From contig NC_073400.1 in NCBI RefSeq assembly GCF_028641065.1, positions 14,322,001 through 14,386,000 of the forward strand: a stretch of 64,000 nt of DNA, in the 5' to 3' direction. Shown here in pieces: positions 1-64,000 of this stretch. The translations under genes and the position numbers were made by a program. Source of the stretch: Leucoraja erinacea. Lineage: Eukaryota. How positions within the stretch are numbered: position 1 is the stretch's first letter; the number at the start of each line of letters is the position of its first letter. The notes under the pieces are model-generated. The model had not been told where the DNA came from. It did no database searches and worked only from the letters and a program-made list of their open reading frames with translations.

Positions 1-2232
1 TATACCCGTTACCATTTGTGTGAAAAGTGTTCTTATTAAATTTTTCCCCCTCACCTTAAACCTATGTCCTCTAGTTCTTGATTTCCCTACTCTGAGCAAG
101 AGACTCTGCCTCTCATCATTTTGTACACCTCTATCTTTTTGTCTTGTCATCACGTTTCTAGGTTTAATTAGTCCGAAGATAAAAATGGCATCCGGGTAAA
201 ACGCTGTTGGATGCTACGAGGTGGTGGGGGGTGAAGTGGAAGAGGGGGGAATATGGTAGCTGCAGTATATGGAACAGGGTGGTTTAGTTTGCTCCTTCAT
301 TTTAAGCATGCTACTGTCTGACATTGGCAATGCAAAGGAAACCCTGTGTCATGACAGGGTAAATGCACAGAGACTTTTACCCATAGTAGGGGAATTGAGA
401 ACCCGAGGACATAGGTTCAAGGTGAGAGGGGAAAGACTTAATAGGAATCTGAGGGACAACTTTTTTACACAAAGGGTGGTAGGTATATGAGCGAGCTGCA
501 GGAAGAGGTAGTTGAAGCAGTTTAACTATCACAATGTTTAACACTTAGACATAGAGCGGATTAGGTTTAGAGGGATAAACGCCAAATGCAGGCAGGTGGG
601 ACTAGTGTTGATTGGCGTGGGCAAGTTGGGCTGATGGAACTGTTTCCACACTGTATAATTCTGACTCTATAACTCTATATTTACATGTTTAAGGATACAA
701 GGAACTGCAGATGCTGGTTTACAAAAAAAGGCATAAAACACTGGAAAAACAACGGCATCTCTGGAGAACATGAATAGGTGTTCTATATGTTTGAAGTTTT
801 TTACCAAAACTGTATGAGTTTCTCGCCGTAAATATATTTAAAATGTATGCATACATTAGGTGATAGAATTTATCAAGTCCTGTTTATATCACAAGGTACC
901 CTGATTTTTCCAGGGATACGAGAATCACATACTATCATTTAAAATGAGCTCTTCCACAAAAAATGCTTTGGAGTAAGTAGTCTCAGAGAAATGCATCGGT
1001 TCCTGTGAAAATCTGCCAATCTGCCGTGATTGTGGGATTTTTAATTGTGTTCTATTTTGAGCCAGACTTCTTTGAATGTTTAATGAACACCATTGAACTC
1101 GGCTGAAACTACCAAATATTCTCAAGCTATTGACTTGATATGTCTTCATTCTAATTCAATTAGAAAGGAGGGCTCTTTGTGGTATTAGATCAGGGATCTT
1201 GATTTCACCAGAGATTTTTAAAGTGCTGGAATTTTGCACAGCCTTGAATATTTAGTCTAGTTCAATTATACATCCTCACAGCAATCCCAATTTTGAAGAG
1301 GCCATTAAATCCTGACAGTCCAATCTGTCATCCGCAATTATATTAAATCTATTAATGAGTTGGATCATCTGGTCCCCAGGCTGAATGAAGTTGCATCATT
1401 CACAAGTAAAATGTGGCAGGAATTGATAAGATCTCACAATGATGTTCTTCCTGTTAATAAACCATCAACTCAAATCACTTCACGTATAAATCCTGGTTTC
1501 TTCTTAGCTCCTTTCCCTGACAGTCCCAATTCAGTCTTCATATTTAATACCTATCAACTTTCATCAAATCTGCCTGTTACCATTCGTTGCTGTGGTTACA
1601 TAAAAATTATGCTGCTGTGGCTAGAGTATCGTGAAAAGCATCTCTAGTGTACAGAAAAAATGTTCATATCAGCATAATGGCATTATGATCAGTGGCCAAG
1701 AATTTTTGGTTTATAGTGGTTCAAATCAATGTTTGAGTTTGAGTTTAGTTTATTGTCACATGTACCAAGGTACAGTGAAAAGCTTTTGTTGCATGCTAAC
1801 CAGTCAGCAGAAAAGCAATACATGATTACAATCGAGCTGTCCACAGTGTACAGATACAGTACATGATAAAGTTTAAGGCAACATAAAATAAGTAAGTTCT
1901 GATCAAAGATAGTCCGAGGGTCTCCAATGAGGTAGATAGTAGCTCAGGACATCTCGCTAGTTGGTGCTTGCTAGTCCCTGTTGTTCATTTGGCTCTACAC
2001 CCCTCCAAATCCTGCTGTGTGCCGGTCCTGCTGAGTGCCCCCCCATGAACTGTCTCACTCAGATGGTCACGTCGCACATCGACCCGGCACAGACCTATTA
2101 GCACTTTATACTGCTTTAACTGTTTTTTAATCTTGTTTCTCTGGGTGTCTAAATTTTTAGCTAATTAAGTCATTACATCGGGTGGAAGTAGCATTCCAAA
2201 TCTCGTTGTACCTCTGTGCAATGACAATGACA

Positions 2233-2257
2233 ATTATTATTATTATTATTATTATTA

Positions 2258-2311
<54 letters not shown>
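2233..2311. repeat. (ATT)n microsatellite (retroelement tail); another at 3208-3257
   Basis: Direct reading of the sequence; it explains the poly-Ile ORFs. Confidence 0.95.
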
Positions 2312-2312
<1 letters not shown>

Positions 2313-3204
2313 CCTGTCCAAATGTCTGATTCTGTCCAGGACAGATGAAGTAGGGTGTCGGCTAGTCATTGATACAAACAAAGTTAGCAACTTTCCGCTG
2401 GCTGATGATATTATAAACACAGTTTTGGTTGAGTTTCTCACTGGGATTGAACAGTCACTTGGAGTGTGAATCAGCTTCAGACACTTAAGCTGGGCATCGC
2501 TCATCACAATCGGAAAGCTTGTGAACTCGAAGGGACTCTGTTTGGGAAGGATTAGGAAGATCAGTTAAGGTGGGAGGAAGAAGATTTGGAGTGCAGAGAA
2601 GTGATTTTTGTTTTGATGGTTGAGCAAAGATTTAAGAAAGATTAAGTTAGTCAAGATCAAAGCTGAAAAAGAGCATTCATGGTGCTCTCCAAAAGTTAAT
2701 TAAGTAACATAAGCTTCCGAGCAACGAGACAAGAATTATAATATTGTGGTCAGCAGATAGAATTATATAGAATTAGGAGGAAAAATACTATGGGCAGCAC
2801 AGTGGCGCAGTGGCAAAATTACTGCCTCACAGCGCCAGAGACCCCGGTTCGATCCTGACTACGGGATCTGTCTGTACAAAGTTTGAACATTCTCCCTTTG
2901 AACATGTGGGTTTTCTCTGTGTGCTCCGGTGTCCTCCCACATTCTAAAGGCATGCATGTCTGTAGGTTAATTAGCTACTGTTTATTGTCCCTAGTGTGAA
3001 GGGATTTATCGGAGTCGCTGCCTCAAAAAGGCAGCCAGCATCATCTGAGACCCACACCATCCTGGCCACACACTCACTTCACCCCTGCCATCGGGAAGAA
3101 GGTACAGGAGCCTGAAAACTGTAATGTCCAGGTTCAGGAACTGCTTCTTCCCTGCAGCCATCAGGCTATTAAACATTAGATAAGCACTGAACTACAATAG
3201 ACTA

Positions 3205-3259
<55 letters not shown>

Positions 3260-3441
3260 ACCACTATTGTTTTTTTGTGTGTACGGATGTATGCGTGTGT
3301 ACATGTATATATAAAACACTCTTGACTATTGACAGCACGGGTGATCACTGGTTGGTGCAGACTTGGTAGGCCAAAGGGCCTGTTTCCACGCTGTATCTCT
3401 AAACTAAATTAAATAAAATTATGCAATATTACAGAGAGAGG

Positions 3442-3700
3442 AGGCACAAGAAACTTCAGATACTGTAAAACACAAAGTCCTGGTAACTCAGCAGGTAAAT
3501 CAAAGTAACTCAGCAGGTCAAGCAGCATATGTGGAAGGAATGGATAGGCAACGTTTCAAGCTGATGCTGTTGCTCAGACTTTTTCAGGTCTGGATCCCTC
3601 CTCTGATTGCCTGAGGATAGGTCCCAAACTGAAACGTCGCCAATCCAAACCTTCCACAGATGGCGCCTGACCCGATCAGTTACTCCACTGCTTTGTGTTA
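3442..3700. mobile_element. Older Penelope-derived fold-back element; further copies at ~695-780, 5760-5920, 6410-6580, 8520-8660, 10065-10210, 12465-12560, 20222-20370, 21025-21280, 22205-22360, 23027-23145, 25510-25615, 31230-31342, 38540-38700, 45458-45555, 55390-55605, 59578-59680, 63935-64000
   Basis: Shared consensus ...GCTGGAGTAACTCAGCGGGTCAGGCAGCATCTCTGGAG...GGTGACGTTTCGGG and its reverse complement; this copy has CTGAGGA...GAAACGTC at 3611-3638. Confidence 0.75.
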
Positions 3701-6690
3701 TTTTGGAGAGTAGCATAAGTTACAAGGGAAGAGTTTAGTAAATGTTCTATTCATCGCCTTGAAACTGAAAATGCAAGATAATTAAGCTGGATAGATCACG
3801 TCAATAAGAGAAAACAACTGGCTCTTCATTCATTTAAGGTTATAGGATTGGGCATGACTTTTCCTTCCAATGTTCATGTTGGAACTGAACCTTAACAATC
3901 CAATATGTTCAAGTGCAAATAAATTGACTGATTGAATGATTCAGCATGGAAACAGTCCCTTCATCCCACTGAGTCCACACTGTTCATCGTTCACCCACTC
4001 ACACTAATTCTATGTTATCCCACTTTCCCACCCATTCTCTAAAAAATAGGAGTTTATACATTAAGCTTACAGAGTTTAATGTATAAACTCACACATCTTT
4101 GTGCTGTTGGAGGAAACCAGAACACCCAAAGGAAACCTATGTGGTCACATGGAGAACGTACAAAATCCACAAAGACAGCACCTGAGGTCAGAATCAAACC
4201 TGAGTCTCTTTAGCTGTTAGGCAGCGGCTCTACCAGCTGTGCCACTTTGCGCCAAATCTACTTCACAGTTCACAGTCTGTGCAGGAGATAAGTGTGATAG
4301 AATGAATAAATAAGAGACAGCACAGCATATTGGAACTTTTCTAACAAACTTGAATCCCACCATGCGAACAGAAGGATTGATTGTGCCACTCAGCTGATTA
4401 TACAAGCTATTTGGTTCTATAATTTTGTTCAAAATTAAAGATTCAAAGAACTCCCTCCTGACCCATTCATGCAAAGCTACCATGTTCCCCAGCCATTTTG
4501 CAAACATCATTAGCATTCTGCCTGGTACCATCCATGTTTGCCTTTTGCAGTCTTCTAGCTATGATGTGTTAATACAGTCAGGAATTGATTGTTGGTCATT
4601 TAAACTACTTTACAAAAAGTCATTTCCTGTTCTCATCGTCTATCGTAAACCTGAAATGATGGTGAGTAAACAATAGCTTTTGTACAAAGTTGAAAAACCA
4701 TCCCTACATTTAAAAAACGGGGATGTGTTCCTGAAAAATATTGTGTTCAGCAAAATGTCACAAATTACAGGGGATGGGTAAAATAAACCAGGGGGTATTT
4801 TGGTAGTATTATGCCAGGAGCAAAGAAAGCCATCGTATGTGTTAATGAAATTAGATTTGTTAATTAAAAATAAGTGGCATAAAAACAACAATTGCTCAAA
4901 TGAACATTTATAAATACAAGAAAAACCAGTTAATTCTTGTATGTTTACTCTGCAGGACCTTCACCAGCACAGATAAATATACAATTTTGGTTGAAAGAAT
5001 AGATTTATAGGAGACCTTTGAACTTTCTTTAATTGGACTTTATCGGACTTCAATGTAATATCTTTACACTAAATGTTGTACCCTTTATCCTTTGCAATGG
5101 CTTGGTTGTACTCATGTATAGTCTTTTTTACTAGATAGCACACAAACAAAAGCTTTTCACGGTATCATGTGACAATAATAATAAACAAAACTAAATTAAA
5201 TTAAATTAAACTAAACTAAACAAACTATGTTTATGACATTAGTTTCCACAAGTGGGAGAGTCCAGGACTAGAGGGAGCAACCTCAGAATAAAAGGACGTT
5301 CCCTTGGAAAGGAGATGAGGAGGAATTTCTTTAGTCAGAGGGTGGTGAATCTGTGGAATTCATTGCCACAGATGGCTGTGGAGGCTGAGTCATTGTGTAT
5401 TTTTCAGGTGGATATGGCAGATTCTTGATTAGTAAGGGTGTCAAGGGTTAAGAGAAGGGTTGAGAGGGAAAGATAGATCAGCCATGATCGAATGGTGGTG
5501 TAGATTTGATGAGCCAAATGGCCTAATTTGCTCCTATGACTAATGGACGTATGCACCCATGAAGGCAAGCATAACAAATGCCTTGTTTACCACTCTCTCT
5601 ACATGTGTGGCCATCTTCAGGGAGTAGTCTAGAAGTGTTCAAACAAATAAATATCATGTGAAAGTCATGTTCAGGAAAAAAAACTTTGTGCATCCTGTTT
5701 TTCCACAGATTTGTGCTAACATGGCAATATATGGACAATCATGCCAGTTGGAATTGCACTGTTTCCCTGTCTGACCCACTGAGTTCCTCCAGTGCTGTTT
5801 TCTTAATAATTTTGCTGCTTAACTGAGCTATTTGATCCTCGATAAATGTAAAAGGGTCCCGACACAATACATCGCCCATACATGTACTCCAGATGTCAGG
5901 CGGCATTTTGCTTTTGTTTTCTATGTCTTCACAGCAGAATATACCAATTAAAAATATGGGCAGACATTTTCATATTTCATATTTCCTAATGGCATAACAA
6001 GTAGCCATTTGGCTCACTGAGTGTATGTTGGCTCAAAGTCCCATTCTCAATCCTCTGCTTATTTACTCTAAGGCCAAACAGAAATATTGCTGTTTAAATC
6101 ATCGGTATCACTGCTGCTGGAAATTCTGGGCCAATATGTGCGAAGAAATGATTATCAGATAGTTTTGTACAGCATCTGAGTTAATCGAATGTTGCCATTG
6201 ATATCAATTGTCCAAGTGAAAATGACTCTTTATTATTGTCAATACTAATAACTGAATAGTGCACAATATAGCTACTGCACTATTTACAACATCGATTGCA
6301 TAAATGAACAGCAGCATTCAAATTTATCTGGTGATTATTCCAACTGCTCCTGAAACTGTTATTTCTTTACTTCAAGATAACACATCAAAACCACAGCATA
6401 GTCTAATGGGACGATACAACGTGCTGGAGTTACCCAATGGATCAGGCATCATCTTAGGAGCACACGGATAGTTAGTTAGTTAGTCTGTACAAGGGTTTCG
6501 ACTCGAAATGGTGCCTATTTCCTTCGCTCCATAGATGCTGCCTCACCCAATGAGTTTCTCCAGCATTTTTGTCTACCTTAGTTAGTTAGTTAGTTTAGTT
6601 TATTGTCACATGTAATGAGGTACAGTGAAAAGCTTTTTTTGTGTGCTATCCTGTCAGCCTATACATGTTTACAATCTAGCCATCCACAGT

Positions 6691-7169
6691 CTCTCCATAC
6701 CCCCTGATCCCTTTAGCCACAAGGGGCACACCTAACTCCCTCTTAAATATAGCCAATGAACTGGCCTCAACTACCTTCTGTGGCAGAGAGTTCCAGAGAT
6801 TCACCACTCTCTGTGTGAAAAAAGTTTTTCTCATCTCGGTTCTAAAGGACTTCCCCTCTATCCGTAAGCTGTGACCCCTTGTCCTGGACTTCCCCAACAT
6901 CGGGAACAATATTCCTGCATCTAGCCTGTCCAACCCCTTAAGAATTTTGTAAGTTTCTATAAGATCCCTCCTCAATCTCCTAAATTCTAGCGAGTACAAG
7001 CCGAGTATCCAGTCTTTCTTCATATTAAAGTCCTGACATCCCAGAAATCAGTCTGGTAAACCTTCTCTGCACTCCCTCTATGGCAAGAATGTCCTTCCTC
7101 AGATTTGGAGACCAAAACTGTACTCCAGGTATGGTCTCAACAAGACCCTGTACAACTGCAGTAGAACCT
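6691..7169 (-). mobile_element. Young CR1 (HER1-like) 3' ORF2 fragment
   Basis: LGLYSLEFRRLR.DLIETYKILKG...TRGHSLR...FFTQRVVNLWNSLP; nearly identical to 34300-34770. Confidence 0.88.
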
Positions 7170-8510
7170 TATAAAGGATGAGGTTTCGGAGTACTTAGAA
7201 GTTCATAATAAAATAGGCCGAAGTCAGCATGTCTTTGTGAAGGGGAGGTCTTGCTTGACATATTTACTGGAATTATTTGAAGAAGTAAATAGTAGGACAA
7301 GGGAGAGTCAGTAGATGTTGTTTACTTAGATTTTCAGAAAGCCTTTAATAAGGTGCCACACGTTAGGCTGCTAAGGAGGATGAGAGCCCATGGTATCAAA
7401 GGACAGATACTAGCATGGATAGCAGGTTGGCTGGATGGCAGAAGGCAAAAAGTGGCAATAAAGATTTTTTTTCCCTGATCGGCTGCCAGTGACTAATGGA
7501 GTTCCTCAAGGGTCGGTACTGGGGCTGCTACTCTTCACATTGTATATTAATGATTTGGACAAGGAGATTGAAGGCTTTGTGGCAAAGTTTGCGGATAATA
7601 TGAAAATAGGTGGAGGAGCAGGTAATGTGAAGAAAGCAGTGACTCTGCAGAAGGACTTGGACAGGTTGGGAAAGTGGGCAGAGAAGTGGCAGATTGAATA
7701 TAGTGGAGCAAAGTGTGGAGTCATGCATTTTCGTAGTAGGAATAAAAGCGTAGACTGTTTTCTAAATGAGGTGAGAATCCAGAAATCGGAGGTGCAAAGG
7801 GACTTGGGAGTGCTGGGTGCAGGATTCCCCAAAAAATAATCTGCAAGTTGAATCGGTAATAAAGAATACAAACTTAATGCTAGCATTTATTTCAAGAGGG
7901 CTTGTATACAAAAACTGGGATGTAATGTTGAGGCTCTGTAAGGCTGCATGTGGAATATTGTGAGCAATTTTGGGCACCATATCTGAGGAAGGGTGTGCTG
8001 GCTCCGGAGAAGGTCCAGACGAGGTTTACAAGAATTATCCCAGGAATGAGTTGGTTAACATATGATGAGCGTTTATTGGCACTGGGCCTGTACTCGCTGG
8101 TTTAGAAGAATGAGGGGGGGATTGAAACATACAGAATAGTGAAAGGCTTGGATAGAGTGGATGTGGAGAGGATGTTTCCACTGGTGGGAGAATCTAAAAT
8201 TTAGCCTCAAAATTAGGAAGGAGGCGGGGTGAAATTTAATTTGAAGGAGGGTGGTTAGAGGAAGGAGGAGGAGAAATGTATTTTGTCAAAGGGTGGTGAA
8301 TCTGTGAAATTTCCACTGAAGACCTTGGAGGCCAAGTCAGTGGATATTTTTAAGGCAGAGATAGATTCCTGATTAGTGCAGGTGTCAGAGGTTATGGGAA
8401 GACAAGAGAACGGGGTTAGGAAGAAGAGATAGATCAGTCATGATTGAATGGCGGAGTAGACTTGATGGACCAAATGGCCTAATTCTACTCTTATTCCTTA
8501 CGACCTTATG
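7170..8510 (+). mobile_element. Decayed CR1-clade LINE (RT domain to 3' end)
   Basis: GVPQGSVLG, LYINDLD, KFADN.KIGG, LQ.DLDRL..W...WQ in 7489..7839; CR1 3' end TGGACCAAATGGCCTAATTCT; multiple frameshifts. Confidence 0.88.
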
Positions 8511-10594
8511 ACCTATGGAGTACATGGATGGGCGATGTATTGGGTCGGGACCCATTTACAGACTGATCCTTTCCAAAGATGCTGCCTGACCCGCTGTTAC
8601 TCCAGCAATTTTTGCCTTTTATTTGTAAATCATCATCTGTATTTCCCAGTGTCTACATCTTACTGCTCAAGAAGAATACATGTATTTAAAATGAAGGTTC
8701 TGTGGCGATGATTTAGAAAGTATATTAATTGTCATTTTGGATCAAATACCAACACAAATACCAGCACCAGCACCAGCACAGTGTATCTAGTATATTTTCA
8801 GCATGAGGAACCCATAGCTAAATTAATTATGGGACACTAATGTCAAGGGGAATTGATTCAAAATCAACTTCACTTACTCTTGGTCTTTAGTAGGTATCTG
8901 GATGACTGAAGTTCATTAACTGATGTCCTACAGGTAAAATCAATGCGTTCATGCAACTACAACTTGAAATGAAACTACAGATTCATTGTTGCTGCGTAGT
9001 CTCCAAAATAAGTCATAGAGTCATAGAGGGTCATAGAGCCGTACAGCATGGAAACAGGCCCTTCGGCCCAACTTGCCCACGCCAACCAACATGCTCCATC
9101 TACACTAGTTCCTGCATTTGGCTCAAATCTCTCTAAGCCTATCCTATCCATGTGCCTGTCCAAATTTTTCTGAAACATTGTGTTGTACCTGCGTTGAATG
9201 TTGTGATAATGCCTGTGTTAAAGCAGTACCTGAGATAGTGCCAGTAATGCTGAAACTGGAAAATGAGTTGAAGTCAATTGAATAAATGTTGAAGTCAACG
9301 TCTACAAGATTAATTCGGAAGGGAGAGGTGGAGAGTAGCTATCCAGGAGGGGGAAAACGCACATTTGCCAGTCAACAATCAGAACAACCTTGCACCCATG
9401 AAACCCTCTCTGTCACCAAAGCCCAGGACTGGTGCGACAAGCTTGATCTCTCCGCCCAATTTTCTTTCCATCAGTAAAACTCTCGTCCTTTCACCATGCG
9501 GGTTTGTAGGTTAATTGATCTCTGTAAACTGCCCCCTTGTGTGTAGGAAGTGGATATGAAAGTGGGATAACATGGAACCAATGTGAACAGGTGATCGATG
9601 GTCAGTGTGGACTCAGTGGGCCCCAGGGACTGTTACCATTAATCAAACATCTTATTGACATGTGCTGTAGAGCACACCTTGATTAATGCAACCAATACAA
9701 TCTCATATTTAGTTCACCAATTACTTTTTCAACAACACTTCTGATGCTCTTCCTGTCTCCTGTTTGTGGCCACATTCTCAAAACTTAGATATTTTTAATC
9801 ATATATGTGCAATCATTAGTGATGTGTCCATGAAGAGATGTGAAAATCAAAACTACATGGAAGGTGCCAGCCTCAATGATTGCAAGGGACCTTAATCATG
9901 TCAACTTGTTTATTCAGAAGAGACAATATGATAAAGTCTCTGTTAGAAATGCAGACATTTTTTATTAAATATACTACATAGCTAATGACGAGAGATTTGT
10001 ACAGGCATTTAAAGATCAAAAAGGCAAGATTTGTAAACTCATTAACCATTTTTATTTCAAAACTAACTCAGCAGGTCTGGCAGCATCTTACGAGAATATG
10101 GTGGATAGGTAACGTTTCGGGTCAGGACACTCCTTCCGCCCTAACCCGTTGAGTTCCTCCAGCACTTTGTGTTTTGCTCAAGATTCCAGCACCTGCAGTT
10201 CCTTCAATCTCCACCAATTCTTGTTTGGATGGTTTTAATATAGCTTTATATATTAGTTTGTATATTTTAGTAAAACATCGAGTTTACTGAAGAACTTGCT
10301 AAGTATAGAAAAAGAGAACTGCAGATGCTAGTTTACAAAAAAGAAAAAATGCTTTGTATGTTTTGAATAAGTGCCATCATTGCAGCTAAAAATCTAAGGG
10401 TTACTAATAGTAGTTTTATCAAAAGTTTAATAGTGTTTTATTTGTCGCACATGCAACTGCTCAGTGAAATTCATTTTTCATACATTTTACATGCTGGCAC
10501 TACCATTGTTGGTGCCATTATTATACAATATACCATAATATTCAATTTCCTATCTGGGTAATTAACTATATAATCAATTGGTATTTATTTATGT

Positions 10595-11225
10595 TTCAAA
10601 GGTTCAAAATGTATTCGTCATAAGGACCATAAGGTGCAGTGAAATTAATTTACCATGCACCGTTACAATTAAATAAGGACATAAAACACAACATAATTCA
10701 ACACAGACATCCACCACAGCATTCTTCACTGTGGTGGAAGGCAATACAGTTCAGACAGTCTTCCTCCTCCTCCCTTGTTCACCCGTGGTCAGAGCGCTGA
10801 ACCTTCATAGTCACCAGCCCGATGTTCAAGCCCTCTTGTCGGGATGATCGGAACGCTGACGACAGGACAGGTCGAGCGCACCCCACGGCCCGGAGCTCCC
10901 AAATCAGCCAACTCCTTACCGGAGACCGTGGCTTCAAGATGTTGTAGGCCGCAGGCCGGTGGTCGGAGCTCTTCTCCGGCGACTCCCGGCGAGGGATCGC
11001 CCACTCCACGATGGTAGGTCTGCTCCACGCCTGCCGCCAGAATCTCCACAGACTGAGGCTCCAAGATGTTGTAGGCCGCAGGCCAGCGGTCAGAGCGCTT
11101 CTCCAGTGACCCCCGGCAAAGGGTCACCTTGCTCCGCGATGTTAAAGTCCCCGCTGCGCCGCCGCCGAAGCTCTGGGCCCAAAACCGGGAAAGGCCGCAC
11201 CAAAGCAGCCTCAGTTTTTGCATAG
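10595..11225 (-). mobile_element. GC-rich non-coding retroposon (family A) with an internal ~130-bp tandem duplication
   Basis: CAAGATGTTGTAGGCCGCAGGCC at ~10935 and ~11062; hairpin at 10710-10739 shared with 16851-16879. Confidence 0.65.
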
Positions 11226-12832
11226 CATTTTCTTGGAACTCCCACTATTACAAGTACCTGCAATCCCAGAGAAAAAGGTATGAGAAATACTGTATCTCTT
11301 TGCCGGACTATACAACAGAAGAAATATTATAGTGATGTTTATCATCATTGATTAATAATTGTTGTTAAAACCCGTGCCAAGGCAAAAATGAGCTGAAACT
11401 GCCCTTTTTATGCATTGCTCTCTATTTCCCAGGGAACGAATGAATTGATAACAAAACTAAAAGAAAAGAGGTGATTAACAAAGCCTTGCTAATGAGTTTT
11501 CAGAGAAGATGTGGTCAGGTTGACATAATGCGGTAATTATTTCATTATCTGGTTCATTGTTGCTGGTGTTAGGAAAAAACTCACTGGCGTGTACAAGCCT
11601 CATTACAGACTAATTAAAAACCAGTCCCATGGATGTAGCTTTTAAGAAAATAATCCATCTTAAATTCCTCTTTCTCGTTAAGATGTGAAAACTGCTGCAC
11701 TCTCTACTCAGACATGAGAGGAGATTTCAGAGTTCAATTTAATGATAAGGATATATTATCAAGTGAAAGAAAATCTTACTGTGTCAGGACTATTTTCTTT
11801 GTGTAATCTTCTACTTGTGGATGGAAATCCTCTCTGGGATACTTTGCAAAAACAATATTGAGATTCAGAGGATATAATACAACGATACAATTCTTAACGA
11901 TGTGCTCCTCATTTTGGAGCGGCACAGTGGCACAGCTAGTAGAGCTGCTGCCTCAGAGGGCAAGAGACACAGGTTTTACACTAACCTCAGGTGCTATCTG
12001 TGTGGAGTTTGCATGTTCATCCTGTGACCGTGGAGCTTTCCTCTGGGTGCTCCAGTTTCCTCGCACATCCCAAAGACGTGCAGGCTTGAGGGTGAATTGT
12101 AAATTGCCTCTAAGGTGTAGAGAATGGATAGGAAAATGGGGTAACATAGAATGAGTGTGAATAGGTGATTGATGGTTGTGTGAACTCTGTAGGCCGAAAA
12201 GCCTGTTTCCGTGCTGCGCCAATATTGAAAGTTTTAATCGCAAAAGATTGATCAGACTAGGCCCAAGACCAGTGTTGGGTAAGAGATGAATAGGCATTGA
12301 GGTAGATAAATCGCAGTTACCCAGTGCAGTATAGTAAATACACGAATGACTATTTCATTAGCTGATTATTGGAGGTCTGAGTCAAACAGGCTGATGTTAC
12401 AAAGGCAGAAAATCCAATTTTATTGGAATGAATATCTGATTGAAAGCAAAAGTTTAAACAATCTGAGACACAAGAAACAGCAGATGCTGGAATATTGAGT
12501 AAGACGCAAAGTGTTGGAGGAACCCAGTGGGACAGGCAGCATCTACGGATGGAAATGGATAATATATTAGTGTGTAGGGAGGTCAGTATCTGTGAATGAC
12601 TGGGGGGTGTCCACCATCTTTGTAATCTCCTTCATTCCTGGGCATTCGAGTTGCTGAACCAGGCGGTGATGCAAACAGGCAATATGCTCTCTACTGTAAA
12701 CCTGCAGAGGTTCAAGAGAATATTTGTTGCCATGCCAAATATCCTAATCTTCATAGGCAGTAGAGGTGTTGATGGGCTATTCTTTATGATTGCGCATGGG
12801 TGATTTTTCAGGTCAAGACCCTTGTTCAGACA

Positions 12833-12860
12833 CTGAAGAAGGGTCTTGACCCGAAACGTC
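12833..12860 (+). ncRNA. Putative minimal type I hammerhead ribozyme core in a Penelope-derived fold-back element (12798-12966)
   Basis: CTGAAGA-A-GGGTC TT GACCC-GAAA-CG-TC: CUGANGA and GAAA boxes, helix II, palindromic ACGU helix III and a GUC cleavage triplet. Helix I is not well formed. Confidence 0.62.
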
Positions 12861-13609
12861 GCCCTTTCCTTCTCTCCAGAGATGCTGCCTGGCCCGCTGA
12901 GTTACTCCAGCATTTTGTGTCTATCTTCGGTGTATAACCAGCATCTGCAGTTCCTTCCCATACACATCTTCAGAGATATGCACACCCAGGAACTTGAAGT
13001 TGTTGACAGAACAATTGCCTCTATTATCCACCTCTACTCTCTTGAGTTTAGGAGAAGAAGAGATGATCTTATTGAAGTGCTCAAAATGCTCACTGTTCAA
13101 CCTAATTGCCTGTCTCATTTGTATGTTAGCTTTTAGTACTGGCTATCTCAAAGTAATCCAAAGTTACATTATTGATCTTAAGCATTCGGTGGATCCATAT
13201 GTTCCACATGCACATTCCGCATTCTAAAACATTTCTTTCAGGCATTCTGAAGGAAGCCATCTATTTGTTCTTATCCAATATAGACTCCATTACAGAGCAG
13301 TTCCTCCCTCTCACTTTGGCGATCTTTGAAGGCACCATCCATTAGAAAGCCTATCTGTTGATTGAAATTCCATTTGTAGAAACAAACATACCTTCGGCAA
13401 TAAGATAGAACGCAAAGGACCTGGAGATGTATCTTTAACGTGGCTCACTGTGGTTAATGGCAACTTAATGGAACTGTTCTTAAAGACCAATTAATTTCCA
13501 ATAAATCTGTCAAGATTGATTGAACTTGATTTATGGTGATGATCTGGTAGTCAGGTTTACTTAATTTTAACAGTGCATTCCAATGAGAAACCTAAAACCA
13601 CAAGTTTAG

Positions 13610-13917
13610 TTTAGGTTAGAGATACAGAGCAGAAACAGACCCTTTGGCCCACCGAGTCCGCACCGACCAGCGATCCCCACACACTAGCACTATCCTACAT
13701 ACACTAGGGGTAATTTACCAATTTACTGAAGCCACTTAAACTACAAATATGTATGTCTTTGAAGTGTGGGAGGAAACCAGAGCATCTGGAGAAAATCCAC
13801 GCAGGTCACGGGGAGACCGTGCAAACTCCATACAGATAGCCCCTGTGGTCAGGATCGAACCTGGGTCTCTGGCGCTGAAAGGCAGAAACTCTAACATTGC
13901 GCCACTGTGCCGCCCCT
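13610..13917 (-). mobile_element. tRNA-derived V-SINE; other minus copies at ~3940-4250, 14520-14835, 16690-17460 (interrupted), 23290-23582, 25165-25440, 26115-26330, 50600-50775, 63315-63642
   Basis: The reverse complement shows GGGGCGGCACAGTGGCGCA, GGTTCGATCC, the V-domain and the CR1-type tail. Confidence 0.87.
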
Positions 13918-16727
13918 AATAACATAAGATGTTATTTATTTGCTTCAAAGTCATTGTAGAATTTGCAAAGAGAAATTTCTGTCATAATGTTATCAATAAT
14001 GGCTAACTACATTTGTTTTCCTCATTTATTTTCTCCTATATAGATTGAAAGGTAATGTTCATTTATATTCCTGATGTGTTTTTTTTATGAACTAAACCCA
14101 TTAAGGAATGTGGAGAAAATGTGTATGACAGATCCCATGAGAAAATCACTAACTGAGTGGAGGGACTGGTTCTAGGAGCCTGTGCCTGCTGCATCTACAG
14201 TTCGATGAACAGTCAACTCCTTCGTAGCTGCTACCCACATTCAACAAATCAACCTGTATCATATCACATCAAACTTCAAGTTCCAGTTGACTTACTCAAT
14301 CTGTTCTCAGCTCGCTCGATTGTTCTGTGATAATCATAGGTCAATTCAGAGTTTAGTTTAATTTAGGTTAGAAATACAGCCTGGCCACAGGCCCACTCCA
14401 CACAGACAGCAGCCGAGGTCTGGGTCTTTGGTGCTGTGAGGCAGCAGCTCTACCGGCTGTGCCATTGTGCAATTGTGGAAGATTAATATTGACAGGTCCT
14501 CATTACTCTTTTAGCTTTCATTTATAGATACAGCATGGAGATAGGTCCTTCGGCCCACCGAATCCTCGTCGACCATTGATCACTCGTTCATGCTAGTTCT
14601 GTGTTTTCCTACTTTCGTATCGACTCCCTACAGTCGAAGGGTAATTTACAGAGGATGTTTAACCCACAAACCTGCACGCCTTTGGGTTGTGGGAGGAAAC
14701 CAGAGCGAACAGCGGAAACCAATGTGTTCACAGGGAGAATGTACAAACCACACAGAGAGGACCCGAGGTCGTGATCGAACCCAGGACTCTGGTGCTGTGA
14801 GGCATTGGCTCTACCTGCTGTGTCATTGTGTCGTCACCTAAACATTATTTCTGCTTTATCTAATTTGATTCTTTTCTCCCTTCAGTCCACTTTCCCCATC
14901 ACTGCACCTACTTAGAAACTGGCATATCTGAAAAAAGGTTACAGTAGTTGTTGGTTTGAAACACAACTGCTTTCTGATCTGCTGAATATGCGCAGCATGT
15001 TATTCTTGAGATAGACACAAAATGCTGGAGTCCTTCTTCTCCCCTCTCCCATCAGGCAAGAGGTATGGAAGTGTGAAAACACAGATTTCCAGATACATGG
15101 TTTCTTCCCGACTGTTATCAGGCAACTGAACCATTATATCACCAACCAGAGAGCAATCGTGAGCTACTATCTTCCTCATTGAAGACCCCCAGACTATCTT
15201 CGATCGGACTTCACTGGACTTTATCTTACACTAAATGTCATTCACGCTATTCCCTTTATATTGTGTCTCTACACCGTGGATGGCTCGATAGTAATCATGA
15301 ATTGTCTTTCCGCAGACTGGTTAGCACGCAACTAAATCTTTTCACTGTACAGGCGACAATAAACTAAACTCGACTCAACTCAAAATGGATAAGTAACATT
15401 TCGGGGTTGGGACTCTTCTTCAGACAGAATTCTTTAATTATTAAGAAAGTAATTCTTAAATCACTTTTCATGCTGTGTTAAAGAGTAAATGGGGAAGTGA
15501 ATAAATCTAATTAAGATTCATATGTCTTTAATTAAGGAGATAATTGAATATTGTGGAATACACTAGTTCCTAGATTATTGATAAAATGGAAAAGCAAGCA
15601 ACAAAAATATACAAAGAAGAAATACAAAATTATTAAATTTTGTTTAATTTGAACCTCTGATCAAGTCACGTCAAGTTGAGTTATGGTTACATGTACAAGA
15701 GCAGAGCAGTACACATACATTGCTTGCAGCAGCAACACAAGCACATAGACTCAGGCAACCGAAAAAAAGAATTATGCATAAATTACATAAATTCTAATTG
15801 AAAATACATAATCTCTACAGGACATTGGAAAGAAAAAAAAGGAAAACAATAACGTTTCTGCAAAACGCAATTAGAAAACAAGGGCAGCACAGTGGCGCAG
15901 CTGGAGAATTGCTGCCTTACGGCGCCAGAGATCCCGGTTCGATCCCGACTATGGGTGTTGTCTGTACGGAGTTTGTACGTTCTCGCTGTGACCGCGTGGG
16001 TTTTTTCCAGGTACTCCGGTTTCTCCAAAAGTTTGTAGGTTAATTGGCTTCTGTAAATTGTGTTTAATTTGATCTAATTAGATCTAATTTGCATTCTATG
16101 TGTTGTGAGGGGATGGCAGATTAAATTAAGCAGTCAGGTCATGGATGTTGAGTGTCAGGAGAGAGGCATCAGAGACCAACAAAATTTAGCTGCTGAATGT
16201 TTCTATAATCCTGTATGATGATGAGCCGTAGTTTTCCTGTTAACTTAGAATGCCCACCATCGAAGGGATCTACAGAGGGCGCTGTCTCAAAAACGCAGTC
16301 AGCATCATCAAGCATCCACACCACCCTGGCCACACTCTCATTTCATTCCTGCCATTGGGAAAAATGTACATGAGACCAAAAACTATAATGTTCAGGACCA
16401 GCTTCTTCCCATCGACCATCAGACTATTGAACACTAAGAACTCCAACTAAACTACGAACTACAAACTACGCTATGGCTGCACTAGAGATTTCAGGCTTTG
16501 TTTTGTTTGGTCACTCTATTGTTTTTTTAAATTTATTTAACTTTTTCTTTTCAGTTTATAAACCTGTTGTTCTACTGCTGCAAGTAGGAATTTCAGTATT
16601 CCATTTTGGTACATATGACAATAGAACAACTTTGATTCTTGGCACTTGACTCTTAAAGTGTAAGATTTAGTGGTCCCAAATTTAGTTCAGATTAGTTTAG
16701 AATTGTAGCATGGAAATAGGCCTTTCA

Positions 16728-17195
16728 ATACAATACAATACAACGGTTTATTTGTCACATTGCACAAAAAGTGCAAGTGAAATGATACGTCAGCAGCGAT
16801 ACAATGATAAAGGGCACACACAAAAACACAATAAATTTTTAACATAAACATCCACCACAGAATTCATCACTGTGGTGGAAGGCACACAATTTGGCCAGTC
16901 CTCCTCCATTTCCCCCCGTGGTCGGGACCTCAACCCTCTGCAGCCGTTGCTGCGGGCGACCAGATGGTAAAAGGACAAGGTACAAGTCCAGGTAAGTCCA
17001 GAGTCGGCTCCTCCCCACCGGAGACCGCGGCTTTTAGTTGGTGTAGGCCGCAGGCCGGCGGCCGAAGATTTAAAGTTCCCTCCACGTCGCAGCCGTAAGC
17101 ACCGCAGTCTGCAGGGCCGGCGGTCGAAGCTCCCCTCCAGGGGTGATGTTAAGTCCATACCGGACCCGCGGTAGAAGATGGCCGCGGGCCGGCGG
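16728..17195 (-). mobile_element. GC-rich non-coding retroposon with Rex1-type tail (family A), inserted in a SINE
   Basis: Minus-strand 3' end TGTGACAAATAAAC + (TATTG)n; TTTCA occurs at both junctions; shares GTAGGCCGCAGGCCGG and the CCACCACAG/CTGTGGTGG hairpin with 10595-11225. Confidence 0.7.
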
Positions 17196-18864
17196 TTTCA
17201 GCCCACTGAGTCCATGCTGACCATCGATTACCCTTTCACACAAGTTCTAGGTTTTCCCACTTTTCCCATCCACTCCTTTTACATTTGGGGAAATTTCACA
17301 GATGCCAATTAATCTATAAACCGGCACATCTTTTGGATTTGGGAGGAAATCCACAGGGAGTACATGCAAACTCCACACAGGCATCACCTGTTGTCAGGAT
17401 GAAGCCCAAGCCTCTGGCACTGCAAGGCAGCAGCTCCACCCGCTGCTCAACTGTGATACCCCCATTACATCCGCACTTCCTTACATTACAAAAGATAACA
17501 GTTCCTTTAATGGATCCTTGGTAACATTGATTGGGAATGAGTGATCCTTTAATTACCATTAGAAGAATTTAGTATTATTTCCTGATGCGTTTTCTAGATG
17601 CAACTTAACACATTTACTTTTAAAATGTAATGAAAGTTTGATCTCTCCAGTTGAATGATCAACGACTGGTTGAAATGTTATCATAGTTTTAATTTTCAAA
17701 GACAGCTTAATTAAAACCCTATGGTCAAAATGTTTCAGATTTCTTTCCCTGTGATTTATTGCTTTGATTTGTTAGAACTTGTTTCCATTTATTTACTTTT
17801 CCAATTAAATGGCTTGGCTTCAGTTCAAGGGAATAAGCAGAGAATTGTGGTTTGCTAGACCACAACAGCATGAAAGTGAGGAAAATAGCTTGTCTAATGG
17901 GAATGTACATCACAGCATAAATTATTGTCAAATTACTGTTGGGTAAACAGATTATAAAATAGTTTACAGATCAATAGCTGGATCATATTCATATCTGGTG
18001 AAACGAGATTGAATCAAAATGTTGCTTGCAGACAATAAATCAATCAGGGTAGTGATGAGGGAAGATTAATGATGTGACTCATCAAATGTGTTAAAGTGAA
18101 ACGTGTTGTATTCTATCAAAGGTAAGTTACCAAGTGTATAGGATTTAACAATTGTAATAATCTTTCAAACAATTTTGCCTCAGAATGTATTAGGAAAGTT
18201 GGTGGAAAGTACTAATAACTGAATTGAATTACTAAAGTATAATTTTATTTTATAACCTGATTTTTTAATTTTACTTTAGACTTCAGACTTTAAAGATACA
18301 GCATGGAAATAGGCCCTTCGGCTCACCGAGTCCTCGCCAGGCAGCTCTATATACTGGCTCTATCCTACACAGTAGGGACAATTTACAATTAACAGCAGCA
18401 CGGTGGCGCAGGGTGAGAGTTACTGCCTTACATCGCTTTCAGCGCCAGAGACGCGGGTTCAATCCTGACTACAGTAGCTGTCTCTACGGAGTTTGTACAT
18501 TTCCCCCATGATCATGTGGGTTTCTTCAATTTCCTCCCCCACTCCAAAGATGTACAGGTTTGTAGGTTAATTGGCTCGGTATAAATGTAATAAATGTAAA
18601 TTGTCCCCAGTGTGTGTAGGGTAGTGTTAATGTGTGGGGAATGCTGCTTGGTGCAGAGACGGTGGACCGCAGGGCTTGTTTCCACGCTATATCTCTAAAA
18701 CTAAAGAAGCCAATTAACCTAAAAACCTGTATGCCTTTGGAGTGTGGGAGGAATGCTATACATAAATACAATCAAGTCAAACTCAAGTACATTAGAGAGA
18801 GCAAAGGGGAAGGTACAGAGTGCAGGATCTAGTTCTTAGCATTGCAGCACATCAGTTCCAGGGA

Positions 18865-19070
18865 TACCGAAGAAAGACACAAAATGCTGGAGTAACTCAG
18901 CGGATCAGGCACCACCTCTGGAGTAAAGGAATAGGTGACTTTTTGGGTCGAGACCCTTCTTCAGTTGAAACGTCACCTATTATTTTTCTCCAGAGATGCT
19001 GCCGAACCCGTTGACTTACTCCAGCATTTTGTATTTATCTTCAGTGTAAACCAGCATCTCCAGTTCCATC
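18865..19070. mobile_element. Penelope-derived fold-back element
   Basis: AGACACAAAATGCTGGAGTAACTCAGCGG...ATAGGTGAC inverted against GTCACCTAT...TTACTCCAGCATTTTGT, followed by the tail. Confidence 0.8.
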
Positions 19071-19619
19071 CTCCACGCTTTTGGAGTAAATATCTAAGTC
19101 CACTTTATATCATGAGAACATTTAGAAATGTTGCCAGATCTACAGGTAGAGGAGAGATTTGAAAGAGTGATTGCCTCAGATGACAATAGATCCTTCTCTG
19201 AGACTAGCATGTAAAGAGTCGACACACTCCAGTGCCATTTTAGTGTTTGGAATTTTATCAAGGACATTGAGCTATGCTGGGATAGGCTTTCTGTTTTTAT
19301 CTGACTCAAGCACTGATCAACAAATCCAAGAATCATACAAATATTTCAGCAGGTAGACCTTGGGCAAGAAATTAGAAGTATATAGAATTTGCAAGAATAG
19401 TGAAAAATGAAGAGTGTTCGGAGTCGAGAGTATTTCATTGTCATATGTCCCGCAACTTGCAGCAGCACAACAGATATATAAACACAGCACTCAGTAAACA
19501 CCATAATAAACAACAACAAAAAGTTTGCCTCTCTCTCTGACGTGAGTTCTGTAAGATTTCCCCTCTGTGATTCCTGCTGCTCTCCGATTCTATCATTGTG
19601 CTTTAATCCAGACTTCGGT

Positions 19620-19647
19620 CTGAAGAAGGGTTGCAACCCGAAACGTC
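19620..19647 (+). ncRNA. Putative minimal hammerhead ribozyme core in a Penelope-derived element (~19610-19715)
   Basis: CTGAAGA-A-GGGTT GC AACCC-GAAACGTC; helix II shows a compensatory pair relative to the 12833 copy; short helix I GGT/ACT. Confidence 0.62.
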
Positions 19648-22600
19648 ACTCATCCTTTCTCTCCAGAGATACTGCCTGACACGTTGAGTTACTCCAGCAC
19701 TTTGTGTCCATCTTCACTAGAAAAAGTTCAATATATTTATATAATAAAATAACCGAAACAAACAATAGTAGCGCGTAGACAAAAACAGTGCTCCCAAGTC
19801 TACTGTATGTAGTTTGGGGCATAATTGGAGGTTGTAGTGTTTAATAGCATGATGGGTGTAGGTTTGGCATCTTTGTTTGATGACAGTAATAAGAAAGATT
19901 CACCACCTGAATGATTGATGACTTTCTTCCAAAGATGTGTCTAATTTGATATAGCCAGCAATTTTAGATTATTTTTGTATTTCCATATCATGAAACCTCT
20001 TTGAACTGTGACTTCAATTAATACCATGCATAATTACCAACCCATTTCCTTCCCAATTGCTTTCCATGACAGTGATGTACATCTGTAGGGGAAGACCTGC
20101 AAATGAAAACCATCCATAGATTGTTAATGCTGACGACAGTAGTGTCTCCTAGAGATAAGTAATATTTCACAATTAGTTTAGCATAAATCTGCAATGAAAT
20201 TGCTGTTAACTTGTTTGATGAAGATAGACACGAAATGCTGGAGTAACACAGCGGGTCAGACAGCACCTCTGCAGAAAAGGAATGGGTGACGTTTCGGGTC
20301 GAGTCTCTGCTTCAGATGAAGAGTTGCAGGAGAAGGAAATTAGAGGTTACGAAAAGGTACAGAACAAATCAGAGCCAGCACTACTCACTCAAGAAATGTG
20401 GCACGTGGTGGTACATGGGTAGGATAGGTTTAGAGGGATATGGACCAAATGAAGGAAGATGGGACTAATGTAGATTGGGCATGTTAGTCAGCATGGGCAA
20501 GTTGGGCTGAAAGGCCTGTTTCCACGCTGTATGGCTCTATCGCTCAGCTAACATGACATTTACCTTCATAAGACCAGCTTTTTGCCAAAGTTTACATCTT
20601 GACATGAAAAGCCAAAAACCCTTGGAATTACAGAGACTAATTTATGCAGGGGCACTTGTAAATAATTGAAAGAACAAATGTTGCAGTGTAGTAGCTGCCA
20701 CTTGTTAGCCTCTTTGGCAATTCATAGCTTAAGGAAAAAGTATCCATATTACATCTAAATTAATCCCCCTCAAGAGGAGGAGTAATGGATCTCCAACAGA
20801 CTATTGGTAAGTTTTCCTTTATGATTGTCTTCCTTTCTCTCCAGAAGCGAATCAAGGAATTTGGGTATGGTGCAGGGAAGTGGTGCAGAGGTACACAACA
20901 GATCAGAAACAAGGACTGTATGTCCTACTCCTGCTCTTATCTCTAATTGTGATAGTACCTGCATATGAAAGAAAACATGACAGTTAAACTCTGAAGCAAA
21001 ATCTGGTCCTATTTGGAACAAGTAAACACAAGGAACTGCAGCTGCTGGAATCGTGCAGAGACCACAAAGTGCTGGAGTAACTCAGTGAGTCAGGCAGCAT
21101 GTCTGGAGGGTATATACAAATGATGGAGCAACTTAGCGGATCATGCAGCATCTCTGGAGGACATGGATAAGTGATGTTTTGGATCGGGACCTTTCTTCAG
21201 ACTGATTGACTAAATCATCTATCCGTGTCCTTCAGAGATGCTACCTGACCTGCTGAATTCCTCCACCTTTGCATCCTACCAATTGTAAGTACATTTACTT
21301 CAGCTTTCTTGGCATGGTAATGGTAATAGACAATCAGAGATTGTGCTTGGCTGTCATAATGATCTTCTGGTTATGCAAATGTGAACAGAGAATGGTCTAG
21401 TGTATAATTCATGGTAGGCCTAAGGGCCTAACCAATGAACAATTCTATAACTATCTCCTGTTGAACTAGAGGACATAATTACAGCCAGTTTCCCTGAAGG
21501 AAGTGCAACTCAGAATTTATTGGCAGGAAGTAGCAAACATAGATGCCGCAAAATAACAGTAGGACCAACAGATAATGGCGGAAATTATCAATTCCGTCAT
21601 TCTCAATCATGCAACATGCGTAAACTCAAATTAGTGTCACTCATTCTCTCTGGAGCAATGGCATTCCTCATCGTTTCTAAAACCAATTTAAGTTGTGTTT
21701 GCCTGTAACTATTCCAACTACATTACACTTCACCTTAATTGGGGTGGTCTAGATTTAACTGGCAGACGTTCTCAGTAAGGTTGGCTTCAACAATGCGTAT
21801 CGCCCATGAAAAGCACAATTAGAGTTAGCTGGGCTTACATATTACCACCCAAGGATTGTCTTGCTGCCTGCATTAAGTTAAACGGTCACAAGTTAATTAA
21901 ACATTGTTAATCCTCATCATTCTGTAGATTTACTAGCATCCTTTAATTGGATGTATTTTTTCATCCAAGATCTTATAAAATATCCCATTGTGTGGCTGGG
22001 ATTTTGTTTTTGCTTCTTCGGGGACTGTGGAATTTACAATGCTATTTAATTCTCCATCTGCATGTCTCCGTAAATTGTTATATGATTCAGTTGCGGAGAA
22101 TAAATATCGATTTAACTTATGCATATATTTCCTGCCTATATCTGCTTAATGTTGCTGTCAGAACCTGCAGTCTTAAAGGTTTACAAACTGCAACGTTTCT
22201 TAGAAGACTCAAGGAACTGAAGATGCTGGAATCTTGGGAAGAACACAAATGCTGGAGTAACTCAGGGGGTCTGACAACATCTCTGGAGGACACGGAAAGG
22301 TGACGTTTCGAGTTTGGACCCTTCCTCAGACTCCCGTGGATAGGTGATGTTTTGAGTCAGAACAGAAAGCAGATTTTCCCACCCCCAGGAGAGTTTAATA
22401 GAACAGTGCTTCACAAGCCTTTCAGCCCACGACGCCTGTGCTAAACATGATGCCAAGACCATCTATTATCTACCTGCACATAGCCAATAACCCTCCATAC
22501 CCTGCATTCACACGTCTACCCAAAATAATTTTAAATGCCACTGTTGCATGTACCTCAACCACCAACCCTGACAACACATTCCAGGTACTCGCCAATGTCT

Positions 22601-22670
22601 GTGTAAAAAAAAACTTGCCTCGAACATCTCCTTTAAACTTTGCCCCTCTCACCTTATAGCCATTCCCTTA

Positions 22671-22883
22671 AAGGGCCTGTCCAATGAGCATGCGCCTGCA
22701 TGCGGCAAGCGCGACCCAATGTGGTCGCTTGAGCCGTACGGCATGCGGCAAGCGCAACCAAACCAGAAGCGGGAGCCGCACGGAGGTCGAGTGAGTGACA
22801 CGGTGTTGAGTCGGCTGCGGGTGGGACCGGCCCTTTAGGTCGCTCTTGCCGCATGGAGTTGCATGCTCGTGGGACAGGCCCTT
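22671..22883. mobile_element. MITE (non-autonomous DNA transposon), 213 bp, ~46-bp TIRs, TA-flanked
   Basis: AAGGGCCTGTCCAATGAGCATGCGCCTGCATGCGGCAAGCGCGACC matches the reverse complement of the right end at 40/46 positions. TA at 22669-22670 and 22884-22885. It interrupts a CR1 3' fragment. Confidence 0.85.
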
Positions 22884-24427
22884 TAGCGTTTGATTCTTCC
22901 ACCCTGGGAAAACATTTCTGACTGTCTATCCTTTCTATGGCTCTCATAATTGTGGATGTTTGTAAGCCACCTGGAAATAATTTACACCATCAACTCACCT
23001 GAATTGAGGACTAGTTCCACAACCAGAGTCTGAAGAAAGGGTCCAGAACAAAACATCACCTATCCATGTTCTCCCGACCTGTTGAGTTACTCCAGCACTT
23101 TGTGTCCTTTTGTGCAAACCAGCATCTGCAGTTCCTTGTTTCAACATTAATTCCAGATTTGCTTGGCCTTTAATGATTATTGGATTAATTGTTTTCTTTA
23201 ATTTGTTTTCAAATCTTTATAACTATTTTGTACATGTACATTTTGGAATTTAGAAAATTGCAGTGTTTTTCTGTGCCGATTATTCTTTTTTAGAGATACA
23301 ACATGGAAACTGGACCTTCAACCCACAGAATCTGTGATAACCAGCGATCCCCGTACACCAGTTCTTTCCTGCACACATGGGACAATTTACATAAACCAAT
23401 TAATTTACAAACATGCACGTCTTTAGAACGTGGGAGGAAACTGGAGCACCTGGAGAAAAGCCACGCGGTCACAGGGAGAACGTGCAAACTACGTACTAAC
23501 AGTCAACACCCTTAGTCAGGATCGAACACGGGTCTTGGTGCTGTAAGGCAGCAACTCTACTGCTGTGCCATTGTGCTGCCCTAAGGTCTGCTATTCCTTC
23601 AAGTTCTACTTGCAAACTTTACAACATGCTTTCATTGGAGCACTGATTTGGTATTGGCAGTAATTATATATCTGAGAAATCATAAGCCAGGCTGAACTAT
23701 TGGGACTGCCTCTTCTTCAGCAGTTTCTGGTGTATTGTGTGAGAGCTACAGAATGAGGCTTCGGTTCTGATGTGATTGAGATCAAATATCCTGCTGACAT
23801 CTCATTAGTTACACTGGCATATGAAGAATGACCACTTTATTAAAGCAGCCATGTGTCTCCAGCACCCGATGACTCTCACCAGCTATATTCATGTTTCAGG
23901 AGAAAAGTAAAGAATGAGGAGATAAGCATTCCAAAAAAAAAGCATTGCCAGTTTCCACAAATGCTTCACAATCACCCTTCCAATTTCTCTAAGTTTCAAA
24001 AATGATTGTCTGACCAGAATGAATACTAGGAATACCAAAAATATTGCATTTGTCAAAATTGTGTTTCCACTAGTGGGAGAGTCCAGGACCAGAGGCCACA
24101 GCCTCAAAATAAAACATTGTATCTTTAGAAAAGAGATGACGAAGAATCAGAGTTGTGAATCTGTGGAATTCATTGCCGCAGAAGGCTGTGGAGCCCAAGT
24201 CAATGGATATTTTTAAGGCGGAGATTGATAGATTTGTGATTAGTACCGGTGTTAAGGGTTAAGGGGAGAAGAGCCAAGAGTGTTTTATTGTCATATGTCC
24301 CAGATAGAACAATGAAATTCTTACTTGCTGCAGCACAACAGAATATGTAAACATAGTACACTGTAAAAAATATAATAAATGCGAGGGGAAAAAAGTACAG
24401 TGTGTATATATGCACATACTCACAAGT

Positions 24428-24436
<9 letters not shown>

Positions 24437-24468
<32 letters not shown>

Positions 24469-24486
24469 TTTATATATATATATATA
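24437..24486. repeat. (AT)n microsatellite
   Basis: Direct reading of the sequence. Confidence 0.9.
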
Positions 24487-27400
24487 CTTACACATACACA
24501 CTCAAAAAAAATCAATAGTAGTGCAATAATAATAATAATAATAATAGTCTATTGTAGTTCAGAGCTTATTTGAGGTTGTAGTGTTTAATATGTAATGGAC
24601 TGTTCGAACTACTTCCCTCTGACAGACGTTACAAGGCCTTCTACGCCCGAACCTCCAGACTAAGAAACAGCTTCATTCCCAGAGCTATAGCGGCTCTGAA
24701 CCGGCCCTGCTGAGTGCCCCCCATCCCACCTGGACTGTCTCCCTCAGATGGTCACGTCGCACAGTTTATTTATTTTTATTTTTTTTGACATCGGTTGGAA
24801 GCTGCATACCAAATCTCATTGCACTGATGTGCAATGACAATAAAATATATTATTATTATATTATTATTATTATTAGAAGTTCCACAGACCACAGTCCCAT
24901 GATGTCAATGACACCAGGCCAGCATTCGGAGCACTCCTCTCTGGCGACCCCCGGCAAGGTATCCCCATTGCCTTTGTCCTCTACCACAAGTCTGGGTTTA
25001 GATTTATTATTATCACATGTACCAAGGTACATTGAACAGCTTGATTTGCATACTATCCAGTCAAATCAAATAAAGCTATACACAAATATATGCAGGCCAA
25101 ACTCGTGCAATAACTAGAGCAAAGGGAAAGATCCAGAATGCAGAATATAATTCTCAGCATTGTAGTTTAGTTTAGAGGTATAGCATGGAAACAGGGCCTT
25201 TGGCCTATCGATCCCACATCGACTATCAATCACCCGTTCAAACAAGTTCTATGTTATCCCCACTTTCGTATCCATTCCCTACACATGCAATTTACGGAGG
25301 CCAAATAACTTACAAACCCGCACATATTTGTGATGTGAGAGGCACCTGGAGCAACCCAGGCAGTCACAGGGAGAACGTGCAAACTCCACACAGGTCAGGG
25401 ATCAAACCCAGGTCTCTGACACTGTGAGGCTCTACTAGCTGAAGCAAGAATTCCAGAGACAGAGTCCAATGACGTAGAAGAGAATTAGGCAATACCCCAG
25501 TTTGTCACCCTAACATCAACTATCCATTTTCTCCAGAGATGCTGCCTGACCCGCTGAGTTACTCCAGTATTTTGTTTCTGTCTTTGGTTTAAACCAGCAT
25601 CTGCAATTCCTTGTTATTATATTTTGTTTGCTAAATGCATCATTTGCACAGATCTCAGACTGAACAAAGACACTTTTGGTGTAACTTATATTCATGCATT
25701 AACTCTGTCTAACAAGCAACTTAACTATCTGATTTCTTCTGGAGCTGAAACTGATGACATGTCTTGCTTTTGTTTTGACAGATTTATTTTTGGAGATGAA
25801 CCTTTACATCAGATCCTCCTCTGATTAAAACCTTTGCTAGATAGCTTTCAGGTTTCTTTCTGTTGGGTAGCAATCCTCAAACAAAGGCCAATTAATCTGA
25901 CAAATGTGTTTTTTGGTTTCAATAAATATCACGCCACCTTTTAAAAGTGTCTCGCTTGTTGCTTTTGCCCTATGACATTGCCCGGCTCATTTTTCATTAC
26001 AAATTATTATTGAAGCTTCAGAACTGTTTGCAAATCCAATGGCCAACGCTCAATAGTTCAATGGTACTTTACGATCACTTGTACCTAGATACAGGGAAAT
26101 TTCTTCATGGCAGCTAGAGATACAGCATGGAAATAGGCCCTTCGGCCCACTGAGTCCCACGCCGGCCAGCATTCACACATACAACAGTTCGAACCAACAA
26201 ACTAGGGCATTTGTTATACAGAAATCAATTAATCTACAGACCTGGGAGAAAACTGGTGTACCTGAAGTAAACCCAGGTGAAAAAAACACAACTCCACACA
26301 GACAGCACCCATAGTCAGGATCGAACCCAGTCACTTTTTTGCATGGGGTTCAGTAACAATTTTGCTATACATGGGCACAATCATACTTAAGTTCAAGGCT
26401 GTAAGAATAGTAAATTACACTTAGGCAGTACACAAGGCACACCACATTTCTGCTGCCATCTTGTACCCTTCAAGGTCAAAGTTGTTAAAAATGTGGAGTC
26501 TTAACTTGGCCTTAAAGGCCCGTTGTCCTGGCGACGGCGCTGGGTTGGGGTTGCAGGGGTCGCTCTGGCCAGACGATGTTGTTGATGTCCTCCACCCACT
26601 GCTCCACTGCTCTGTGCCACTGCAGGCCATGTCTGACCCGTGCACTCGGCCTCTTGGAGCGGCACCCTTAGCAATCAAGCTCCAGGCTGCTGCATGGCCT
26701 TCACTGGCAAACTCTGCTGGTACCTCGATCTGGACATGTCGACCCACGAACGCAGCATTCCCTTGCCTCACACGGCCACTGCTCAGCCTCCCTGCCTCGG
26801 AGCACCTCTCACAGCCAACCTCACCAATCCCAGAGCACCTCTGTGGGCATGGTAGGAAAGATCCCACTGACACCATTTCTTTCATAGTCACACAGAATGG
26901 AAACAGGCCCTTTGGCCCGACTTGCCAATGCCGACTAACATGTCCCATCTGCCATAGTCTTTCCTGCCTTTGTTTGGCCCATATCCTTCTAAAGCTTTCC
27001 TATCCTTGTACCTGTCCAAATGTTTCTTAAATCATATGACAGTACCTGCCTCAAATACCTCCTCTGGCAGCATGTTCCATGCACCTACCACCTTTTGTGT
27101 AAAAAGGTTGCACTCAGGTTCCCATTAAATTTTGTACGTTCTTTCTGTGATTGGGCGTGGATGTTCTCTGGGTGCTCTGGTTTTCTCCCACGCTCCAAAG
27201 TGGTATAAATTTGTAGGTTAATTGGCTTAATAAAATTGTAAATTCTCCTGTGTAGGATAATTTTAGTGCATGGGGATCACTGTCCGGTGCGGACTCGGCG
27301 GGCTGAAGGGCCTGTTTCCGCACTGTGTCTCTAAAACTAAAACTACCTATCTATTTTTGATACAGAGCTTTCAGTGTCTGAGAAACATTGGCAAACACAG

Positions 27401-28278
27401 ACATTCTTCAGAGAAATTAATGGATCAACTGCAAATTAATCTTATAAATGTATATTAATCATATCATCATATTACTACAGTTCTCAATGTATGAATAGTT
27501 TTTGCTCATCTTTCTTAGATTGGATCTGCTTTTCTTCTGTTGCTTTTAAATTGTCGTGTTAACTTTGGCATGGAACAACACTCTAAGACAGAAGCAGATT
27601 AAGGCATTGTTTAGTTTAACAATTGAACCTTGGCTAATTGCTCAAATGATTAATGGCCAATTAATCATTATCTTTTTCCTCGTCATTTTTAAGGTAAGTG
27701 ATTTATTACCAGCTCAAGATAATAGATTAGGATTTTAAAGGTTGTTAATAAAGATGTTTTGGTTACATTTCCCACACATCTGATCACCCTGTTTATGAAT
27801 TTGTACTTTTTTTTAACAGTATAGGTTACTAGATTCAAGGCTTTCTTTCTTAATTTTGTTTCGTGTGAAATAGTTATTATCAACTTCCAGGTCTTTCAAA
27901 ATATTGTTTAATTAAATATTGTAAGAGAACAATTTTCACTCATATTGTAGGTGGAAGGTGTTTGGAGCAAGCTGCAAAGATGGTCATTAAGTCAGGTATT
28001 ATAACAGTATTTAAAAGACAGGTACATCGATAGGAAAGGTTTCAAGGGATATGGGCCAAATGGGCAAATGGGACTAGCATGGATGGGGCATCAAGGTTGG
28101 CATGGATGAGTTGGGCCAATAGACCTGGTTAAATTCTGTATATCTCCATTACCTGAAGACAGCAGCTGTTCTTCATCCATAGTGTTACACTTGGCTGGAC
28201 TAGGCCAACACAATACAGTTTAATATTCATCCTGACCAGATCCACCAAGATGCTGTGATATCGGAAGATTCTGCAGGT

Positions 28279-29220
28279 AGATAGACACAAAAAGCTGGAG
28301 TAACTCAGAGGGACAGGCAGCATCTCTGGACAGAAGGAATGGGCAACGTTTCAGGTCGATACCCTTCTTCAGACTGAGAATCAGGGGAGAGAGAGTCTGG
28401 GAGATAAAGAAGTGTGAGAGTTCAAAAGAGATGATGTTCAAGGAAAATATAGAAAAGATCATTGTTAGCTAGGAGAAGGTGACAACAAAGCAAACAGATA
28501 AAATGTAATCAGAGGGACAGTCAGACTGGTCAGAGGACTGGGAAGGGGGAGGGATGGAGAGAGAGGGAAAGCAAGGGTTACTTGAAGTTACAGGTCAAAT
28601 TCATACCGCTGGGGTGTAAGCTGGCCAAGCGAAATCTGTAGTCACGGTGGCGCAGCGGTAGAGTTGCTGCCTTACAGCGAATGCAGCGCCAGAGACCCGG
28701 GTTCGATCCCAATTAAGGATGGTGTCTGTACAGAGTTTGTGCGCTTCCCCGTGACCTGCATGGGTTTTCTCTGAGATCCGCGGTTTCTTCCCCCATTCCA
28801 AAGAAGTGCAGGTTTGTAGGTTAATCGGCTTGGTAAACGTAAAAATTATCCCTTGTGGGTGTAGGATAGTGTTAATGTGCGGGGATCGCTGGTCGGCGTA
28901 GACCCGATGGGCCAAAGGGCCTGTTTCCGTGCTGTATCTCTAAACATAACTAAAACAAAATGAGGTATTGTTCCTCAAATTTGTGCTGGGCCTCACTCTG
29001 ACAATGGAGGAGGCCTAGGACAGAAAGATCAGTGTGGGGATGGGAGGGGGAGTTAAAGTGTTTAGCAACCGGGAGATTATGCGGACTGAGCGGAGGTGTT
29101 CTTTCGACACAAAACGTCGCCTATTCCTTCTCTCCAGAGATGCTGCCTGTTCCGCCGAGTTACTCCGGCTTTTTGTGTCTATCTTTGGTGTAAACCAGCA
29201 TCTTCAGTTCCTTCCTAAAC
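28279..29220. mobile_element. Penelope-like element fragment with inverted structure, 14-bp TSD and a nested V-SINE
   Basis: AAGATTCTGCAGGT is duplicated at 28265-28278 and 29221-29234. A minus-strand PLE 3' region (28279-~29100) is followed by a plus-strand pLTR end with tail (~29105-29220). Confidence 0.85.
28641..28950 (+). mobile_element. tRNA-derived V-SINE (HE1-like), well-preserved copy
   Basis: A-box-like GGTGGCGCAGCGG, B-box GGGTTCGATCCC, V-domain-like GAGTTTGTGCGCTTCCCCGTGACCTGCATGGGTTTTCTC, CR1-like tail GGGCCAAAGGGCCTGTTTCCGTGCTGTATCTCTAAA. Confidence 0.88.
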
Positions 29221-29752
29221 AAGATTCTGCAGGTGTTCAGTTGGGAGACTTACCTACCCACTGGACCTCACTGACAAACCTTCCCCCTCCATTCACTGTT
29301 GAAGAGGAAACAGCCATACTTCACAAGAATGTTGCAAAGATTGGAAAATGGTACAAATGACTAGAGTTTGGATATGCTGAGGCTGTTTTCTTCAGAACTA
29401 AGGAGCCAGAGAGGAGGCACAAATGAGGTGTGTGTAATATAATGCTGGACCTAAACAAAGTAAAATAAATGACCAATGGACATTTGCAATGGAGGCTTAA
29501 ATAAGGGAGCATTGACTGAAAGTTATCAATAGAAGTATTAGTGGGGAGATGATGAAAACAAGTGAGACCAATGATAATACCATAAGACAAAGGATCCAAA
29601 TTATACCATTCAGCCCATGGAGTCTGCGCTACCATTCGATCATGCCTGATCTATTTTTCCCTCTACCCCATTCTCCCCATAACCTTTGATGCCCTATTTC
29701 AGTCAATGGGCAGTAAGTTTCAGAAAGGATGCCAGAGACAATTATCGTCTAT

Positions 29753-30350
29753 GGTTCAATGGTGCTTTATTCACATCTACCTAGATACAGTGAGATTTGT
29801 TTCCTTGCATACAATTTGGTAAAACATCTCACTATACATAGACACCATCATTCAAGAATGCAAGAATAGTAGATTACACTGAAGCAGTACACAAAAGTCG
29901 CCACATTTCCGGCACTATCCCACATCCCTCAAGTTCAAAGTTGTTTAGAGTCTCAACTTAGCCTTAAAGTCGGTGGCGCTGGGTTGGAGTTGGAGGGATC
30001 GCCCTGGCCAGACGATGTATCGATGTCCTCCACTGCGCCGTGCCAATGCAAACCATGTCGGATCCATGCACTCGGACTCTTGGAGTAGCACCCGATCTAA
30101 TCGAGCCCAAGGCTGCTGCAGGGTCACCGAGGCCTGGATCCCGACATGTTGACCCGCGAATGTGCCGTCCCCTTGCCTCACATGGCCACCGTGCCCTGGG
30201 GTGCCTGCAACAGTCGACATCACAACCCCCAGAGCACCTCCAAGGACAGGGGAAGTAACCCCCAGCCCTCTCACCGGCACCATTCTTTTGCGCCGTCCGC
30301 TACTGCCGCCATCTTGAAGGAAACCACCACTGCCGCCGCCATCTTGAAGG
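29753..30350 (-). mobile_element. GC-rich non-coding retroposon (family B); second copy at ~26055-26880 with a nested SINE
   Basis: 29860-30240 aligns by eye with 26400-26830; both have the GTTCAATGGT.CTTTA...ACCTAGATACAG tail; AAGATGGCGGC occurs twice at the minus-strand 5' end. Confidence 0.68.
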
Positions 30351-31541
30351 GTGTCAGAGGTTATGGGGAGAAGGCAGGGAAATAGGGTTAGGAGGGAGAG
30401 ATACTGTAGTTCAGCAATGGCAGAGTTGATTTGATGGGTCGAATGGCCTAGGTTTGCTCCTTATGGAACAGGGCTGATGAAGTGGCTGCCTCTATGCTTC
30501 AGCACTTGGGACTTGTTTAGAAAGTACTTGGTTGTTCACTTGAAGATACCTGAGTGTAGAGCTGAGGACTTAGTGCTGGGAAGTCAGATTACGGCAGATA
30601 GCTCTTTTTTTCAATTGGCATATACATGATAAGACTAATCTCGTAACACCAGTACAAGAAGATTAGTTTTAAAAAGTTAGCAAGATTCACAATGTTGGGT
30701 CAGAATTCATTGTAGCCAGTGCACGAGCTGATTGATCGCCAATGATTAGTCTGGCAGATACCTATTGAATTTTCATGAGCTATTTCACAGAAAACTGGTA
30801 TAAGCGAAGATGGAAATAGTGCAGCTCTATCGTAAAGACCATCTGGGAGCTGGGTATGTGAATGGTTATTTCACCGTTCTAAAAAACATGAACACTAGAT
30901 TAATCTCTTTAGTTTGGAGACACATGATTTTCTCCAGCAGTTTGTTTTTTCGCTCAGCCTATTGATTCTGCACCTTTCTGGGAGGGGATCAGATAGGGAT
31001 TTGTGGCAGTACAGTGTGGTACAGTAATCACAAACAGTTTGTTGTGTCATGATGCAGCTCCATAGGACTTTGTTTAGGCCACATTTGGATGCAATTCACG
31101 TCACCCCATTTTAGGAAGGATGTGAAGGCTTTGGAGAGAGGGTGCAGAGGGGTTTTGCCAGAATGCTGCCTGGATTAGAGGGTTACAGCTACAAGGAGAG
31201 GTTGGATAAACTTGAAACTTGTGAGGAAGCCGTCATGTCGCTCATTCCTTCTATCCAGATATGCTGCCTGTTCCACTGAATTACTCCGATATTTTGGGTC
31301 AGTCTTCGGTGTAATTCACCATCTGTAGCTCCTTCCTACACATACCAATGAATATGATATTGATACCCAAAGGAGAACCTAATCGCCTATTGTTCTGTAA
31401 TAAATTTGTTAAGCTAAACCGTTGAAGTATTTTCTATGTAATTAATGAAATTTTACTTTTATTTTGGAGTCATAATCATACAGCTTGGAAACAGGCCTTT
31501 CGGCCCAACTTGCCCATGCCGTCCAACACATGCCCCACCTA

Positions 31542-31662
31542 AGGTACACAAAAAAGCTGGAGAAACTCAGCGGGTGCAGCAGCATCTATGCTGCTGCACC
31601 TGCTGAGTTTCTCCAGCTTTTTTGTGTACCTTCGATTCTCCAGCATCTGCAGTTCCTTCTTA
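31542..31662. mobile_element. Penelope-derived fold-back mini-element (45-bp hairpin + tail) with 17-bp TSD
   Basis: AACACATGCCCCACCTA at 31525-31541 and 31663-31679; arms 31541-31585 and 31588-31632 are reverse complements with one mismatch. Confidence 0.9.
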
Positions 31663-34186
31663 AACACATGCCCCACCTACATGTGTTTAGTCCATATTCC
31701 GCCAAACCTTTCCTGTCCACGTATCTGTATAAATGATCCTTAAATGGTGTGAGAGTAATTTTTTTTTTTAATGCTGCTGAGGTAGCAACCCACAACACAA
31801 ATTCCTTTCTAACTTAAGCCTTTAAATATATGTTAAACTTTAGGCAATATATGTTAACCTTAACATGGCAAAACATAAAATCTAGTGATGAGATAAATGT
31901 TGTTGAAAATCCCTTAAATATGCATGCCAAAATAAAATTATCATATGCATTTAGAAAATTAGACACATTTTACAAAGAAGTCAAAATTCAAAAGCAGCTT
32001 TGACGTAGCCTTTATGACAAGTGACTTCAGCAAATTACTCTTATTGTATAGAACAAACCGTTCCCATCACAATCTATGCTGTAGGCATACTGAATACCAT
32101 ATTTTATTACATTAATAAAATATCCGCAGTCAGAGATTAGAAATCCAAAGGATACTGACATAATTCATGATTTTGGCTATTGGTTTGATGATTTTTTCAG
32201 CATTTGCTAATAAGGGCAATTCTGCCTTTGAAGTCAAATGATTTTTATCCTAAAAGGCTTGCAGATCATTTAAAATAGGAAGGTTGGGTCTAGATATAGA
32301 CAGATAGATAAAAGGCCTTTATAGAGTAGACGTGGAAAATATGTCTCCAGTAATGGAAGAGTCTAGAGCCCGAGGGCACAGCCTCAGAATAAAAGAACGT
32401 ACCTTCAAAATAGAGATGAGGAGGAATTTCTTTAGCCAGACGGTGATGAATCTGTGGAATTTATTGCTACGGACGGCTGTGGAGATCAAGTCATTGGGTA
32501 ATTTAAAGGTAGAAATTGATAGGTTCTTGATCAGGAATGGCATCAAAGGTTACAGGGAGAAGACAGGGGAATTGGGTTGAAAGGGAAAAATAGATCTGCC
32601 AAGATTGAATGGCAGAGTAGACTCAATGGGTTGAATGGCCTAATTCTATTCGTACGTTTTATACTTACAACTTTGCAGGATCTTATACATTTCAGTGGGA
32701 ATTCATCTTTTGATAAATCGTATTGGTGTTTGAACTGGAAACTTAAATTCCATGCATACCATCAATTAAATATATCATATTTAATATAGTTACAATTCAG
32801 CCAAATATAATACGGTACCCTATGAAGAATACAATCATGATTATTACATTATATGAATTAACCATTTAAATTAAATACTATGTGACAAGTTTCAAGAGCA
32901 AGAGTAACAAATCTATCGCCAATAGAAAGTTGATCTAAATACCAACAAACTATACAGCAATCCTATAATATCCTGTTAAATTACTATCAGTTGCTTTGCC
33001 TGTCAATTTTATAGTTTTAAAATGTCAGTGTTGAGAGTAGATACAAATTTATTGGGGTTTTTCTGTGTTCTTATGTCCAGCAAGTTTACATTCTCAAGCA
33101 AAACCAAAAATCCTTTCTGGGCATCACAGTGGCACAGCAATAGAGTTGCTACCTCAGAGGGTCAGAGATCCAGGATCGATCCAGACTACGGGTTCTGTCT
33201 GTACGGAGTTTGTACATTCTCCCCGTGACTGTGCGGATTTTCTCCGGGACCTCTGGTTTCACCCCACATTCCAAGAACATGTAAGTTTGTAGGTTATGGT
33301 AATTATCTTCTGTAAATTGCCCCTAGTGTGTAAGTTGCGAAAATGGGATAACATAGAACTAATGTACGAGTGATCGAAGGTCATTGTGGAATCAACGGAG
33401 ACTGAAGTGCCTATTTTGATGCTGTATCTCTAAATTAAACTGAACTAAATTAATCCAGGGACTATCCAGGCAACATATTTTACTACTCAATTAAATACGT
33501 CTTATTCATATCAGACCAAATTACATTTCAGAGGAACACTTTGTGGACTTTACGTTGTTGTCTCCGCCATCATTAACTGTGCCTTCTCCAACAAATTATT
33601 TTCCCATCAACTGATTCCAACATAATCCTCAATCTATCTTAAGCTTGTCCAGAACCTCAGCATTCTGTTAAGTTAAGATTCTGCTAAATTCCCTACATGA
33701 CAAGGACAATTTCCTACTCCTTCTGTAATGTTCTCACCTCTGTTCTGCCTCAGCCTATATGCCATTTAAATTCTCTCTACTGTTATCCAGCTTTGATGAT
33801 TCAAACATTCTTCTCCCATCTCTAGGCATTCTTCTCCCATCTCTATGCATTGTTGAGTTATCAAAATTTATTCTTCTACAGTAGCGAAAGCCCCATTTCA
33901 CTGTAACTGAGTGCACGTGACAATTGTAAACCAATGCTGATATCAATTTCTGTAGATGCACCAAATCAACCTGGCATTTGGAGTGTTGCATGCAGTTCTC
34001 GTTGCCCAATTACGGGAAGGAAGTGGAGACTTTGCAGAAGAGATTTATGCGAATCTGTTTAGTTTAGTTTAGTTTATTGTCACGTTTACCAAGGTACAGT
34101 GAAAAACCTTTGTAGCATGCTATCCAGTCAGCAGAAAGACAATATATGATTATAATCGAGCCATTTACAGTGCAAAGATGCATGAT

Positions 34187-34800
34187 ACATAGATACATAG
34201 AAAATAGGTGCAGGAGTAGGCCATTCGGCCCTTCGAGCTTGCACCGCCATTCAATATGATCATGGCTGATCATCCAACTCAGTATCCCGTACCTGCCTTC
34301 TCTCCATACCCCCTGATCCCTTTAGCCACAAGGGCCACATCTAACTCCCTCTTAAATATAGCCAATGAACTGGCCTCAACTGCCCTCTGTGGCAGAGAGT
34401 TCCAGAGATTCACCACTCTCTGTGTGAAAAATGTTTTTCTCATCTCGGTCTCAAAGGTGCGACCCCTTGTCCTGGACTTCCCCAACATCGGGAACAATCT
34501 TCCTGCATCTAGCCTGTCCAACCCCTTAAGAATTTTGTAAGTTTCTATAAGATCCCCCCCTCAATCTCCTAAATTCTAGCGAGTATAAGCCGAGTCTATC
34601 CAGTCTTTCTCCATATGAAAGTCCTGACATCCCAGGAATCAGTCTGGTGAACCTTCTCTGCACTCCCTCTATGGCAATAATGTCCTTCCTCAGATTTGGA
34701 GACCAAAACTGTACGCAATACTTCAGGTGTGGTCTCACCAAGACCCTGTACAACTGCAGTTGAACCTCCCTGCTCCTATACTCAAATCCTTTTGCTGTGA
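34187..34800 (-). mobile_element. Young CR1 (HER1-like) 3' fragment with intact 3' end
   Basis: LYRVLVRPHL.YCVQFWSP, LGLYSLEFRRLRG, FFTQRVVNLWNSLP; 3' end GGGCCGAATGGCCTACTCCTG plus TATGTATCTATG tail. Confidence 0.9.
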
Positions 34801-37800
34801 AATATGATAAGGGAATAATGTTTATTGCAAGGTAAAGCCAGCAAAGTCCGATCATGGATAGGCTGAGGGTCATCAATGACGTAGATAGTAGTTCAGGACG
34901 GCTCTCTGGTTGTGGTAGGGTGATTCATTTGCATGGTAAACAGCTGGGAAGAAACTGTCCCTGAATATGGAGGTGTGCATTTTCACAATTCATTACCTTT
35001 TGCCTGATGGGAGAGGGGAGAAGAGGGAGTGGTCAAGGTGTGACTCGTCCTTGGTTATGCTGCTGGCCTTGCTGAGGCAGCATGAGGTATAAATGGAGTC
35101 AATGGAAAGGAAGTTGGTTTATGTGATGGTCTGGGCTGCGTCTGCAATTTGCTGCAATTTCTTATGGCCCTGGATGAATACTGCCTGTTTTAGAAGACAT
35201 TAGCTCTGAGGATAGGTTGATCAAACCTGGATTGTTTTCTGTAGAACATCGTAAGTTAATAATAAGATCTTTTTTAAATTGTCATTGCACACAAGCGCAA
35301 CGAGATTTGGTTGAGGGCAGACCCGATAGAAAAATGTAAGATTATGAGAAGCATAAATAGGGTAGATGGTCAATACTTACTTCCCATAATGGAATGTGCC
35401 ATCAGGGTGATATCAGTACCATTCCAATTGTGCTTATTGATCGACACTGGTTAGAAGTCCACTCGTCCTACAGTGTTAATGTTTTCACCTTTATGTTCAA
35501 ACCCTTCCTTTACCTCAACAACATGCCCCCACCCTCCCTTCCTCCATCTCTCTATGGAGTTTGGACGCCCTCCCGTAACCTGCATGGGTTTTCTCCGGAT
35601 GCTCCGGTTCCCTCACACACTTAAAAGGCATACGGATTTGTAGGTTAATTGGCTTTGGTGGACTGAAGGGCCTGTTTCCACACTTTGATTATAAAATTAA
35701 AAAAAACTAAACTACCAAAATTAGAGGGACAATTTTAACAAAAAAAAATCCTAAAACAAATAAAGGTTCAGGAGTACTCCAACAGTAAAACTAAGTCTTG
35801 AATAGAGAACGGAGGTCACAGAAAAATTTAATTAGGTAACAAACTAGGTCTTGATTACAGAACAAAATGATTATCCACAAGTTTAACTTAGTTGACAGTA
35901 GTTCCAATTTTATGTTCCAATGATGGGTTTATGCTATTACATAATCAATGAAGTCCCTGAAACTTGGGTGTCATCACTTGGGTGAACTTTTGTTCCGCCT
36001 TCCATCATGGTGAGGAATGTGTAGGAGTCACTGTGGTGGATGTTAATGTTAAAATGTAATTTGTGTTTTCCATTGCTTTTTATTTGTATGACTGACTTGG
36101 CAAATGAAATTCCTCATATGTTGCCAAACATACTTGGCTATTAAAGTATTATTGTGATTGTGATCACTGCTGCATTCTATGTCTCTGCTTTTAAGCTTTG
36201 TCTGGGGTTCCATGTCACCACATTAGGCCAATCCATATCGCTTTTTACAAATTATTAAGCCTATTCTTTCCCCTACAATGTCCATTAAAGCCATTCCTTC
36301 CATTGCCTTTTCAGTAGCTGCCTGGTAGATATTGTGGCTGTTTCAGCTGAAAAGATGAATTATTGCTCTCTCCATTATCTAGCTGGTAGCCATTATGTAC
36401 ACAAGTATGTTATAATGCCCTGGAAAATATCAATGTTTTACATGGTGGATGGTGGGAACTCTTCTCCCTTCCACCTTCTCATCCATGCCTCCAGCGTAGC
36501 ATTGGAAAAGTTTGGAGTCAGCTCTCAATTGTGATATTCCTTGCTTATTTGAACAAATTAATCAGAGCTGATAATACATGGAAATACAATCAAGTCTATC
36601 TCAAGGACAATAGGCAGAACTACAGAGTGCTGAATTCTCAGCATTGTAGCGCATCAGTTCCAGAGACAAAGTCCAATGTCTGAAATGTAGTAGAGGTGAA
36701 TTAGGTAGAACCCTAGCTTATAGAAGGACCACTTAGAAGCCCAATAACAGAGAGTAAGAAACTGTTCCTAAGTCTGATGGTGGCATTAAGAGTTCCAAGT
36801 ATTCAAGTGGAAAATTGCTTGGGAGACTAGTGTGTAGAAAATAGTTCTCAGCATTGTAGCGCATCAGTTCCAAAGCCAAAGTCCAATGTCCATAATGGGG
36901 TAGAGGTAAACCTTAGCTTACGGAACGACATTTCACAAGCCTGATAAGAGAGGGGACACCAGTTTCCGAGTCTGGTGGCCACCCTTTCAAGCTTCTGTAT
37001 CTTCTGCCAAATGGGAGCAGGGAGAAGAAGAATGACTGGGTTGGGACAAGTCTTTGATTATGCTGGGTGCTTTTCTGAGGCAGCGTTAAGTATGGATGGA
37101 GCCAACGGTGGGAAGTTGGGTCTGTGTGATGGACTGGGCCACATGAGCATTTCTCACTGTGTGCAAGATTCCCCTACATCACTTCTGTCTCAATAGCAAA
37201 GGTTCAGTCATATTTTTCTCATGATATCTAATTTTCTGAAAAGGTATTTTTAAAGGTTCAAGGTTGCTATAAATCAGCATAATGTATTCTTCTGGCTGCT
37301 GCTGAAATGATTTGAACAGGACACAATGAGTTATTATTGTAATGTTGTTTACCTGCACATATCTTGCTCTGCGAAAATGGCTTTTCCTCAGGTAATAATG
37401 GTGTAATGTATGTCTCAGCTACTGCAGAGCCGAGATGGGTAGTGATTACATAAAGCTTTGATGAGATCAGTCGGAGAGCACGGCTTCGGAATAACTGCTC
37501 CGAGATCTATTTATATTGCGGACATCAGAATTGCTTCGAACTTCTGAAAAAGTATTTTTCATTACAAATCCAAAATATAAATCCTGACAGTTCTTGAGTT
37601 CATCCAATGAAGAATTGATTCTGACATACAAATTAACCTACAAAAAAATATATTTATATTTAATGAAATAAATATCCTGAAGTAGTTTTATTCTCACCTG
37701 TGCATAGTCAACAAAACCAAATTATTGTTGGTCTAATTTCATTGATTTAAATCCTCTATTATACAACTGCAGTTTCGGGTCGTAAAGTCATACAGTGTGA

Positions 37801-38099
37801 AAACAAGCCCTTCGGCCCAACTTGCCCTTGCCAATCAACAAACCCCATCTACTTTAGTCCCACCTGCCCGTATTTATTTGGCCCAACTCCCTCTCAAGCT
37901 ATCCTATCCAAACCTGTCCAAATGTTTCTTAAACATGGTTTTAGTGCTAACCTCAACTACCTCCTCGTCCCATACACCTACCACCCTTTGTGTAAAAAAG
38001 TTGCCCCTCAAGTTCCTATTAAATCTATCCAATCTTACCTTAAACCAATGTCCCCTGGTTCTTGATCCTTACCTAAATTGTTGCTACACCTGGAAGATA

Positions 38100-38400
38100 C
38101 CGGCATGGCACGGAGGCACAGCAATAGAGTTGCTGCTTTACAGCGCCAGAGACCCAGGTTCGATCCTGACTACGGGTGCTGTCTGTACGGAGTTTGTACG
38201 TTCTCCCTCCCTGTGGCCGCATGGGTTTTCTGTGGGTGCCCCAGTTACCTCCCACATTCCAAAGACGTGCTGGTTTATAGGTTGATTGGCTTCTGTAAAT
38301 TGTTTCTAGTGTGTCGGATAGATCTGGTGTACGGGTGATTGCTGGTTAGTGCAGACTTGGTGGGCCGAGGGGCCTGTTTCTGTAAACTGAACTAAACTAA
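38100..38400 (+). mobile_element. tRNA-derived V-SINE; other plus copies at ~2791-3410 (interrupted), 11917-12220, 15883-16060, 18395-18704, 33120-33445, 57975-58300
   Basis: GGTTCGATCC B-box, V-domain, CCTGTTTC tail with (AACTA)n. Confidence 0.85.
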
Positions 38401-39106
38401 ATACAAGGGATGGGAGGCCTTTTAAAAAAAAATTCAAAATGACGGTGATGTAAATCTGCATATAATGCACCTTAACAAATTATATATCTGCCAGAAAAAA
38501 ACACAAAATATGAACAAAGTAAGATTAACTATAACTAAAGACAGAATGCTGGAGTAACTCATCAGGTCAAGCAGCATCTCTGGAGGACATGGATAGGTGA
38601 TGTTTTAGGTCACGACCCAAAATGTCACCAGAGATGCTCCCTGACGTTGAGTTACTCCAGCACTCTGTTTAAAAAAAACAGCATCTGCAGTTCCTTGTAT
38701 TGCAATGATTAATTATTATCCTTTCCGCGTCGCAAAGTGTGCTGCAACATTTTCCAATCAATCATTAAATTTTACAAGGTGTTTTCAACAAGCTTCTTCA
38801 TGGTTTACTTGTCAGACTGAAATAATAGTTGCAAAAGAAATCGGCAAAGAAATGTGTTTGTAGTCAGAAACATTAAATGTACTTCCACTTGCAAGATTCA
38901 ATTCCATTGCCGTTATACAGAGAACATGTTTTACTAACAACTGGAGATTAATTTGCAAGCAATATTATGTAATGTAATAGAATGATTGCAGAATTTTTGT
39001 GTGAATATATTATGCTGTTGATGAAGAGGTAGAGTGACAGATAATGTGGATGTGGAATGGATGTTTCCACTAGTGGGAGTGTCTAAGACCAGAGAGCACA
39101 ACATAA

Positions 39107-40467
39107 TGTGTGGGAAGGAACCGCAAATGATGGTTTAAACCGAAAATGGACACAAAAAGCTGGAGCAACTCAGCGGGTCAGGCAACTTCTCTGGAGAAAA
39201 GGAATAGGTTTCAGGTCGAGAACCTTCTTCAGACTGAGGATCAGAGGAAAGAGAGACAGTGATGTAGAGAGATATAGAACAAATGAATGAAAGATATGCA
39301 AAAAAGTAACAATGACACAAATCATCTTTCGGGAACAGGGGTTCCCCTCTTCCATCATAGATGAGTATCTCTTACTCACAATTCCTCCGTCTATGCCACA
39401 TCTGCACCCAAGATGAGGTGTTCCATACCAGGACATCGGGATGTGCTCATTCTTTAGGTAACGGTTGTTCCCATCTTCCTTCATTGATGAGGCCCTCACT
39501 CGTATCTTCTCGATATCCCAGTTCTGCTCTTACTCCCCCTCCCCCTAGTCACAACAGGGACAGAATCCCTCCAGTACTTACCTTCCAGCCCATCAGCCAT
39601 CGCATTCAACACGTAATCCTCCAACATTTTCACCACCTCCAACGGGATCCCACCACTAGTCACATCTACCCAGAGACCCTTCCCCCCACAACTTCCTGGT
39701 TAACTCATCCCTTCCCACCCAAACCACCCCCTCCCCAGATACCTTCCCCTGCAACCACAGGAGATGCAACACCTGTCCCTGTACCTCCTCCCTCGACTCT
39801 GTCCAGGGACCCTGACAGTCCTTTGAGGTTAGGGCAGAGGTTCACTTGCACCTCCTGCAACCTCATCTACTGTATCCGTTGTTCAAGGTATGGACCCTTA
39901 TACATTAGCAAGACCAAACGTAGACACTGTTTCACTGAACACCTTCACGCAGTCTGCCTGGACCTACTTGATCTCCCGGTTGCCAAACACTTTAATTCTC
40001 CTTCCCATTCCCACACTGACCTTTCTGTCCTAGGTCTCCTCCATTGTCAAAGTGAGGCCAAATGCAAATTGAAGGAACAGCATCTCATATTTTGCCTGGG
40101 CAGCTTTCAACCCAGTGGTACGACTACTGATTCCTCTAACCTCAAGTAACTCTTCCATTCCCTCTCTCTCCATCCCTCCCCCACCGTCATACCAGTTTCA
40201 AAGTCTTCTCGTTGAATCTCACTGTCTCTACTCATTCTCACCTAGCACTCAGTTAACAATGGCATGTTTGCTTTATCATTGTTACTTTTTTTGCATATCT
40301 TTCATTTATTTGTTCTATATCTCTCTACATCACCATCTATATCTCTTGTTTCCCTTTCCCCTGACTCTCAGTCTGAAGAAAGGTCTTGACCCGAAATGTC
40401 ACCTATTCCATTTCTTCAGAGAGGCTGTCTGGCCCATTGAGTTACTCCAGCTTTTTGTGTCTATCTC
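39107..40467 (+). mobile_element. 5'-truncated Penelope-like element: RT C-terminal/linker remnant + GIY-YIG endonuclease + pLTR, with an inverted pLTR copy at the left end
   Basis: ORF 39361..40149 has FTCTSCNLIYCIRCSRYGPLYISKTKR...PVAKHF...EQHLIFCLGSFQPSG (PLE GIY-YIG with CCHH linker). 39150-39317 is the reverse complement of 40275-40467. It splits a CR1 3' fragment with a degraded TSD CCAGAGAGCACA / CCAAAGGGCACA. Confidence 0.88.
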
Positions 40468-41381
40468 CAAAGGGCACAGAATAAAAGGATGTATCTTTAG
40501 AATTGAGATGAGGATTTCTTTATTCTTTAGTCAGAGGGTAGTTAATCTGTGGAATTCATTGCCACAGATGGCTGTGGCTAAGCCATTGGGTATTTTTAAG
40601 GCAATAATTGATAGATACTTGATTAGTAAGGGTGCCAAAGATTACAGGGAGAAGGCAGCAGAATGAAGCTGAGAGGAAATAAATATCAGCCATGATGTGA
40701 TGGGTTGAATGGTTTAATTCCGCTCCTATGCCTTAATGGTGTCAAGTTCAAAACTTCTCAAATTGTTCAGTTCATTCCAGCTTCCTCAACGCATAATTTT
40801 TATTACTTAAACTTTTCATAAGATTCCATAAAAATCATCACAGGAGATCACATCGATCAACTGCAATGGGTATTTTGCATATTTCAAAATGCAGAATCAT
40901 TGTAATGACAAGCTAAAAGGTGCAATTACATTTATAATGTTTTATATGGTTATTAACCTGGAATTGCTTACGTTGTTGTGGTCTTATTGCTTGTCAGATT
41001 GCAGCATTACATTTTGAAAGGAAAAGTGATCTTGAAAGTATACTTTTTTAAAATGGTACAAAAGACCATAATAGCTGCAAAATTGGCCATTTTATTAGTA
41101 GCAATTTGCCTCCAAATTTCACTGAGGTTGGTGATCCATGGCAGTCTGCAAATTAAAGAGAGTCACGAAGTGTGCATCGGGCAGCATGGTGTCTCAGCGG
41201 TAAAGTTGTTGCATCACAACGCCAGAGACCCATGTTTGGTCCTGAACAAGGGTGCTGTCTGTATGGAGTTTGTGCATTCTCCCTGTGACCGCATGGGTTT
41301 TCTCTGGGTACTCCGGTTTCCTCTCACACTCCAAAAGTGTGCAGGTCTGTCTGTCTGTCTGTCTGGTCCCCTGTGTGCAGG

Positions 41382-44300
41382 ATAATAATAATAATAATAA
41401 TAATAATTTTATTTATAGAGCACTTTAAAAACAAACATAGCTGCAACAAAGTGCTGTACATCACTAATCATTGACAAAAAAGTTAATACACACCAAAAAT
41501 AACAATCAAAAGAAATAGTAGGAAAAGACATGTAAAAATAAAGAAACATCAAAAACACCACAAACAGAAGCAAAGCCTCAGGCATGGTCAAAAGCCAGGG
41601 AGTACAAATGCGTTTTAACACTGGATTTGAAGATGGACAGTGAGGGGGCCTGTCTGATGTGCAGCGGCAGGGTGTTCCAGAGTGCCGGAGCAGCAACAGA
41701 GAAGGCTCTATCCCCTCTGAGCCTCCGACTAGACCTCGGTACCTCCAGGAGCAGCTGACCAGCTGACCTGAGGGACCGGGCAGGAGTGTATGGGTGGAGC
41801 AGCTCAGAGAGGTAAGGCGGGGCGAGCCCATTCAGAGATTTAAAAACAAATAACAGTAACTTAAAATGAACCCGAAAGTGCACCGGGAGCCAGTGTAGGG
41901 AGGCCAGAATTGGCGATATGTGCTCCCTCTTTCGAGTCCCTGTTAAAAGGCGAGCAGCAGCATTCTGAACCAACTGGAGACGAGCCAGTGAAGAACGAGC
42001 AACACCAAAATAGAGCGCGTTACAGTAATCCAGCCTAGAAGTAATAAAGGCATGGATTACTGTCTCAAAATGCTGCCGCTCGAGAATGGGCTTCACCTTC
42101 GCCAGCTTCCTTAGGTGAAAGAAGCTGGACTTAACCACCGCGCATATTTGGCGATCTAATTTAAAGTCACTGTCCATCCTAAAACCCAGGTTCACAACTG
42201 TTGGCTTCACGTACCTTGACAATGGACCTAAATCAACAGATGGAGGTTCACGGCAGCCATTGGGATCAAATAAAATCACCTCTGTCTTCCTTTCATTAAA
42301 TCCAAGAAAGTTTAGGGCCAACCAGGACTTAATGTCATCAAGACAAGACAGAAGTGATTTTACAGAAAAGGCATCTTCCCCCCTCAGCGGCAAATAAAGC
42401 TGGGTATCATCTGCATAACAGTGGAAGGAGATGCCATGCTTTCTAAGGATGGAACCCAGAGGAAGTATGTACAGCGAGAAAAGCAGGGGCCCCAGAATCG
42501 AACCCTGTGGAACCCCATGTGACAGGGGAGCGGAAGAGGATTCAAACCCAGCAAGGCTTACACACATGGTTCTGCCCGCCAGATAGGACCTGAACCATCC
42601 CAGGGCACTGTCGCAGATGCCCACTAACTGCTGTAGCCGAGATAATAAGATATTATGGTCCACCGTATCAAAGGCGGCAGACAAGTCCAGCAGGACAAGA
42701 ACCACACAATCCCCAGAATCATTAGCCAGGAGGATATCGTTAAAAACCCTTAGCAATGCTGACTCCGTGCTGTGCATGGTTTTAAATCCAGACTGGAAGA
42801 TCTCCCGAATATCATGCTCCTCCAGGAATAGTTTTAGCTGAGCATAAACAACTCTCTCCAGTAATTTAGAAATAAAAGGCAATTTCGAGATGGGTCTAAA
42901 ATTGGCCAGAACAGATTGATCCAGGCCAGGTTTCTTAAGCAGTGGTTGCACTACCGCATGCTTAAAACTCACGGGGACAACCCCAGAACACAAGCTGCTG
43001 TTAATAATGGTAAGAACCGACTGCCCTATACTAGAGAAAACCTCCTTAAAAAGATGTGGAGGGACCGCATCACAAGGAGAACCCGATGGCTTAATATGGG
43101 AAACCACATCCTTTAAATACGATATAGTCACAGGCTCAAACTTGTTGAACACCACCAGGCAAGGGACCGAAACAGAAGGGTCAGAGGCAGGTGCTGAAAT
43201 GTTAGCCCTTAAGGAAACAACCTTATCAACAAAAAAGTGCAGGAAGTCATTACACATTTCAGGTGAAGCTTCCAGACAGACAGGCTGCGGGGCATTTAGA
43301 ACAGAGTCAATGATTTCAAATAGCACACGAGGGTTGTTACACTTTGACACAATAATTTTAGACAGGTACTCTCTCTTGGCCTTTTTAACACTGTTTTGGT
43401 AGTGACGCCAACAGTCCCTGAGAATTTGAAGTGAAACCTGTAGCCTGTCCTTCCTCCACTTTCGCTCAGCTCTACGACACTCCCGTCGTGCTGCACGAGT
43501 CACTGCACTGAACCAAGGTTCAGGTTTAGCCCTCGGCTTCAATGATCTTAACGGAGCCACAGAGTCCAGTATAGTCCTGCATGAAGAATGAAACCACGAA
43601 CTAATCTCCTCCGTACCAAGAGGAGTGGATGCAGAGGGGGCGCAGAGCTGATCGAAAGCAGCAGAGAACTTGCCAGCAGTAAAAGGGCTAAAAGACCGAC
43701 AGCGCCGAGCAGACACCACAGGCAAAATTGCTTCACAGGAGAAATTGACATCAAACAATACAGGCATATGATCTGAAAACACACAATCAGAGATTTCCAA
43801 ATTCAACACAGACAAGCCATGAGAGAGAACAAGGTCCAGTGTATGTCCATGTTCGTGTGTGGGACCAGACACACACTGCACAAAATCAAAAGAGTCCACA
43901 AGGCTGAAAAAGTCCTTCACTAACGGCTTAGCAGGACAGCACACATGGATGTTAAAGTCCCCAACCAAAAGGACACGATCATAGTTGGGCACGATCCCAG
44001 CCAGAAAATCAGAGAATTCATTTACAAAGTCCTTATTATACTTGGGCGGTCGGGTAGATGACCGCACAAAGCACCGGTTTGGAGCGGCCCACTTCAAATA
44101 CAGTTGCTTCGAAACTTGAGAAAGAAGATGATAGAGGGCATTGCCTGCACTTAAAGTTATTTTTATAAACAGCCGCTGTTCCTCCTCCACGGCCCGATAT
44201 CCGCGGTGAGTTGAAATAAGAGCAGCCAGCCGGTAATAGCTCAACAAGAGCGCTGCACTCACCTGGACCCATCCAAGTCTCAGTCACACAGAGGAAATCC

Positions 44301-45070
44301 AGTCCACGTGAGCAGAAGAAATCCCTCAGTATAAATGTCTTGTTTGCCAGGGATCTGGCGTTCGCTAAACCGATCCTGGAGGGGGATGGACTCACCAGAT
44401 CAGCTGATCGCTGAGCCCGGTGCAGAGTCCTCAGGTTCCGGGGATTCACCCCGTGGTGGCGGGGCCGAGGAGAGCATGGGAGGCGTGGCCCGTCTCGCCG
44501 CAGCTCCTGAGCATAGGAAGGGGTGGGGGCGAAGGGACCCACCCGGAAGAGTTGGTGTACCAGGTGACCTCCTTCGTTCCTCCAACCGAGACGGTGAGCC
44601 AAGCCAGTTCTCCGTGCTGCAGCAGGTGGACAGTGCTCCCGATCGTTGGGGAGGAGATTGTCCGTTGACAGTTGACAGTTGACAGTTGGTGAGCACCAGG
44701 CTGAAGGCTGAAGGCCCCGGAGATGTCCCTGAGCAAAGTGTTCCCGACGCTCAAGGCTTTCGAGGAGATTCCCACCTCCTGGCCCACCCAGTTTAGACTT
44801 CACCAGTCGACCGCTACGTTTGCCACGGCGACGGCGACGGCGACGCTTCCTCGGGCTTAAAACCCACTCCAGGTGAGTTTGGATTCCCAAGAGGAACGGG
44901 GGCAGTGTAGTATGTCCGCGGTAAACAAAGGCACCGACATTACGCTGAATGTCCATTAGAGATGTACGGTCGTAGACCAGCAGAGACTTTAGTTGTATAA
45001 CACCAATAGAAAACACAAAAAACAGAGAGAGCAACAGACGGGCAGCCATAGACATCGGCGCCATCTTGGA
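41382..45070 (-). mobile_element. Full-length L2-clade LINE (single APE+RT ORF), young copy inserted inside a V-SINE
   Basis: On the minus strand it starts TCCAAGATGGCG (45070) and ends with an L2-type 3' stem-loop CAGCACTTT...AAAGTGCT, then AATAAA and an (ATT)n tail (41382-41408). The flanks rejoin into one SINE (41179-41381 plus 45071-45385). CpG-rich relative to the flanks. Confidence 0.93.
41578..45064 (-). pseudogene. L2 endonuclease/reverse transcriptase ORF (~1161 aa if repaired) with a single +1 frameshift at ~44053
   Basis: ORF 44036..45190 carries the N-terminal APE motifs (GLANARSLANK, LCVTETW, GGGTA, CAVIY). ORF 41578..44262 continues with RPPK, VGDFNIH, HTLDLV, SDH and the RT motifs FRPISKLP, QSGF, LDLSAAFDTVDH, GVPQGSILGP, YADD. 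Removing one G of GGG 44052-44054 restores IYRPPK. Confidence 0.92.
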
Positions 45071-45113
45071 GTGTATGGGATTCATTGGTTGACCCGGACT
45101 CGGTGGACCAAAG

Positions 45114-45344
45114 CAGGGGCGGAAAACCCGGGGGGGCCAGAGGGGACAGGTCCCCCCCATGTTTTGAGAAGTGGGGGACATCCCCCCCAAGTTTTTGTGA
45201 TCCCGATTTTAAAATCTCCACTTTTAACGCTGGATTGAGCCTCCAAAGCCTCGAACGTGTGTGTGAGTGTGCGCATGCGCGCGTGGCCGCCAAGAAATTG
45301 TGTCCCCCATCCCCTCCATGTTTTGATAGCGAGTTCCGCTCTTG
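45114..45344. mobile_element. hAT-like MITE, 231 bp
   Basis: Imperfect TIRs CAGGGGCGGAAAACCCG and CGAGTTCCGCTCTTG; 8-bp flanking duplication GACCAAAG (45106-45113) / GTCCAAAG (45345-45352); subterminal TCCCCC..CATGTTTTGA repeats. It interrupts the SINE 3' tail. Confidence 0.78.
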
Positions 45345-47263
45345 GTCCAAAGAGACAGTTTCCACGCTGCATCTCTAAAGTCTAAAGTGTGCATGCACAA
45401 AAAGTAAGTAATATTAGCAATTAATAAGGCTTCACAACAGCGGCTTTGCTATCCAAAGATAGACACAAAATGCTGCAGTAACTCAACGGGACAGGCAGCA
45501 TCTTTGGATAATATGGGTAGGTGATGTTTTGGGTTGGGACCCTTCTTCAGACTGATTGTGGGGGGGGGGGGGGGGGGGGGGTGGGTTGGAGTAGGTAAAT
45601 GGGGCGGGGAGGTAGAAGGAAGAAAACACTAAGACATTATCTTATTAATAATTATTATCCTTATATTATTAATAATAAACCAAATAGTAGGATTGATGTC
45701 ATAACTTCAATTTTTCAATATCCTTCTTTCTCAAATTCATATGTTACTCTTCCAGTAAAGTATTTTGTGGCCGAAAGATGTGAATGCGGTAAAGTCTCAC
45801 AAACAGCAAAGTTGACAAATTAGGAAGTGAAGGGATAACCATGATTGCAAATGTGTCATATGACTCCTTACAGGCAGGTTTAACATCTGACCTCAAGGAT
45901 GCACCTCCAACTGCACAGCAATCTCTCAGTACAATACCATATAAGGGATCTTGGGGTTCAAATCCATAACTCGGCACACTCGGGGCAACACATTGGCACT
46001 TGGTAGAGTTGCTGTCTTCTGACCTCTGCCTTCTGACCTTGAGGACAGGTCCATGAATAAGACAGCACTGAGGGACAATAGCTGATGGGCTGCGATTAGG
46101 TGGGTGGGAATCTATGGCATTGTCAGAATGTATATGGAAGTGAGAGATATTTGGTATCATGAAAGACGTGTGTGTGTGTGTGTGTGTGAGTGTGCATGCG
46201 TGTGTGGGTGTGTATCTGTGTAAGTGTGTAAGTGTTTAGTCACTAGTGCTTTTACGTTGGAATTAACTAGCAGATTCATTGAGGTGACTGCTCATGGATG
46301 TCAAATTAGATGTGATATTATTGTCACCTCAGATCATTTATGCTGAAGAAACTATGATTAATTTTATTTTAAGTAAAGGGAATTAAGACCCATTAAATAT
46401 TCATCATATTGTTCAGAATCTCAGTATGAATGTTTTTCACCTTATAAAACTCAGTATTTTCTCTGGATGATCCTTACATACATCCTTACATTGATCCAAC
46501 AAAGGTTTGTTGCATGCATAACTCCACACTCCGAGGGGCAGTTCGTCTGCAATAAGATTGAACAACTTACTTTAACTTTATGAAAATATAAAATTATTTT
46601 TGACTCGCTTTCTGGGAGATACAGCACAATTTACAAGTGTGCAAAATAGTTGCAATAGTGCAATGCGTAAGAATCTTACAAAAACATAAAAATAACATCA
46701 GTATTTAAGAAACGAAAGCAGCATTTAAAGGCACCTGGTGGGTAACATTTCAATTGTCATTCTAACGGTGATGACATGATTTTCTCCAGGCTAGCAGAGG
46801 GTTACTGAAGATATGTAAGCTTCCAGCTTTCGTGTGTCAAAGATGAGGAACACGTCTTACCAATTTTCCGGTATTAAGCTAATAACTGTATCAAATGGAA
46901 CCGGTAATGGTAATAAGTTTGTGGATTTGCTGAGGTATTGAACTATATCCAATAATCTTTAAGCAAAAGTAATTCAACTTAATTAGTGTTAACCATTTGC
47001 ATAATTTTTGATATTTAATAAGGGTCTTAATTTCCTTTTCTTAAAATTAAAATGAATCATTGTTTCATCAGCATAAATGATCTGAGGGGCAATAATGTCA
47101 CATCTAATTTGGTATCTATGAGCAGTCACCTCAATAAATCTGATAGTAAATTCCAAAGTAAAAGCAATTCATACCCACAAACCATGGATATTAATTATCA
47201 TGGCACTGGGCATCTTAATCATGTCACACACACACATTAGTATTAGATTAGTATTAGTATTAG

Positions 47264-47922
47264 GGTGAACTGTTTTAAATATCTGGGAGTCCACATCTCT
47301 GAGGATATGACATGGTCATCACACGCCTCAGCACTGGTGAGTAAGGCAAGGCAGCGCCTTTACCACCTCAGGCAATTGAGGAAATTCAGAGTGTCTCCGA
47401 GGATCCTCCAGTGCTTCTACGCAGCGGCGGTGGAAAGCATCTTGTCCGGGAACATTACCATCTGGTTCGGGAATTGCTCTGCCAAGGACAAGAAGGCTCT
47501 GCAGAGAGTAGTGCGTTCGGCCGAACGCACTATGGGAACTTCACTCACCCCCCTGCAGGAACTATACAACAGGAGGTGCAACTCCAGAGCAAACAAAATC
47601 ATGAGAGACCTCTTCCACCCCTGCAACAGACTGTTCCAGCCGCTACGGTCAGGCAAACGCCTCCGTTGCCATGCAGTGAGAACGGAGAGGTTGAGAAGGA
47701 GTTTCTTCCCAGAGGCAATTCGGACTGTAAACGCCTTTCTCACCAGGGACTAACTGTACAGAACGTTTTTCCTTCTATTATTTATTATGTAAAATAATAT
47801 GTGTTTATGATTGTGTTTTTAATTTGTTTGGTTGTTTTGTTGTTCCGCGAGCATTGCCACTTTCATTTCACTGCACATCTCGTATGTGTATGTGACAAAT
47901 AAACTTGACTTGACTTGACTTG
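47264..47922 (+). mobile_element. Young 5'-truncated Rex1/Babar-clade LINE (RT C-terminus + 3' UTR + (ACTTG)n tail)
   Basis: Open frame 47265..47753: FKYLGVHI..W..H, ARQRLYHLRQLRKF, FY...ESIL...W.GNCS, LQRVVRSAE, HP...F..L.SGKR, SFFP.AIR; then TGTGACAAATAAAC and a pentamer tail. Confidence 0.88.
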
Positions 47923-48619
47923 ATTACAGCCATTCCTGGTGCCAAATGTAAACATCTAATTCTAAGCATGCTACCTGTTGGTCCACAGAATGCAAAGGAT
48001 TCAATTGCATTATTTAAAGAAAACAGGGAGGTAAAGGTCCCAAAATAACTTATGTCGTCAAGTGCAAGCAGGAGGGGCTAGTGGGACTAGTCTCAATAGG
48101 ACATGTCAGTCGACGTGGACAAGTTGGGCCTGTTTCCACACTTTATGCCTCCACTGATGGATTTTTGATTAGTAAGGGTCTCAGGGTTTATGGGGTCAAG
48201 GCAGGAGAATGGGGTTGAGAGGGAAAGATAGATCAATCGTGTTTGAATGGCACAGTAGATTTGATGGGCCGAATTGCCTAATTCTGCTCCTATAACATGA
48301 ACTTTGAGAGATTTTGGTCCAAAGGTTAATTGTCAATTTTTATTTTTGCACAACTATGGTTAAAAAGCCCTTTTGAATAATTTAAAGATATCTAATGTGC
48401 TGCAATAAATAGTTTATTACTTTCTATTCATACCTGATCCTTTGAAATTCTGCCATGTCTAAATATCTGCTAAACCTCTCCTCCTCGTCTAATTATTACA
48501 TTGAAATCGGGTCTAATAAGGCGAGTTATGTATTACTCCACCAGGCTCATTAACATTCTAGCAATGATTAGACAGTCACGGCCCACTAAGGCAGTGGTGA
48601 TTGCGAAAGAGTGGGGATG

Positions 48620-48780
48620 TGAGAGAGAGAGGAAGAGTGAGCACGAGAGAGAGGGTGAGAGAGCGGGCAAGAGAGAGGGGGTGGTCGAAAGAGGGGGGGG
48701 GGGGGGGGGGGGGAGAGAGGAGAGAGGGAGAGAGAAGGGAAGGGGAAGGGGAGGGGGAGAGAGCCAAAAAGCCAGAGAGA
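48620..48780. repeat. Purine-rich (GA/G)n low-complexity tract; other simple repeats are poly-G 45560-45581, (GT)n 46168-46212 and poly-C 59873-59894
   Basis: Direct reading of the sequence. Confidence 0.9.
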
Positions 48781-51700
48781 ATCAAAATCGGGATGCCAGG
48801 AACTCAGAGAGGCAATCAGGAAGAGATGCAAACACACTCAGCTACGGTTTACATGTTCCTCATTCAAGCAATTATTTGAAACACTTATCTTCTTAACCAA
48901 AAAGAGGTTAGTTATCGCAGTTTTACATTCTCCTCCCATAGAGAGAGAATAACTAGTATGGGAAAACTCGTCCCATTGTGTAGAATGCATCCATTCACTG
49001 GAACCTATTCATTGCAAAGAAATCGCATAGACTTGCAAAACACTATTTTATTAGAAATGTTTTTTGTATAAAAAATGAACATGCTCTACACTTTCCATTA
49101 CGTATTCATAAACAACCAGGCACTGTACTTTTGATTGGTCAGGACATAAAGCAGACATTTTTTTTTCAGTCAGTTTGTGACATACATTGACTTGCCATCT
49201 ATTTGGTGAGCACTTAGACATATTTCATTTCGCAACACATAGATTAAGTTCAAAATCAATAGAAATAAAAACAACTCTGACACAATCACGGACAACTTCA
49301 CAAGATTTAAAGGGAGTTAATTCTGGTGACAAATCATCAAGGAATCAAAAGATCCAGGAATTGTCATCCTCCTTCCGTGCAGTTTGTCATCTTGGTATTT
49401 TGGGTCTCCAGGTGAACGTTAAGCTTGGATACAATCCTTTTACTATCAGTCTGTTGGGAACTCTGTAATGGCCCTTGTTAGCATCTGCAACGGGACATCC
49501 AGACCATCGATGCATCTATCTTTCTTCAACTGTAAATTCGTGACAGACCCTTCTGGAGTGTCTTGTTCATTCAGATTGCATGATTACTGTAGCTGACATA
49601 TGTTTGCTTGGTAGCCAATGCTGTAGAGAAAAAATAAACACCAAAGACACGTTAATGTCTTCATAATTAAAAGGAAACAATTCTGACACAATCAATTGTA
49701 CAAAGTAATGAAAGGATAAATCAGGTAGGTGCACATAATTTCTTGCCCAGAGTAGGGGAATCGAGAACCAGAGGGCATAGATTTAAGGTGAGGGGGGAGG
49801 AAGATTTAATTGGAACCTGAGGGGTAACTTTTTCACACAAAGGGTGGTGGGTGTATGGAACGAACTGTCGGAAGAGATAGTTGAGGCAACGTTTAGACAG
49901 GTACAGTACATGGATAAGACAGGTTTAGAGGGATATGGGCCAAACGTAGGTAACTGGGACAAGTATAGATGGGACATGTAAACCGATGTGGGCAAGTTGG
50001 GCCAAAGGGCCTGTTTCCAAGCTGTAAGACTCTACGAAAGTAGCAGATTCCCTCTTACTGATGTAAGTTATAAAATACAAAAGGAAATGATTGCTTGATT
50101 CTTCAGAAATGTCTCAAACAACTGTGCTACAAAAAACAAACTATATTATGAAAAGTTTCATGTATTGCATGATTATACTGGATTGTAAGCAAGTCAAAGC
50201 ATTTCACTGTTCCTGGATACATGTGATTGTAAAGTAACTATTGAACCATCTATTTAATTTAAATTAGTTAATTCCTGAATGATCCCTGTGAGGCAACACA
50301 TTTAATGAAAGTATTCGAAATGTTTGGTATTTGTTTATGCTGAGGTTAAATGAAGGATGTGATGTTTTCTATAACTAATTGATTGAATTTTAACAATGTC
50401 TTGATGTTCTCATTAACAACATCTTAATTGGAATCAAACATTCTAGGTTACCATAAACTAGTGCATTGATGACCAGACAGAAGTCTGAAATGAAAAAGCT
50501 CCATAAAATAAGATAAAAAGTAAAGATAAAAAGAAAAGGAGCAAAAGATAATAGAAAGACAAATTAGTGCTCTTTGATAAATAGATACACTTTTAGGCTT
50601 TACTTTAGACTTTAGAGCGGAAACAGGCCCTTCAGCATATCTAGTCCCCGCCAACCTGCGATCACCCCGTACACTAGCACTATCCTACACACTAGGGACA
50701 ATTCACAATTTTACTGAGGCCAATTAACTCTGTATGTGTTTTGGAGTGTGGGAGGAAACCAGAGCACCTGGAGAAAGGAAGGAAGCATAAGAAATACAAG
50801 TACAATAATGGGACAGATAGAGTAACTGGGTGAAATAATATGGGAGTGATCAACTAGAGTATGCAGCAAAAAAACGATTCTGCAGGACGATAGGGAAGCG
50901 TTAAGAGTGCATGAGTGTTTAATTTATGTCATAAGTTCACAAGTTATAGGAGCAGAATTAGGCCATTCGGTCCATCAAGTCTACTCCGCCATTCAATCAT
51001 AGTTGATCTATCTTTCCCTCTCAACCCAATTCTCCTGCCTTCTCGCCATAACCCCTGACACCTATACTAATCAAGAATCTATCAATCTAGTGATGCTTTG
51101 GGTCAGGACCCTTCTTCAGACTGATCTAACAAAGCTAACATGAAGTAGGACTTCCTCGTTTTATATTTGTGAATGAAGCTAAGCAGTTGGAATGAATAGC
51201 AATAGAAGAACCTTTTGGTGACAATAATGTTTAGTTCACTTTGATCTGGAATAGTCATGGAAAAGGACAAATCAAATTCCAGTGAAAAGTTCACAATCTG
51301 GGTTAAAGCTAATGTTATTAAACCTGTGATGTAACTCACCAAGGGTGGATGGGGGGGGGGGGAGAGCTATATGAAGGTGCAATAGGCAACATTCAGGAAG
51401 AATATAGTGAGAGTTTAGAGTAAATAGATCGCCCTCTAACAAACAAAGGAAGTCCCAAATATAAACCTTCCGAGATGTCATGAAGATTACAGGGGAGTAT
51501 AACACCAAGAAAATGAAGCCAAATTCACCCTGACGTTGACATGAGTTACATTTCTTTCACTGTCCCAAATTTATATAATTCTACCAAAGGAAAATGCTCG
51601 ATAATGCTTTGCAGCAGTAAATATTCAGGTTTCCGATAAACATCTGAGTATAACATTAAGGCTTTTACATTATGGAAGAAGGATATTTTAGAAGGAAGAG

Positions 51701-52484
51701 ATAACATTTCTAATAATGGGATGGTTAAAGGTACAATAATTACTGGCACTTTCATCATCTAAGATGGAATTGCAATGAAATAAAACCTCTATCCGTATAA
51801 CTTTGGAAAGGTGATGTAACTAATGTTGAGCACAGATAAGCATTATCATGTAAATGTGGTGTATAATTCAATATAATGATGAGAGCCTTGTAGTAGTAAT
51901 ACACTTAATGGAAGAGTTGCTGAGAAATTAATGATAAGGCTATCAGCAGAACATTCCATGCACTAAAGCAAGATTTTTTTTTAGGTATAATGAATAGTAA
52001 TTTTGTTTCAAAATGGCATCTAGTGCAAGCACCCACTTATGATGCGTACGTCACAGCTAATACCCAGCGGCAGTATACAAGGCAGTCTCACAGAGATCCC
52101 AAATGTTTATTCTTTTACTTTTGCACAGCTGAATATCCATTAATAACCTGGACAATACCAGTGCCATTAAAAGCAATCAACAATTACTTGCTGATTCCCT
52201 TTAAGGAAACCCCTCCCTCCTCCTTCCCTTTCTTCACCACACCCACCTGGACTCGCACCAATTTCTCCCCTTCTCCACTCTTCCTCTGGCTTCACAATTC
52301 GCAACTCTTCAATTCTTTTGTCTCACACCTGTTTTAATCTCTGGCCTTTGTCCAACCATCTGCCTATCCTCTCGTCTTGGTCTTCCATATAGCTTTGCCC
52401 AATGCAATGCAAACTTGGTGGCTGCAGCCTTGCTGGTGGGAGGCCCCATCCGTGCATTGGAGGAGACCAGATGATATTGGTGAT

Positions 52485-52680
52485 AGATACAATGTGCTGG
52501 AGTAACTCAGCGGGTCAGGCAGCATCTCTGGAGAAAAAGGATGGGTGACGTTTCGGGTTGCAATCCTTCTTCAGACTTAAGTGCCACCCAAAACATCAAC
52601 CATCCTTTTTCTCCAGAGATGCTGCCTGACCCGCTGAGTTATTCCAGCACTGTGTGCATCTGTAGTTCCTTCCTGCACAA
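52485..52680. mobile_element. Penelope-derived fold-back element
   Basis: Arms GTGCTGGAGTAACTCAGCGGGTCAGGCAGCATCTCTGGAGAAAAAGGATGG and its reverse complement; degraded TSD TGATATTGGTG / TGATATTGATG. Confidence 0.8.
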
Positions 52681-52726
52681 TTGATATTGATGGGTGATAT
52701 TGATCAGCCCTGGATCTAGAATATTC

Positions 52727-52860
52727 TTCAGTCTGAAGAAGGGTTTCGGCCCGAAACGTTGCCTATTCCCTTGGCTCCATAGATGCTGCTGCACCCGCTG
52801 AGTTTCTCCAGCTTTTTTGTGTACCTTCGATTTTCCAGCATCTGCAGTTCCTTCTTGAAC
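52727..52860 (+). mobile_element. 134-bp Penelope-derived mini-element (hammerhead core + pLTR end + tail) with 12-bp TSD
   Basis: TCTAGAATATTC at 52715-52726 and 52861-52872; core CTGAAGA A GGGT TTCG GCCC GAAACGTT at 52733-52760. Confidence 0.85.
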
Positions 52861-54644
52861 TCTAGAATATTCAACTTCAGATTGTTGCAATTTATATTGG
52901 GCAACAATAGTCTACTTTATAAGATCATAAGACACAGATTAAGAATTAGACCATTCAGCGCATCAAGTCTGCTCTGCCAGTCGATCATAACTGATCTATT
53001 TTTTCCCTCAACCGCATTTCCCTACTTTCTCCCTGTCACATTTGACACCCTTACTAATCAAGTCCCCCATCGATCTCCGCTTTAAAAAATACCCAATGAC
53101 TTGGCCTCCACCGCCGTCTGGGACAATTCCACAGATTCACCGCTCTTTGGCTAAAGAAATTCCTCCTCAATATTAATTCACACTAGTATACATTTTAAAC
53201 CCAGAATTTTAAGTGGAACAGAAAACAGACTTGGCCTCCACCATCGTCTCTGGCAATGAATTTCACAGATTCACTACCCTCTGGCTAAAGACATTCCCCC
53301 TCATCTCCATTCTAAAGATACAGCCTTTTATGTTGAGGCTGTGCCCTGAGAATAGTTGGGTTGGTTGACAGACAAGAGCAAGAGTTTAGGTTGATCAGCA
53401 GAGATAGAATCTCACATTATAATGCTGACAGGTTGGTGTTCTATGGTACCATTATCATGGGTGTTTTAGCTATGTTTGAACTCTTTTGTGGGATTGCTGT
53501 AATACCCTTTGAACATTGCTATCCACAGCAGCAATGCCAGCAAAATCACACTGGATGTTTAAAAATAATCATCCCTCAGTCAGTATATGGCTTACCCTTG
53601 CTTTGTAATGGAAACTGGCAAGGCAACTATCAGGCACTATATAATTGTCATGGAGTCCTATATCACCAATATTGTCTGTTCAGCCCACAACATTGAAGCT
53701 ATCCATTTTAATACATCTACACTAATGCCATTTGCCTGCATAGGTCTGTATCCTTCAATGTCCAACCTAACAATTACTTACATTCTTGAGAGCATGTTTT
53801 CTAAGCAAAGACTATGATTGCAGGCACCTATCAGATAGTGAATGCACCATGCATTTCAAGAGCCAATTCCAAACATCTCATACTCCATCCTATTCCTATT
53901 CCTAACCTTGATCCTTGTCCCACTCCAGTCATTCCTTCTTCTCCCCGCTCCTCTCCGGCAGAAGATACAGAAGCTTAAAAGCAAGCACCGCCAGACACAG
54001 GAACAGCTCATGCCTCGTTGTTATCAGGCTTCTGTACAGTCCTACCATAAACTAGGGTACTCTCCGATTCACCTCTACCCCATTGTGGATACTGCATTTT
54101 GGCCATGAAACAGGCTTATTACAATGCTGAGAACTATATTTTAAACTCTGTATCTTTCCCCTTTGTTCCATTGATTGTATTTGAGTTTGATTTGATTATA
54201 TTTATGTACGGTGTTATCTGACCTGATTTGATAGCATGCAAAACAAAGCTTTTCATTGAAAACTGTATTATTGTTATTTGTACCTCTAGCTAAATAAATC
54301 CTTCCTCATCTCCATACTAAAGATACGTCCTTTTATTTTGAAGCTGCGCCCTGAGAATAGTTAGGTTGGGTGGTAGACACGAGCATGCGTTTAGGCAGAC
54401 CAGCAGGGATAGAATTGAAAAACTTTCATTGAAAAACATTACTATTGTCATTTGTCCCTCTAGCTGCAGAAATGCCTTTTCATGTTAGAATGGAGATGAG
54501 GAGGAATTTCTTTTGCTCGAGGTAGAAATGACAATAATCAAGTTTTTCATTGAACCTCGGTAAAATGACAATGATAAATCTAAATCTATTGGCGACAAGT
54601 TGACCACGCATGTTTAAAAGTAACCATGCCTCAGTCATTAAGAT

Positions 54645-55070
54645 TCAAGAGAGTTTATTGTCATGTGTCCCAGATAGGACAATGAAATTCTTGCTTTGCT
54701 TCAGCACAACAGAAAAAAGTAGGCTTAAATATATGCAGAATAGAACTGATCAGTGTGACCATATACCAATTAATATATATATACACACACATAAATAAAC
54801 AGATAAAGTGCAATGGGCTGTTAATTATCAGAGTTTTGTTTGAGTTGAGTTTAATAGCCTGATGGCTGTGGGGAAGTGGCTATTCCTGAACCTGGATGTT
54901 GCACATTTCAGGCTCCTGTACCTTCTGCCTGAAGGCAGCGGGGAGATGAGTGTGTGGCCAGGATGGTGTGGGTCCTTGATATTGCTGGCAGCCTTTTTGA
55001 GGCAGCGACTGCGATAGATCCCCTCGATGGAAGGGAGTTCAGAGCCGATGATGGACTGGGCAGTGTTTAC
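54645..55070 (-). mobile_element. Rex1/Babar-type LINE 3' fragment; related fragments at ~3000-3330(+), 12580-12790(-), 15035-15380(+), 16250-16650(+), 24595-24870(+), 34900-35180(-), 36590-37140(-), 53935-54590(+), 59690-60028(+), 61680-61920(+)
   Basis: ORF 54828..55091 LPSIEGIYRSRCLKKA..IKDPHHPGHTLISPLPSGRRYRSL...RFRNS.FP.AIRLLN; the same motif occurs in 16250..16450. Confidence 0.8.
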
Positions 55071-58000
55071 AACCATCAGATGTGATAACACAATGTCACA
55101 GAGTCCTACCTCACAAAATCAGGCCTGTCAGCACATTGCATTGATGCTAACCTTGCCTTGCATAGGTTCATATCCCTTAATATCCAGCATGAAAAGTACT
55201 TGCATTTTTGAGAGTATGCACTCCAAGCAAAGACCTATCAGGCCAGTGAATGAGCCATGCATTTTATTAGCTGATTCTAAACATCTGCTGGCTAATCCTA
55301 ATCTAAGTCCTCATTTCAATCCTTTCCACAGATGATAAGTGAAACATCATCATCCAGGTAGCCAGCAAAAGCCTTACCCTTTACTGGCTCAAAGTGCTCG
55401 AGTAACTCAGTGGGGCAGGCAGCATCTCTGGAGAACCTGGCTAGGTGATGTGGTGTATCAGAATCCTTCTTCACATTGTCCCAAGAGGAGCACTAACCAA
55501 TAACATCAGCTATCCACAGTCTCCAGAGATGCTGCACATAGCTACTGCAATACGTTGTGTCTTTTGTTGTTGTTGTAAAGCAGCATCTACAGTTCCTTGT
55601 TTCTATGTTTCCCCTTTGTCAGCCACATACCACCTGCAGCCACTGAATTATGCAAAATGGTGTTATTTTCTCCACCATCAGTGTCTTCGTGCTCTTCCTC
55701 CATTACAGGTCCTGTTGTGCAAGTCTTGACTGCCCAGATGACTACAAGGATGAAGATGTGATGAGAGGGTAGGTGGAAGAAAGAGGTGCATGTATATGCT
55801 AACAACAAAATCTAAACCAGACTGTATGAAGCAGGAAATTGGATTGTGAGAATGAGTGGTGATCACGCTATTTGCCCTTGCTCCAGTAACTAATGACAGC
55901 CAACAACTTCCTTCGTAAATTCATAAATCATAGGAGCAGAATTAGGCCAATTGGCCCATTGAGTCTATGCCACCATCCAATCAAGGCTCTTCTATTTTCC
56001 CCTCTCAATCATCTAATTTTCCTGTCTTCTCCCCGTAGCCTTTGATACCCTTCCTAATCAAGAACCTGACAATCAATTTAAAAATATCCATTGACCTGGC
56101 CTCCACAGCGGTCTGTGGCAATGAATTCCACATATTCTGGCTAAAGAAATTCCTCCTCATGCCCTTTCTAAAGGACAACCTTTTATGCTGAGGCTGTGCC
56201 CTCTGGACTCTCCCACTAGTGGAAACATCCTCTCCACATCCACTCTATCCAAGCCTTTCACTATTCAGTAAGTTTTAATGAGGTCCCTGCCTCATCCTTC
56301 GAAACACCAGTGAGCACAGGCCAAGTGCTGTCAAATGCTCATCATACGTTAACCCACTCATTCTGGGAATCATTCTCTTAAACCTCCTCTGCATCATGTC
56401 CAGTGCAATGCCAGCACATCTTTCCATAGATATGGGACCCAAAACGGTTCACAACCTCCCCCCCCCATCCTTCTAAACTCCAGCGAGTACAGACCCAGAG
56501 CCATCACGCACTCTGGGTGTAAGGAAGTAGGTTCCTCCATAGTTATAAGTTATGCTGACTACTTTCCAGTGATGTTGGTCAGTCAAGAGACTGTCCTCTG
56601 CCAAGGCATGCATTAAGGTAAGCATTGGTCCATGCTGCGAACATGTAACTGGCTGCACCATGCAGATTGTGTACTGCCTTCAGTGGATGGATTAAACCCG
56701 CACCATAATCCAGTGTTGCAGGCAATTGCATTCAACTGCCTATGATTTGTGGCAGGTTTACAGTTGAACTATAGTTGTGCTAACCAAAGAAAAATAAATA
56801 TTTTTGGTCGTTGATCGTTCTGAGCCGATTCAAAACGCATCCCTCAACAGTGTGTAGTTGTGATGCAGGTCATACAGTGACACACATGCTAAATGCTTGC
56901 CCACTGACCCAGGCTTCAGAGCTACATCTGGTCAGCAAAGAAATGCCACCCCTTGGCTTATAACACATGCAAACACAAAATGGATACATGTATAAATAAA
57001 TAATGTTGAAATACTCACCTGCAAAGCTGTCAAAACTCACCTCGTTATCCCTATTGCTGTACCCCAGGGCACCATGCTGCGTGTTAAATTTAGGGCCAAG
57101 TTCAAAACAATTTGAAAAGGACTCATTAATGTCTCTTTAAAGCATTAAATGAGTCAATAATTAGCCACCACCTGCAATAATTAAAACCTTGACTAGCTTT
57201 TAACTACACCTCCAGTAAATCAAGAAAGCGGCTAAGTTGCAGCTGAGTTCCAAAGTTCAATAACTTCAATCCTTGCCACATGTCAACAAACTTGTTCTCG
57301 TGAATTAAATCCAGCAGTCACCATCTACCCACATACGTTGCCTCAAAAGCTTAACAACATCAAATCATAATTAAGAAATCGCTAGTGAAGCTAATAACAT
57401 GCTTTATATTCTGTAGATGTCAAGCGATAAAACAAAAGTGTACAATCTTCAGACTTGAGAGGAAGTCAGTGGGAGAAATGTAACACCTTGCTAGTGAAAG
57501 TGACATGCGTTAATTTCTCTTCAACCCGATTAATGATTTATTCCTTCCAAAGCATGAAATGTTGTTCCAGCCTCAATGGATAGCACGATTCAAGGTAGTG
57601 GTGCATGAATTAAATGAAATCAATAAAAACGCAACATGATCTTTTACTAAGCTTGATGTAGAGGTGGAACGGTGAAATTAGTACATTTTGTTACATTATT
57701 CATAAAGCCTGATTTGCTGTCAGGAACAATTAGACAATTTTTCAAAAAGGTGGCAGCATAAATAACTGTAAAATACTCAAGTCCTGTTGTTTGCAACTGA
57801 TCTTGGACTATTTGCTGTCATGTTGGGTTGCAAGGTTTTAAATCAGAATATCTTTCATTGGTCTGGTGTCAATATTGAATTTGTCATATTCATCTCCAAA
57901 ATAGCAGAATATCCATATATAGCTGGAGGAAAAACATGCAGAAGCTGAGAATCAGAAACAAAAACAGAATATAGGGTGGCCCAGTGGCACAGCTGGTTGA

Positions 58001-58599
58001 GCTGCTGCCTCACAGCACTAGAGGCCCACTTTCGATCCTGATCTCGATTGCTGCCTGTGTGGAGTTTGGATGTTCCCTCCATAACTGTGTGGGTTTCCAT
58101 CAGGTTCTCTATTTTGTCCCACGTTCCAAAGACATGCGTGTTTGTGGGTTAGCTAGCCTCGGTAAATTGTCCCTAGTGTGTAGGGAGTGGATGCGAAAGC
58201 AGGATTACATAGAATTAGTGTGAACAGGTGATCGATGGTCAGTGTGGACTCAGTGGGCCGAAGGGCCTCTTTTTCATGCTGCATATTTCAATCAATCGAT
58301 CAATCAAATGTTGCGTCAGCTGTGAAGCGCTTGAGTAACCCTGAAGGTGCAAAAGATATAAAAGTCCATTTTATTTTTAACTTCTCCATCTGGCATACCT
58401 TTGATAACAACTTTTATTTTATGTTACATATTCATTATGAATATGGCTGTGAATTATTAATTCCAATAATATATTCAATTCATAATACATGCAGTATATA
58501 CAATTGTGACGCGTCTTTGTCTATGTTCATTTTATCATCAATGCAATACATTTTCTCACCAAGTGTCAAAGCCACTCAAGCATTCTTTCTTAAAGAATG

Positions 58600-59232
58600 C
58601 TGGCATGAAGCATTCGAGAGGCTGGTAAACAGGCCCTAGCCTCTGGCAGACTCAGCGACCGTTTCGCCAAATACTTACGCCAAGGCCTACTGGATCTTCC
58701 AGCTCTGAACCATTTTAACTTCCTATTCCCAAAATGACTTTTCTGTATTGGGAACCTATTCAGGGTGAGGTCACGTGCAACTTGGAGGACCAGCACCTCA
58801 CGCTTGTGTAGCTTCCAACCCAACTGTGTGAACACAATTTCTCCAATTTTAGGTAACTGCTACAAAACCCCTGCTCCTCTTTCTCCCCTCCCCCTCTCTC
58901 CCCTGTGCCTCACTTGCATTTGCATCCATTTCTCCCCTTCTCCTTCCCTTCCACCCACCTCCCTTCCTCTGCCTTCACATTCACAACACTTCAATCCTTT
59001 TGGCTGTCACCCTCAGTTTTAATCTCTGTTCCAACCATCTGCCTATCAAACCACCCCCTCGCCTATGTCCACCTATAACCTAGCACACTTTGTCCCTCTC
59101 CACTCTCCCAGCTTTCATTCCCAAGCCCACCTCTGCGATTAGTCTGAAGAGGGATCCCGACCTGAAACGTCACCTATCCTTGCCCTCCAGAGATGATGTC
59201 TGACACATTGAGTTACTGCAGCACTTTGCATC
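58600..59232 (+). mobile_element. Decayed Penelope-like 3' fragment (GIY-YIG C-terminus, pyrimidine-rich UTR, pLTR with degenerate hammerhead core)
   Basis: Similar to 39900-40467 (ccattttaacttccta, cagcacctca, gcttccaaccca); CTGAAGA...GAAACGTCACC at ~59144-59174. Confidence 0.75.
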
Positions 59233-59311
59233 CCTCTTTGTGTCCTGTGGTTGCTGGGTCGCAGTTTGAAATATTTCAGTTTGTTCCTCAGTTCATATCC
59301 CAGCACCTTGG

Positions 59312-59453
59312 TAGACACAAAATGCTGGAATAACTCAACGGGTGAGGCAGCATCTCTGGAGAGAAGGAATGGTTGATGTTTCAGGTCGAGACCCTTCTTT
59401 TGTGTTTACCTTCGATTTACACCAGCATTTGCAGTTCTTTCTTACATATTTTG
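59312..59453. mobile_element. Penelope-derived mini-element (inverted arm + tail) with 14-bp TSD
   Basis: TCCCAGCACCTTGG at 59298-59311 and 59454-59467; minus-strand pLTR arm followed by plus-strand tail. Confidence 0.82.
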
Positions 59454-61924
59454 TCCCAGCACCTTGGAATGTTCCAACCTACAGCCTTCACTTGCCAACG
59501 TCCCTTGCACTGGAAGACCAACAAGTTGCAGGCAGACCGAAGTATGTCCGTTCCCTAGATGATGATCTACTGTTGTTATCAGTATGCCGAGAAACATTGT
59601 GTAGGAATGAACTGCAAATGCTGGTTTGCACCAATGATAGACACAAAATGCTACAGTAACTCAGTGGGTCAGGCAGCATCCAAAGCAAGCGCTGTCTGCG
59701 GAGGGCGCTCAGCATCGCCAAGGACTGCTCTCACCCCAACCATGGACTGTTTACCCTCCTACCATCCGGGAGGCGCTACAGGTCTCTCCGTTGCCGAACC
59801 AGCAAGTCGAGGAACAGCTTCTTTCCGGCGGCTGTCACTCTACTCAACAACGTACCTCGGTCTCACCACCCCACCCCCCCCCCCCCCCCCCCCCGGACAC
59901 TTATTATTATTTATTCAAATCGTTTGCTATGTCGCTCTTCAATGAAGATGCTAAATGCATTTCGTTGTCTCTGTACTGTACACTGACAATGACAATTAAA
60001 ATTGAATCTGAATCTGAATCTGAATCTGATCTCCGGAGTAAAGGAATAATTGACGTTTCGGTTCGAGATCCTTCTTCAGCTGCTGCTGGAAGATTAACAA
60101 CTTGGGAACAACTCATAGCACAGATGTTTTTGCTCCTCATTGGAACAGTGGTTCCCATGTCTTGGACCTTAAGTGGTCCACCAAAAGGCTCAAAGGCTCG
60201 TCGGTGGTTGTGGTCTGTCCGATGACTCGTAGGTTGGCGGGACGGGGAACCCACCTGAAGGCTCGTCGCGCAGCGCGTAACCGGGAGCTAAGAGTGGGAG
60301 GGTGAACCGGGGTATTGAGATGGTTGGGCGAGGAGAGGAGAGAGACGTCGGTTCACGGGAACTGCTCCAGTACATCGAGCGCACGTGCTGACTGGACTTT
60401 AGACTTTGAATAATGGTGTTAAAAATGGTGGCGCCTACACGTGTGATATATGCAAAATGAATTTCACTGTGCAGTTGCATATGTGACATATAAAACACTA
60501 TTGAACTCTATCCCTGTTCAAAAGTAAAATACCACAAATGCTGGAAATTGAACGCGAAACAAACTACTGGAAACAGCCAATTAGTCCAGCAGTCATCCAC
60601 GGAGTGGGAAATCGAGTTAACATTTCAGGTTAATGGTCTCACGTCAGAATGAGGAAACAAAGTTTTACGTGAAAATAAAAAGGAAACAGCAGAGAAGGCC
60701 CAAAACATCTCAGCAGGTCAGGCAGCATCTGTGGAAGGAGAAACAATCAAAGGTTTACATCTGAGAAATTAACAGAGAGAGGAGAGAGGTGCAAGCCAGT
60801 GGTGTTTTAAGTTACAAGTTGCTTCAGAATGGAGGGAGTAGGGCAAAGAACAAAAGGGGAAGAGACTAAACAGGAAAGTGGTGAGGGAGTTCATATGAAA
60901 TAGGAGGAGAATTAGCCCATTCGGCCCATCTAGTCTACTCCACCATTCACTCATGGCCCATCTATCTTTTCCCTCTCAGCCCCATTCTCCTGCCTTCTCC
61001 CCATAATCCTGTACTAATCAAGAATCTGTCAATCTCCACCTTAAAAATACCCATTGACGGCCTCCATCTGTGGCAAAGAATTCAACAGATTCACCACCAT
61101 CTGACTAAAGAACGTCATCATCTCCTTTCTGAAGGTATGTCCTTTTATTCTGAGGCAATGGCTTCCGGCCCTAGTTTCCCCCACTACCAGAACCATCCAC
61201 CAGAGTTGGCTGATTAAGGTTTGAAAGGACTACTGAATATTGGTTTGGTGGAGTTGTAAATGGAAAAAGATAAATACAAACTGAAGTTAAAAGATTGAAA
61301 AAAAACTCACAAATGGTAACAATTGGAGTTACAAGGCCACAGTTGAACTTGTGAAAGCTGTCTTATTCCCTCTTCTTTTTCCATTTATTCATATTTCCTT
61401 ACAACAAAGGAGATTTTTTAACCCATGACGTATTGACCTGTATTCTATTCCCCCTCACATGTTTAGTTTAGTTTAGTTTATTGTCACATGTACCGAGGTA
61501 CAGTGAAAAGTTTTTTTTTGTTAAGTGCTATCCAATCAGTGAAAATACTATACATGATTACAATAACGGGAATAACGTTTCGAGCAAGATAAAATCCAGT
61601 AAAGTCCGATTAAAGATAGTATGAAGGTCTCCGATGATGTAGATGGGAGGTCAGGACTGCTCTCGCTACTGAAGTAGAGATGGTTGAAAACTTCATTTAC
61701 CTAGGAGAAAATATCATCAATAACTTGTCCGTACCCACCCATATGAAAAGCTCCCTCTTAACTAAGCAATGGCCAAGAAAGCACACCAACGCCTCAACTT
61801 CCTTTGAATGCTAAGGAAGTTTGGTATTTCCCCAACAACTCTTACCAACTTTTACTGATGTACCATAGAAAACATATTATCGGGATGCATCACAGCATGC
61901 TTTGGGAACAACTCCATCCAAGGC

Positions 61925-62440
61925 TCATATCTGAGGAAGGATGTGCTGGTGTTGGAGAGTGTCCAGAGTAGGTTTACGAGAATGATCCCAGGAATGAGTG
62001 GGTTAACCTATGATTAGCATTTGATGCCACTGGGCCTGTGCTCACTGGAGTTTAGAAGGATGAGGGGAAAATTGATTGAAACTTTCTGAATAATGAAAGG
62101 CCTGGATAGAGTGGATGTAGACAATATATTTCACCTAGAGGGAGAGTCTAGGACCAGAGAACATAGCCTCAGAATAAAAGAACGTACGTTTACAAAGGAG
62201 ATGAGGAGGAATTTCTTTAGTCAGAGGGTGGTGAATGTGTGGAATTCATTGCCACAGATGGCGGTGGAGGGAAAATCATTGGATGTTTTTAAAGCAGAGA
62301 TTGATTAGTATGGGTGTTAGAAGATATGGATGGGGAGAAAGCAGGAGAATGGGGTTGAGAGTAAAAAATGGATCAGCCATGATTGAATGGCAGAGAAGAC
62401 TCGATGGGCCGAATGGCCTATTTCGGCTCCTATAACATGA
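61925..62440 (+). mobile_element. CR1 3' fragment; others at ~1-125(-), 352-670(+), 5235-5545(+), 9010-9200(-), 22410-22950(-), 24060-24270(+), 26885-27130(-), 32320-32650(+), 37790-38070(-), 40468-40735(+), 48155-48300(+), 49710-50035(+), 50935-51090(-), 52925-53170(-), 55925-56455(-), 60895-61190(-)
   Basis: Recurring SRTRGHSLRI...RRNFFSQRVVNLWNSLP peptide and GGGCCGAATGGCCT 3' motif. Confidence 0.85.
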
Positions 62441-64000
62441 TATGAAAGCATTGCAGGGCTGATTTGAAGCCGCTTTTGGTGCAGCTGTAAGCACTTTCAC
62501 AATCTGCAGTGCGTGTCCCTTTTGATACAGCTTTCTCGATTTCCAAAGGCCTCTGTTGTTCCGATTTAATTTCAAATGAACATGGCTGGCTAGCATTACA
62601 TTGATCCAATTTATTTACTTAATTTACTGAATTAATTATTTAAAATCTAGCACCTTCGGTGGACTACATAAGAAGTGTTACACACAGTCCCTGGTACATA
62701 AATATAAGTGATAAATGGACCTTGTGGCAACATTCAGATGACCATAAAAAGGAAATCAGGAGCAGATAATCCACAAAAATTAAAAACTGGATGTTCATCT
62801 GCATTTTATTTGCAATTCGCAGCCAATTTGTGTGAGCTAAATAACGTATTAAGCATGTTTTGCCATATCATGTTACACAAAATCCCAATTCCAACATACT
62901 TAAGTTATAGATCACAATTGTCTCAATCGGTGGAGCATTGGTTGAAACGCTAATCAAGAATGGCTTAAATGTTGTTATGCTTAAAATCATTGACTGTGAT
63001 GGAAAAGAGTTACCAGCATGTGCAGTATATTTGTATTTTCATAAACAGAGTTTCACATGTCATGTAATCTGCATTTTAATGAAAATTTGTCTGCTGTTTG
63101 TCTCTGAGCAAATTTGCATTATTTTGTAAATTGCATCGTTCGGGAGCTTTAATCTACATCAGAATGCACAAAAGCGCACATTTCCTGCATTTCAATCTCA
63201 ATGGTTGAAGAGTCCATCTAAATATACGGTGGAACTTATTTTGATGTATGGTAATGTTCAAGTTTTATTTTTAATTATATCACAACATGTATTTAATCAG
63301 TTTTAGCCTCAGTTTTAGTTATAGAGAAATACAGCATGGAAACAGGTCCTTCAATAGAATCCATGCCATCCATCAACTATCCTTTTACACTTAATCTACA
63401 TTAAACTCATTTATTAATCTTTCCTCATTCACATCAATTCCTCCACAGACACCTGCACACAAGGGACAATTTACATTGGTCAAATAGCCCACCAACTTGT
63501 ATGGCTTTTGGGATGTGGGTGGAAACCGGAGGACATGGAAGAAACCCACATGGTCACAGGTAGAGGGTGTAAACTCCACACAGCCAGCGCCCGAGGTCAG
63601 GATTGAATCCAGATCTCTGGCGCTGTGCCACTATGTCGCCCCTGGATAATTTCCTAAAGAAAAAGGCCATTTCACCCATTGTAACTATGCTGCTGCTAAG
63701 AGAAGACATATCATCTCGCATCCAGTCCAATTTTCCCACCATCCTGCCCCTCTTTCGCCTTCCACCAACATCCCTCTCTCTGGCTTTACATTTCATTGTT
63801 ACCCATTGTTATCCTACCACAAACAGAGAGCAGTACTGAACTACTATTTGGTGTATACTCTTGGTGTAATTGTATAGATGTATACAACTATACTATTTGG
63901 TTATATGGTGATCCTCAGACTATCCTTGATCGGATGTGTCGGAAAGAACTGCAGGTGCTGGTTTAAACTGAAGATGGACGCAAAAAGCTGGAGTAACTCA

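What the first reader, a model, noticed from the sequence alone, without database searches (positions are those of the whole stretch)
12833..12860. Dispersed family of minimal hammerhead-ribozyme cores with covarying helix II
Seen: CTGA(A/G)GA-A-[stem]-GAAACGT(C/T) recurs across the window (intact or near-intact at 3611, 12833, 19620, 40373, 52733 and 59144 on plus; ~22300, ~28345, ~52548 and ~60052 on minus). Helix II varies while keeping pairing: GGGTC/GACCC, GGGTT/AACCC, and GGGT-TTCG-GCCC. Known: Penelope-like elements carry minimal type I hammerheads with a palindromic helix III that works as a dimer, and an extra A between A9 and G10.1 is tolerated in natural hammerheads. Inference: this locus holds more than 10 ribozyme-bearing inserts that could cleave a host pre-mRNA through dimers. 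Caveat: helix I is only 2-3 bp.
Basis: partly seen in the sequence, partly recalled or inferred. Interest (0 to 1): 0.72.

Follow-up and report, generated by a model that had tools for sequence, protein, structure and literature searches.

The report
Penelope retrotransposon stubs with hammerhead cores
These motifs are the miniature self-cutting-RNA (hammerhead) signature in the end repeat of a known kind of jumping gene that has scattered very many short, mostly decayed copies through this fish genome; they likely serve the jumping gene's own RNA and likely do not cut host gene transcripts.

Summary
All ten cores exist. They are the minimal type I hammerhead in the terminal repeat (pLTR) of a Neptune-type Penelope-like element (PLE), a class published in 2014. 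The window holds a broken PLE (39364-40143) with core 40373 just downstream; a 775-residue open PLE frame elsewhere carries the 52733 variant. The genome has 23,550 exact cores and, by extrapolation, about a million pLTR-end fragments.

The quoted helix II 'covariation' is not covariation: two examples change loop letters, the third is a one-sided U-A to U·G change. True compensatory change appears only across 35 distant families from metagenome contigs.

Inserted copies decay about neutrally: catalytic G12 is lost in 22 of 85 copies. Only 4 of the ten keep all three helices. The anchor copy lacks helix I and is predicted to fold back on an inverted copy.

Host pre-mRNA cutting is unsupported: intact cores in seven long introns lie 31 sense to 21 antisense, and no host exon was found here. 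Copy 5' ends cluster just before the core, not at the cut site, so uncut RNA is the likely template. The scan found this family repeatedly elsewhere in this genome.

The parts
12833..12860 (+). Anchor core: C3-A9, bulged A, helix II GGGT/ACCC with CTTG loop, GAAA-CG-TC; no helix I because its 5' neighbour is the inverted arm
12796..12832 (-). Inverted, decayed copy of the core abutting the anchor; predicted long fold-back (-52.9 kcal/mol, z -5.96) that pairs CUGAA and helix II
12861..12969 (+). Rest of the pLTR end and tail downstream of the anchor core
39364..40143 (+). 5'-truncated, frameshifted Neptune-type PLE frame: RT thumb, CX4CXXC linker, GIY-YIG endonuclease (46% identity to residues 504-774 of the open frame in L390, E 6e-52)
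40147..40465 (+). 3' pLTR of that element; core at 40373-40400 has lost the 10.1-11.1 pair and the helix III palindrome
39102..39345 (-). Inverted 5' pLTR copy of the same insertion; core starting at 39232 has a 5-nt deletion after GAAA
19620..19647 (+). Core with all three helices (loop TGCA, helix I 3 bp); solo stub
52733..52760 (+). Core of the youngest subfamily (UUCG loop, U·G at 10.4-11.4, GUU triplet, U·G in helix I); solo stub between CTAGAATATTC direct repeats
3611..3638 (+). Decayed core, helix II 3 of 4 pairs, inverted neighbour upstream
59144..59171 (+). Decayed core, helix II 3 of 4 pairs
22302..22329 (-). Core with all helices paired (one G·U)
28345..28372 (-). Core with G·U at 10.1-11.1 and upstream pLTR sequence; an endonuclease fragment lies upstream on the same strand at 28956-29078
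52547..52574 (-). Decayed core, helix II 3 of 4 pairs, in an inverted pair
60052..60079 (-). Decayed core without helix I, cut off by a (TGAATC)n array
31546..31627 (.). Near-perfect hairpin made of two head-to-head pLTR ends without cores; source of a below-threshold Rfam mir-5879 match

Best explanation
The cores are the minimal type I hammerhead motif in the pLTR of a very abundant Neptune-type Penelope-like retrotransposon, and the window's copies are short, mostly decayed insertions of that pLTR end, likely copied from uncut element RNA and likely inert toward host transcripts. Shown: the core lies about 70-400 nt behind the GIY-YIG frame. Copies mostly end about 95 or 130 nt after the core start (the PLE 'tail'). 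Many start 1-4 nt before C3, and many carry an inverted arm. After insertion they decay about neutrally. Inferred: the PLE protein nicks DNA and starts reverse transcription at one of two sites about 95 or 130 nt into the RNA. It reads through the uncut cleavage site and runs off the RNA 5' end at the TCAGT just before the core, a likely initiator, which gives a ~130-bp stub. Priming from both nicked strands would give the inverted pairs. The ribozyme is likely kept by selection only in the active master elements, where two cores on the element's own RNA would pair through ACGU and cut weakly, probably with help from the PLE protein.
For: PLE link: 42 of 59 endonuclease C-termini in a 1.664-Mb sample have a core within 500 nt downstream, against 6.6% of random windows. 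L390 holds a 775-residue open frame with DKG, RT (Pfam RVT_1 E 4.7e-6, below cut-off), CX4CXXC linker and GIY-YIG (E 0.006, below cut-off), with the 52733-type core 119 nt after its last codon. Abundance: 23,550 exact matches, reversed control 0; 768 pLTR ends in 1.664 Mb. Architecture equals the published consensus and the published Acropora Neptune example (PMC4209133 supplement). Selection at family level: across 35 collapsed metagenome families with the same core, helix II pairs 10.2-11.2 and 10.3-11.3 and helix I pairs 1-3 stay paired through changes on both sides (24, 23, 23, 18, 19 of 35; shuffle p 0.001, 0.002, 0.0006, 0.028, 0.008; slid controls p>=0.2); three of these loci carry GIY-YIG pieces at E<=1e-4 plus a fourth in two pieces. 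Decay: G12 lost in 22 of 85 copies anchored without the core, like other CpG G's (19 of 85, 19 of 85, 12 of 85); 43 mismatches at non-CpG core letters versus 53.5 expected, p 0.08; 7,813 G12A cores genome-wide against 23,550 wild-type. Ends: 405 of 717 copies reach the core start, 14 start at positions 27-31 around the cut versus 36.5 per 5 nt in positions 7-26; homology fades between -1 and -4 in 100 solo copies; target-site repeats in 24 of 133 versus 2-6 in controls. Internal RT start, nicking of both strands, protein-assisted cleavage and use of uncut RNA are reported for a Poseidon PLE (PMC11167929).
Against: No cleavage was tested. In analyses that selected copies by alignment into the core, non-CpG core letters were better conserved than flanks (5.8% versus 7.2%, p 0.005; 91 versus 142 expected within subfamilies). 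This shrinks to p 0.08 with core-independent anchors (n=87), so slight selection during amplification is not excluded. The transcription start is inferred from copy ends and a recalled initiator consensus; 4 RNA runs showed no pile of starts or ends on the pLTR, though fragmented libraries are poorly suited. No copy with an upstream pLTR joined to the ORF start was found among 23 extended loci. Helix I is only 2 bp, shorter than in most published examples. The metagenome set includes chance matches, and relatedness among families is only partly removed.
Confidence: 0.8

Rival explanations
1. One reading: inserted cores dimerise within a host pre-mRNA and cut it.
For: About 63 of 405 core-bearing copies are intact, which extrapolates to roughly 80,000 in the genome. 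Family sequence is in RNA reads from both strands. PLE hammerheads cleave weakly as dimers in vitro (PMC4209133).
Against: Intact cores in seven long introns: 31 sense, 21 antisense (p 0.21, 95% CI for the sense share 0.45-0.73); strictest set 22:14; other copies 239:290. No host exon among 97+79 window frames and the 150 longest of 489 flank frames. Fully formed same-strand window copies are 6 and 33 kb apart, the partner helix is 4 bp (-3.1 kcal/mol), and the dimer fold is 10 or more kcal/mol above the cofold minimum for all ten copies. G12 decays at CpG rate.
Confidence: 0.05
2. The ribozyme cuts tandem PLE RNA into unit lengths that circularise; copies come from circles, so the cut site is read through.
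For: Proposed in PMC4209133. It also predicts no cDNA ends at the cut site.
Against: A circle gives no reason for the sharp 5' boundary 1-4 nt before C3. Unprocessed RNA was the main substrate for a Poseidon PLE in vitro. It may still hold for rare long copies.
Confidence: 0.1
3. The ~130-bp unit is a separate SINE- or retrozyme-like family mobilised in trans.
For: Solo stubs with target-site repeats exist (24 of 133) and outnumber endonuclease-bearing copies about 13 to 1 (768 versus 59).
Against: Each stub subfamily resolved with enough copies also has copies with upstream pLTR, and the youngest one has ORF-bearing parents with the same diagnostic letters. No tandem arrays of the unit appear in the window.
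Confidence: 0.05

Closest known systems
Minimal hammerheads (min-HHR) in pLTRs of metazoan PLEs (Cervera and de la Pena 2014, PMC4209133)
   Same: CUGANGA-H, G10.1-C11.1, GAAA, palindromic 15.2-16.2, NUH; location in the pLTR behind the endonuclease; mostly solo or opposite-strand copies. The Acropora digitifera Neptune example has the same 4-bp helix II, tetraloop and GAAACGUC.
   Different: Helix I is 2 bp (published mostly 3-5; 2 in D. virilis, Culex, Oikopleura). Copy number is far higher (23,550 exact versus about 4,000-9,000 in coelacanth and Xenopus). No shark or skate example was found in the searched supplement.
Neptune-clade EN+ Penelope-like elements (Craig et al. 2021, PMC8557442)
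   Same: RT then CX2-5CXXC linker then C-terminal GIY-YIG; 5' truncation, inverted 5' pLTR, 30-40 bp tail.
   Different: Clade assigned from motifs only; Nematis shares the linker and no tree was built.
Poseidon PAc of Anolis (Frangieh et al. 2024, PMC11167929)
   Same: Two RT start sites giving a tail; no reads starting at the cut site; uncut RNA as template.
   Different: PAc's ORF starts in stem II; here the ORF start relative to the core was not found. PAc is Poseidon clade.
Animal non-LTR retrozymes (bioRxiv 10.64898/2026.07.22.740005)
   Same: pLTR-derived, type I hammerhead, reported in one chondrichthyan.
   Different: Retrozymes are tandem arrays; these are dispersed solo or inverted stubs.

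Membership tests
min-HHR of metazoan PLEs | Catalytic boxes CUGANGA and GAAA..UH with one unpaired base after A9 | tested here: met
   10 of 10 named copies; invariant in all subfamily majorities except G12A in the oldest clusters, which reflects CpG decay
min-HHR of metazoan PLEs | Helix II closed by G10.1-C11.1 | tested here: met
   Family majority GGGT/ACCC; fully paired in 5 of 10 window copies
min-HHR of metazoan PLEs | Palindromic helix III for dimer formation | tested here: met
   ACGT in 9 of 10
min-HHR of metazoan PLEs | Helix I of at least 2 bp | tested here: met
   2 bp in the family majority and in 8 of 10 copies; absent in anchor 12833
min-HHR of metazoan PLEs | Compensatory changes in helices | tested here: inconclusive
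   None within this genome's family; present across 35 distant families with the same core
min-HHR of metazoan PLEs | Location in a PLE pLTR | tested here: met
   42 of 59 endonuclease ends versus 6.6% background; L390
min-HHR of metazoan PLEs | Self-cleavage as a dimer | not testable with these tools
   Needs an in vitro assay; RNA reads showed no ends at the site
Rfam hammerhead families | Match to a curated covariance model | tested here: not met
   No hammerhead family among 5 matches at E<=1; expected for a motif lacking helix III (inference)
Neptune EN+ PLE | RT with DKG motif followed by C-terminal GIY-YIG | tested here: met
   L390 open frame of 775 residues (both Pfam scores below curated cut-offs)
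Neptune EN+ PLE | CX2-5CXXC linker between RT and endonuclease | tested here: met
   CNHRRCNTC in the window, the same motif in many of 30 loci
Neptune EN+ PLE | Inverted 5' pLTR and 30-40 bp tail | tested here: met
   267 of 717 copies have an inverted arm; 3' ends peak at 88-96 (229) and 123-131 (245)
Neptune EN+ PLE | Placement in the Neptune group by RT phylogeny | not tested
   No reference set at hand
Non-LTR retrozyme | Tandem array of hammerhead-bearing units | tested here: not met
   No such array in the window; the closest intact or near-intact same-strand pair in the sample is 88 nt apart, the rest 371 nt or more

The most novel reading that the evidence does not exclude
The element's RNA starts at the TCAGT initiator 2-4 nt before C3, so the hammerhead is the very 5' end of the mRNA. 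Its protein-assisted dimer cleavage would remove the cap and first ~31 nt and act as a self-limiting switch. The roughly one million stubs would then be run-off cDNAs of RNAs that escaped cutting, a genome-wide record that makes the open question of what PLE hammerheads do directly testable.
Probability: 0.2. Interest if true: 0.55.

Novelty: new member of a known kind. Interest (0 to 1): 0.2.

Why it matters
As a class this is known. What it adds is scale, and a data set on an open question (PMC8557442 calls the role of hammerheads in EN+ PLEs unclear). Copy ends argue that uncut RNA is the template, and the lack of strand bias in introns argues that tens of thousands of intact cores are tolerated by host genes. 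If host pre-mRNAs were cut, that would be a large hidden load on gene expression, but the evidence points the other way.

Tried and rejected
Rfam scan: no hammerhead match; the mir-5879 and psbJ matches at 31546-31627 are a pLTR palindrome. Intron idea (donor at the ORF stop, acceptor at the CAG before the core): 0 genomic matches for the spliced junction and no such joint among the 15 best-supported RNA joints shown, 603 not shown; rejected as unsupported. Double changes at helix II pair 10.2-11.2 genome-wide (677 hits, first 100 seen) are mostly an unpaired A·A variant spread as cargo of a DNA transposon, not compensation. No RNA holder was listed for the anchor region; whether the window is transcribed, and on which strand, stays open. 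Host exon search by Pfam found only retroelement RT; short or poorly conserved exons would be missed. Single-strand folding does not recover the hammerhead fold for solo copies; this is weak evidence for so small a motif. 3' ends at the cut site could not be counted because copies were found by their downstream part. PDB sequence search of the PLE frame: no match. Literature search for an orientation-bias test: 0 papers with 4 of 5 terms; this covers only the held library. The Luense et al. dimer paper is not held and is known here only through a review passage.

Full report
Observation. A relaxed motif occurs 9 times in the window and in none of 100 shuffles. Each core is the start of a ~130-bp repeat; a profile finds 50 fragments in the window at E<=1, 22 of them with a core-like stretch within 8 mismatches. 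Rfam has no hammerhead match. Of the ten copies, 5 have a fully paired helix II, 9 the ACGT palindrome, 8 the two proximal helix I pairs, and 4 all of these. The anchor 12833 has no helix I: its 5' neighbour is an inverted copy (12796-12832), with which it is predicted to form a -52.9 kcal/mol fold-back (z -5.96).

What it is. Window 39364-40143 is a frameshifted fragment of a Penelope-like element: RT thumb, CX4CXXC linker and GIY-YIG. An inverted pLTR precedes it and core 40373 follows 226 nt after it. In a 1.664-Mb sample (this region plus seven 200-kb stretches), 42 of 59 endonuclease ends have a core within 500 nt downstream, against 6.6% for random windows. Locus L390 holds a 775-residue open frame with RT, linker and endonuclease, followed by the GGGT-TTCG-GCCC core also seen at 52733. 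That subfamily is the youngest (median divergence 3.6%, n=36, versus 7.1% and 12.3%). The domain order and linker fit the Neptune clade (PMC8557442, passages); no tree was built. The only longer homologue returned is a little-skate protein at 60% identity, so the genome is likely an elasmobranch. The genome has 23,550 exact cores. The sample has 768 pLTR ends, about one million by extrapolation from a non-random sample.

Covariation. I found copies with a profile of the downstream part only and kept 717 of 768; 51 were dropped because the match began past model position 12. Helix II is GGGT/ACCC with a tetraloop. Across subfamilies clustered without the core, the only stem changes are one-sided: U-A to U·G at 10.4-11.4 and at helix I pair 1, in the same young subfamily. 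Double changes do not exceed independence, apart from 11 versus 6.4 at 10.2-11.2. Genome-wide, the first 100 of 677 double changes at that pair are dominated by an unpaired A·A form (218 exact) that spread inside a ~700-bp DNA transposon. Real compensation appears at greater distance. Pairs 10.2-11.2 and 10.3-11.3 and helix I pairs 1-3 stay paired more often than in shuffles; 10.4-11.4 does not, and slid controls are flat. One family matches the published Acropora Neptune hammerhead except at N7. So the motif class is under structural selection, but the window's copies do not show it.

Decay. In 87 copies anchored upstream and downstream without the core, G12 (in a CpG) is changed in 22 of 85, like other CpG G's. 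Non-CpG catalytic letters carry 43 mismatches against 53.5 expected (p 0.08). Genome-wide G12A cores number 7,813. Analyses that needed alignment into the core gave a larger core excess (5.8% versus 7.2%; 91 versus 142). These are biased toward clean cores, but slight selection during amplification is not excluded. 63 of 405 core-bearing copies are intact.

Host pre-mRNA. I took 200 kb from between same-strand exon matches of seven laminin-G or CUB genes; orientation rests on those matches, not on an annotation. Of 590 copies, intact cores lie 31 sense to 21 antisense (p 0.21, CI 0.45-0.73), near-intact 3:6, the rest 239:290. The strictest intact set is 22:14. There is no sign of selection against sense cores. 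In the window no host exon was detected (97 and 79 frames; 150 longest of 489 flank frames), and its transcription could not be examined. Fully formed same-strand copies are 6 kb (minus) and 33 kb (plus) apart, with a 4-bp partner helix.

How it likely works. Shown: 3' ends peak at positions 88-96 and 123-131. 405 of 717 copies reach the core start, and in 100 solo copies homology fades between -1 and -4. Only 14 copies start near the cut site, fewer than the 36.5 per 5 nt just upstream. 267 copies have an inverted arm, and 24 of 133 solo copies have target-site repeats (controls 2-6). Inferred: reverse transcription starts internally at two tail sites and runs on uncut RNA to its 5' end, and priming on both nicked strands gives inverted pairs. 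This follows the Anolis Poseidon element, where RT starts internally, both strands are nicked, the hammerhead needs the protein and uncut RNA is the main substrate (PMC11167929, parts 1-2 of 4). TCAGTCT fits the initiator consensus YYANWYY (recalled), and D. virilis Penelope has an internal promoter (PMC2377424, passages). I first read the boundary as a splice acceptor, which failed; the transcription-start reading comes from earlier notes of this scan. Four RNA runs of unverified species show the family on both strands and no pile of starts or ends.

Comparison and verdict. Minimal hammerheads in pLTRs, including fish Neptune elements, solo and opposite-strand copies and weak dimer cleavage, are described in PMC4209133 (main text parts 1-2 of 4; supplement file 2 parts 1-2 of 3; file 1 not searchable). 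No shark or skate example appears in the searched file. A 2026 preprint reports retrozymes in one chondrichthyan (part 1 of 5 and passages); its supplements are closed and may list this family. A review (PMC6765202, passages) summarises dimer cleavage; the primary dimer paper was not available. Paper searches: (listings only unless named above). This is a new member of a known kind, found at least eight times elsewhere in this genome by the scan. Interest 0.2.

Noticed in passing
L340-L369 (G000:C1 and elsewhere; 218 exact hits): A ~700-bp non-autonomous DNA transposon with ~66-bp terminal inverted repeats (starting AGGGCCTGTCCCACTT) and 3-bp TAA/TTA target repeats (PIF/Harbinger-like, label recalled) carries a head-to-head pLTR pair as cargo. 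Its core has an A·A mismatch in helix II. This is a second, protein-independent-of-PLE route by which cores spread.
   Followed up: partly
window 41578-45208 (-): Young-looking LINE with a 901-residue open frame (RVT_1 E 3e-29, weak APE hit) and an upstream 390-residue frame; clade not determined.
   Followed up: no
window 31546-31627: Near-perfect hairpin from two head-to-head pLTR ends mimics a miRNA precursor (mir-5879, 46 bits, gathering 97).
   Followed up: yes
family majority, positions -4 to +4 (e.g. window 52728-52736): TCAG-T-CTGA is a palindrome overlapping the core start; 183 of 267 inverted copies have at least one arm reaching it, so it may serve as the joint for two cDNAs.
   Followed up: partly
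L390:1452-3776 (+); also L391, L392: Long open PLE frames (775, 616, 568 residues) all belong to the UUCG/GUU subfamily, suggesting it was the most recently active.
   Followed up: partly
L051-L080, between ORF stop and core: The 150-300 nt pyrimidine-rich pLTR part upstream of TCAGT differs strongly between families, while the core and the ~100 nt after it are shared: a sharp conservation boundary.
   Followed up: partly
window 7462-7839, 6676-7047, 34526-34924, 47247-47753: Fragments of other LINE RT or 3' ends; about 53% of the window is repeat-masked by the local sample.
   Followed up: no
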